Assembly: GCF_006345805.1 (NCBI RefSeq)
Contig: NC_043000.1
Span: 21,514,001 to 21,578,000, forward strand
Reading direction: 5' to 3'
Source: Octopus sinensis
Lineage: Eukaryota
DNA length: 64,000 bases
Each line of letters starts with the position of its first letter. Within the stretch, counting starts at the first letter, position 1. Below, piece by piece: positions 1 to 64,000 of the stretch. The position numbers and the translations under genes were made by a program. The notes under the pieces were generated by a model. That model had not been told where the DNA came from and did not search any database. It saw only the letters and a list, made by a program, of their open reading frames with translations.

Positions 1-63
1 AGGGGAGGGGCGGGGGGAGGGGAGGGGAGGGGGAGGGGCGGTGGGGAGGGGGCGGAGGAGGAG
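1..63. repeat. G-rich low-complexity tract
   Basis: Runs of GGGG separated by A/C. Confidence 0.8.
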
Positions 64-454
64 GATAACAACAATACCAGATTATTTCTGTATCAGTATC
101 TGTAGTATCTATTACATAAGGGCAATGCTGCTAAAGAAATCATTATTTCAATGAAAACCTCTCCAGTGTTCAACAAACCATAAAAAAGAAAAAACGCCTT
201 TTTATGGTTGCTCAATAACAAATCACTCATGGACATACTTATAAAATCAATATACAGTACAGCACCCATGACTTCCAGAAACACACATTTTTTCTATGCT
301 AAGAATTGTTATTGGGCTAAACTACTCAGTTTAGTCGTTGGCTGTCAGATGACAGCATCATTCAAAAATTCCATGCGTCTCTTCTGTGCACCTTTTCCTC
401 TTTAGGGCTCTTTTCCTGTTCACTTTTATGTCATTTTGTCATTTATTCAGTGAA

Positions 455-1200
455 ATCTTGTGGTGTAGTGGTTAGGGTATTTGGCACACAGCGATAAAGC
501 CATGAGTTTGATTCCCAGCAGACACTATATTTGAGCAGAACACTTTATTTCACGTTGCTCCAGTAAACTCAGCTGGCAAAAATGAGTTGTACATGTATTT
601 CAAAGGGCCAGCCTTGTAACATCCTGTGTCAGGCTGAATCTCCTTGAGATCTACATTAAAGGTATGTTGCGAGCTGGGGTATTTCGGCTGCCGTAACGTT
701 GTGAGTTCAAATTCCGCCGAGGTCGACTTTGCCTTTCATCCTTTCGGGGTCGATAAATTAAGCACCAGTTCCGCACTGGGGTCGATGTAATCGACTTAAT
801 ACCTATGTCTGTCCTTGTTTGTCCCCTCTGTGTTTAGCCCCTTGTGGGTAATAAAGAAATAGGTATGTTGCAAGCTGGCAGCAACGTTAGCACACTGGGC
901 GAAATGCTTAGCGGTATTTCATGCGCTGCTGCATCCTGAGTTCAAATTCCGCCGAGGTCGACTTAGCCTGTCATCCTTTTGGGGTCGATAAATTAAGTAC
1001 CAGCTATGCACTGGGTTCGATATAATCGACTTAATTCGTCTGTCTGTTCTTGTTTGTCTCCTCTGTGTTTAGCCCCTTGTGGGCAGTAAAGAAATAGGTA
1101 TATGTGTCTGTGGACTACTCACTCACTTGCATGTTAATTTCATGTGCAGGCTGTTCTGTTGATTGGTTTGACTGGAACCCTCATCGTCATAACCATCAGT
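455..1200 (+). mobile_element. Old tRNA-derived SINE carrying two nested family B SINE copies (about 668-862 and 870-1098)
   Basis: tRNA-like head gtgtagtggttaggg; gagcagaacactttatttcacgttgctccag core; repeated target ggtatgttgc at 661 and 862. Confidence 0.7.
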
Positions 1201-1214
1201 GCCAGTTAGGTTTT

Positions 1215-1447
1215 ATCTCTCTCTTTTACTTGTTTCAGTCATTTGACTGCGACCATACTGGAGCACTGCCTTTAGTCGAGCAAATCAACCCCAGGACTTA
1301 TTCGTTGTAAGCCTAGTACTTATTCTGTCGGTCTCTTCTTCCAAACCACTAAGCTACAGGGACGTAAACACACCAGCATCGGTTGTCAAGCGATATAGGG
1401 GTGACAAACACAGACACACAAACACACACACACACACACACACACTC

Positions 1448-1479
<32 letters not shown>

Positions 1480-1643
1480 GGCGGGCTTCTTTCAGTTTCC
1501 GTCAACCAAATCCACTTACAAGCTTTGGTTGGCCCAAGGCTATAGTAGAAGACACTTGCCCAAGGTGCCATGCAGTGGGACTGAACCCAGAACCATGTGG
1601 TTGGTAAGCAAGCTACTTACCACACAGACACTCCTACGCCTAT
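1215..1643 (-). mobile_element. tRNA-derived SINE family A (other copies about 3650-4085+, 5410-5830-, 9658-10275+, 13148-13535+, 29090-29485-, 33776-34205+, 43250-43640-)
   Basis: Shared head ggagtggctgtgtggtaagtagcttgcttaccaacc, central (TA/TG)n and tail gaaacaagtaaaagag. Confidence 0.85.
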
Positions 1644-1966
1644 GATCTATGTATGATGCATGTACTTTTAGCTTTCATTACTGTCTTTCTTTACTTGACT
1701 CAGCTTTCTGTCACTCTTGTACATTTCCCAATGTGTTGTAGTACACCTGAGCACTGTATACAATAAGATCATTATTATCATCAACTCTTCTACAATATAA
1801 ACTAAACAGAAGAGACACAGGGTCTCATCCATAGCAGATCACAGTACCCATGATGGCATGAAATCTTACAATTCATCAACAAAGTCTCCAACTTGTTATC
1901 AACTTAACAATTGTAACTGAACAGGTCTAAATTAAACTGGGTTGGTTGTAATTATTATAATAATAA

Positions 1967-2474
1967 TCTATATATATAAAACTGTAGTTGTGTGAGCGTC
2001 TGTCCCCTTCGATTTAGATTCCTAACTACTCCCACATTTTGCGGTGCAGTTTAACCAAATTCGGGTATCTTATAGTTGTGATTCATATCGAACCGTCTGA
2101 GTATTAGCGTGCGTCTACAATGAGTCTACGATTTAAAAATAATTTAACATCATTTTTTATTCCATTTTAATGCATAATTTTTGTGTGTCGATGGCGGCGG
2201 AGTTGGCGTCATGGTCACACCTGCACCTGTTTGCTTCTCCCCCTTCTTCCCTCCCTCGTGAAGCTGTGGGAAGGGAGTGTAAGGAAATCAACGTCGTAAA
2301 GCGTTGTCAAGGAGACCAGCGTTCTTTTAGAACAACGACTTCATGGCTTGAAGACACCAAAACAGAAATGGCTAAGAAAGCCCGAATTGGCATCTATAAG
2401 GGAAGTAACTCTCTAAAAATGCTTATATAGTTATTTCCCTTACAAACCCGAGCAACGCCGGGCGATATTACTAG
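1967..2474 (+). mobile_element. Non-autonomous Helitron
   Basis: 5' TC(TATATATA), 3' hairpin cccgagcaacgccggg followed by CTAG; inserted between A and T with no TSD. Confidence 0.8.
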
Positions 2475-2684
2475 TTATTATTATTATAATTTTTCAGACT
2501 GTTATCTTTACATTTAAAGACAAGATTTTTCAATATTTATGTCTACACTACATTTTGAAAATATTGATCTTTAATGGTAGTATAGATGAGGTTAATAGTC
2601 CATAAAATTATAGTTTAATTAATGACAACTCATCTCAGACATTCAAACTAATTAATATTTAATTGATTTTTCTTTTTAATTTAG

Positions 2685-2822
2685 GCTTATAATGCATAAT
2701 TCTAATGTTCATAATATTTTGAAAGAAAGAAATACATCTGTTCCAGAATAAAACACCAAATCTATTGCAGATTTTATTACCCAGGGCCAACAGCTATCTA
2801 TTTAAAGCTGTATATGCCTATG
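2685..2822 (+). CDS. FN3-Trx gene upstream exon (mostly non-coding or frame-disrupted; candidate start ATG at 2814 or 2820)
   Basis: Acceptor ttttaatttag|2685 (alternative ttccag|2747) and donor ATG|gtatgt at 2823. All three frames from 2685 contain stops. Confidence 0.4.
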
Positions 2823-3824
2823 GTATGTCCATGCTTAGAGTTTGCATCTCCAGTCTAGACCCTTACCTTGCTCAGCTATCAATCTCCTGGAAACTGTTCA
2901 GAAATGTTCAACCAGATGAATACCCATCGTCAAACATCTACCATACTCTGAACGTGTTGCTTCCCTGGGCATGGACACATTAAAGCTCCAATGTCTGGCA
3001 ACTGACTTGGTAGACATCCATCTTTCCAATAACCACCTTAAATACCTTTTTGAATTCCATATGCCAAACACTTGTTGGAAAAAATGGTGATTTTTAACTC
3101 ACAGCATTCAATTATTAAAAATTCATAATTGGAATGAATAAATAAAATTGAATATTAAGTATTTATGGAATTTTGATTTACTGTCAGGTGACTTTTGGCC
3201 AACCCTATATATACGTTTATATGTATGTGTGTGTCTTTATCTGAGTTTGTCCCCCATTTCATCACTTGACAACCAATGTTGGTATGTTTACGGCCCCATG
3301 ATTTAGCAGTTTGGCCTAAGAGACTGATAGAATAAGTACTATGCTTACAAAGAATAAACCCAGGGGTCGATTTCTTTGACCAAAAGGTGGTGCTCCAGCA
3401 TGGCCCTGGTCAAATGACTGAAACAAGTAAAAGAATAAAAGACTAAAAGAATATAAAATCAGATTTAGCATTTCATGAACACTATCCATCCTATTGGAAC
3501 AACCATGCATAGAACTGTATAATTCATTGAAATGAGGATTTTACATTCTGACATTCTGACATTCCTTAATGCTACTCTATAAATCTCAGCCACTTCTCTT
3601 CAGAGAGAAACTAATAAATTTCTCATGGATATGAGGATATTACATATAGGCACAGACATGGCTGTATGGTAAGAAGGTTACTTCCCAATCACATGGTTCC
3701 AGGTTCTGTCCCACTGCATAGCACCTTGTGCAAGTGTCTTCTACTATAGCCTCAGGCTGATCAAAGCCTTGAAGTGGATTTGCTAGGTGGAAACTGAAAG
3801 AAGCCTATCATATATGATGAGTGT

Positions 3825-3873
<49 letters not shown>

Positions 3874-6800
3874 TCTTTGTCTGCATTTGTCCCCCACCAT
3901 AGCTTGACAACCAGTGTGTTTACATCCTCATAACTTAGCAGTTCAGCAAAAGAAGCTGATATAACAAGAACCAGGCTTTAAAAAAAAACATACTGGGATT
4001 GATTCATTCAACTAAAAATTCTTTAAGGCGGCGCCCCAGCATGGCCACAATCTAATGACCAAAACAAATGAAAGATAAAAGATTAAAGATTAAAGACCTT
4101 AACCACTGACAACAGGAATCAATCAAAGCCGGCAAACTGGCAGAAACGTTAGCACGCCGGGCAAAATGCGTAGCTGTATTTCGTCTGCCACTACGTTCTG
4201 AGTTCAAGTTCCGCCAAGGTCGACTTTGCCTTTCATCCTTTCGGGGTCAATTAAATAAGTACCAGTTACGCACTGGGGTCGATATAATCGACTTAATCCA
4301 TTTGTCTGTCCTTGTTTGTCTTCTCTGTGTTTAGCCCCTTGTGGGTATTAAAGAAATAGGTATTTCATCTGCAGTTACTTTCTGAGTTCAAATTCTGCCG
4401 AGGTCGACTTTGCCTTTCATCCTTTCAGGGTCGATAAATTAAGTACCAATTACGCACTGGGGTCGATGTAATCCCTTGTCTGTCCTTGTTTGTCCCCTCT
4501 ATGTTTAGTCCCTTGTGGGCAATGGAGAAGTAAGTAACCTAAGGATGCTGGAGACACACAGCAAGTGACACAGCCTCTTCCCTCCATCTTTCCAGTCTTC
4601 ACCCAACCTCAAGTTAACTCTCCCACCCATACCTCTTCCTCCAATAAAATATGTTTCAATATGTTTTTGTACACTAGTGTTTTATATATTAATATTGGTG
4701 CAATTTCCTTTGGCAGGAAGTGTTGGCCATCAAGACTTCTTTGAAACTGGAGAATTTACTTGAAAAGTATATCATTGCTCTTTCCAATTACACAGGTAAC
4801 TTTTTAGTATATACATACATACATACATACAAACATACATCGTCACCAGTGTCACTTTACTGGCACTTGTGCCAGTGGCCCGTGAAAAAACATTAGAGCA
4901 AGGTCGTTACCAGTGCCGCTGGACTGGCTCCTGTGCAGGTGGCACGTAAAAAACACCATTTGCACGTGGCCGTTTCCAGTCCCACCTGACTGGCCCTTGT
5001 GCCAGTGGCATGTAAAAAGCACCCACTACACTATCGGAGTAGTTGGCGTTAGGAAGGGCATCCAGCTGTAGAAACATTGCCAGATCAAGATTGGAGCCCA
5101 GTGCAGCCATCTGGTTCGCCAGTCCTCAGTCAAATCGTCCAACCCATGCTAGCATGGAAAGCGGACGTTAAACGATGATGATGATGATACATGCATGCAT
5201 ACATTATCATCATCACCGCCGCCACCACCATCACCACCACCACCATAATTATCATCATCATCATTGTCATCATCATTTACATGCCAGGCAAAATGCTTAG
5301 CTGCATTTTTACATTGAGTTCAAATCCTATTGGGGTCGACTTTGCTTTGCATCCAGGGGCTAATGTAATCAACTATTTTCCTCGCCAAAAATTTCAGGCC
5401 TTATGCCTATCTCTTTTACTCTCTTTTACTTGTTTCAGTCATTTGACTGTGGCCATGCTGGAGCACTGCCTTTTAGTTGAGCAAATTGACCCCAGGACTT
5501 ATTCTTTGTAAGCCTAGTACTTATTCTATTGGTCTCTTTTGCCGAACCACTAAGTTATGGGGACATAAACACACCAGCATCAGTTGTCAAGCGATGTTTG
5601 GGGGACAGACACAGACACACAAACATATACACACACATACATATTTATACATATACATATATACAACGGGCTTCTTTCAGTTTCCGGCTACCAAATCCAC
5701 TCACAAGGCTTTGGTTGGCCTGAAGCTATTGTAGAAGACACTTGCCCAAGGTGCCAGACAGTAGGACTGAACCTGGAATCAATGTGGTTTGTAAGCAAGC
5801 TACTTACCACACAGCCACTCCTACCTATGGTAGAAAAGATTATCATTATCATTATTATAGAAAAGGTAGCAAGCTGGCAGAAGAATCATTAGCAAGCCAG
5901 GCAAAATGCTCATCAGCATTTCATCCATCTTTACATTCTGAGTTCAAATTCCACCAAGGTCAACTTTGCCTTTCATCCTTTCAGGGTCCATAAATTAAGT
6001 ACCAGTGAAAAACTGGGGTCGATGTAATCAACTAGTCTCCTCCCCAAAAAATTTCAGGTCTTGTGCCTTTAGTAGAAAGCAATATTATTATCATTAAAAA
6101 TGGCAATCTAGCAAGAATTGTTGGAGCATCAGACGATATTCTTAGTAGCATTTCTTTTGCAAGGTCAACTTTGCCTTTAATCCTTTCAGGGCACTTGTGC
6201 CAGTAGAATGTTAAAGCACATCTGAGCACAATCATTGCTAGGGCCACTGATCAGCTCTCGTGCCGGTGACACATGAAAGCACCATTTAAGCATGATTGTT
6301 GCCAGCATTGCCTTACCAGCACATGTGCCAGTGGCATGTGAAAAACAGCATTCAAGCGTGGTCATTGCCAGTGCCACAGGACTGGCTCCTGTGCAGGTAG
6401 CACGTAAAAACACCTTTTGATCATGGTCGTTGCCAGTACCGCCTGACTGGCCCTCATGCTGGTGGCACGTAAAAACCACCCACTACACTCTCAGAGTGGT
6501 TGCCCTTAGGAAGGGCATCCAGCTGTAGAAACTCTGTCAGATCAGATTGGAACCTGATGCAGCCTTCTGGCTCACTAGTCCTCAGTCAAACCATCCAACC
6601 CATTCCAGCATGGAAAGCGGACATTAAACGATGATGATAAGGGTTAATAAAATAAGTACCGGTTACACACTGGGGTTGATGTAATCGACTACCCCCCCCC
6701 CGAAATTGTTGACCTTACGCCAAAATTTGGGACCAATATTTCTATAAATAAAATATAATCTATTTCAGGTCAAGCTCTTCTTGATATAAGCTGGGAATGT

Positions 6801-9800
6801 ACACCAAGTAACCCAAATATTCAAGCCACTGGTTACCAACTTTTACTTGATGGACAGAACTTTGGTACTTTAATTCCTGAACCTAGCAGGAATTTCAAAA
6901 CAATGGTAAGTTTATCAGTCTAGCTAGTATCTTGTTCATCAATTAGATTTATTAACACGATTAATGTAGTCAAGCAAGAAATTTTAATTAGAATGTTTTA
7001 TGCCCAGAAATCGACAGCCCTAAAAAGACAACATTGATACAGCTGAAATACCTTTGATCAGAAGTCTATTCAATCTAACTACTACTGCCACTACTACAAC
7101 TAGATTTTACTACTTATTTTACTACTACTAAAATAAGTACCAGTTGTGTACTGGAGTCGATGTAATCGACTGTCCCCCCCTTCCCCACACCAGAAATTTC
7201 AGGCCTTGTGCCTTTAGTAAAAGGGATTAAGGTGGAGGTATTGTTTTCAGTCGTGTTTGTTTGTCTGTGGGCAAGATATCTCAAGAACCACTGGATGGAT
7301 TTGGATGAAACTTTCAGGAATGTTTGGCCTTGTGACTGGCACGAACAGATTAGATTTTGGAATCGATCCAGTACTGGACAAGGATTCTGGATTATTTTTC
7401 CGGTGTTTTTACTTAATTTTTGAGAGCAGGCGGGTTCATTTTAAGTATTGTCGTTTATGAGAGCAGTTGAGTTTATTTCAGATATTCTCATTTTAAAAAT
7501 CATCTCTGGCTAATCGTTGAGAGGACGTTGGTGTTGCCTTAGTGGAGGTTTGCGTTCTCTGAGTTATTATTACTATTATCGTTGTTTATGTTTTGTGTGA
7601 GTGTGTTCTTGCTCTTGTCATTTCAGTTAAAGGTAGACGACTCCAGCCATACTCTCAGTATGATAGCTCAATATGAAGACACTGAACTTTCTAGCCAAGA
7701 ATCTAATGCCATACAAATCGAAACAGCTCAATTTCTACCATTTACCTATTATTGTTACTGCAAAGGACACATCAAAGAGGCTAAGTAAGGAAGAATTTTT
7801 AGAGTTTTTTATTTTTGTTATCCATATCTACATGATAACTTACATCTGTGTCACTTTTCTCCTCTATGAATCCACTGAAGGCAACCATCTCTTTTACTTT
7901 GGATTGAAACGAGGTACTACTTGGAAACAGTGGTCCCAGTGCACGCACTCACATAGTCACGCATCCGCGCTAGCTAGTCGTGACTAGTCAATCCTACAAC
8001 GACTACCTAGCAAAGTAAATAAAACACAAAATAAATAATTTTTTTACACAAAGTAAATAATTTTTGTTAAACAAAGTAAATAAAACACAAAAACACAAAG
8101 TAAATAATTTTTTAAACAAAGTAAATAACACACAAAAACACAAAGTAAGGATCAACTAGTCATGACTAGCTAGCACGGATGCGCGACTATGCAAGTGCAC
8201 GCATTGCGGCCACTGCTCTCAAGTAGTACCTTGAAACGATTGGGTGCAGTTGTCCAGACACTCGACAATTTGGCTTGGCTCACTGGACATTTAACCTGTT
8301 TTGGGGACAGTACTTTCTGATGCTAGGGGAAGGCAAACACACACACACACACGCGCGCGCGCGCAAGCACATACATGCATGCACACACATGCACAGATGC
8401 AGAGTTATAGACATATAGATGAAGATAGCAAGAGAGAGGAAAAGAAAGAGGGAGAGAAATCCATTCCACATACATACAAATTGTTGTAAAGTATTCTTTT
8501 GCCACTGTTATATCTGTCTTTTGACGATGGTTGTCGCTCTGACAGATATAGTAATATTCCAAAGTCATCGATAGACTGTTTCTATCTGGCATTGTACGAC
8601 CCCTAGTCGTACAGTGTTATTATTCTCAAAAGGCCCACTTATAACGTCTCACGGCATGATTACTATAACTGTTTCTTTATTGCCCACAAGGGGCTAAACA
8701 CAGAAGGGACAGATAAGGACAGATAAAACGGATTAAGTCGATTATATCGACCCCAGTGCGTAACTGGTACTTATTTAATCGACCCCGAAAGGATGAAAGG
8801 CAAAGTCAACCTCGGCGGAATTTGAACTCAGAACGTAACGTCAGACGAAATACAGCTATGCATTTTGCCTGGTGAGCTAACGTTTCTGCCAGATCGCCCC
8901 ATTTCAACACAGTCTACACAACTTTCGACCTTTAACCTTCTGACCTTCTCATGTCAACCAGTTACCGGTCTATTTATAATGGCTGGCTATAACTACTTTT
9001 TACCGGGAGGAGTGTACAGTTTCACTATACAGCACAAACATAACTAGATGCTCACACATATAAACAAAATGAGAGAGTGAAAGAGAGGAGGGAAGGACAA
9101 GGGAAAAATTAAAATGAGAGAAACATGAAAATTTCTAATGTCAAGTAAGTCAGCATCAAATTAGCGACCCCCAAACAGGGGGTGCCAAAATGGCCAGGCC
9201 AAAACAGTTCATATACCTTCTGCTTTCATCATTTTTTACTGTTTTTTCCCAGCCACATAAACGTCCGATAGAATAAGTACTAGGCTTACAAAGAATAAGT
9301 CCTGGGATCGATTTGCTCGGCTAAAAGGCGGTGCTCCAGCATGGCCACAGTCAAATGACTAAAACAAGTAAAAGAGTAAAAGAGTCCTCGTGAATTCCCT
9401 TTTCACTTGTATTTTGATTCCATTTTCCAATTAGTAACAGTTCAAATTATCAATCAAATACATTGATCTTGATCGTTCAAATCAATGAGAGAGACTCTAT
9501 GTGTTCACTCAATCTTCTACAAATAGTTGCTGAATCTTCCTCAAATCACACCTTTCCATCTTAAAAAATGAAGGGATACATTATATAACGTAGTCTTAAA
9601 TATACTGTCTGAAAAAAAAAAGGCCTAGATAGTCATATATGAAACACTTTTGATCATAGGTGCAGGCATGGCTGTGTGGTATGAAACTTGCTTCCCAATC
9701 ATGTGGTTCCAGGTTCAGTCCCACTGCATGGCAGCTTGGGCAAGTGTCTACTACTATAGCCTCAAGCTGACCAAAGCCTTGTGAGTGGATTTGGTAAGCA

Positions 9801-12800
9801 GAAATTGGAAAAACCTGTCATATAGATATTTCTTTATTGCCCACAGGGGGCTAAACACAGAGGGGACAAACAAGGACAGACAGAGGGCTTAAGTCGGTTA
9901 CATCGACCCCAGTGCGTAACTGGTACTTAATTTATCGACCCCAAAAGGATGAAAGGCAAAGTCAACCTCGGCGGAAATTGAACTCAGAACATAACAGCAG
10001 CCAAAATACCGCTAAGCATTTCACCTGACATGCTAACGATTCTACCAGCTTGCCGTGTGTGTGTGTCTGTCTTTGTCCGCTACCACTGCTTGACAACCTG
10101 TGTTGGTGTGTTTCCATCCCCATAAGTTAGCAGTTCAGTAAAAGAAACAGAATAAGTACCAGGCTTAACAAAAAAAAAAAAGTACTGGGGTTAATTTATT
10201 CAACTAAAAATCCTTCAAGGTGGTGCTCCAGCATGACCACAATCTAATGACTGAAACAACTAAAAAAAAGATAAAAAGGTTCACAGAATCAAGGCTGACC
10301 TTCATTTAGACAATTACAGTAACCTCCCCCTTAGACCTCACTCAAAGAAGGCTTAAAAGTTATATATGCATTGCAGCTACTTTACCTCCTCCCCTTCTTA
10401 ATTAAGTATAGGTGGGGGTAGGAGCTATACAGAACTCACTGTTATGCTACTGCTGCTGTTGTTGTTGTTGTTAAGCAACAAGACAGGTAAGGGTGATTAG
10501 GTGATGGTCTAGGGCTTAGGGCAGGAGACCCCAGACGTTGGAAAAAAAAAACTTTGGTCGTCTTGTAGTCGAGGGCTCTTCGTTGACGCCCGACACCACT
10601 GAGAGGTGGCCCTCAAAGTCGCTGGAAGTGGAGATCTCCAGGTCCAAATTCTTGGACGGCTGCTGCTGCTGCATGCTCTGGGTTGATAGGGTTGGGGTCA
10701 TCCCAGGCTGGTGGTCCCAGAGATGACATTATGCATAGAGCCAGCCAGGTTTACCAGTGCTCTCAAATGCTAGAGATCTCATGCCAACCCCTCTGCATCC
10801 TCCGAGATGACATCAAACCTCTGGAGATTTCCCCCAATGACATCCAACCATCTGGTGCAGGGCCTGCCGCAGGGCCTCTTCCAGCCTGCAACTGCTGCAT
10901 CGAATGAGATTAGCCCCTGGTAAGATGATCTGACAGGAGGCAGATGACATGTCTTACCTCATTGTTATGATGCCCAAAACATTACACATCCAATGAAACA
11001 TATTTGCTTCCTTTCTTTCCATCTTTTGCACATCCTCTGCATTTGGTGCACACTTATTAATGCCATGCTGCACTGGAATTCATGCAGAAATGATATACAT
11101 CTACCCTTTGTTGTTAGCAGGGGTAATAGCTCTCTGAATTTTTTCCACATAATTTTTATCCTGTCCACTGTGCTTTCAATACATTCTTCACATCATTGTT
11201 TAGAAATTTTTTACTCTATTATGAGTTTTGGCCAAGTTGGAGCAGCCTCATCAATATTTGATAGCATCTAAAACTTATGTCAAACAGACCTTACAGGTAA
11301 AAGGCACCCAGTTCACTTTGTAAAGGGGTTGGCATTAGGAAGGGCATCCAGGTGTAGAAACCACACCAAAACTGACCATGGAGCTTAGTACAGTCTTCTG
11401 GCTTACCAACTCCTGTTAAACTCTCCAACCCATGCCAGTACAGATGGCATGTGTCAAATGATGGCGGTGGTGATGATGATGATGATCATGATGATCATGA
11501 TGATGACGATGATGACGATGATAACAATGACGATGATGACGATGATGACAACAATGATGACGACGATGACGATGATGATGATGATGATGATCTAATGTTT
11601 TGTTTTTTATTTCTTTAATATCTTATGTAGATGGCCAACTGTTGGTTGCTGCCAGTTCGTAGATGCTTTAAGCCAGGAACAACAGCTCTGCAAGAAGTTG
11701 TCAAACCCCGGTGTTATGAAACAATCATTCCAGCTTCCTGATTGCTTGTTAAAGAACCAAACCAACAACAGTTTTGAACCAGTGTTTCCAATTCAAGGAG
11801 CAACATGCCCAACACTTGTTTTGTTTTGGATACCATGGTGAGTACAATATACCGTAAATCATCAAGTATAGTTCGCCCTTGAGTATAACACGCAGGGGAT
11901 TTTTAGGGGGCTGTACCTCTGAAAAACCTAAACCTTGTGTATAATACGCACCCCTTCTCTAACTTGAGTCAAGGTGGTCTATATAATGTCCTTGGTTTGT
12001 AAAAATGCTTATGGTAACGTCCTTTATTATTATTGTACATATAACATAATGCAAACGTGTAGCTTTTTTGTGCATTTTGTTTGCATAAAATAAAGTTATA
12101 ACAGTAATAACGTTTAATAAATGTTGCTTACTGCAAGTTATGGATGATTCTTTTATGACTTCATTGCTTTCAGGCTTAGCTTAAGGTATTTTCGTGCCCG
12201 ACATCACAAAATGCGTCTGAATAAACATTGCCAGACAGCAAATAGAGACTCGGACATTGCTTAGAAAATATTTTTCATTTTTAACCTCATATATAGTATG
12301 CACTAGGGATTTTGACCTTTAAATTTTGAGAAAAAAATGCGGATTATACTCGAGGATTTATGGTACTCATTTGTTGACTTAAATGTCTGATCTTCATTCT
12401 AAACTCTCCTTAATGAGCTCATTAATTATATCGCTGCAACTTTTCTGTTTACAGGTGCCATCCTTGCAAGAAGGTTATGAACTTTTTGGTTACATTTGTG
12501 CGAGAACATCCGAATCTGGTAAGTTAGGGTTATAGTAATAATATTAGTCACTAAGTTAGGGTGGTGCACTGGCAGTATCGGTAGCATGCAGGGACAAATG
12601 CTTAGCAGCATTTTGTCCATTTGTATGTTCTGAGTTCAAATTTTGCTTTCGGTCATTTCAGGATCAATAAAATAAGAACTAGTTGAGCACTGAGGTCAAC
12701 CAAATCCACTCACAAGGCTTTGGTCGGCCCGAGGCTATAGGAGAAGACACTTGCCCAAGGTGCCATGCAGTGGGACTGAACCCAGAACTATGTGGTTCGT

Positions 12801-15800
12801 AAGCAAGCTACTTACCACACAACCACTCCTACACCTATGAGCCACTCCTACTGCATTAAATATGTAAACATTTAGGCACATGGTCAAAATTTGGAGGAAG
12901 TGATATAGTCAATCATATAAACCTCAGCTGGTATTTGATTGTTACTTGATTTATCAATCCCAAAAGAATGGCTGGCAAAGACCTTAGCAGAATTCATGTT
13001 CAGAACATAAAAGATCTACAACAAATTACTAAAAAAATACAGAACTCTGTTCTGCCAAATCACTAATCTTAAATGAAATAAACATTGTATTTATATGGAT
13101 TAAATGATTAAAACATTCTTGCTTCATTATTTTGTCATTGATTATTTGAGTGGCTGTGTGGTAAGTAGCTTGCTTACTAACCACATCCTTCAAGGTTCAT
13201 TCCCCCTGCATGGCACCTTGGGCAAGTGTCTTCTACTATAGCCTCGGGCCGACTAAAGCCTTGTGAGTGGATTTGGTAGAAGGAAACTGAAAGAAGCCCG
13301 TCGTATATACATATATCTGTTTTGTGTGCATATGTTTGTGTTTTTGTGTTTGTCCCCCCAGCATCGCTTGACAACTGATGCTGGTGTGTTTACATGCCCG
13401 TAACTTAGCAGTTCGGCAAAAGAGACTGATAGAATAAGTACTAGGCTTCCAAAGAATAAGTCCTGGGGTCGATTTGCTTGACTAAAGGCAGTGCTCCAGC
13501 ATGGCCACAGTCAAATGACTGAAACAAGTAAAAGAATACTACATCCTTCAAAATTTCCATTTTTTCCTGAAATTTACCAACAGAACACTGGATGTCCTCC
13601 TCGCCCCTTTTTTTTTTTAATAGCTCCTTCACAGTTCACTTCTTGTGAACATTTAGAAGACGATACAAAAAACATGGACGGGACATTCGAAGCCTTCAAT
13701 CTCAGTCAAGAACCGGATCATTCTCGCAATTTTGGCTGATTAATCTTGAGATTGCTCCAATCTGGCGAGCCCCAAGGAAAAACTAAGCTACGAGCATTAG
13801 ATTTCTTGGAAAAAGGATCGAATGTATACGAAACAAGGACAGAAAAACGGACGATGCCACACGAATATATATACAAAAAACAATAATAGTAATAACAGGA
13901 CAAAGACAGCGGGTGTCTTACGACTATAGACAGTACAACTTAGCTTAACTGGCGTATTTAGAAAAAAATGCCTTTTTCGGCAGACGAAGAAAACGATGTT
14001 CTCGTGGCGGTGGTCAGAAGCCGAAAGGCTGGTTGACCAGCTGTCACGTGAGAGGAGAAGAGAGAGAAAAAAAAGGAGGCAAAGGAATCAAAGAGAGAGC
14101 GAAAAAGAGGGACAAAGGCACCAAAGGGGGCAGAAGAGAGAGAAAGAAGGAATTAAAGAGGGGAGAAGAAAGAGAGCGTGCCAAGGATCGACTTGGCGAC
14201 AGAATCAGTGAGGTGCAAAGTGAGAATGACAGAGAAATGTGAGAGAGTGGGGGAAGAGGAGACCAAAGAATCAGAGGCAAGAAAAGAGAAAAGGAGGAGG
14301 AGAAGAAAGAGAGAGAGAAAGAGACAGATCAAAGTGGAGTGCAAAGTGTGAAAGGCAGAGAAATGTAGGAGAGGGGGAAGAGAGAGACAGTGTTATAGAG
14401 TCGTACCAAATTTAAAGAAATATGTACTTACATACAAGACCAAAAAGGGTACGGGCGTCGCTATATATATATATATATATATGTATATGTAAAAAAATAC
14501 TAACTGGGACAAGAACGCAAAACATTTGGAAGACGATACAAAAAGCACGGACGGGACATTCAAAGCCATCAATCTTCATTTCTGATTAATATTTTCTTGT
14601 GAAATTATTTTTATTGTGTGCATTTTTGCTTTGTTTCATTTATTTCTTATTTGTTATTTTTAGATTTTGGTAAGGCTATTCGTGAAAACACATAATCCTG
14701 ATTGTAATTTTATACTATTCTACAGATTTTGCCTTTTCTGTCTCTTATGTTCACCATTTACATACACACAATCTCTTTCCCTTTAACATACAAAGACATT
14801 CTCTCATTGAGAGAATATAGGCGCAGGAGTGGCTGTGTGGTAAGTAGCTTGCTAACCAACCACATGGTTCCAGGTTCAGGCCCACTGCGTGGCATCTTGG
14901 GCAAGTGTCTTCTGCTATAGCCCCGGGCGGACCAATGCCTTGTGAGTGGATTTGGTTGACGGAAACTGAAAGAAGCCTGTCGTATATATGTATATATATA
15001 TATATGTATATGTGTTTGTGTGTCTGTGTTTGTCCCCCTAGCATTGCTTGACAACCGATGCTGGTGTGTTTACGTCCCCGTCACTTAGCGGTTCGGCAGA
15101 AGAGACCGATAGAATAAGTACTGGGCTTACAAAGAATAAGTCCCGGGGTTGATTTGCTCGACTAAAGGCAGTGCTCCAGCATGGCCGCAGTCAACTGACT
15201 GAAACAAGTAAAAGAGTAAAAGAATATATATATATATAAGTATGTGTATATATAGAGAAGAAATTAAGATGTACATCATTATAAATATTTAGTTCCTTTG
15301 TACATTTTACCATTGCAGTAATTCGGAGCTCAATACTGGATGTTTCAAGTACATTTGGATGCTTAACTGGACTGGCACATCTGAGGAACACTTTTTTGGC
15401 ATTCTGTTACAGAGATCAAATAAGTATTCAAGGGTCAAGTAGCCACTATACTGGAATAGTTCTCAACCAGGGTCCATATGGCCCCTGAAGGTCCATATAA
15501 GATTTTTGGGGGTCCACACAGTAAAATAGTAAAATGGAGATCCACAATAGTATTTGAAGGGTCCCTGAAAAAATTTCACTTTAGATGTATGTATTGGTAT
15601 GTATTGCAAGAAACAGCAAGATTTCTTTCTCTAACATTTTACATAGGTCAACCTATACAAATTAATGTGTAGAAAACAAAAAAGGAATTTTGAAAGAAGT
15701 TTCTATAAAACTAGTTTTTAAACATTTAATGGCTGTGGGGGTCAACCAGAATAAAATAGTAATCAAAGGGGTCCATATGTGATGTAGTGGCATTGCGCAA

Positions 15801-17424
15801 TTTGACTTTGTAACAGACTGGATTCTCTCATATCTGCTTAATGTAAATGGTTGTAGCTGAAATGTCTTTTTGTTTTCTCAAAATGTTTTATTTTCCCTTC
15901 TATCACCATAATTTGTTACAGTTTGCCATGCCTGCTTGATATTACTCCACCAAACAACAGCACAGTTTATGATAGCATTGCTTAGGTGATATCTATTTCA
16001 TATCATCACAAACATTCACAGTTTGTGTAGTTAAAGCTTGTATGATATCTGCTTGATATCATCACAGTCACTTACAGTTTGTTTCTTTCTAGGGGACCTT
16101 AGCTCCTAAGAGAGTCATTGGGGTAGTCTTGTGACTGACATATGGCATTTAATATGACGTTTAATGTCAGGAATGTCAGGAATGTCTGGAATGTCAGGAA
16201 TGTCAGGAATGTCAGGAATGATCACTCTCGGCACCCTCTTTGATCTCTGTTGGCACCCTCTTTGATCTCTTTGATATCTGTCGGCACCGTCTTTGATTTC
16301 TGTCGGCAGGCTCTTTGATCTCTGTCGGCGCACTCTTTTATCTCTGTCAGCACCCTCTTTGATATCTGTCGACACTCTCTTTGATCTCTGTCGGCACACT
16401 CTTTTATCTCTGTCGGCACCCTCTTTGATCTCTTTCGGCACTCTCTTTGATCTCTGTCGGCACCCTCTTTGATCTCTGACGACACCCTCTTTGATATCTG
16501 TCGGCACTCTCTCTTGATCACTGTCGGCACTCTCTTTGATCACTGTCGGCACCCTATTTGATCCCTGTCGGCACTCTCTTTGATCTCTGTCGGAAACCTC
16601 TTTGATCTCTGTCGGCACTCTCTTTGATCTCTGTCAGCACCCTCTTTGATCTCTTTCAGCACTATCTTTGATCTCTCTCGGCACCCTCTTTGATCTCTGT
16701 CGGTACCCTCTTTGATCTCTGTCGGTACCCTCTTTGATCTCTGTCGGCGTACTCTTTTATCTCTGTCAGCACCCTCTTTCATCTCTGTCGGCACGCTCTT
16801 TGACCTCTGTCGGCGCACTCTTTTATCTCTGTCAGCACCCTCTTTGATCTCTTTCGGCACGCTCTTTGACCTCTGTCGGGGCACTCTTTTATCTCTGTCA
16901 GCACCCCCTTTGATCTCTCTCGGCACCCTCTTTGATCTCTGTCGGCACCCTCTTTGATCTCTGTCGGCAGGCTCTTTGACCACTGTCGGCGTACTCTTTT
17001 ATCTCTGTCAGCACCCTCTTTCATCTCTGTCGGCACTCTCTTTGATCTCTGTCGGCACCCTCTTTCATCTCTTTCAGCACTATCTTTGATATCTGTCAAC
17101 ACTCCTCTTTGATCTTTGTCGGCACCATCTTTGATGTCTTTCGGCACTCTCTTTGATCTCTGTCAGCACCCTCTTTGATCTCTGTCGGCACCCTCTTTGA
17201 TCTCTGTCGGCACTCTCTTTGGTCTCTGTCGGCACTCTCTTTGATCTCTGTCGGCACCCTCTTTTATCTGTCAGCACCCCCTTTGATATCTCTCAACACT
17301 CCTCTTTGATCTTTGTCGGCACCATCATTTATGTCTTTCGCGACCCTCTTTGATCTCTTTCGGCGTTCTTGTCCCAGTTTGTATTTTTTTACATATACAT
17401 ATATATATATATAATATATATATA

Positions 17425-17476
<52 letters not shown>

Positions 17477-17506
17477 ACATATATATACATATACATATAC
17501 ATATAC

Positions 17507-17571
<65 letters not shown>

Positions 17572-17792
17572 AAGAAAATATACAAGAAATTCACTTATTG
17601 CAAAAGGAAAAAAAATTAACAATGCTTTTATACAATAATGCCATGTTTCAAAATAAACATCGTGCTGAGAGAAAGTGCAAGTGCTGTATGCTGGTCAAAA
17701 TCAAAAATGCCATGCTTTGGACAAATCTTATGCAGAGCAAGAGTATGGTGGTCAAACAGACATGCTTTTCATTATAATCAATACTATTACTA

Positions 17793-17841
<49 letters not shown>

Positions 17842-20800
17842 CATTATTAAGGCAGTGAGGTGGCAGATACAGTAACATGCCGGACAAAAAATTCTTAGCA
17901 GCCTTTCATCCATCTTTGTGTTCTGAGGTTCAAATTTATCTTTGCTTTTCATCTTTTCGGGGTCAATAAAATAAGAACCCTTTGAGTACTATGTTCAATT
18001 ACATTGACGTTCATGCACTTTTGGCTGCTCTTTCTGATGAGCTGTAGTAGTGCACCTGAGCACTGTATACAATAAATTTGTTATTTTATAATAAAAAATA
18101 AGCTTAAAATTTATCAAAATATTGTTTATTTGTTTGCAGTGTACTGCAATGTAATCAGACATTTTGTTTTTCTACTGAAAATGCCAGCTTTCTTATCTTC
18201 TTACTTATTTTGTTTGTTTTCTCCATGTTCTGCTTAATTTCATATCAGTTCTCCTACCTGTGTATAAACTGTGACACCCAGTGTAAAGCAGGAGATTCTT
18301 CTCACCTCACTTCTCTTGAGAACGACTGGAATAAAGAACCAGCCATCAAGCACTATTCTTCTCACATGATACTTGGTAAGAACTTCTCTACTTATTGCTA
18401 TTTAGAATTTCAGACAAGAGCCAACTACTTAATTCTCAAGCCAAACTAAAATCCAATCATGGGAGAGTTTGTAAAGTTCATTTGCAATGAAGATTTGCTT
18501 GATAGATTAGAAATAGAAGCCTAGTCACCCTTAAAATGAGGTATAAAGCTAAATAAAAAAATAAGGATCAATGGTCTTTTCCGAGCTTTAGGCTTATAAG
18601 GCCAGTTTTACCAGATTCTGTGGCATGGATGATCCCCCTTGGATGGAACACAAGTCTGTTACAAGATTACCATAAATCTTTGAGTATAATCTGCATTTTT
18701 TTTCAAAATTTAAAGGCCAAAGTCCCTAGTGCATACTATATACGAGGTCAAAGATGAAAATTATTTTCTAAGCAGTGTCCGAGTCTCTATTTGCTGTCCG
18801 GTAATGTTTATTCAGACGCATTTTGTGATGTCGGGCGCGAAAATACCTTAAATCATCCATAACTTGCAGTAAGCAACATTTATTAAACATTATTACAGTT
18901 ATTTCTCTATTTTCTGCAAACAAAATGCACAAAAAAGCTACACATTTGCATTATGTTATATATACAATAATAATAAAGGACGTTACCGTATACAGTTTTA
19001 CAAACCAAAGATGTTATATAGACCTCCTTGACTCAAGTTAGAGAAGGGGTGCGTATTATTCACAAGGTTTAGGTTTTTCAGAGGTACAGCTCCCTAAAAA
19101 TCCCCTGCGTATTATACTCAAGGGCAGACTATACTTGAGGATTTATGGTACTCATTTTTGCCAGCTGAATGGAATTGAGCAACATGAAATGAAATGTTTT
19201 GCTCAAGAACACAACACATTGCCCCTTCCAGGAATCAAAACCACAATCTTATGATCACGGGTGCAATACCTTAACCACTAAGCCAAGTACCTCCACATGA
19301 AACTAAATACTACCTTGCATTTAGCCTTAATCTTTACTATTTCTGTCATACTCTCACCATTCATCAATCATAAGAACTTGAAATTCATTAATCTTTTCAT
19401 CATCATCATCATCATCATCATCGTTTAACATGCTAGCATGGGTTGGACAGTTCGACCGGGGTCTGGGAAACCAGGAAGCTGCGCCAGGCTCCAGTCAGAT
19501 CTTGCAGTGTTTCTACAGTTGGATGCCCTTCCTAACGCCAACCACTCCATGAGTGTTCTGTTGAATATAGTTTAAAGGAGGTTCAGCTATCCCATGATGC
19601 ATTAGATGAATACTAATTTTTCAGTAATGATCTCAAGAAACCAATAGAAATTACAAGTCATCCATAAACCTAAAAGTCATCATCATCATCATCATCATTT
19701 AGCATCCATTTTCCATGATGGCATGGGTTATATCGTTTGACAGGAGCTGGTGACTCAGAGAGTTGCACCAAGATCCAGTTGTCTGTTTTGACACGGTTTC
19801 TATAGTTGGATGCCCTTCCTAACACCAACCATTTTATAAAATGTATTGCATGCTTTTTATGTGGGGCTAGCATGGCTACTTTTTACAGCGTATATTGAAA
19901 ATAATTTCTGTCAAAACAAAACAATGACTTAACTTCACTAAGTGTGCATTAAAATATACTTTTTTTCTTTTACTCTTGTTGTCCCTTTTAAAACCATTTT
20001 TGTTTCATTGTTTTGCAGGAAACAAACATCCAGATGATGAATGCACAGAAACAAAAGATCTTAGGCAATATCTTGGAATTGAAGGCCTGCCAAGTATTCT
20101 TTTGACTGATAATATGGGTACGGGCATTTTTAAATACTTGAGTGGATTTGATAGAAACTGAAGAAAGGCAGTGAGCTGGCAGAATCGTTAGCACGCCGGG
20201 CGAAATGCTTAGCGGTATTTCATCTGCCGTTACGTTCTGAGTTCAAATTCCGCCAAGGTCAACTTTGCCTTTCATCCTCTCGGGGTCAATAAATTGAGTA
20301 CCAGTTACACACTGGAGTTGATGTAATCGACTTAATCCGTTTGTCCTTGCTTGTTCCCTCTATGTTTAGCCGGTATTTCGTCTGCCGTTACGTTCTGAGT
20401 TCAAATTCCGCCGAGGTCAACTTTGCCTTTCATCCTTTCGGGGTCAATAAATTGAGTACCAGTTACACACTGGAGTTGATGTAATCGACTTAATCCGTTT
20501 GTCCTTGCTTGTTCCCTCTATGTTTAGCCGGTATTTCGTCTGCCGTTACGTTCTGAGTTCAAATTCCGCCGAGGTCAACTTTGCCCTTCATCCTTTCGGG
20601 GTCAATAAATTGAGTACCAGTTACACACTGGAGTTGATGTAATCAACTTAATCCGTTTGTCCTTGCTTGTTCCCTCTATGTTTAGCCGGTATTTCGTCTG
20701 CCGTTACGTTCTGAGTTCAAATTCCGCCGAGGTCAACTTTGCCTTTCATCCTTTCGGGGTCAATAAATTGAGTACCAGTTACACACTGGAGTTGATGTAA

Positions 20801-20885
20801 TCGACTTAATCCGTTTGTCCTTGCTTGTTCCCTCTATGTTTAGCCGCTTGTGGGCAATAAAGAAATAAGAAACTGAAAGAAGCCC

Positions 20886-20918
<33 letters not shown>

Positions 20919-23205
20919 ACGTTTTCTTGTCTTGAAATTCTGTGATGGTTGTAAACGAGTGTCACTGACAATCATTTCCAGTTCTCTGTGCAACCAAAGT
21001 TGTTGACGTTCCATCTTGTGTCCAGTTAGCACTACCCCTGGCATCACACACCTTTCCAGGGCTGACACACCCCCTGATCCACTGCCACCTTGAAACAACC
21101 ACTGCTACTTCCACAGCCAACCTGAGATCACAAACAGATGACTGTTTATGATCCTTCTCTCTCTCTCTCTCTCTCTCTTTTACTCTTTTACTTGTTTCAA
21201 TCATGTGACTGTGGTCATGCTGGAGCACCGCCTTTTAGTTGAGCAAATCAACCCCAGGACTTATTCTTTGTCAGCCCAGTACTTGTTCTATCAGTCTCTT
21301 TTGTTGAACCGCTAAGTTACAGGGACGTAAACACACCAGCATCGGTTGTCAAGCGATGTTGGGGAGACAAACACAGACACACAAACATATACACACACAG
21401 GAGGGGGAGGGGAAGAGGAGGAGGAAGAGGAGTTTAACTGCCAAGTGTTCACACTAATATTTGTTTCTTTTTTACAATAAAAATTTATCTAATTAGAATT
21501 CTTTTTGTTTTTCTTCCCAGGTTTCATTCTGTGGCATGGCAGGTTTTGTGCACCAAATTACAAGTTGTTTTCATCCTTCCTGCTTCATGCACTGCATCAG
21601 GTGAACTCAAGCAACAGAAAGAACTGTATTCATTGCGAAATGGAACGTTCTCAAGACAGTGATATAGAGTGTATGTCACATTTCTTCTGATTTCTCTATT
21701 TTCATTTATTGATCAGAACCACAAAAGATAAAGTTTAATAGATCTGAAACCATATTTTCTTTTTCAGTTATAGTCATATCACAACTGCATAATCTGAGAT
21801 ACAAATGTACGTGCTGTCACTCTTTACTTGACTTATATGTCCGCTTTCAGTACTATTTAACACTTTAGCATTCATGTTATTCTATCAAATGTAAAGCTTA
21901 TTCAGGAGGAATTCCTACCACATTGTGTGGTTCGCTACCTCAACCGCTCCTTTATAGGATCCAGTGGCTAAAGACATCATCAGGAGGAACCACATCCTGT
22001 TTCAGCCTCTACTTCTGCCCCCAACCTTCGGAGGTGTCTTCAGCTCTGGTCTTCAGTGCATTTTTTCTTTTGTTCTTTGGTTTCTTCAATGCAGCATCAA
22101 TGAACATCGGTGGGTGAATGACCATCCTGCCAAATTTCCCTTTAAATACTTGCCAGTAGGCTCAAGTAGCCAGCTAACTGTCATGCAACATTGTCTAAGC
22201 TTCAACTGACCAATGGAAGGGAAGGACGCATAGTTTTAGCCTGCACCCTCTCTAAACTTGCCTTCCAACAGTATCATGTTAGTTTCAGTTCCAGCAGCCA
22301 GAGCCAACCAACTCTTTGGTGGTACAAGCCTTCAAACCAAGAGGAGGGTATGCTATGAATGAGATCGATATCTTGGCCTGCCTCACCTAGTGACACTATT
22401 TACCAGTCAGCTTTCAAGCCATTTGGAGTCTTCTTGTTTCAGCCATATATAGAAGCTGGCTTTGTCGAATGCCTCCTGTATCCTCCTTATTACTTTTCTC
22501 AGCTCCAAGTTCGAAGATGCAAACCTGTTTTTAAATAACGTCACCATTTCTTTTCATTTGAATGAATAATTTATAAGCTTATTATTATTATTTTTATTAT
22601 TATTATTATTATTATATTATTATTATTATTATTATTATCGTTATTATTATCATTATTATTATCATTATTATCATTATTATAAAGGCAGCAAGCTAGCAGA
22701 ATCATTAGCACACTGGGTGAAATGCTTAGCCATATTTCATCTGTCGCTACGTTCCGCGTTCAAATTCCAGGCCTTGTGCCTATAGTTGAAAGTATTATTA
22801 TTACTGAATGTCTAGATAGCCATGCTAAATTGTCAGCTTCCAAGCAGCTGCATCCAATCACCTCTTGCATTCACTTATTGAGATAGAAGAAGACAGAAGG
22901 AAAGAAAAGGAGTAAAGAATAAGAAAAAGACATAAATATTTTTTTTTATCTCCATTCTCTTTTTACTATTAATTCAAATTGTGTCTGTTTTCTTTGCAGT
23001 TATTCAGCAACTACTCAGAGAAAGTGATGCTCTCTTGGAAAAGATAATTCACTGTAAGCAGGTATTATCAGGATCAAAACTGAAGAAAATGCTATTTAAA
23101 CGTCCTAATAGTAGCCAAAGCTATTATTCTTTTGAAAAGGATTTAAATTTTCAAGAAGACCAGCTCATTGATTTAAATAACTCTAGGGATAATGAACAAC
23201 AATGA
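2814..23205 (+). CDS. Multi-exon gene: FN3-like domain plus TlpA/thioredoxin-fold (WCHPC) protein, about 411 aa; 5' end uncertain
   Basis: join(2814-2822,4717-4795,6769-6905,7627-7784,11631-11837,12455-12518,18249-18375,20019-20117,21521-21670,23000-23205) = 1236 nt. All introns are GT-AG, phases are compatible and there is no internal stop. FN3 hallmarks: [29 protein letters not shown]. Trx-fold hallmarks: [16 protein letters not shown] and [16 protein letters not shown]. Confidence 0.8.
4129..4535 (+). mobile_element. tRNA-derived SINE family B (Nin-domain-like core), dimer; other copies about 8672-8898-, 9826-10055-, 24929-25490+, 27690-27895+, 28200-28605-, 30505-30900+, 38439-38658+, 61032-61265+, 61531-61765-, 62823-63054-
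   Basis: Head ggcggcgagctggcagaaacgttagc, core ggtcgactttgcctttcatcctttcggggtcgataaattaagtaccag, tail aaagaaata. Confidence 0.85.
4717..4795 (+). CDS. FN3-Trx gene exon ([26 protein letters not shown])
   Basis: ttcctttggcag| acceptor, CAG|gtaac donor; 79 nt, ends in phase 1, matching the next exon. Confidence 0.65.
4840..5190 (+). mobile_element. RTE-tailed short repeat family E with internal tandem units of about 66 bp and a (GAT)n tail (also about 6190-6640, 11305-11590, 19400-19550, 35430-35670, 41715-41970, 59140-59580)
   Basis: Shared ggcgttaggaagggcatccagctgtagaaac...aacccatgctagcatggaaagcggacgttaaacgatgatg end. Confidence 0.7.
6769..6905 (+). CDS. FN3-Trx gene exon, FN3 N-half ([46 protein letters not shown])
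   Basis: tatttcag| acceptor, ATG|gtaagt donor; 137 nt; FN3 SW and GY motifs. Confidence 0.85.
7627..7784 (+). CDS. FN3-Trx gene exon, FN3 C-half ([52 protein letters not shown])
   Basis: catttcag| acceptor, AA|gtaagg donor; 158 nt; same frame as ORF 7582..7788. Confidence 0.85.
7913..8230. mobile_element. Foldback MITE, MULE-like
   Basis: Imperfect TIRs of about 85 bp (GGTACTACTTG...CAAGTAGTACC), AT-rich core, exact 9-bp TSD TTGAAACGA at 7904-7912 and 8231-8239. Confidence 0.85.
10490..11270 (-). mobile_element. Degenerate LINE fragments (LINE 5' piece ending FSNVWGL; RTE RT C-terminal piece)
   Basis: [20 protein letters not shown] resembles the RTE post-RT region; FSNVWGL resembles the start of an APE domain. 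Confidence 0.5.
11631..11837 (+). CDS. FN3-Trx gene exon ([70 protein letters not shown])
   Basis: cttatgtag| acceptor, TG|gtgagt donor; 207 nt, open; TlpA-type lead-in LPD...PTLVLFW. Confidence 0.88.
11852..12363 (+). mobile_element. Tc1/mariner (Tc2-like) MITE, copy 1
   Basis: TA|CCGTAAATCATCAAGTATA...TATACTCGAGGATTTATGG|TA termini. Confidence 0.8.
12455..12518 (+). CDS. FN3-Trx gene exon carrying the CxxC active site ([22 protein letters not shown])
   Basis: ttttctgtttacag| acceptor, CTG|gtaagt donor; 64 nt; completes the TG|G Trp codon. Confidence 0.9.
13647..14590. mobile_element. Repeat with terminal direct repeat and purine-rich core, possibly Penelope-like
   Basis: aacatttagaagacgatacaaaaaacatggacgggacattcgaagcc at about 13648 recurs at about 14521 after a (TA)n tract. 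Confidence 0.4.
14819..15222 (+). mobile_element. Near full-length tRNA-derived SINE family A copy
   Basis: Head ggcgcaggagtggctgtgtggtaag, tail gtaaaagagtaaaagaata, flanked by repeated agaatata. Confidence 0.85.
16164..17365. repeat. Minisatellite: 6 x 9-mer (aatgtcagg) then about 50 x 22-mer (ctctttgatctctgtcggcacc)
   Basis: Directly visible tandem array; it generates the repetitive ORFs at 16115-17470. Confidence 0.95.
17390..17570. repeat. (TA)n/(TACATA)n microsatellite
   Basis: Visible in the sequence. Confidence 0.95.
18249..18375 (+). CDS. FN3-Trx gene exon ([42 protein letters not shown])
   Basis: catatcag| acceptor, TTG|gtaaga donor; 127 nt, phase 0 to 1. Confidence 0.85.
18670..19148 (-). 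mobile_element. Tc1/mariner (Tc2-like) MITE, copy 2, inverted relative to copy 1 and inserted in a SINE
   Basis: Reverse complement of 11852-12363 over most of its length; TA flanks. Confidence 0.8.
20019..20117 (+). CDS. FN3-Trx gene exon with cis-Pro loop ([33 protein letters not shown])
   Basis: ttgttttgcag| acceptor, TGG|gtacgg donor; 99 nt; GxxGLPxxxLxD motif typical of TlpA-like folds. Confidence 0.87.
20166..20870 (+). mobile_element. Family B SINE with four tandem 158-bp body units
   Basis: Units start (cggtatttc) at 20213, 20371, 20529 and 20687. Confidence 0.9.
21521..21670 (+). CDS. FN3-Trx gene exon ([50 protein letters not shown])
   Basis: tttcttcccag| acceptor, AGT|gtatgt donor; 150 nt. 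Confidence 0.85.
21900..22550 (-). mobile_element. 3' fragment of an RLE-type (Hero/R2-superfamily-like) non-LTR element
   Basis: Minus frame ...[29 protein letters not shown] (stop at 22409-22407) resembles Hero C-termini; it is followed by a putative 3' UTR. Confidence 0.5.
23000..23205 (+). CDS. FN3-Trx gene terminal coding exon ([22 protein letters not shown]...DNEQQ*)
   Basis: tttctttgcag| acceptor, phase 1, TGA at 23203-23205; same frame as ORF 22981..23205. Confidence 0.8.
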
Positions 23206-23289
23206 AATGTGAGCAAATTATAACATATAATAACATGTTGTCATAGACCAACAAGAAAGCAACTCAACATCTGCAAAAATGAAAGCAGA

Positions 23290-23540
23290 ATTTAATAAAA
23301 TAAAACTACAAAATAAACAAAATATATTCATACAGGTTTCTTTTTAAATGTTAGTTATATAATTAAGTAGGTTCATGTGCCACACACACATACACTACCC
23401 ACATCTTGTTAAAGTAAAAAAATATATTTATCTTTGAATTGATAACAATTAAATAGTGCAAATTATTTCTTGTAAAATATAAAAGGAGCATTTTACTTGA
23501 ATATATAAATATTACCTTTTATATCTAATAATAAAACCAT
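23290..23540 (+). terminator. Candidate polyadenylation signals of the FN3-Trx gene
   Basis: Several AATAAA hexamers (about 23294, 23312 and 23530) in the AT-rich region after the stop codon. Confidence 0.35.
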
Positions 23541-23665
23541 GTTATATACAATAGCTAAATGTGTCACTATGTTTCATGTCTGATGCTTGCTTTTCTTGCT
23601 GCTTGCTTTTAACATCCCATCAAAGAAAATGACAGCACCAATCCAAGACATTCATTCTCATCAGT

Positions 23666-23965
23666 GGAGGCACAATGCCTAGTGGTTAGAGCAGCGGACT
23701 TGCAGTCGAGGGATCGCGGGTTTGAATCTCAGACCAGGCGATGTGTGTGTTTATGAGTGAAACACCTAAGCTCCACGCAGCTCCGGTAGAAGGAAATGGC
23801 GAACTTCTGCTGACTCTTTCACCACAACTTTCTCTCACTCTTTCCTCCTCCTGCATCTTGCAGCTCACATGTGACGGACCGGCGTCCCATCCAGGTGGGG
23901 AACCTATATGCCAAGGAAACTGGGAAACTGGCCCTTATAAGCCAGGCATGGCTCAAGAAGGAACA
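23666..23965 (+). mobile_element. tRNA-derived SINE (family C-related head, different tail)
   Basis: Head ggaggcacaatgcctagtggttagagcagcggact matches the family C copies. Confidence 0.75.
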
Positions 23966-23969
23966 AATA

Positions 23970-24420
23970 AAACAATTCATTCTCATCCGCCTCTAGTACA
24001 TTGTTTTTCATGGGAGCAGATGTGACTGATGAGACCGATACAAGATAGGTAGATCCTATGACACTGAGGGCACTGAATGTAACCCCAAATAACAGTTGCA
24101 AGAGGTTGATGGCAATATCTTCTCTTTTCTTATCTTCTCCTGCATTTGGTTTTTTTGGTTTCAGAGTGCTCTACTGCAGCATCACATGTGGACCTCCATA
24201 CCTTCTGATTAACAGCCAAGGGCTCCAATCAATTGGAAGGGATGTGGTATATAATGAGAGACTGTTTGAGATGATCATAAAAATAAAGTTTGGACGTCTG
24301 TGAGGCCTATCTCCAGCCTCAATCTCACTGATGAGGACCATCTTTGAGAATTGATTACCTGGCATCTGAATCGCATGGCCAACAGAACAGAGAAGGCCCA
24401 GGAAAATTAGATATTAAAAG
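23970..24420 (-). mobile_element. Degenerate RTE LINE 3' fragment
   Basis: MVLISEIEAGDRPHRRP resembles the RTE L..EL..G.R..GRP motif. Confidence 0.5.
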
Positions 24421-26084
24421 AATATACAAAGTGCAACACAGTCTGATTTTCTTCAACATCCATTTTTTTCCATACTTGCACAGGTCAGATAGAATCAAAG
24501 CAAATCTTCTACAGCCAGATGCCCTTTCTATTGCCAGCCCCCACTTTTTTTCCCCCAAGCAAGGTAATATTTCCCCATGTTTTCATGCTTTTACTTGTAA
24601 ACATGGGGGAATACGTTTGATGTTTTTACAACCCCCACAAGATGTCAAAACAAGGATACATGTACACACACTCGAACATGTACACACACACATACAATGG
24701 ACTTCTTTCAGTTTCCATCTACCAAGGCCACTCACAAAACTTTCACCAGCGTAGGACCATAGCAGAAGACACTTGCCAAAGGAGCCACAAAGTGGGACTG
24801 AACCCAAAACCACATGGTTGGGAAGTAAACTTCCAAACTACACAACCATATCTTTATATTTTCATATTTGCATGGAAATATACATCACTTTATTAAATTA
24901 TGTTAATAGACTTGAGTTGTTAATGTGGCCAGCTGGCAGAACCGTTAGCACACCAGGCAAAATGCTTAGCGGTATTTCGTCTGCCGCTACATTCTGAGTT
25001 CAAATTCCGCCAAGGTCGACTTTGCCTTTCATCCTTTCGGGGTCGATTAAATAAGTACCAGTTACGCACTGGGGTCGATATAATCGACTTAATCCGTTTG
25101 TCTGTGTTTAGCCCCTTGTGGGTAGTAAAGAAATAGGTATTTCATCTGCTGTTATGTTCTGAGTTCAAATTCTGCCGAGGTCGACTTTACCTTTCATCCT
25201 TTCGGGGTCGATAAATTAAGGACCAGTTACGCACTGGGGTCGATATAATCGACTTAATCCGTTTGTCTGTCCTTGTTTGTCCTCTCTGTGTTTAGCCTCT
25301 TGAGGCTAGTAAAGAAATAGGCATTTCTTCCATCTTCATACTCTGAGTTCAAAATCCACTGAGGTCGACTTTGCCTTTCATCCTTTCAGGGTCAACAAAA
25401 TAAGTGTCAGTTGGGCATTGGATTTGATTTAATCAACTAAGCTCCAGCACCGATATTGCCGGCCTTGTGCCAAAATTTGAAACCAATAGACTTGAGTTGT
25501 AACTGTACTTGCCAAAGATGACAGTCACTTCCCACTTAAATGCCTCGTAAATTTGAATTTTAGAGTTGTCTCCCTTGCCTTTCTTCACTACAATTAACCA
25601 GAGCTAATGATAATTTTCTCTGCACTTAAGGTGTATTTTAAGTTTTTTGTTTTCTGCTTTTACAGCCTTCTGCATCTTATCTTCAGCTTCACTACGTGTT
25701 CATGCAGAAAGTGTTCCTAAGTAATCCCCCCACTTCATTCATTTTTTTAAGCTGTCACATTTATGTACCGATTGGCTGCAAATGACCAACTACCTATGGC
25801 AAAACATACCCTGAAATGAGTATGGTTTTTAGAGGCTAAGATACATTGTGCTCAGCCAAGCATACATCATATACCTTGCTGCCCCACCTACACACTTTAT
25901 GCCATTTGATGCCTTCACCCCCACCCTCAACACCTTATTGCTTACTTTACCCCTCATCAACCTACCTTCATCCCTCCGCCAGTCTTATGTGTAAGAGACC
26001 ACATTAGTCCACTTCATCCCATTGATTCCCTCAGCCTTTACAAAGCCTTTCCTGAAGAACACAACAGTCCACCCTCACCACTTC

Positions 26085-27600
26085 ATTAGACTGATGTGTC
26101 TGGGACACTGTATTGAGCAAATAACTCAAGAACTTTACTGTTGTCTTTGCTTGTTTGTTTGTTGAGCGAAGCGGTCTTTGTCCTGTAGTGGGAGAAGTCC
26201 GAAACGTGGTCCTTTGCTATTCGTAAGACCCGCAGAAGAGAAAGAAGGTCAACCCTCGACAACGAGAGCATCGACGGATGGATGAATGCGCATCCAGGCT
26301 CAGCGGTTGCATAGGAAGTCGGGGACAAGAAACAGGAAGAAAGAGTGAGAGAAAGTTGGAGCGAAAGAGTACAACAGGGGTCGTCCCACCCCCCTTGCCG
26401 GAGCCTCGTGGAGCTTTAGGTGTATTTTGCTTAATAAACACACACAACGCCGAGTCTGGGAATCGAAACCGCGATCCTCCAACCATGAGTCCGCTGCCCT
26501 AACCACTGGGCCATTGCGCCTCCTGTTGTCTTTGCTGTGAGTTTTTTACATCTGCATACCTCTGGCTACTTTGTATACCTATCCACGATGATTAGATAGT
26601 ATGAGCCATTCACTGGTCCTGCATAGTCGATTTGTATCCTGGACTATAGGCTAGTTTGTCCAAGAACAATTGCAGAAACATTTAAAAAAATTTTCTCTTT
26701 AACTCTTCAGATGAATTATTTTTAGAGGGACAATCATTTATGTTCTCGCAATAGAGATTTATGGGGAGGTCCCATAGATCGAATAATTCTAACCAATCAG
26801 TACCAAACAGATCGGTAGCATTTTTAACAACAAAGACTTTTGCCTTGCATGTTTTCCCTCAAAATGTGACATTAGTCTACATTTTGCCCGTGAAATATAA
26901 TTTGTCGCCCATCACACTATGACCAGATTTTGCTGTTTTTCTCAACATAAGTTTCCCTATTTTATTCCATGTGTCCATATTTATTATTGAAATATCACTT
27001 CCAGTATCCAATTGAAGTTTGGTATGTATTCCATTTATTTTTACATGCACGAATTTTCTTGCTTAAAAATCTCATACTTTCTGTAGTATGATGCAAAAAT
27101 CATACCTTCCTCTGGATTATAACTAAATTCAGAAATCAAGATCATAACACTGCCTGGCAAAAACAAACTTACCTCATTTTTGGACTTCTTTGAATATAGT
27201 TCCAATAATTATTATTGTTGTAGTTGTAGCTGTAATAGTTGTTTCTGCAACTCCTGTTGCTTTTGCAACTATACTATGAAAGCTAATAAGTCTTCCTTTA
27301 TTTAACAAGTTGTATCACAAACTGTTAAATGACCTATGTGAGCTTTGAAACCCTCACCGCCATAATTTCTAATGTACTATAAATAAGATAAACAGACAAC
27401 AGTAAAAACAATGGACTAACAAATCTCATTATGAACCAAAAATCAATATTCCTTGTGAACTAACACCTTCCAACTTCACAACAAACTAACACAAACTTCA
27501 CTCGGCTCCGAACTCTAAACTCACTTGGATTGCTACGATTTTTACTTTACTCAGACAAGTCTATCTCTCGCAAGGGGGTGTCATAACTCTCATCTCAACA
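26085..27600 (-). mobile_element. Internally deleted Gypsy LTR-retrotransposon remnant (protease and integrase pieces)
   Basis: Minus-strand KLQLDTGSDISIINMDTWNKIG (aspartic protease, about 27030-26950) and SRIQIDYAGPVNGSYYLIIVD..ELFAQYSVPDT (integrase, about 26645-26090), with stops. Confidence 0.8.
26152..26522 (-). mobile_element. tRNA-derived SINE family C (second copy about 49167-49520-)
   Basis: 14-bp TSD ctgttgtctttgct at 26138 and 26523; tRNA-like head ggcgcaatggcccagtggttagggc. Confidence 0.85.
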
Positions 27601-29286
27601 GTTAACCAAACCCACAATCCACTTGCAAGGCTTTGGTCAGCCCAGGACTATAGCAAGAAGTTACTTGCTGAAGGTATTACACAGTGACAAGGCGGCAAGT
27701 TGGCAGAAACGTTAGCACACCGGGCGAAATGCTTAGCGTTATTTCGTCTGGTGCTATGTTCTGAGTTCAAATTCCGCCGAGGTTGACTTTGCCTTTCATC
27801 CTTTCGGGGTCAATAAATTAAGTACCAGTTACGCACTGGGCTCAATATAATCGACTTAATCTGTTTGTCCTCTCTGTGTGTAGTAAAGAAATAGGTATTA
27901 CACAGTGAGACTAAAACTATGGGGTTAGGAAGCGAACTGCCGAACCACACAGCCATGCCTTGTATTTATATTCGTATGGAGACATCTCTTTACTAAATTA
28001 GTTTTCTGGACTTGCATTTCTAGTATGCTACTTAAAATCCATTTTATTGTGCTCTCCTTAATGCATTTTCTAATCGTTTCACATTTCTTTTTTCTGACAT
28101 TTTGTCAGTTACGATGAGGGTTCCAGTTGATCCGATCAATAAAACAGTCTGTTCATGAAATTAACAAGCAAGTGGCTGAGCACTCCACAGACATGTATAC
28201 CTATTTCTTTACTACCCACAAAGGGCTAAACACAGAGAAGACAAACAAGGACAGACAAACGGATTAAGTCGATTATATCGACCCCAGTGCATAACTGGTA
28301 CTTAATTTATTAACCCCGAAAGGATGAAAGGCGAAGTCAACCTCGGCAGAATTTGAACTCAGAACGTAGCGGCAGAAGAAATACCTATTTCTTTACTACT
28401 CACAAGGGGCTAAACACAAAGAGGACAAACAAGGACAGACACACGGATTAAGTCGATTACATCGACCCCAGTGTGTAACTGGTACTTTATTTATCGACCC
28501 CGAAAGGATGAAAGGCAAAGTCGACCTCGGCGGAATTTGAACTCAGACGAAATACGGCTACGCATTTCGCCCGGCGTGCTAACGTTTCTGCCAGCTCGCC
28601 GCCTTTACAGACATGTATACCCTTAACATGGTACTCAGGGAGATTCAGTGTGGCACAGAATGTGACAAAGCTGGCCATTTTTGCCAGCTGAGTGGACTGG
28701 AGTAATGTGAAATAAGTGTCTTGCTCAAAGACACAACACATTGCTAGGAATTGAACTCACAAACTTGTGATCATGAGCCAAATACCTCTAACCACATAGC
28801 CACGTCTTCCCATTTTACATATACACACACACAAACATGACAATCTCTTTTCAGTTTCCATCTACCAGATCTAACTCACAAGGTTTTCATTCACTTGGGA
28901 CTATGGTGGAAGACTCTTGTGTGAATATCACTGTGTGATAAAGAAGTTTACTTTGTAATCAATTATATAGTTGTAAGATACCTCACTGCACATTACTTCA
29001 GGTGTTTTTACCATTGCATCAGGTCAACCAATTCACTGAGAGAGAAATTTAGATGGAAAACGTGCAAAACCCCCATCATATATGTATACTCTACTTTTTT
29101 ACTTATTTCAGTCATTTGACTGTGACCATGCTGGAGCACCGCCTTTAGTTGAGCAAATCAACCCCAGGACTTATTCTTTGTAAGCCTAGTATTTATTCTA
29201 TCGGTCTCTTTTGCCAAACTGCTAGGTTACGGAGACGTAAATACACCAGCATCTGTTGTCAAGCAATATTGGGGGGACAAACACAG

Positions 29287-29325
<39 letters not shown>

Positions 29326-31344
29326 TATATACGATGGGCTTCTTTTAGTTTCTGTCTACCAAATCCACTCACAAGGCTTTTGTTGGCCTGAGGCTATAGT
29401 AGATAACACTTGCCCAAGGTGCCATGCAGTGGGACTGAACCCAGAACCATGTGGTTGGTAAGCAAAATACTTACCACACAGCCACATATATAAAAAAAAA
29501 ATCAGTATTTTTATACTAATTAAAAAATGTAAACATTAAAAAAAAACCAAAAGCCAGTGCTTTCAAATAAAACTGCTATACATAGTACGTACCCTACTTT
29601 AATTTACCATTAGAAATCAAGAACCTACAATTACAATTATTGAAGCATAAACTAAACAAATGATCAGTCATTAACTGTTAGGACAGTTTTCTTTAAAAAT
29701 GTTCATGCTTCCCAAAATTCACCATCACAACTCCTGACACATTTGTCTTTTTTTTTTTGTTCTTTATGCTTCTTTTACTAATCACTTTTTTGTCTTATGC
29801 ATTGCACATAAAGTCTTGGCTATCACTGCCATTTTTACTTGATTTATCGCTGCTTTGTCTCCTTTTTAACCCTTTTCTGAGCACTGTATAGAATAAGCTC
29901 ATTATTAAATGCAATGAACTTGTAATAGGCCCACAAAATATCTGTAACCAAAGATGCTATTAATCACCAAATGTGACATCTAAAAAAAAAAAAAAAATCC
30001 ATCAACTAATAAAGAGTGACTAATGGCAGGCTGTGACCATCCACCCACTTATTTTTCAGAAGTTTCTTTACTTTTAAGATAGTGATTGGAGAGAGAATTG
30101 GTAGTTATTTCCAGCAGGCCAAACAACTATGTAAAGTCTCCCTTTTTGGTTATTTAATTAGAAACAATATGCTTAGCAATTCAAATAGAGATTATATCAT
30201 TAACAAATTAATGTTCATTTTATTTTTGGCAACACTTCCACAAAACCAAATGAAGTTCAAAAACATTAAAAACCAATATTTATTAAAGAATTTCTTAATA
30301 ATTGATACTTATAAATAGCAAAAAAAAAATCTCAGAATTTATGAAGAAAGTATGTGTAGGTGAATGGGTTTTGATGTTGCTATTGCAATGAGGGTGTGGA
30401 TGGTTGATGAGAATACTGACTATAAAGAAATTTGCATAATAAAAAAAAATAAAATTTTATTTTCTAATTTCAAAGATAGTTTTCTCTATCTCTATTATCA
30501 TATAAGGTTGTGAGCTGTTAGAATCGTTAGCACTCCGGGCGAAATGCTTAGCGGTTTTTCATCTGCCACTACGTTCAAGGTTCAAATTCTGCCATGGTCG
30601 GCTTTGCCTTTCATCCTTTTGGGGTCGATAAATTAAGTACCAGTTACACACTGGGGTCGATATAATCGACTTAATCCGTTTGTCCGTCCTTGTTAGTCCC
30701 CTCTGTGTTTAGCTCCTTGTGGGCAGTAAAGAAATAGGTATTTTATCTGCCGCTATGTTCAGAGTTCAAATTCTGCCAAGGTCGACTTTGCCTTTTATCC
30801 TTTCGGGGTCAATAAATTAAGTACCAGTTGAACACTAGGGTCGATGTAATCGACACATCCCCTCCCCCAAAATGGCTGTCCTTGTGGTAAAATTTGAAAC
30901 CATTATCATATAACAGAGAAAATGTAATTTTGATAATTAAGAATAATATAATCAATTGAATTTTAAAACAGACCAACAATTATAGACCATAGTAATGTTA
31001 AAAGAAAAGAAGTTGCAAATGTTAAGTAAGGAATGAGTCCAACTTTATGTTACAAATGCAAATCCTAGCTACCACAAAATATCATGGCCCTGGTCAATTT
31101 TGCCTAAGTATATCATGTGTTTGCAGTTGCAAGTCAGACAAGCAAAAACTGTAATACCATTGACCCCAAAAGAAGGAATACAGTAAAATAAATGGCCAGT
31201 CCAAGAACGCCTGCCACCAAACATTCAAGGAAGACCTCAAGCCCACAAGAGCCAGTTAGACAGGAGCAGACAAAAATTATGGCAGATCGACCATACAGGC
31301 AGAAGTCAGCTACCTTGTGTGTAGCTCACAATATGGGAAGTGTG

Positions 31345-31700
31345 ACTAGCACTTGGTAAACGACGGACTTGGTAAACACCCACAAAGTTGTCAACCACCT
31401 CACCAATAACAACACTGAACACCTTTTTGATCTCCATGTGTCTAACACACGTGGACATGCCTACAAAGTCAGAAAACAACACAGCTCCCATGACTTTCGG
31501 AAACATTTCTTCACGCTCAGAGTTGCTGAAGCATGGAATAAACTGCCTGCGTCAGATGTTGACTGCCATGACACTGCATCCTTTAAAGCCATTCATGCTT
31601 TCCGAAATCCGTCGAAACTACACCTGATTATATATGCACTTTAGATGAGTTGTAGTGCACCTGAGCACTGTACACAATGTTTATTATTATTATTATTATT
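31345..31700 (+). mobile_element. CR1-clade LINE 3' end (also 34790-35250; older pieces about 210-370 and 2860-3080)
   Basis: NTRGHAYKVRKQHSSHDFRKHFFTLRVAEAWNKLP C-terminal CR1 motif, gtgcacctgagcactgtata 3' UTR and (ATT)n tail. Confidence 0.8.
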
Positions 31701-32811
31701 AGTTTCCGATAGGGGAAGTAACTCTAAAAAGGAATGTGTTGTTTAATCCTAGTCTCTCTATGTGGTGTAAGGACCCAATACTGTAACATCTTAAGGTACA
31801 GTGGCTCACAGTTTTTCAATACCTTGCTGAAAACACTTAGAGATATAAAAGGCGTAAATGAGGATATATTAAAAAAAAAAACTTAGGGAAATAATTTTCT
31901 AAGGTAACAGCTAAACGCACGTCACAACAACAAAAGGCAAATGAGAGTAGTGATGCCTAACTCACCCATCCATGGAGAGAGAAGGCCAGGGAAATGAAAT
32001 GAAATGAAATGAAATAAATTAAATATCCCCCCCCACGACCCCGGGTTGTTCCAGCTATTACTTCTAGTTCGAAGACATAAAAGAATACCCCAAGTATGCT
32101 CGGTAGGAGGAGACCCTACCACATTTCTGTGGAAATAAACTGCTTTCATTTCAATGAATTTTGGAAATAATGAAAAATTTATTAAAATAACTGTTTTTAA
32201 TCAGCTGATGCTTAAGGTTTCAATTGAGGTTGCTTCAAAATAGGAAGCTTATATCATAGAACAAAGGGTAGTTTCAGTCAGGTTGGTATCAAAAGGGTTA
32301 AAGAAGGTTTGTCTTTTATTCCAGAGAACCTTGCACTGCTTTGAATAGAAAGAAGCTGTTGGATAATAGCATTGGATAAATAGCATTACATAATGGTTGT
32401 TGGATAATAGCATTGATAGAATGTGGAATGAAAAGATAAAAATATAATAGTTTGATAGCATTTATAAATTTTATGTTTTTATAGAGCATTAATAAAGAAA
32501 ACATACATAATTTAGAAAAGATAATTAAAAGACAATAGCAGTAGAAATGCACAATATGTGCACTACTACTACAGTATGTCAGTCTTCAATGGCAAATAAA
32601 ATGCTTATATTTTAATATATGCCATAATTACATATTGATGCTTATTTTTCAAAAAAAAAAAGCTCACCTCAAATAATAAAATTTTTTCATAAGTATTTGA
32701 GTTTTACAAATTATATTTTACATAAACCAGAAAAGTGTCCACATTGCAATTTTGAAGGGATTAAAAAAAAAAAAAACTCTTTTAGATTCTGGTTCATTAC
32801 AAAATTTAAGA

Positions 32812-32887
32812 TTAATGCCAGCTCTGTGGTGCTGTTTTCATGATACCAAATGAGACATTTTCTGTACTTTTTAGCATCAATATTTGT
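32812..32887 (-). CDS. LAMTOR5: LAMTOR5 exon 4 (QILMLKSTENVSFGIMKTAPQSWH*)
   Basis: ttctcattgcag| acceptor, TAA stop at 32814-32812. Confidence 0.93.
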
Positions 32888-33945
32888 CTGCAATGAGAAG
32901 AAAGAAAATAACTAATTACATTTAAGAAATTGGTGGTGTGAAGTCTGTCTCTTTATTATTATTATCATTATTGAGTAAGAGAACAAGGCATGCCATCAAA
33001 GATATATTGGGGCACAAATATACAAAACCCAATATACCCATCATGACTACCTGTCTAATAAGGGTACACCAGGCACATGCATCACAACCATATGTGCACG
33101 ACATGGTGATTTCATATCAAGATAAACAATGCATGACCTTGCAGGTGGGACCCAATTAGAATTTTCTTCAGGTTGGATAGTGCATCCCACTCAAAATAAG
33201 GTCTGTTTCAGGATGATGAATGAAACACCGTTGTTTCCAGAGGTGAATTATTCAAACCACAAAGGATTCTTCTCAACACATGGCTATGATGTTCCCCCAG
33301 CTACATAAGGATCTGGAATATGATCACATACATTGTTTTGGCATTTTCTTTCCAGATATGAAGGCTTTAGTCATAAACTGAAAATACAGTTTTGCCATAT
33401 AGCCACAATTGTATCTCTTAATTATGTTTTCTCAAGCATTAAGCATTCCTGAATATTATAAGCAACATAAACAAACCAAATCATGAACCAAAATACTCGT
33501 TTAAGAGATTGTGCACTCATTTGAATTATAGAATTAGAATATTAAAAGTTAAAAATCTTGTTTCGATACTGTTTAGGAAAGAAGGAATTTCAAAATATGT
33601 CAACTGCTACCACTACAACATGAAATTTTAAAACATTTAAATTTAGATCATTTTAAAACAAAGAACTAAGGGCAGTCTCAGACTGATAGATATCAAGATA
33701 GAAGATCAAGAAGTTGTTCAGGGAGACAACTATTTGAAATGTATGCAATGTTGCACTGTGATGAATTTTTGGCATTGGAGTGGCTGTGTGGTAAGTAGCT
33801 TGCTTACCAACCACATGGTTCCGGGTTCAGTCCCACTGCGTGGCACCTTGGGTAAGTGTCTTCTACTATAGCCTTGGGCCGACCAAAGCCTTGTGAGTGG
33901 ATTTGGTAGACAGAAACTGAAAGAAGCCCATCATATATATGTATG

Positions 33946-34011
<66 letters not shown>

Positions 34012-37000
34012 CATATGTTTGTGTGTATGTGTTTGTCCCCCCAACATCGCTTGACAACTGATGCTGGTGCATGTACGTCCCTGTAACCTAGCAGTTCAGC
34101 AAAGGAGGCCGAAAGAATAAGTCCTGGGGTCGATTTGCTCGACTAAAGGCAGTGCTCCAGCATGGCCACAGTCACATGACTGAAACAAGTAAAAAAGTAA
34201 AAGAGATGCTGAATACATAATACTAACTGGCATCAAAGAGCAACTAGAAGTGAGGCTGAGAGACAGACCAGCTGGCTATGGAAGTTATCAACCACTGTAA
34301 GCAGGCATGGATAAGTGATGTACATTGATGACCACTAGGTGAAAAAGTGATGCATATCAGCAGAAGCTGAGATGCTATGAATATTAGAACCATACGTTCT
34401 CTCTCAGCCATTTGACACGAGAGGAACTCATCATCATCATAGGCCACACCAGGTTCCATAGTCTGTCTTGGCTTGGTTTTTACAGCTTGATACCCTTCCT
34501 AATACCAACCACTTTACAGAGTGTACCGGGTGCTTTACATGTAGCACTGACACAGGTGCTTTTTACAGGGTACAGTTGCTGGAGATGAATACTGGCACTA
34601 TGGACACCTGTGGGTTGTCAAAGGATTAGCTAAATAATATACAACGGGTTGAATCAACTCCAGTATATTACCAATATGTTTTTATTGACTCTATAAGGTC
34701 AACAGTTGAACTCCATCTTTATACTATAAACTCAGAACAAAGCAAGATAAAACTACTGTAAACTGAAAATATCCTCTAGTTTTTATCCCTGGGTATGGAT
34801 ACATTGAAACTCTGACGTCTGGCAGCTGACTTGGCAGACACCCATAAAATTATTAACCATTTTACAAACAATAACTCTGAGCACCTTTTCAAACTTCACC
34901 TGTCTAATACCCATGGACATGTTTATAAAGTCAGAAAACAGCGCAGCTCCCATGACTTTCGGAAACATTTTTTCACACTAAGAGTTGCTGAAGTATGGAA
35001 CAAACTGCCGGCATCAGTTGTTAGTTGTCGGAGCACTGCATCCTTCAAAACTTCCATGCTTCCTGAGATTCGCCAACACTACACCTGATTTTCTCCCCTC
35101 CATACACACGCAAGCATGTATCTGACTCATATACTGTTCACTTCCCAGACATTTGTACATTAATGCATACGCTTTATACACATTTTTGACAAGTTGTGGT
35201 ACACCTGAGCACTGTATACAATAATTTCATTATTATTATTATTATATTATTATATTTTTTTTAATATTCTCTATCACCTGAAAGGACAAGCTTATATGTA
35301 TGGAAGACAGCAATTTTATTTAGCTTGATGAATCTTTAAGTACAGCAAATGTGGCAATTTGCTATACTTGAAAAGACGTAACAAGCTAAGTAAAATCGCT
35401 GTCTTCCATATATGTTGGCTTGTCCTGTCAGGTGCTGGTGCCACATAAAAAGTGCCCATGCCAGTGCTGCATAAATGCACCTGTTCTAGTGGCATGTAAA
35501 AGGCACTCAGCACACTCTGTTAAGTGATTGGCATTAGGAAGGGCATCCAGCCATAGAAACCATGCCACAACAGACAACTGGAGTCAGGACAGCTCCCCAG
35601 CTGTCCAGCTTCGTGTCAAACCATCCAACCCATGCCAGCATGCAAAACAGGCGTTAAATAATGATGAAGATGATTATCAACTCTAGCATTCTGGATTATC
35701 AACTCTAGTATTCTGGATTAACTACATACCCTCCTTCAGATTCCATTGTGATTACAGGTGAATGAGTTTCATCTTGCCGTAACGAACGACCACAATGAGC
35801 AAGGGATGTAATTAGACCAGCATGGCATGTTGACAGGTTTCCTTTCACTAAAAGTAAAGAATATCAAACATCAGTGTTTTCATAAAGAAATGTTTATAAA
35901 CAGGTGGGAAATGGGTAAATTTGCATAAAAAGGATGGGGTATGAGATTTACATAAAGAGGATGGGAGATATTTACATAAAGAGGGTGGGGAGATGGGGTA
36001 TATTTACATAAAGAGGGTGTGGAGATGGGGAATATTTACATAGAGAGGGTGGGGAGATGGAGGATATTTACATAGAGAGGGTGGGGAGAGGGGGGATATG
36101 GGGACATTTACATAAATAGGGTGGGGAGATGGGGATATTTACATAAATAGGGTGGGGAAATGGGGATATTTACATAAAGAGGATGGGGAGATGAATAGAT
36201 TCATATAAAGGAGGTAGGGAAAATGAGAAATAGCAAAAGGAAGGAACAAGTAGTTGGATACATAATGTAGGTAGAGAGACAGACAGACAGACAGAAGTAG
36301 GATGAGACTGAGAGATGGGACTTACCTCCAAGGCAGAGACCATGTTGGTCAGTGCAAATTACACCAGTCACTTCAGGATTTTCTCCTCTGAAACGAAAAC
36401 AGATAATTAATCAACAACATGAAATAACAACCTTCATAAAGTTTTAATAAATATTTCAGTTTTCACACATATTAATTGATAAACTATATTCATTGTTCTC
36501 AGTCTAGTCAAAATAATTGTACATTGGATCACTATATTAATCAGACAATAATTATATATTGTTTAACAAAATTAGTGTTAATCCATGAATTCTTAAGATA
36601 ATTATGTTAACTGAACAAATCTTAGATCTAACATGTTATTTGGAACAGGTAATTTTGGAAGCTTAATACTTTCCCAAATTTATAATTTCTTCTAGATTAA
36701 TAGTCAAGGTTGTATTTGATAAGGTTTAGTGAAAGTTTGACTTTTTAATTTAATGTAAAATCTGTCTACAATTTGGCAACATGTCACAATTAGTCACATC
36801 AGGTGCTAACAAACATATCGAGAGAAAGACTAGGGAATATTAAAAAATAGTAATGAACTGAATTGAAATCCCAGTATTCTTGCATGATAACTGAAAATAT
36901 TTCTTCCCTGGCAAAAAAAAAAAGGGCAGGGATCTTAATGCCTAGAATTAATTTCACTACAAAATAAAATACCCCAATCCGTAATTTTTGTAATAATTTT

Positions 37001-40000
37001 CAAATCTCTATATATATACAGCTGAAGTTGTCTGTGTATTGCAGGTTTGGTAGCCTTCAACTAACACTATCTCCTCCGAGACCCTGCGGCACAAGTTGAC
37101 TAAAATTGAGAGTATGATAGAAGAAGGCTAAAATTGAGAGTATGATAGAAGAAGGCTTGCTCTTCCTTCCGTAGAAGAAAAAATTCAAATCAGACCATGT
37201 TAACACCAAAAGTTATTTACATCAAAAAGATGCTTTTTTGTCTATAAAAATCCCTATTTTTTACGATTTTTTTTACTAATGTGTCGCCATTTTTCAGTGT
37301 ATTTCAACCAGAAAAAAAATGTTCACTTAAAGAGAATAACAAGCTACATAATGCAAAATTTTTAATTTTCAAAAATTCCAATTCTAAAGGGTCGAAACAA
37401 ACCCGAGCAACGCCAAGCAAAACTGCTAGTATAAAATATAATTTTACAAGGGCTCTCTCTCTTTCGTTCAACTTTGTTTACTTACTCTCCAATAGAACAG
37501 CCAAAATTAACAAATGGATTTTGCAAGCAGCAATGAATATAGTATACAATAGCAAGTTTTTCAGTTAAGAGTCAATTAGTATCAGTGACTGCTACATAAC
37601 AGTCAATAAATAAAATACTCATAAATAAATATTAAGCATGCCTCTATATCATACAAGTGGTGACCCCCTTCGGTCAGACACTGACCATGGGTTTGCACCT
37701 AGAGAGTTACCCTCTGAGGCACAAGTCTGGGCAAGGTTGTTTTTTTTATGGAAGACCAGCAGTCGCCCATGCATACCGGCCTCCCCTCTCCACGTCACCG
37801 ATGTTGTCCAAGAGAAAGGCAAGGGCCGATACAGCTTGGCACCTGTGACGTCGCAACTCATTGCTACAGCTGAGTGAACTGAAGCAACGTGAAATAAAGT
37901 GTCTTGCTCAAGAACACAACACGCAGCCCGGTCCGGGATTCGAGCTCATAACCTCACGATCGTAAGCTCGACGCTCTAACCACTGAGCCACGTAATAATT
38001 AAAATTACAGATCCAGGAACGGACACGACGATATGCTTGAGGGAATACGAAGTAGCGACGAACACACATCTACGTCTGTTATCTTAACTTCTTGACTTCA
38101 TCTTACTAGCATAGAATCACTTCAAGGGAGATAACACATGTGCGTTATCGAGAGTTATGTTTCTTAAAGCCAATTCTTTTAAACACAATTCAGAGAAACT
38201 ACTAAATTCTTTGCTCTTTTTACTCATTCAATTTCTATTTACAATATCAGCCTAGGAATTGTATTACAGTAAAAGGGTGCCTAACGAAGTCGCCATTTTA
38301 AACACTGGAATCGTCTACTTGACGAAATGGAATTAAAATCGAAATAATTGACATTGCACAGTCAATTATTTCGATTTTAATTCCATTTCAAAATTGTGTG
38401 AAAACATACATTCTCCATCATTATTTAACGTCCGTTTAAGGCGGCGAGCTGGCAGAAACGTTAGCACGCCGGGCGAAATGCGTAGCTGTATTTCGTCTGC
38501 CGTTACGTTCGGTGTTCAAATTCTGCCGAGGTCGACTTTGCCTTTCATCCTTTCGGGGTCGATAAATAAAGTACCAGTTACGCACTGGGGTCGATTCCGT
38601 TTGTCTGTCCTTATTTGTCCCCTCTGTGTTTAGCCCCTTGTGAGTAGTAAAGAAATATATTTAACGTCCGTTTTCCATACTGGAATGGGTAGGACGGTTT
38701 GACAGGAACCGGCAAGTCAGAAGACGGCACCAAGCTCTGATGTCTGCTCTGGCATGGTTTCTACAGCTGGATACCTTTTCTAATGTCAAATACTTAACAG
38801 AGTGTATTCACTAGCGGTAAATTCTTAACGGTTCATAATAGCTCTAGTTCTTTTGTCTATCTAAAAGACATTACAAATAGTCATACTGATACACTGACTA
38901 CAGGGCCGACTGACCCCTGACATTGCTACTGACACTTTTCACACATAACGTCTGGCCATATTTATTTATTGCAATATGATGAGCTTAGAAAGATTATGAA
39001 CCTTTTTTTTTTTTTTCAACTTTGGCTATAACAAGTCTTTTGCATTAAGAGTTGCATTCTAAGTACCTTTGGTATGAATAGATGAAAGAAAACCATTTAA
39101 GGAACCAACAGAACTAAACATTTCTTCAGAGTCAAAGTTTAATACCAAATTTTCCAAACTATCTACATGTGTGTATGTGTTTTATTAGCGTCTTCCCCCT
39201 TTAACCGATAATTAACATCATGATTCAGTCTTCCAGTACTAGCCTCCTTTTATAGACAGTTACTCTATATCCAACTTACTACTCCTAATGTCTTCTTCCC
39301 TCCCTGAGGAAAAGGGATACATATGACAATATTTATGACCATACCTAGCCATGAGCTCTCAACTCACACTTGCCCTTCATTCTAAACAGACACTGTCCTC
39401 TAGTCTTAGATTTGGTAGTTGATAAAAAGAGAAATAAATTAGAAATGAACCACAATCCTTTATAAGTTATGACCCCAGTGGAGTTCATGCCATTCTTGGA
39501 AGTGTAGTCTATTCTTAGCTACAATAGTGATAACATGGATTTCTTCCATCTTCATGCTCTGTTAAAGTATTTGAGAAGAATTATATTAACGTGTCCAACT
39601 GGTTAATATTCTATTTATTTGTACAGCTGATGATAGCCCTGCATTTAAATTGATGTGATGGTTGCATTGTTCAATTAAATGGAGCTGCCTGAAACAGTTG
39701 TACTGCATCACTTCTTGATATCCTGTTGCTTATTTTGATATCTTAACATAAAATCTATTCCGTCTGTCTGTCTGTTTGTGCGCTTATAACTCGAGTATTG
39801 TTCATCTGATCGTGCTGAAATTTTAAACAAGGATACATGAGAGAGCTGGGAGTTCCGTAATCTAAAAAGATTTTCAAAATCATTAGTTTCAAAGTGAGAA
39901 TCGATGATAAGCTGGATAGAACTACAAAAGAATTATCAATGCAATCTTTAATGTCCTGTTTGTTCTGCAATTAAAACAATCAGTTGCTCAGACAGCCAGC

Positions 40001-42277
40001 ATATACCATTTCGCTAGCAACAAGGGGAGTACAGGATGAGTCAGCCAAAACCGTCGTTATGCTGTCTCTCTTCTTTCCTCTCTCTATGGGGTTAATAATC
40101 TTAATCTTTAGTTACAGTTTCTCATTCAAACTACATTAACTCTTAATTGTCGGATTAAGACAGTAGGGTGTTTTGAGGGAGATTTGGCTGCTACTAGTTC
40201 TAGCTACCATGTAGAGGTCTGCCTCATTGATATTATATATTCCTAATGCTTTCCAAAACCGAGTTACAGATTTTGACGTGTGGGGTATCAAAAGATTCAG
40301 CATTATTTTGGCTACAAATTAAACTTAATTTTCATTCACATATTTGCATATCAAAAATTTAACAATCTTTTCCATAAATCACAACTATAGTAAAAATTTT
40401 ATACGATTACGTCACATTTTCTGTGTGTGTACCTTAAAAGACATCAATCATCATGATACCCAACTTCCCTCACTCACTCTATCTCTCTTTCTCACTCTCT
40501 TTCTCTCTCACATACACAGGAATGCACATGCACGCACGCACACACACACGTCCATATCATATAGACATACATACATCATTCACTTTCTTTCTCTGTTCTC
40601 TTCACTTTATCTTCTTTCAATTTCTGCTCTTTTGAATTAAAATTTTTATGGATACAACTGCTTACAAAAATAGGGATTAATGTATAATTTCTTTCTATGG
40701 TCATAATTTTTTGTTTACAATATTGGGAAAAATATGCTACCAAAGAAAAGACGTAATCCCTCCAGAAACAAGTATAAAGCAAGGAGGATTGTGGAAAACT
40801 GAAGGCGAGATGAAATTTTCTCAACATCAGCAAATGCATGTTGCAGCACTTAATGCTGGATCATTAAATCAATGTTTTAATGATTAGACAGAGGTCCAAT
40901 AGAGTAGCTCTCAGAAACAGACTATGTACAAATTCGTTCTTCACAACTTCTGAAGCTGTTTCAGATATGATCCATCCCATTCTTATAAAAATAATAACTC
41001 TGTCCAAATTGGTGTACTAAACACATTGTCTTTTCTGTAGAGCTTTAAAATTTTCAAATGAAACAAATGGTGTGTGCTGCTCAGGCGGTCAGGTAACATT
41101 GCCAGCACTACCAGCTCCTTCTCAACCTCTTATTGATCATTTCTGTCCAGTCAAAGGATTTTCTGAACAATATCAGACAATACAACTCTGCAGATGACAT
41201 CGTCTGGTGCATCTAAGAAGATAGATAAACATGAATTTACGACGACGTCAACGTTCAAGGGCAAGTCTATCACCTCATTGGTTCCCTGTTACCCACAAAT
41301 GAACAACCACAGTTCCTCCAAATTTACTTTATGAGTGATGTAGGACAACAAACCCGAAGGAGGTGTCAACATTTCAGATGATGGGTCATGTTAGACACAG
41401 TGCCAACTGCTGCAAAAGAGAGTATATCCACTGACAGCTTCTCAGTGCATTCAAAAATCACATAACCCCCACAGGTTAGGGTCTGAAATACTCCAAACAG
41501 ACACATAGCATGTTGCCTAGTCGAATTAGCCCGTCATTTATTCCACAAATGTTTTGCTGTCAATGCTGCACTTTCCCATATCACCTGTTTCAACATAACT
41601 CTAATATATTATATACAAACTATGCCATTTTAATCCCGAGCAATGCCAGGGGTCTCTGCTAGTATATATGTGTATATATATATATATAAATATAGATATA
41701 CACACACACACATACCGCCTGACTGGCCCCCATGCTGGTGACACGTAAAAATCATCATCCGAATGTGACCAATGCCAGTACCTCCTGACTGGCCCTTGTG
41801 CCAGTGGCATGTAACAAGCACTATCCGAACATGATTGATGCCAGGCCCACCTGACTGGTTCCTATGCTGGTAGTATGTAAAAAGCACCCACTACACTCTT
41901 GGAATGGTTGGAGTTAGGAAGGGCATCCAGCTGTAGAGACATTGCCAGATCAGATTGGAGCCTGGTATATATCATCACCATCATTTAACGTCCACTTTCC
42001 GTGCTGGCATGGGTTGGACCGTTTGATGAGGTCTGGAGAGCCAGAGACTGCACCAGGCTCCAATCTGATTTGGCAATGTTTCTACAGCTGGATACGCTTT
42101 CTAATGCCAACCAATTTGTGGTAAATCATTTTACCTTTGCTCATATAATACAGTAAATGAATTAATTGCATCGCAATCATTAACATTTATGTATTAACTT
42201 TGTTGAGTACTTCACTAGCAGTATATTGGATATATGTTATCCCATGGAGGGTTGCATTTACAACCCCTATCTCAATT

Positions 42278-42316
<39 letters not shown>

Positions 42317-43037
42317 CTGGTTGCCAATGAAAGAATACAAATGGGGTTTTGGGGTAGGAGGGGGAGTTTCATATCAAATTTTGGCCTCCAAGAAATGCTA
42401 GGAGTTATCACTTCCTTAAATGGCATCATGCTCCTCTGCATGAAAGAATAAGCACAATGCTCAAGGAAATTCCCAATAATTCATACAAGACATTGGTTAT
42501 CTTTGAAAAGAATGTTCATATTCTTTCCTGTTGGTTTAATATGAAGACCAAAAGTGTAGTCTAAACAAAGTAATTTTTAAAACATTAGCATCATTGCTGG
42601 GTTTCCTGTGGAGAATAATTGCTGGGTTTCCTGTTGAGAATAATTGCTTGGTGTTCTGCCACATAACTCTCAGTAATTAGTTCACAGCCTGTGAACATAA
42701 TTAGAGCAAAACAAATTCATAGACATAACTACATATCAATTATAGTGTATTTTGGACAGCTTCGTTGTTTGGTATAAAGCAAGCAATTTTGTATTGTTTT
42801 CTGTTCATAACACAAGACTTAATATTTTGATGGGTTAAAGTATATCATTAATTTCTCATTCATGGATGGTCTCTTGTTAAAGTATTCTACGTCAATGATA
42901 AGCTTGGTTGATGACACAACTCTGCTGAGATCTAAATACTTTCCATTCCAAACCAGAAACATCAAAGTAATCTAAACATCAAAAACATGTAGATTTAGAT
43001 TTTCTTTTTCTTTTTGAAGATGGAAATTAAACACTGC

Positions 43038-43099
<62 letters not shown>

Positions 43100-46000
43100 A
43101 GAACACTGTAAAATATTTTGTATCTACTGACAAGATATCCATCCTCTAGTTACTTTAGTGTCCTTGGCAATAAAAATAGATAATAATGATTAATTGATAT
43201 TGAAGGCACCCTAGTTAATCTAGTGAACAAGAGAGTTGCATTTATACTCTCTCGTTACTCTTTTACTTGTTTCAGTCATTTGACTGCAGCCATGCTGGAA
43301 CACTGCCTTTAGTCAAGCAAATCGACCCCAGGACTTATTCTTTGTAAGCCTAGTACTTATTCTATTGTACTCTTTTGCCAAACTGCTAAGTTACGGGGAC
43401 ATAAACACACCAGCATCGGTTATCAAGCGATGTTGGGAGGACAAACACAGACACAAACATATATACATATACATATATATGATGGGCTTCTTTCAGTTTC
43501 CCTCTACTGAATCCACTCACAAGGCTTTGATCGTCCTGAGGCTATAGTAGAAGACGCCCAAGGTGCCACGCAGTGGGACTGAACCCAGAACCATGTGGTT
43601 GGTAAGCAAACTACCTACCACACAGCCACTCCCGCACCTGCTAACAAAAAAAAAGTCCAGCTATGTGCTTATTTGAAGTGTATGTCATGGGTAGCAAAGA
43701 ACCTCTTTGCATGCAAAATCAATAGCATCAAAAGTGGTAGAGTGCTCTGAAAGGGGTCTCAGGGAGTAGCATCCCTGCTTTCCTTAGCTAGTTTTCCACC
43801 ACATTTCTTAAAAATCGTGGTAGAGGCCTTGAGCATGGGATCACTCATGTATAGAAACTGAGGTTGCAGGTAAGCAAGGGTATGCTCCTTGTAGAAAATC
43901 CAGCTGAAAAAAAACTTCATGGTAATAGCAAAGGAAAATGGGCACCAGCCAGCCCAAAGGTTGGGGTGGACTACACCTGCCTACCTGAAAAAGGAAGGTG
44001 CAAACCCACATCCTGAGTTGCGCAAACATGACTTGCCTTATGATGGCTGACGGCCTGAGGAGAAGCTTGGGGTGAGGTTGGGAAGTTGAAATGTGGGCAG
44101 TCTGTGGCAAAGGGGAACTGAGATGTGTGAGGAATTGAGGAAGAGGAGGATGGATGTGTGCAAGACGTTAGGTGGAGGGGCCATGGTGCAAGATTGGGTG
44201 GGGGGTCAAGGGGAAAAAGGCACAAGTTGTGGTGGTCAGGAAATTGCAGGGGGACTGGCGATGTGGGAGTTTTGATGAAGGAAGAAATCTGTGAGAAGGT
44301 GGTGGAGGTCAGGAGAAAGAGTGACAGAGTGATGACAGTCATGGTAGTATTTGAGGAAGAGGTGGTGAGGGTGATTTGTGGGTATGGTCCACAAAGTGGA
44401 AGAGGGATTGCTGAGAAAGAGCAGTTCTTTGATGAAATGGCGAATGAGTGGGACTTACATAAGGTGGATTAATTAGGCATGGGTGATTTTAATGGACATG
44501 TTGGGAAATGGATCCAGGGCTTGGAGGGTGTGCATAGGGGAAACAGAATTGAGGAGAGAAATGTAGAAGGAAGGATACTGTTGGAGTTTTGTGATGAGAA
44601 AGAGTTGTGTGTGGTGAATACATGGTTTAGGAAAACAGAAAAGATGACTTTCAGTGTAGGAGGGAACGAGACAGAGATTGATCTCATGTTGGTTGGCAGG
44701 AAAAACAAAAAATATCTGAGAGATGTGAAGACAATAACAGAAGAGTTGCAGCACAGGGCGGTGGTTGCTGACTTGGATAAGAGGAAAGTTAAAAAGTGTG
44801 TGAGAAAGGAAAGAATTGAGAGGAGAAAGGTATGGAAACTGAAGGAAGAAGAAACAAAAGCAAGGTTTGAGGAGCGAATTGAGGAGTTGGTAAGCATTGA
44901 TGCACCAGATTTGTGGAAGTGTTTTAAAGAAGGGGTACTAAAGGCATGTGACGAAGTGTGTGGAAGGACGAAGGGTAGGAGAGATCGAGGAAATACATGG
45001 TGGTGGAACAAGGAGGTGAAGGATGCGATAGTGAGGAAGGAGGCACACAAAGCTTTATGTAATAATAGGACTGAGCAAATGAAAGCCAGGTATAATAACA
45101 TGAAGAATCGTGCAAAGAGGGTGGTTGCGAGATCTATGAGGAAGGAGGTTGAGGAGAGGTTGAGCGGGCTGGATGAGAACCCAGATAGAGTGTTTAGGTT
45201 TATTAAATCAATAAAAAAAGATGGAAGAGATGTTGAGGGAGGAAGATGCATGAGTGGGAGTAATGGAAGGTTGAATTTTAGTGAGAAGGACAGGGGAAAA
45301 GTTTGGAAAGAGCATATGGAGGGAATTATGAATGAGGAGAATGAATGGGATCAGATGGTGGAAGCTGCTGCAGGAAAGGGGCCAGTAGAGAGGGTTAGTC
45401 AGGAAGAAGTAGTGGAGGCAACGAAGGAAATGAAAACAGGAAAGGGCAGCTGGTCCATCAGAAGTAAGTGTGGAAATGATAACTGCAAGTGGAGAGATAG
45501 AGACTGTTGTGATGATGGAGCTCTGCTAGGAGTGTGCTCGATGGAAGAGGAATGTCAGTTGATTGGACACAGGGCACTAAGTGTGGTGGTACTGATCTTC
45601 AAGAGGAAGGGGGATGCGATGAGTTGTGGGGCATATGGCGGAGTGAAGTTATTGGAGCACATGGCCAGTAATTTCAAGGGAGGGCTAAGTCGATTACACT
45701 GACCCCAGGGCTCAACTAGTACTTATTTTATCAAGCTCAAAAGGATGAAAGGCAGAGTCAACTTCAGTGGAATTTGAAGTCAGAATATAAAGATGAATGA
45801 ATAGCTGCTAAGCATTTTGCCTGGCGTGCTAACGATTCTGCCAGCTCTCCACCTTCCTGTATACATATATAGTAATATATATTATGCAATATAATGTTAG
45901 AAAAGATTAGCAACAGATACAAAATGAAGAATTTTAATAAGTTCTCAATTGTTTACAATTCTAAAATTCAAAACCAGAAGCATCTGAGGACAAGTCTAGA

Positions 46001-47010
46001 GACAATAGTAAAATATTTGCAATGATGAAGAATAAAATAATTACAATCTTTACAACATACTATGAAAGCCAAATGGTAGGTTGAGTACAAATTAACATTT
46101 AGACATATCAAATAATATTGCTAAAAGAAAACACTTGAGTAAGAATGACATTTAATGAGAATGGATGGGAAGTGATTTATTGAAGTTCTGTGAACTTATA
46201 ATAGATGGTAGATAGGAAAGTGAGAAAAAAGACGACATAAAAAGAATGGTCAACACCAACAGACGGTTTGTAGTAAACAGAAAATGAAACTGATCTATAA
46301 AGTTGATAATTCTTTTGCAGTTCTATCCAGTTTATCATTGATTTGTTTCAGTCAATGGACTGCAGTCATGAGAGGGTACCACCTTGAAAGGTTTGGATGG
46401 ACATATTAAACCCTGTATATATTTTTTTCTTCTTTTGTTAAGTCGGATACTTATTTTATTGGTTTCTTTTACTGAACCACTAAGTTACGGGTTTGTAAAC
46501 AGACCAACACTGATTGCTAAGCAGTGCAGGAGCAGACACACACACAAATATATACATACATACTTTTCATCTACCAAATTCCCTCACAAAGCATTGGTCA
46601 GCCTGAAGCTACAGTAGAAGACATTTGCCTAAGATTCTGCTCTGTGCATACACATAAAGGTATGCACACAAAACCTATATATATATATTTAGGAAGGGCA
46701 TCCAGCCGTAGAAACATTGCCAGATCAGACTGGGCCTGGTGCAGCCTTCTGGTTTCCCAGACCCCAGTTGAACCGTCCAACCCATGCTAGCATGGAAAGC
46801 GGACACTAAATGATGATGATGATACACATACATACACACACATATATATATATATATATAACAAGCTTCTCTCAGTTTCAGTTTACCAAAAGGATTTGGT
46901 CAACCTGGGACTGACTATAATAGATACTTCCCAAGGTTCTATACAATGAGACTGAACCTAAGTTCTTATGATTGGGAAGCAAGCTTCTTAACCGCAAAGC
47001 CACATCTGTC

Positions 47011-47048
<38 letters not shown>

Positions 47049-50000
47049 TACATACACACACTTTGCATTATCAGAGAAATTCTAATTTGTATGTTGTTCA
47101 AGTAGAATACTAAATGTTCTCCTCTCACAAATGAAAAAACATTTAACTTATTGCAAAAAGAAACCAAACACTCATAGTAATATACAAAAAAAAACTGCAA
47201 ATTTTGGAATGTAGATGTGAAGAAAAAAAATTAATACAGATTCATACCCTTACACTCAACCACAATACTAATTCATAACACAGAAAATACATGTTGGCTT
47301 CAACAACAGAAAAACTCCCACGAATACCATTCTAACTGGATTCAACATTAGTAAAGCTTTCGCCAGCATTTTCCATTCATGCAAAATACACCCAACACTA
47401 CCTCAAGAAACATCGCCAAATGCTGGCAGACCCCCAAACCTATGAAGTGTAGAAAAACAACACTACCACCAATACCAACATTACTACCACCATCTGGTAA
47501 TTTCAAGCAGTTGAAATGTTTTGACATTTCGTATTATATATTAATGAAAATGATTTATATGCAATATAGACTTTTAAATATAATCAAATTATTGGCAGTG
47601 CTTTTGGTGGTGTGGCAAAGGGATTTTGAAAAGAAACTGAGTGCTGCTCCCACACCTGGAACAGTATTGTTGCTATGCACACACACACACACACCCTGGA
47701 CAACATCCAGAGAAGGCTCACTCAAATAACTTAAATTAACCCTTTCGTTACCAACCCGGCTGAAACCAGCTCTGGCTCTGAGTACAAATATCTTGTTTTC
47801 ATAAGTTTTGAATTAAAATCTTCCACCAAACCTTAGTTACAATTTATGTTCCTAACATTATATGAATGATAACTAAATTATTTTACTAAATTCTGTGTAA
47901 TATTTAAAGTAATTGAAAGAAACACAAAGCCTCTCAAAATTACAGTAACGAAAGGGCTAAATCACTCATAGACATACTCCAACCACTAGTTCACAAGCAT
48001 GCTGTCACCTGTCTGACTTTTCTATCACTATTCCTCTGTACAGGCTTGTCACAAGCCTACACCACAAGATACAACCATTTGTCTCTCCACCTCTCTTTAC
48101 CTTTGTTGTATTCAAACCTCTTCCAATCACCTCACACTAAGACTGGTTTCACACATACAACACCTTACCCAGTGATCAAAAGAAAGCGAACAGCTTTTCA
48201 TGTTTACCAAAATGACAAGAGTATTGTGTACAAAAAGTAAGTTTGCCAGCAAATACAAGCAGTATGTACTGGGTACTTTTTTTCTCATGCCACCAGCAGA
48301 AATGAAGTCACCACACAGCTTGCAAAACTACAAACTTCAAGTAGAGAGAAGGAACTTTATGCAAGGTGAAAAGGGATGAAATATGAGAGAAAGAGGCAGG
48401 AGCGGAGTGTGCAACCAATAAAAGATCTGTAGACAGCATCGAACAAAGACCAAATGATGAACAACCTAGCAGCACCATCTGACATTGCAGAAACCAAAAG
48501 AAAAAGCAATTTTTTGCTAAATGTCAAGACAATCGAATTTGATGGGATTTGATAACTGAAGCACTAACAACAAACAACCTCAGAGATGCAACCATTCCTA
48601 CTACTTTCAAGAAAGAAAATAAATTAGAATGTGGCAAGTCCAGACAACTCTCACTTTTGTCGAATGCTTGGAAAAATTCTGGTTAGAATCCTGCTCAACC
48701 ATCTCATCTCACTATCAGAGAATCTCTAGTTCAAATCTAGTTTAGAACTTTTCAGAACTATTACTCATCTGGTATTCTGTGCACACTAGCTACGGGAGAA
48801 ATGACATGAGCAACACAAACCATTACACATGGCTTTCTTTGATGCTGTAAATCTGAAGCCCTGTGAAATGTACTAACCAAACATGGGATGCTCCCAAAAA
48901 CCCATCACAATCCAGCAACTTCTGCATGACGTGAAAGCTAAAGTGCAATGCTTCCAACTGGGGCATCCATGCATCAACTCTACAGCAAGACACCTATCCT
49001 TGTCCCTCTATACCTTTAATCTCTCAACTGGCACAAAGCCATCCCTGCCTAAATACTACTCTCTCTCCCTCCAGCCAAGCAGTTTTATCTGGCAAGTTGC
49101 TTAGGTACTATCTGTGCTGATGCCACAAAGAAGCACCCAGCACACTCTATAAAGCAGTTGATGTTGCTGTTGAGCGAAGTGGTCTAAGTCCCAGTAGTGG
49201 GAGAAGTCCGAAACGTGGTCCTTTGCTATTCGTAAGACCCGCAGAAGAGAAAGCAGGTCAACCCCCGACATCAAGAGCATCAACGGATGGATGAATGCGC
49301 ATCCAGGCTCAGCAGTTGGGGACAAGAAACAGGAAGAAAGAGTGAGAGAAAGTTGGGGCGAAAGAGTACAACAGGGGTCACCACCACCCCCTGCCAGAGC
49401 CTCGTGGAGCTTTTAGGTGTTTTCACTCAATAAACACACACAACACCCGGTCTGGGAATCGAAACCGCAATCCTCCGACCATGAGTCTGCAGCCCTAACC
49501 ATTGGGCCATTGCGCCTCCACAGCAGTTGATGTTGGGAAGGGAATTCAGCTGTAGAAGCCAAGCGAAAACAGACTTTGAAACCTGGTGTAGTTCCCAGCC
49601 TTACCAGCTCCAGTGACAGAGTCCAGCCCATGCCAGCATAGAAAACAGGCACTGAATGATGAGAAATGGAGTAAGACAAGATTGCACAATTGCCCTAACA
49701 TTTCAAGCCCACTACAGGCAAATTTCAATTTATCATTTCAATTTCATACTGCAAAGTAAGCAAATAATTTAACTCTGGCATTCTCCACAACAAAGACCAT
49801 GACTACCTTGATTATTTGAACTTTAGTTCACAGATGTCACAGTTTGTGTACCTTCAGAAAAAGAGTTACAGACAATATCTTCTCCACACATATGAAAGCA
49901 TAGGTCAAACTTTCAACATGAATAAAACTATGACCTTGTATCTCCAAACAGCCAACAGGCAGGAACCTGGTTCAGCTAGTCAATGATGAGGACAGATGAT

Positions 50001-53000
50001 GGAAAACGTTGAGCACTTCCAATATCTGGGTAGCTATCAATCACAGAATGCAGATATTGATGAAGAGACCCAACCACTAATAAAATATGCTAGCATACCC
50101 TGCTTGCCTGAGATGACGGGTATATGAAATTTGTGATCTGAGACAACTAAATCTATGGTGTATAACGTTGATAGTTCAGAAACCTGGACAAATTATAGGT
50201 TGTGACTCCATAAGCTGAAAATGCACCATCAGAAATAGATGTCTGAAGAAAATCACATACATTCAGTCAGAGGGAAAATAGCAGAATGCCAGCATGCTTG
50301 AGCAAACCAGTATATCTCCTGCCTTGAAACCCTGATTACAGAACTCCAGTTACAATAGGCAGTACTGGATAATCGGGCATATCACATTGAAAACACTGGT
50401 TCTCATCTGATCACCGAAGTTAAGCAACATCAGGCCTAGTTAGTACTTAGATAAGTGACTGCTTGGGAAACCTAAGTGCTGTAAGCATTCTTCATTTTTT
50501 CCGTCCAACCCATGCTAGCATGGAAAACGGACGTTAAACGATGATGATGCTGATGATGACTGTATGGCAAGAAGCTTAGTTCCCAACCAAATGGTTTCAG
50601 GTTCAGTCCCATTGTGTGGTACTTTGGGAAAGTGTCTTCTATTATAAACCCATCAAGTGTATTTGGTAGATGGAAACTGAAAGGAGCCTATCGTGTGTGT
50701 GTCCTTGCCGTGACATTGCATGACGGTTGTAAATGAATGTCACTGTCACACAAGCAATGTCATTCATTTCCAGCATTCTGCATGAACATATCTGGCCATG
50801 GAGAAATTTTACCTTGCTTGGAAACCAGTGAGGATGGATGACAGGAAGGATATCCAGCCGTAGAGATCTGCTTCAATGAACTCCGTCCAACACACACAAA
50901 CATGGAAAAAAAGGATGTTGAATGATGATGACGAACAACTGTTTTACTTCAAGGTGAATGAAGGAAAGCACAAACGAGGGCAAATGAAGTGGTTCAAAAG
51001 ACAAAGGCAATCTGAAGAATTATGGTATGTACATGTGAGAAACGTTGGTAAACAAATGCCACAAGAAGAGATGGATTATCTATTATAGAACCCAAAGGTA
51101 GTGTGAAGTGACCTACAGCACCACTTCTCCTACGCTCAGTCTGCAAGCAGACTTGTAGGTCTCTTATTGGCCTACATAACGACATGTAGATTCGCAAAGT
51201 TATATAAAAAAAACGGTGATCTTCCACCCCAACCCGCGAAGGATTTTTCAGTGACTAAAACATCTTCAAAACAGTATCTCGGCCACTCAGCCTAAACATA
51301 TACATTCAGAAATAGCCACAGAATCAACAGACTTATTAGGTCTTAAACACTAATTTAGGAGACAAACCACCAAGAAGTGCACAAGAACAGCAACAGTCAC
51401 GGCTCAGACCAAGTTACCTTGCCCATCTCTGCTGTCGCAACCACGAGAATCTGTGTAGCATAGAAATACTGCACAGTATCGAAAATGCAACATGTTCAAG
51501 CTGTCATACTGTAGCCTATACAATTCATCAATGACTATAAGATTGCGCTCTATAGTTGCCAAATGAAGATTTTGTAGAACTGGGAAGGTAGATCCGAGTC
51601 ATACTCCATCATTCAACCAACAACCTGCATAGCATGGCTTAACCAAGATTAAAATCTACATCACCTAAAAATATTAGTAAAATACCACCTTAAGAACACT
51701 ATGACATACACAGTCCATATAAAAGTACATAGACCCAAAAATAGCAACATCAATAATCTCACTAGCCACAAAAAATGTACTGGAATGTACACCGTCAACG
51801 ATAAGTGCAGTAAGTCATCAGAACCTATTATGGTCGTTCAATTTGCTAAAAATAGCAGCCAAACCCATCTCAAAATCATATCCTACCGTTTTCAAAAAAA
51901 AAATTTAGATACCCCACATAGGTGAGACAGTCAGGACTGGAATGCTTTTCATCATAGGTGTAGTCAATCAGGACTAACATAGGGTTTTACAACAACTAAC
52001 ATACATAAAGAATGGACAGTGTGGGGAAAAAAAAAAACGTCCGAGATGTCACATTGCGTCCCAGTTATTGTTCGATGGGGTTAAATGAAAAGATAACCGA
52101 TTACAGAGAATATAAACAGAAATGAATTTTCCAAAATTAACAGTTATAATGTCCGTTCAACGGAAACAGAACATTCTGTAGTCATACTATATATGTACTC
52201 ATATAGGTAAAGGAAACTGCGTTGGCAGAAATTACTGAGGTTTTTTTGTCCCTCAGGCGAGGGTTAACCCAGAAAAGTCGTTTCTTTTTTCCCCGACTAC
52301 AGCTACGAACATACCCAATCTCCTAAACTATATAAATATCCATGACAGCAGTATTTGGTAAGTTGTCCGTGGCCTAGAAGCATCTCAGTGAATTTAAATT
52401 ATACAGAGAGCGTCCAGGTAGTCACTCGACAGGCTAGAAACAGCAGGTAAATCACACCTGACTGTCTTTAAAGTGTGAAAATAAACATTATTTACGGCAG
52501 AGGTAAAAAAAAATACGCACACCACCCGTTTTCGGCGTAACCCTAACCCTAAACGCCGAAAACGGATGGTGTGCGTATTCTTTACCTTCACCTTATTTAC
52601 TTTGGCAATCCTTCGTTTTAACTCGACAAAACTTTACTTTAGCCCTACATACTCATGAGAGAGCATGAACAAGATTAGATTGCCTTCGAAACAAATTTGC
52701 TCAATCAAAGATGGGCTAAGGTTACAACAGTAACAACATATACATCGTTTGTGACCCAAACCGGTGCTGGCCGAAAATGTTTGCTAAATGCAAACCAAAG
52801 AGGAAAGAAAGAGTAAAGTTATTTACGTAGCAGAATTCTGCCGAATAAATCATACACGACGACATGTACTTTCATAGAGCGCAAACACTTTCAGAATCTC
52901 AGAAATATGTCACTTGTGTTAAATAGACACTTTAAATCAGCTTTCGGAATTTCTTCAAACCCAAACAAACGATTGCTACTTTAAATAGTTATTTTCCAAA

Positions 53001-54482
53001 TGACGGTAATTCCGTCTTATATTTTAATTTGTGATAACCTAATTCATTTTGTTTTTAGATCTTAAGAAACATTACTATTATTTATACACTGAAGGATAAT
53101 TCGTAAGAGATTATATTTTAATAATACAAAGGCTCCTTAAATATAAATCCGACAATACTGCGACGCCCCCCAAGTTCTGTTAGTCGCATCCTCAATGCGA
53201 TACAGCAACCTTGTTAGGAATCATTGTTTCATGTTATCATTACTAAAGTACAGTATTATGAACTGAACTGCTAAAACTGTCCTGACCAAGGGTTCAAAAC
53301 AGAATAATATTTTTCTACTTAAATATAGAACTAAATCTTTCATATTTGTAAAGCGGATGTTATAAGTAAACATAGGCAAATTACACACACACACACTTTG
53401 TGAGGTAGACTTAACCAGTCACTCGGTTTAACATTACCATCAGGCCCTTGGAACCCTTTAACATCGTCCACTCCGGTACAGACATTTGCACCAAGTCTTT
53501 TCCTACAACTCACCTATCACGGAGACCCTGAAAAACATAGAGCCATGGGCGCTCCTCCTAAATTATATATAGTTCTGAAGTAACAATATAGTTCTTAATT
53601 ACTATCACATGGTATAAATCTGCACTTAACAACAACGTGGCCAGAGATGAACTTAGCAATTTTTCTAAGTATCAATCAAGTATCGGAGTTGATCTAATCG
53701 ACTATATCTATCCCTTAAATGAGAAGTCTTGTACCATATTTTAGAAATCAACATTCTTCAAGAAGTCATAAAGTCAATGGAAACGGCCGAGCATCGGAAT
53801 AAATATTTCTAATGAACTATTCAAATGCAGTATCAGTTACGTTCAAAGTATTTCTTTACCTTGTACATTCGGGATTGATAAAATATTACTAATAATATAT
53901 AGTGAGATGAATCGAAACTTTCTGTTATCAGTAGTTAAAAGAAATAGACTAAAAGTAGATATCGCAATCGTGGTTTCTAAAATATGTTATCCCAAGGGTC
54001 ATCTGCTATGACCCATACAACATCCAAGGGTGTTTATGTAGAAAACAGCTCATATTACACAAATATAACCTTTAAAATAATGAAATTTAATTCAAAAACG
54101 GTATCGAAATGAATTATTAAAATTTATATATATAACAAGTCGATCCTCTTAACATAGAAAGAACTATGTGCAGTTTATAATTATTATTTTGTCAGTCTTA
54201 CAGATCAAATAATAGATCGATTTTTTTAGTCAGAAACTATGCTTGTAATATTATTCGATTAATGGTTTATAGGATATATCTTTAGGGATTATGTAATTGA
54301 CATAGGGGGTCTATGAAGATGTTCCAAAACATCGCTTAGATTTGCTTATTAATAATATACTGTGTGTAGCGGAAGTCTAGCAATTTAACAAATATTCTAA
54401 TGAATGGAGAGAAATAATAGACGTAAAAGGAAAACATCCTAACTTACACTTCTGTAAGTACCTTGTTCATCTGAGACTCCAT
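32812..54482 (-). CDS. LAMTOR5: Ragulator complex protein LAMTOR5 (HBXIP), 96 aa, 4 exons
   Basis: complement(join(54448-54482,36326-36387,35730-35847,32812-32887)) = 291 nt: MESQMNKVLTEVGENPEVTGVICTDQHGLCLGVKGNLSTCHAGLITSLAHCGRSLRQDETHSPVITMESEGGQILMLKSTENVSFGIMKTAPQSWH*. Aligns by eye to human LAMTOR5 (NPSIVGVLCTDSQGLNLG..GTLSDEHAGVIS..PVVCLESDNG). All introns GT-AG. Confidence 0.95.
35730..35847 (-). CDS. LAMTOR5: LAMTOR5 exon 3 (VKGNLSTCHAGLITSLAHCGRSLRQDETHSPVITMESEGG)
   Basis: ttacttttag| acceptor, AGG|gtatgt donor; 118 nt. Confidence 0.95.
35893..36215. repeat. G-rich minisatellite (unit about 30-32 bp) in LAMTOR5 intron 2
   Basis: Unit tttacataaagagggtggggagatggggtata at 35971, 36003, 36035, 36067 and onward. 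Confidence 0.9.
36326..36387 (-). CDS. LAMTOR5: LAMTOR5 exon 2 (GENPEVTGVICTDQHGLCLG)
   Basis: tttcag| acceptor, GAG|gtaagt donor; 62 nt. Confidence 0.95.
37005..37429 (+). mobile_element. Non-autonomous Helitron
   Basis: 5' TCTCTATATATATA; 3' cccgagcaacgccaagc...CTAG|T. Confidence 0.75.
37660..37993 (-). mobile_element. tRNA-derived SINE family D (second copy 60419-60753+)
   Basis: Head gtggctcagtggttagagcgtcgagc, core gtgttgtgttcttgagcaagacactttatttcacg; the two copies are near-identical. Confidence 0.85.
38324..38389. repeat. Perfect 29-bp inverted repeat with 8-nt loop
   Basis: gaaatggaattaaaatcgaaataattgac-attgcaca-gtcaattatttcgattttaattccatttc. Confidence 0.95.
39620..39709 (+). ncRNA. 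Degenerate type I hammerhead-ribozyme-like motif
   Basis: CTGATGA at 39627-39633, long imperfect stem II, then GAAAC-AGTT-GTA at 39691-39702 and a weak stem I (cag/ctg). Confidence 0.4.
39754..41662 (+). mobile_element. Internally deleted Helitron with RepHel N-terminal coding remnant
   Basis: 5' TC plus (GTCT)n; 3' cccgagcaatgccaggg...CTAG|T. About 41070-41340 reads CCSGGQVTLPALP..FLNNIRQYNSA..QGQVYHLIGSLLP..QPQFLQIYFM, with frameshifts. Confidence 0.8.
43700..45663 (+). mobile_element. RTE-clade LINE: 5' part with AP endonuclease and linker, truncated at the start of RT
   Basis: ORFs 44158-44472 and 44479-45702 contain YGPQ, GDFNGHVG, NTWF, IDLMLV, WWWN and CGAYGGVKLLEH; a few stops and frameshifts; the 3' end is replaced by a SINE. 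Confidence 0.9.
47740..47956. mobile_element. piggyBac-like MITE (degenerate relative at about 32150-32300)
   Basis: TTAA|CCCTTTCGTTAC...GTAACGAAAGGG|CTAA termini. Confidence 0.75.
48050..51200 (+). mobile_element. Highly degenerate RTE LINE (RT and C-terminal Zn knuckle), interrupted by SINEs and the 5S copy
   Basis: FKK..CG...LLSNA.GKILVRILLN at about 48605-48700, MENVEHFQYLGS at about 49999-50035, CKQTCRSLIGLH at about 51142-51180. Confidence 0.65.
50374..50487 (+). pseudogene. 5S rRNA pseudogene
   Basis: catatcacattgaaaacactggttctcatctgatcaccgaagttaagcaacatcaggcctagttagtacttagataagtgactgcttgggaaacctaagtgctgtaagc matches metazoan 5S with many CpG-to-TpG/CpA changes; the first few bases are lost; T-run at 50495-50500. 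Confidence 0.9.
52501..52587. repeat. Hairpin element with telomeric-repeat loop
   Basis: aatacgcacaccacccgttttcggcgt-AACCCTAACCCTAA-acgccgaaaacggatggtgtgcgtatt (27-bp stem, 1 mismatch), extended by aggtaaa/tttacct. Confidence 0.9.
54448..54482 (-). CDS. LAMTOR5: LAMTOR5 exon 1 (MESQMNKVLTEV)
   Basis: acaATGG start context, GT|gtaagt donor; 35 nt, phase 2. Confidence 0.88.
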
Positions 54483-55760
54483 TGTAAATATGTGTAGTAT
54501 TTAGTCAACGATTCTAAAGTCTACTTCTAAATGGCAACAGAGATGGCTTCAAGTGTGAGCTATGTTGACTAAATGTGAGATATTGGGAAAGACTTCCTCT
54601 AGGAAGTGATTGCTGCTGCTATCTCACTGTGGCAGAACAACTAACACGTTGGGATCGGAGAAATAGTACGACGATACCATTTTAATTCAGAGGGGTGGCA
54701 GTGTATTTTTATAACTGTGTTCGGAAACCCTAAGTCGATACGTTTTTAAATTTAGAATGTATGGTGTGTAATAATAGATAACATTGATCGAACATCCCGT
54801 CTTCTTAGAGATGTTTAAGACTTACATTATCTTGTGTCTTGTACGTATATAACACGATAGACTGAGAGTTAAGGCAGATTCGGCTGCTATTTTGTTTTTG
54901 CAGGTCTTAGGACCGCGTAGAGACTCCCTTGTTAGCGTGGAAAATAAGTCTTTTGTTGCATTTAGCACTTCATTGTAAGTCGTGACTGGAAGATAACCAT
55001 TAAAAAAAATCAAATAAAAATAAGATTTTTGATTATATTGAATATAATTATATAATTACCAAACTATCAATAAAGTAAAATAACTGAAAAAACTTAATCG
55101 ATTTTCTTTCGTGTGGTTTGGATTAGATCCTCAATTTTGTGCACAAATTGAAGTTGGGGTTTGTGACATTGTTTACTACTGACTCCCCTTTATATAAAGT
55201 TTATGGTTTCTTCTATCCCTCCCTTCCTCTAATTCTTGGCCTCTCTTTCTTCGTTCGTTCAGTCTATTTTCATGGATGTCACTCTAACATAGAATGATTG
55301 TGTATATGAAAGTGGTGGGGGTAAACGAAGGCAAAGAAATACATAGTTGTAGTGGAAGGGGATAATTATGACTTCAGTAGTCTTCGACTTCTCGCCGTTG
55401 TTCTTCAGGAACTGCGTGAATTTCCTCGTCGGCTACTTCCCTCCATTCTCTGATTACGTGTTCTTTCGCAACTTTGGTTAACGATTTATTCGAATGCATC
55501 GCAAAAAGTGAACGTGTAAATGTTCATACATAATGAAATTAATCTAGGATTATACACACAAAACACACATTATACTCATATATTTCTTTGTAAATTTACG
55601 TGTAAAGAAAGGGACCCACCCGACTTGCGAAATACATGCATGTGTGCCGTGAGGCACGCTAAGTACTGAAAGCGTAGGAGAGGAAAAAAGGACGATTGAC
55701 AACAGAATTTACTATGTTTGGGGACCATTAGCAACAGATTTTGTTTGTTGGTGAAAGGTA
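54483..55760. promoter_or_regulatory. LAMTOR5 5' UTR/promoter, possibly bidirectional
   Basis: Repeat-poor, relatively CpG-retaining stretch just upstream of the LAMTOR5 ATG; strong + strand donor AAG|GTAAGT at 55758. Confidence 0.4.
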
Positions 55761-57759
55761 AGTCACATTCTTTCTTTCATTCGCACTGTCTTCACTCTCA
55801 GGATTGTGAAATGGAATACATATTTTAAATGGTATTGCTAAACTCAATTATAATAATCACATTTTAGTCATTTTAGGCCCTTCGCTCGTAACTAAAGACT
55901 ATTTTAGTAAATTTGCCAATACCTGGTGAAGCAGAAGAAACTACTGGACTTCTAAAATATGTACCTAGCGCCCCTTTTTTGTTAATATTGCTGTTGCTAT
56001 CTGAACATTTGTATATTTAAACAAATCTTTATTTATTTGTTTTTGAATGTTCCTCCTTTCTGCTGCTACCTTCACACTACTCCATCATACGGACTCTAAG
56101 AATATTCACATAACAAAGAATAGTTACTTAACAACCCTTAACTTCCTCGAAGAAAATCAATTTGGTAATGCAGGTTTCTTTTACTGTGTAAATATATCCA
56201 ATTCAGTTTTAAAAGCTTCCTATCGTGAAGTACGGTTCGCAATTGTAAGCTTTCAAAACAAAATTGAACTTGAATATAAACCAGAAGTTTGTTTATTTTT
56301 GTTTTTGTTAATTTAAAATTTTTTTAAAGTCACCATGCTGTATCATCCAAGAAAAACAAAAGAACAGTAATAACTGTGCGTAATTACTGAACAGGTGACA
56401 GTAACCTGGTGTGTTGTTACTGAGGGCAAGAGGGGTCTTGCTCACAACCTGTTCTAAAAAACGGGACATTTAATTAATTTTCTTTTTGTTATCTTGAATG
56501 ACAAATATTTCAGTAATTTAATGGGTTGGGTTTTTAAACGTTCTTTCTTTTAAAAAAAAAGATATTTTTTATGAAGAAATATTAAGCGACAGAATATATA
56601 CCTATGATTTTTTTGTTTGTTTTTTTGCATAGTTTATGTCGATTATTATACGTTGCTTATCTAACACACACATATCTATATCTAATATATATATATATAT
56701 ATATACACACGCACGCATACACGCACCGTCACAAGTTCTACATTCCCTAATCTTCATAAATAATTAGCAATACAATTGCTATATGCCGGCCAGACGTCCA
56801 ATAAAAGCTTTCACTGTAATAACAATAGTAGTAGTAGTAGTTTGAGTTTATGATAGACTTTGTCGTTCATCCCTACAGGAATCGATGAGATTAAGTACCA
56901 GTGTTATATTGCGTCCGTTTAATCGGATACACCAGATCTATAAATATTGGTTATTTTAGCTAGCCGAAAGAAATCATATTGCGGACAGACTGCAACAACA
57001 AAAAAACATTTTATTTCACCACATCTCTCGGTAATTAAGTGTTGTATTTATTTATATAGTTTATGTTGAATGTGTTTGTGTGCGCTCTGACAACTTGTAA
57101 TTATTCTCATATTTTATTTTTATTTTTCATTGGTTGGATTGGTTGAAAATTATGTAACTTAAATCCTGTGACTTTCTTTCTGCGCTAGCAACAATATTTT
57201 CTTTGGTCAGCAGAGCCGAGTTGAATGAGATGCTGGATTCCATCTGCAGATAAAGCCAACTCAACGATAACTTCAAGTTAATTGACGGGTCGGCGGGGGA
57301 GGAGCTTTGCTCAAACGCCTTTTGCTTCTATTTTTGTTTTTATTATTATTTTTTTTTTTTTAGTTGACACTCGCTGCTAAGTAGCAGTAAGTATATTAAT
57401 TACCTTCTTTCATTTACTAAATTTATTTGAAAAACATTGTCTCCATATATTATAGGTAACATGTTTCTGTATTGCTAAATTGATTTCTAAAACAAATGCA
57501 TTTGCGTTAATTCAACTATATGAAGGGGGGGGGGGGAACACGCAGCTGAAAAACTGGGCAGCTGAATTGATGATTTTTCACTGAATTCTTCTGTTTAATA
57601 TTAACGATATTGTCTTAAAATGATATCAGCATCCAAAATGGTCTCGTTATGCACTACCAGATATTAAAGTTATAATAGGAAATATGTTGCAGAGATGCAG
57701 AGAGAGATTTCAGAAAGAATAAGAAGTGCAGTATTGAAGACCTACTGGAGTGTTGCTTG

Positions 57760-57790
<31 letters not shown>

Positions 57791-60302
57791 TATCTCTCTC
57801 TCTCTCTCAGGTTGAACAGGTCGGTTAGAGAATACCTTTTTACACTGGTTGACAGGCTGAGAAAAATAATAGAATTACTCCCAGAATAGTGTAATGCCTA
57901 TAATACTGCCTAGTGCAGACTGAACAAACCCATGACCTAAGGCTTTCCAGTTATGACCGTCCCGTCCCTCTCTCTCGCATATTGCGAATTTAGAACCACA
58001 GCCTTTTTACCAGTTGGTAGGGTATAATTTGAGGGAGATTTGGCTACTTTTTCCAGCAAGTCCATCGAACAGTGAGCTAACAATATAGAGTTAGTCATGA
58101 TCCTAGTACAGTGTAATATGTACAAATGCTTGGACTGTCGTTTTTGTTGCAAGATTTTTATTCCTATCCTTAGTGATATAAATTTTTAAAAAGCTTAAAG
58201 CAAAAAAATGTGGGGGCTCTTTTACATGAAATCTGATTGTTCCTTAGGATAGTTTAGGGTTTTTTTTATCTAGTTTTATTATGGTTTTATCAAAGTTTCC
58301 AGAGACTTAAAAAAAAATCTAGTGGTATTAATGGGAAGAAATTAAAATAAGGAATTTTAACCAGATAGAAGCCTGATTTTAGAAAAGGAAATTTTACGCT
58401 AATCATCTGATAGGTTCAGTGCCCACTTCAGGTATTGTGTGTATGTCATTTGAGAGAGAAAATTATCCTATCAGACTGATTCAGGCTTCCACTTCTGTGT
58501 TTAAATGATGGTACAAGTGATATGGTTTTGTTGATGGGAATGAGACGTTCTGGCCCAGCCTATTTGGCGTCACTGATTCGACACTGACTTATTTTTAATG
58601 ACGTTTTAATGTTCATCTGTTCTTTCCTTCCTTCTCTCTCTCTCTCTATGTGTATGGGCATACTTCTCTTTATGTGTATGAAAAAAGGGAGTATTTAAAT
58701 CAACCCTGTTCTTTTTATCTGTATATTTCTGAATGCACATTAGTATTTTCCTCCAGTACCAAAACACCAAAACGGGCTGAATGTCCAGAGTGCTGTGCCA
58801 AATCAACATCCAGACAGCCACACTCAATTGGTTTATTCCATTAGTATAGATGTTCTATGTAACACCTTAACATCTTTTGACGCAATGGCTTTATTTCCCA
58901 TTTATCTAATAAGACACTAGGACTAAACAATGATCCTTTATACTTTGAACTAAAAATGGCTCTTAAAACCATATAAAACCACAACTAAATATTATGGAAC
59001 CATAATATAGTGATACTAGCATGAAATACTAGTATCCTATGAAACTATCAATAACACTGGACCCAAATATTATGAACTAATAGCAGAACCAAGGATTGGA
59101 TATGCAAGTTCCTTGAAATTCAAGGGGTAATTTTTCATCATCATTTAGTGCCTGTTGTTCATGCTGCCATGGTTGGATAGTTTGACTGGGCTGGCACACT
59201 GGAAGGCTGCACCATACTCCAGTCTGATGTGGCATGGTTTTCTACAGCTGGATGCCCTTTCTAACGCCAACCACTCCAAGAGTGTAATGGGTGCTTCTAT
59301 GTGTCACTGGCACAGGTGCCATTTGCATGACACTGGTATCTGCCATGACTGTGATTTCACTTGGCTTGATGGGTCTTCTTCTCAAGCATGACATAATGCT
59401 AAAAGTTTTGGTCATTGCCTCTGTGAGGCCCAACACTCAAAAGGAACTCAGCCACTTTGCCTCCAAGAGGCCCAATGCTTGAAAGGTGTTCCTTACATGA
59501 CACCAGCACGGGTGCACTTGGCTTGACGGGTCCCCTCAAGCACAGCACATCGCCAAAGGTCTCAGTCACTAGTCATATGATTAAATGGCTGGTTATAATA
59601 GAATAAAACCTCTTGTATAAAGATGCTATATAATCTACAGCTCATGGGACACCAAAGAAATTACTTTGTGGGATAGAGATGGATGGCCACAGCTCATAAG
59701 TCTATTCAGTTGGGAATGACTCTAGGTAAACAACTTGTAGCCAACAAGGGGACTTCTACAGGGTTGCTCAACCTGTTAGAAATAGCAACCAAATCACCCT
59801 GAAATCACATCCTCTTAAAAGAAAAAGTACATATTCATATTGGATGACGTAGTCTGTGGTTCACTGTGCCTGTGAAAAATAGACAAGATGGTCATGGCTG
59901 GAAGGCCTGTTCAATAAGAGCAGGCTTCGGGGTTAAACAAACAACTTCAGCTCTTTTGGTGCACTTAAGCTGGACATTTCTCTGAGTAAGTAGTGACAAG
60001 TCCTGATTCTAATACCTTAGCTCACTACTAAACATACCCTAAATTTTTATGTCTCAGCAATTACTGTGCTTATGGTTTTTGCAGGTCTTCTGGGAATGTG
60101 TTTGCATGGCAAGAACTGAATTGCTGTAATGATACCACAGGCATGGAGATTGGGTTACACAGTTTGCTTGCCAGCCACATGGCATGGAGTTCGGTCTCAC
60201 TGTTTTGCACCTAAGGCAAATATCTTCTAGTATAATCCTGAGCTAACCCAGAGCCTTGTGAGTGAATTTAATAGATGGAAACTGAAAGAAACCCATCTAT
60301 AT

Positions 60303-60951
60303 TGGTGGTTCTCAACCAGGGTCCATATGGCCCTTGGTGGACCATTTAAGATTTTGTTTAAGATTTGTTGTGCACCTGAGCACTGTATACAATAATTTCA
60401 TTATTATTATTATTATTGAAGGCGCGTGACTCAGTGGTTAGAGCGTCGAGCTTACAATCGTGAGGTTGTGAGCTCGAATCCCGGACCGGGCTGCGTGTTG
60501 TGTTCTTGAGCAAAACACTTTATTTCACGTTGCTCCAGTTCACTCAGCTGTAGAAATGAGTTGCGACGTCACAGGTGCCAAGTTGTATCGGCCCTTGCCT
60601 TTCCCTTGGACAGCATTGGTGACGTGGAGAGGGGAGACCGGTATGCATGGGCGACTGCTGGTCTTCCATAAAACAACCTTGCCCAGACTTGTGCCTCAGA
60701 GGGTAACTCTCTAGGCGCAAACCCATGGTCAGTGTCTGACCGAAGGGGGTCATCATTATTATTATTTAATTGTAAGAAGTCAGTTATACTTCTACAATAC
60801 TCAAAATATTAAAATCTTTTAATACAATTTCCAATACCTAATTATAAAAATACAGGATTTTTTTATACATACATTGAATGGTTATGGTGGTCCAGTAGAA
60901 TAAAAAAGAAATCAAAGGTATCTATAGGCAAAAAACGGTTGAGAACCACTA
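60303..60951. mobile_element. hAT (Charlie-like) MITE with nested CR1 tail and SINE D (relatives at about 15455-15780 and 62295-62680)
   Basis: TIR tggtggttctcaacc...ggttgagaaccacta; 8-bp TSD atctata(t/c) at 60295 and 60952. Confidence 0.75.
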
Positions 60952-63900
60952 ATCTATACAGTATATGTGCCTCCTTGTCTTCACATCTCAGGATAGTTGT
61001 CAATGAGTGTTACTATCATACAACTAGTGTAAAGCGGCGAGCTGGCAGATACGTTAGCACACCGGGCGAAATGCTTAGCGGTATTTCATCTGCCGTTACA
61101 TTCTGAGTTCAAATTCTGCTGAGGTCGACTTTGCCTTTCATCCTTTCAGGGTCGATTAAATAAGTACCAGTTGCGCACTGGGGTCGATATAATCGACTTA
61201 ATCCATTTGTATGTCCTTGTTTGTCCCCTCTGTGTTTAGCCCCTTGTGGGTAGTAAAGAAATAGTTACTATCATACAACTAGTGTTCCTCATTTCCAGTC
61301 TTCTATGAAAACCTGCCTACTCATTAGGAAAATACTTCCTTGCTTGGAAATGAGTGAGGTTTTGCCAACAAGAAGGGCATCCAGCTGTAAAAATACAAAA
61401 CTCTGCCTCAACAAATTTTGTTTGATCCATGCAAGCTTCAGAAAGTGGACATGATGATGGTGATGCAGATTTTTATTAAATTAAATTGTTATTGTTGTAT
61501 ACCTTGATGTCTGATTGAATAGACCCATTGCCTATTTCTTTACTACCCACAAGGTGCTAAAGATAGAGGTGACAAGCAAAGACAGACAAACGTATTAAGT
61601 CGATTATATCGACCCCAGTGCATAACTGGTATTTATTGAATCGACCCCAAAAGGTTGAAAGGCAAAGTAGACCTCAGCAGAATTTGAACTCAGAATGCAG
61701 CGGCAGACGAAATACTGCTAAGCATTTCGCTCGGCATGCTAATGACTCTGCCAGCTCGCCACCTTAGGATAGACCTATTGCCACCAGACACTCCAACCAT
61801 GTAATTCAATGTAAATGTGTATCAGACTACATTGTTCAATGTATTCTTTATTTAGAAGCTAAGGAAGATTTTGATGCTATTTCTAACATGTCAAGCAACC
61901 ACATAGCAGTTCCCTCATTGTCTCACTACAGTAAATTGTTCTGTCACTTTATTTGCGTTGATATTCAGAAACACGTGTTTTTATCGAAAATTTCTTTGTC
62001 AAACATTATTTCTGAGCAACACATTTATTTTCTTCAATGAGATTTTTACATTGATTTTTTTTTACAAATATATGTGAGAAAGTTTTTCAACATTAGTTAG
62101 CTGCAAGAGATGATAATGTATTTTATTGCCGGCTGCATTCCTGAGTTGCGTCCGCCACACAACTTTGAAGTAGGTTGTAGATAATGTCCTATTGTTGTTT
62201 AACCCAGCATCAATCCTGATTCAAGTAGTTATATGATCAAAACTATTCCAACAATGACCAGGTATCATCTATACACTAGATTACATTATTTAATGCTGGA
62301 GTTCTCAACCGGAGTCCATGTAAGAATTTTGGGGTCCACAGATGCAATATAGTAAATTAGGGTCCCCAGTAATTTTTCAGGGGCCATGAAAAGATTGTGC
62401 CCCTGAAACCAATAAAGCTTATGTGCTATAAATTGCTTATACTTCTTAACAGTTTTTATACAAGTCCTAACAATATTTGCTGCGATGGACTGATGTCCTG
62501 TCCTGCTGGGGGGAAAACATAGGCCACAGAAACTGGAAACCAGGCCTGGCTAGGCTTGAAAAGGGTGCATAAATAGAAAAAAAATATTTAATTATAAAAA
62601 TACTATTGGATTTTTTTAAACATCGAATGTCTATTGGGGGGGGGGCACCAAAGTAAAAAATGGTTGAGAACCCCCTGATCCTGTGTATCATTTTTTTTTT
62701 TTTTCAAGTTGATATTGTGTGTGTGAGAGAACGAGAGGCACAGGTTAACCATGTGATTAAGAAGTTCAATTCCTAACCACGTGGTCATGGGTTCAGTTTT
62801 TGGGCAAGTATCTTCTATATCTTATTTCTTTATTGCCCACAAAGGGCTAAACACAGAGGGGACAAACAAGGACAGGCAAACGGATTAAGTTGATTATATT
62901 GATCCCCAGTGCGTAACTGGTACTTATTTAATCGACCCCGAAAGGATGAAAGGCAAAGTCGACCTTGGTGGAATTTGAACTCAGAACGTAGCGGCAGACA
63001 AAATGCCGCTAAGCATTTCGTCTGGCGTGCTAACGTTTCTGCCAGCTCGCCGCTTCTATATCTTCTGGCTGATAGAAAATGGAATGCAGCCCAAAGACTG
63101 CATCCTACTCCAGTATCTGCTTTGACATGGTTTCTATGGCTAGGTGCCTTTCCTAATGCCAACCATTTTTCAGCATGTTCTGTATGCTTTTCTCTTTGTC
63201 TTGACAATACACGAGAGTTATAGACAAACATCACCATCATACAAGCAATGTCCATTAAAACATGACTGGCCATACGTAGGGAAATATTTACCTTACTTGG
63301 AAACAGGTGAGGTTTGGCAACAGGAACACATTTCAAAAAAGAAAAATAATCTATCAGGCTTAGAATGTGAGTTGGACATTGTGTTATCTGTGATGAGAAA
63401 CATGACTGATGATGCACAAAGGATCTTGGAATACCACCAACTTCTTCAAAAATTTCCATAAAATTTAATATTGGAGTCCATGCAAATATGTAGACAGGGG
63501 AACAAGCCAGATGACATGGTTTAAATTTGGATAATAAACCACTGCACAAAGTTAATGTTAGATTTTTTTTTTCCTTCAAAACCATGCAAAGTGGTTGGCT
63601 TGTAAAAGGCCATTTAGTAAAAGGAGGCCATAAGTCACAAAACATTGAGAACATCTCCATTAGATTCATCTTGTCGTCCAACAATGTGGTCAGTTGACAT
63701 GCTAGAAATAGCTGCCAAATTCCCATACCACACTTTACTATTTCAGTAAAAATAAAGAAGTGCATATTGGGTTATGTTGTTCTGAATGTTGTCTGAAAAT
63801 AAATTTGGAAGGTCATGGCTGGAACCCAACCACTTTGATTATAAATCTGCTCTCTCAGGGTTGATCTGGAGCTAAACAATAACAAAACGCATTTCTGTGG

Positions 63901-64000
63901 TGCTGCTCTAACTTATGGTAAAAAAAAAAAAACACCAGCATAGATTGTGGAACTAACCAATTTCAGCAACACAACCTTTGACTTTTCAACTAGTTTATTG

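Follow-up and report, generated by a model that had tools for sequence, protein, structure and literature searches.

Thioredoxin folds of the TlpA/ResA/DsbE type are found in small bacterial dithiol enzymes. They have an N-terminal hairpin, a strand-helix insertion, a Trp-Cys pair at the first helix and a proline loop. Among animal proteins, the nearest functional analogue of the protein described here is human NHLRC2 (6gc1), a cytosolic multidomain protein with a Trx8/TlpA-like domain that stands first in the chain, carries a CCINC site and is combined with a beta-propeller. RIM-binding proteins contain three FN3 domains flanked by SH3 domains, and tandem cupredoxin-like sandwiches are found in multi-cupredoxin proteins such as ceruloplasmin and factors V and VIII.

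We analysed a 64,000-nucleotide stretch of the Octopus sinensis genome (the window; G000:C4:21514001-21578000). It is repeat-rich and belongs to a genome of 2.72 Gb; negative positions below are upstream of it. The window holds the 3′ end of a gene that has likenesses to all of these systems, but whose family belongs neither to NHLRC2 nor to the RIM-binding proteins and does not conserve the CxxC that marks the dithiol TlpA enzymes. As modelled for a relative, its thioredoxin-like domain has the features of the TlpA type listed above (Z 15-17 with TlpA 1jfu/4txo, SdbA 5um7 and ResA 2f9s); however, this domain stands at the end of a protein of about 3,000 or more residues, and the resolving Cys is absent from 9 of 10 sequences. 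The likeness to NHLRC2 (Z 13.4, 11% identity) is limited to one domain, as NHLRC2 has neither an FN3 array nor cupredoxin-like repeats. The nearest solved FN3 by profile is that of the Drosophila RIM-binding protein (6q9m, E 7.9e-05), but the family has many more FN3 copies, along with thioredoxin and cupredoxin-like parts, and no SH3 family was matched by Pfam in the 12 scanned relatives of at least 1,200 residues. Ceruloplasmin and factors V/VIII fill the top Foldseek rows of the N-terminal model, whereas the family has no copper loop and no signal peptide; as the whole-model TM-scores are 0.1-0.17, no arrangement shared with these proteins is shown. The true relatives are uncharacterised NCBI gene models, which have the same domain order and C-terminal region, with CxxS, CxxA or no Cys at the active site.

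Exon structure and extent of the gene

The preliminary description had proposed nine consecutive GT-AG exons that splice in phase without stops, encoding an FN3-like domain fused to a TlpA-type thioredoxin domain. We found nine plus-strand exons at 4717-23205, with AG acceptors throughout and GT donors on exons 1-8. With the donor of exon 8 at 21670, they form an in-phase chain of 1227 nt, that is 408 codons and a single stop (23203-23205), and so the exon chain was borne out. The features are as follows.

1..4716, + strand: intron; the gene continues upstream (tblastn of relatives, in-phase chain, RNA contig)
4717..4795, + strand: exon 1, second helix of the hairpin predicted within the last FN3 (AG/GT, phase, alignment with relatives, helices of the P0001 model)
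6769..6905, + strand: exon 2, FN3 strands with W, GYQ and DG motifs (contigs X1, X2, X6; alignment)
7627..7784, + strand: exon 3, end of the FN3 and start of a Cys/His-containing linker (contigs X1, X2, X3, X6)
11631..11837, + strand: exon 4, linker, TlpA-like N-terminal extension and first core strand, to a split Trp codon (contigs X1, X2, X3, X6)
12455..12518, + strand: exon 5, CHPC (Cys 12456-12458, Cys 12465-12467) and the next helix (sequence; contig spacing)
18249..18375, + strand: exon 6, TlpA-type strand-helix insertion (phase, contig spacing, alignment)
20019..20117, + strand: exon 7, GLP loop, its invariant Pro at 20090-20092 (loose end of X1; Pro in 10/10)
21521..21670, + strand: exon 8, last strands and helix of the thioredoxin fold, then a CxxC-like Cys pair (21670-23000 joint; match to P0001)
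23000..23205, + strand: coding part of exon 9, with a C-terminal tail that is poorly conserved, and the stop (RNA contigs; 36% identity to the P0001 tail)
23206..23537, + strand: 3′ untranslated region, AATAAA at about 23530 (X2/X3 contigs end at 23537/23536; hexamer scan)

Chance was ruled out through transcripts and not through shuffling. The RNA status of the sequencing runs is a guess and not on record, and the spliced contigs themselves serve as the evidence; the RNA-type runs behind the exon joins carry the labels of three studies. Exons 2-3-4 run without gaps in contigs of X1 and X2, exons 3-4 in X3 and exons 2-3 in X6. All three RNA-type runs that were compared at the joint (X1, X2 and X3) have 21670 spliced to 23000 (GT..AG), which places the end of exon 8 at 21670; X1 and X2 have C as the final base of this exon, and X3 has T. 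By consensus, the strongest donor is the one at 21600; it was rejected, as its frame stops 15 codons into exon 9 and as it was unused in 3/3 RNA-type contigs. In run X18, the 21670-23000 intron is mostly present as DNA. The spacing from exon 4 to exon 8 in the X1 and X3 contigs is 290 nt, which equals exons 5, 6 and 7 together (64+127+99), and the loose end that precedes exon 8 in the X1 contig is the 3′ end of exon 7. Thus, exons 2-9, eight of the nine, are either seen in the contigs or bracketed by them, and the joins 2-3-4 and 8-9, for which the preliminary description had proposed a check in RNA, were seen directly. Exon 1 rests on splice sites, phase and homology, as it is absent among the contig pieces listed.

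Several other features were observed in the window. Intron 5 contains a 22-bp minisatellite of about 50 copies (16267-17364), and intron 7 contains four head-to-tail 158-bp copies of a SINE-like unit that are 98% matched (20205-20846). Further downstream, a 409-codon open frame (44473-45699) is LINE-like, with a weak endonuclease/reverse-transcriptase Pfam match (E 3.5e-4), and a 313-codon stop-free frame on the minus strand (62833-63771) has no Pfam match at E 0.05.

The X1 contig has 2,223 nt 5′ of exon 2, against the 79 nt of exon 1, and the gene must therefore extend well beyond exon 1. Scanning the 100 kb upstream for exons revealed one of 218 codons (Pfam fn3, 50.4 bits), and tblastn on the neighbouring stretches aligned the relatives colinearly on the plus strand, over a span that begins about 144 kb before the window, with the first cupredoxin-like exon near G000:C4:21370067, and reaches exon 9. 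A scored chain against the relative P0002 placed 25 upstream exons in phase between -60902 and -2772; by itself, this chain missed the short window exons 1 and 5. An 85-nt candidate exon, 378-294 bases before the window, would join the upstream chain to exon 1 in phase. These upstream exons are homology-based, and the FN3-thioredoxin half alone amounts to about 2,000 codons. The gene measures about 167 kb, with the nine exons at its 3′ end, and we estimate its product at about 3,000 or more residues. What had been described as an FN3-thioredoxin fusion is, by tblastn and by the chains, the last 408 residues of this much longer protein. Colinearity, together with P0002, which bridges the linker, suggests that the cupredoxin and FN3-thioredoxin halves form one transcript in O. 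sinensis.

Two observations concern the upstream region. An acidic low-complexity linker exon with several KENSQ-type repeats (L007, about -59241 to -58860) lies between the two halves of the gene. The cupredoxin-repeat exon at -138474 has a partial, near-identical copy 2.2 kb downstream (L015, about -136290 to -136105, G000:C4:21377710-21377895), which diverges into a stop and is likely a dead exon duplicate.

Relatives and domain order

Exon 4, which is single copy in the genome, gave no match when used alone as a homolog query. The upstream 218-codon exon retrieved P0001 (1936 aa), and a snail protein and P0002 came from a second homolog search. In a full HMMER scan, 54 representative hits were obtained, of which about 40 align well to the family; 28 of the 54 were looked up, most of them without a name. 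Low scores led us to drop P0011 (Antedon), along with about ten further generic FN3 hits, as non-relatives. The product of the window matches the profile of its relatives with E 5.5e-88; its identity to six of these relatives is 19-36%.

The named relatives come from the snails Plakobranchus and Bulinus, and from Lingula, Dimorphilus, Ptychodera, Saccoglossus, Anneissia and Asterias. The family thus spans molluscs, a brachiopod, an annelid, hemichordates and echinoderms in one domain order, and the relatives complete at both ends have 3191, 3241 and 3697 residues. They are labelled "uncharacterized", "hypothetical" or, for P0003 of Plakobranchus, "fibronectin, partial". Their NCBI gene models include Lingula LOC106180596, Saccoglossus LOC100370084, Anneissia LOC117115100, Asterias LOC117306614, Ptychodera XP_070557721, Dimorphilus DgyrCDS1941 and Bulinus Btru_066540. 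The gene had been called cryptic; it was indeed missed by the list of open reading frames, but its relatives are annotated at NCBI as uncharacterised gene models, and as these are public the gene is not new to databases. With one exon as query and many nameless hits, no named relatives were found in vertebrates, arthropods, nematodes or cnidarians, and for the same reasons their absence from these groups cannot be concluded. In agreement with the preliminary description, we found no named protein with this architecture, and searches of the main texts of open-access papers for the domain combinations and locus names returned no paper on the family. The architecture and the family appear to be undescribed.

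The order of domains is seven cupredoxin-like repeats, an Fn3-associated domain, an FN3 array of at least ten domains with a long acidic linker, a last FN3 that bears a hairpin, the thioredoxin fold and a tail. The FN3 assignment of the preliminary description holds. The fn3 family scored 191.8 bits for P0001, and the last FN3 was matched by Ig_RIMBP2 with 39.8 bits in P0002 and above the cut-off also in P0003, P0007 and others; it is the six-relative profile of this last FN3 that matched the Drosophila RIM-binding protein. In the model of P0001, a two-helix hairpin is predicted to follow the first strand of the last FN3, with exon 1 encoding its second helix, and a low-confidence linker separates this FN3 from the predicted thioredoxin fold. 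Conserved Cys/His columns are found in the linker (window 7760-7784 and 11631-11655), and a Cys pair follows the last helix of the thioredoxin fold (21630-21645) in 7/10 sequences; together, these residues could form a zinc site.

The cupredoxin-like repeats of this genome were read exon by exon only, and the counts come from 41 repeats of six relatives. Pfam hits of the N-terminal repeats to Cupredoxin_1/Copper-bind are weak. An 818-residue N-terminal model (pLDDT 73) is predicted to be a chain of beta-sandwiches, with which Foldseek was not discriminating (TM 0.07-0.17). Its axoneme rows are beta-sandwich chains of a generic kind, and no evidence for cilia was drawn from them. The type-1 copper loop, C-x(1-3)-H-x(2-5)-M, was found in 0/41 repeats; Ser is the commonest residue in the column of the copper-loop Cys (21/41), and the first His is retained in 29/41. 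The protein could be imagined to handle metals, with the His-bearing repeats and the Cys/His linker binding copper or zinc and the TlpA-like domain maintaining the ligands in reduced form, which is the role of bacterial TlpA towards ScoI and CoxB. We consider this very improbable, given the missing copper loops, the approximately 2,500 residues that separate the repeats from the thioredoxin domain, and matches to TlpA that concern the fold only.

The thioredoxin-like domain and its active site

The structure was predicted for the matching 396 aa of P0001 (six sequences, pLDDT 68), which is 36% identical to the product of the window. Foldseek with this C-terminal model ranked TlpA first (E 4e-09), and VIA-align gave Z 17.0 for SdbA (rmsd 2.2, 140 aligned) and Z 15.1 for TlpA. 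Atlas placed the domain in the AhpC-TSA/Redoxin group (0.93). The Pfam family Thioredoxin_8 was matched below its curated cut-off, with 18.6-23.6 against 27 bits, in P0001, P0002, P0006, P0059 and L028, and none was reported for P0007, P0025, P0026, P0094 and L029; Pfam on the nine single exons of the window returned nothing significant. The predicted fold agrees with the TlpA-type fold and proline loop of the preliminary description.

The WCHPC site of that description is also present, at residues 194-198 of the spliced product, where it is interrupted by the exon 4/5 junction. It is not typical of the family. We compared ten sequences including that of the window, leaving out isoforms and six truncated relatives that end short of the site. 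The motif is CHPC in the window, CIPS in P0001, CLPS in P0002, CLTS in Lingula, CQAS in L028, CLAS in Ptychodera, Asterias and L029, and CLAA in Anneissia; Dimorphilus has no Cys. The first Cys is thus found in 9/10, and the second position is Cys in the window only (1/10), Ser in 8 and Ala in 1. The Pro preceding the third core strand is found in 10/10. By these alignments, the CxxC is an exception of this genome's copy and not a trait of the family, and one changed base in a Ser codon would be enough to yield the second Cys in this genome.

These counts bear on the redox-active dithiol enzyme that had been proposed. A thiol-disulfide oxidoreductase tethered to interaction domains, at least in this genome's copy, would account for WCHPC at the canonical position, for the Pro loop and for the TlpA/ResA fold in the model of a relative. 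We consider it improbable, since a need for both Cys would preserve both, while the second is found in one of ten sequences and the two closest relatives (35-36% identical) are CxxS. As only 1/10 sequences have CxxC, such an activity would at most be a property of this lineage.

The other extreme is a catalytically dead binding module, in which case the protein would be purely a structural scaffold of retired enzyme folds, with copper-less cupredoxins and a pseudo-thioredoxin. One of the ten sequences has lost both Cys and another is CxxA, the copper loop is missing from 41/41 repeats, and NHLRC2 offers a precedent, as its cytosolic TlpA-like domain had no insulin-reductase activity according to PMC6107167. 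Against this, the first Cys is retained in 9/10 and the Pro in 10/10 despite 19-36% identity to the window product where measured, and the Ser found at the second position in 8/10 is the usual residue there in single-Cys sites, as stated in PMC2757866. A dead module is possible and, in our view, rather unlikely.

N-terminus and proposed function

The start is MG(A/T)GAS in all five relatives with complete N-termini, none of which shows a hydrophobic leader. Hydropathy over 19 residues peaks at 1.2-1.7 across ten proteins, with the peaks located in domain cores, consistent with the earlier remark that no transmembrane segment is evident. A secreted, fibronectin-like matrix protein would fit the source name of P0003 and the best solved-structure sequence hits of P0007, which are fibronectin FN3 modules. 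Nevertheless, with MG(A/T)GAS in place of a hydrophobic N-terminus in 5/5 complete members and a last FN3 that is closest to that of the intracellular RIM-binding protein, we find a matrix protein scarcely credible.

Judged from its pattern, the MG(A/T)GAS start may be a myristoylation and ciliary-cargo signal. Gly2, small residues at 3-5 and Ser6, the pattern of high-affinity UNC119 cargoes, are found in 5/5 complete relatives. According to PMC8246649, such cargoes have small residues at 3-5 and are destined for cilia or the immune synapse; the same paper gives a GNAT1 peptide whose first seven residues are the same as those of the Bulinus relative P0005, and also notes that UNC119-type motifs are found in non-ciliary proteins. 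A ciliary location, taken from six residues, would be a guess. In this genome, a fitting MG start was not found in the 256 kb upstream of the first cupredoxin-like exon, and this copy may therefore lack the myristoylation start.

With moderate confidence, we propose that the protein is a giant intracellular scaffold, predicted to be lipid-anchored, and that it ends in a TlpA-like domain that would act through one Cys, as a thiol switch or in docking, and not as a dithiol reductase. N-myristoylation of Gly2 would tether the protein to a membrane, and UNC119-type delivery may first bring it to cilia. The approximately 25 beta-sandwiches could serve as a long spacer and binding surface, by analogy with the intracellular FN3 domains of the RIM-binding protein. 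As Ser occupies the position of the resolving Cys, a mixed disulfide formed by the exposed first Cys would be lasting, or this Cys would undergo reversible oxidation; in this genome's copy, the second Cys may allow the self-release of partners. In Dimorphilus, where the first Cys is lost as well, a non-redox role would fit.

A bolder version of this proposal would make the proteins an ancient bilaterian family of giant myristoylated ciliary scaffolds, common among marine invertebrates that bear cilia, with a single-Cys thioredoxin on a rod of about 25 sandwiches as a membrane-tethered redox sensor, which regained CxxC here and so became a self-resolving enzyme. We regard this as speculative and, taken as a whole, as doubtful as the dithiol enzyme.

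The gene and its architecture are well supported, and its function is a proposal. Three folds that are usually met apart are joined in one protein, and as 3,200-3,700 residues keep one domain order across the molluscan, brachiopod, annelid, hemichordate and echinoderm relatives, the protein likely does something basic. The natural CxxS/CxxC pair between species offers a ready test of the domain's role as sensor, enzyme or dead module. If the protein is ciliary, invertebrate cilia would gain both a large component that had been missing and a connection to redox.
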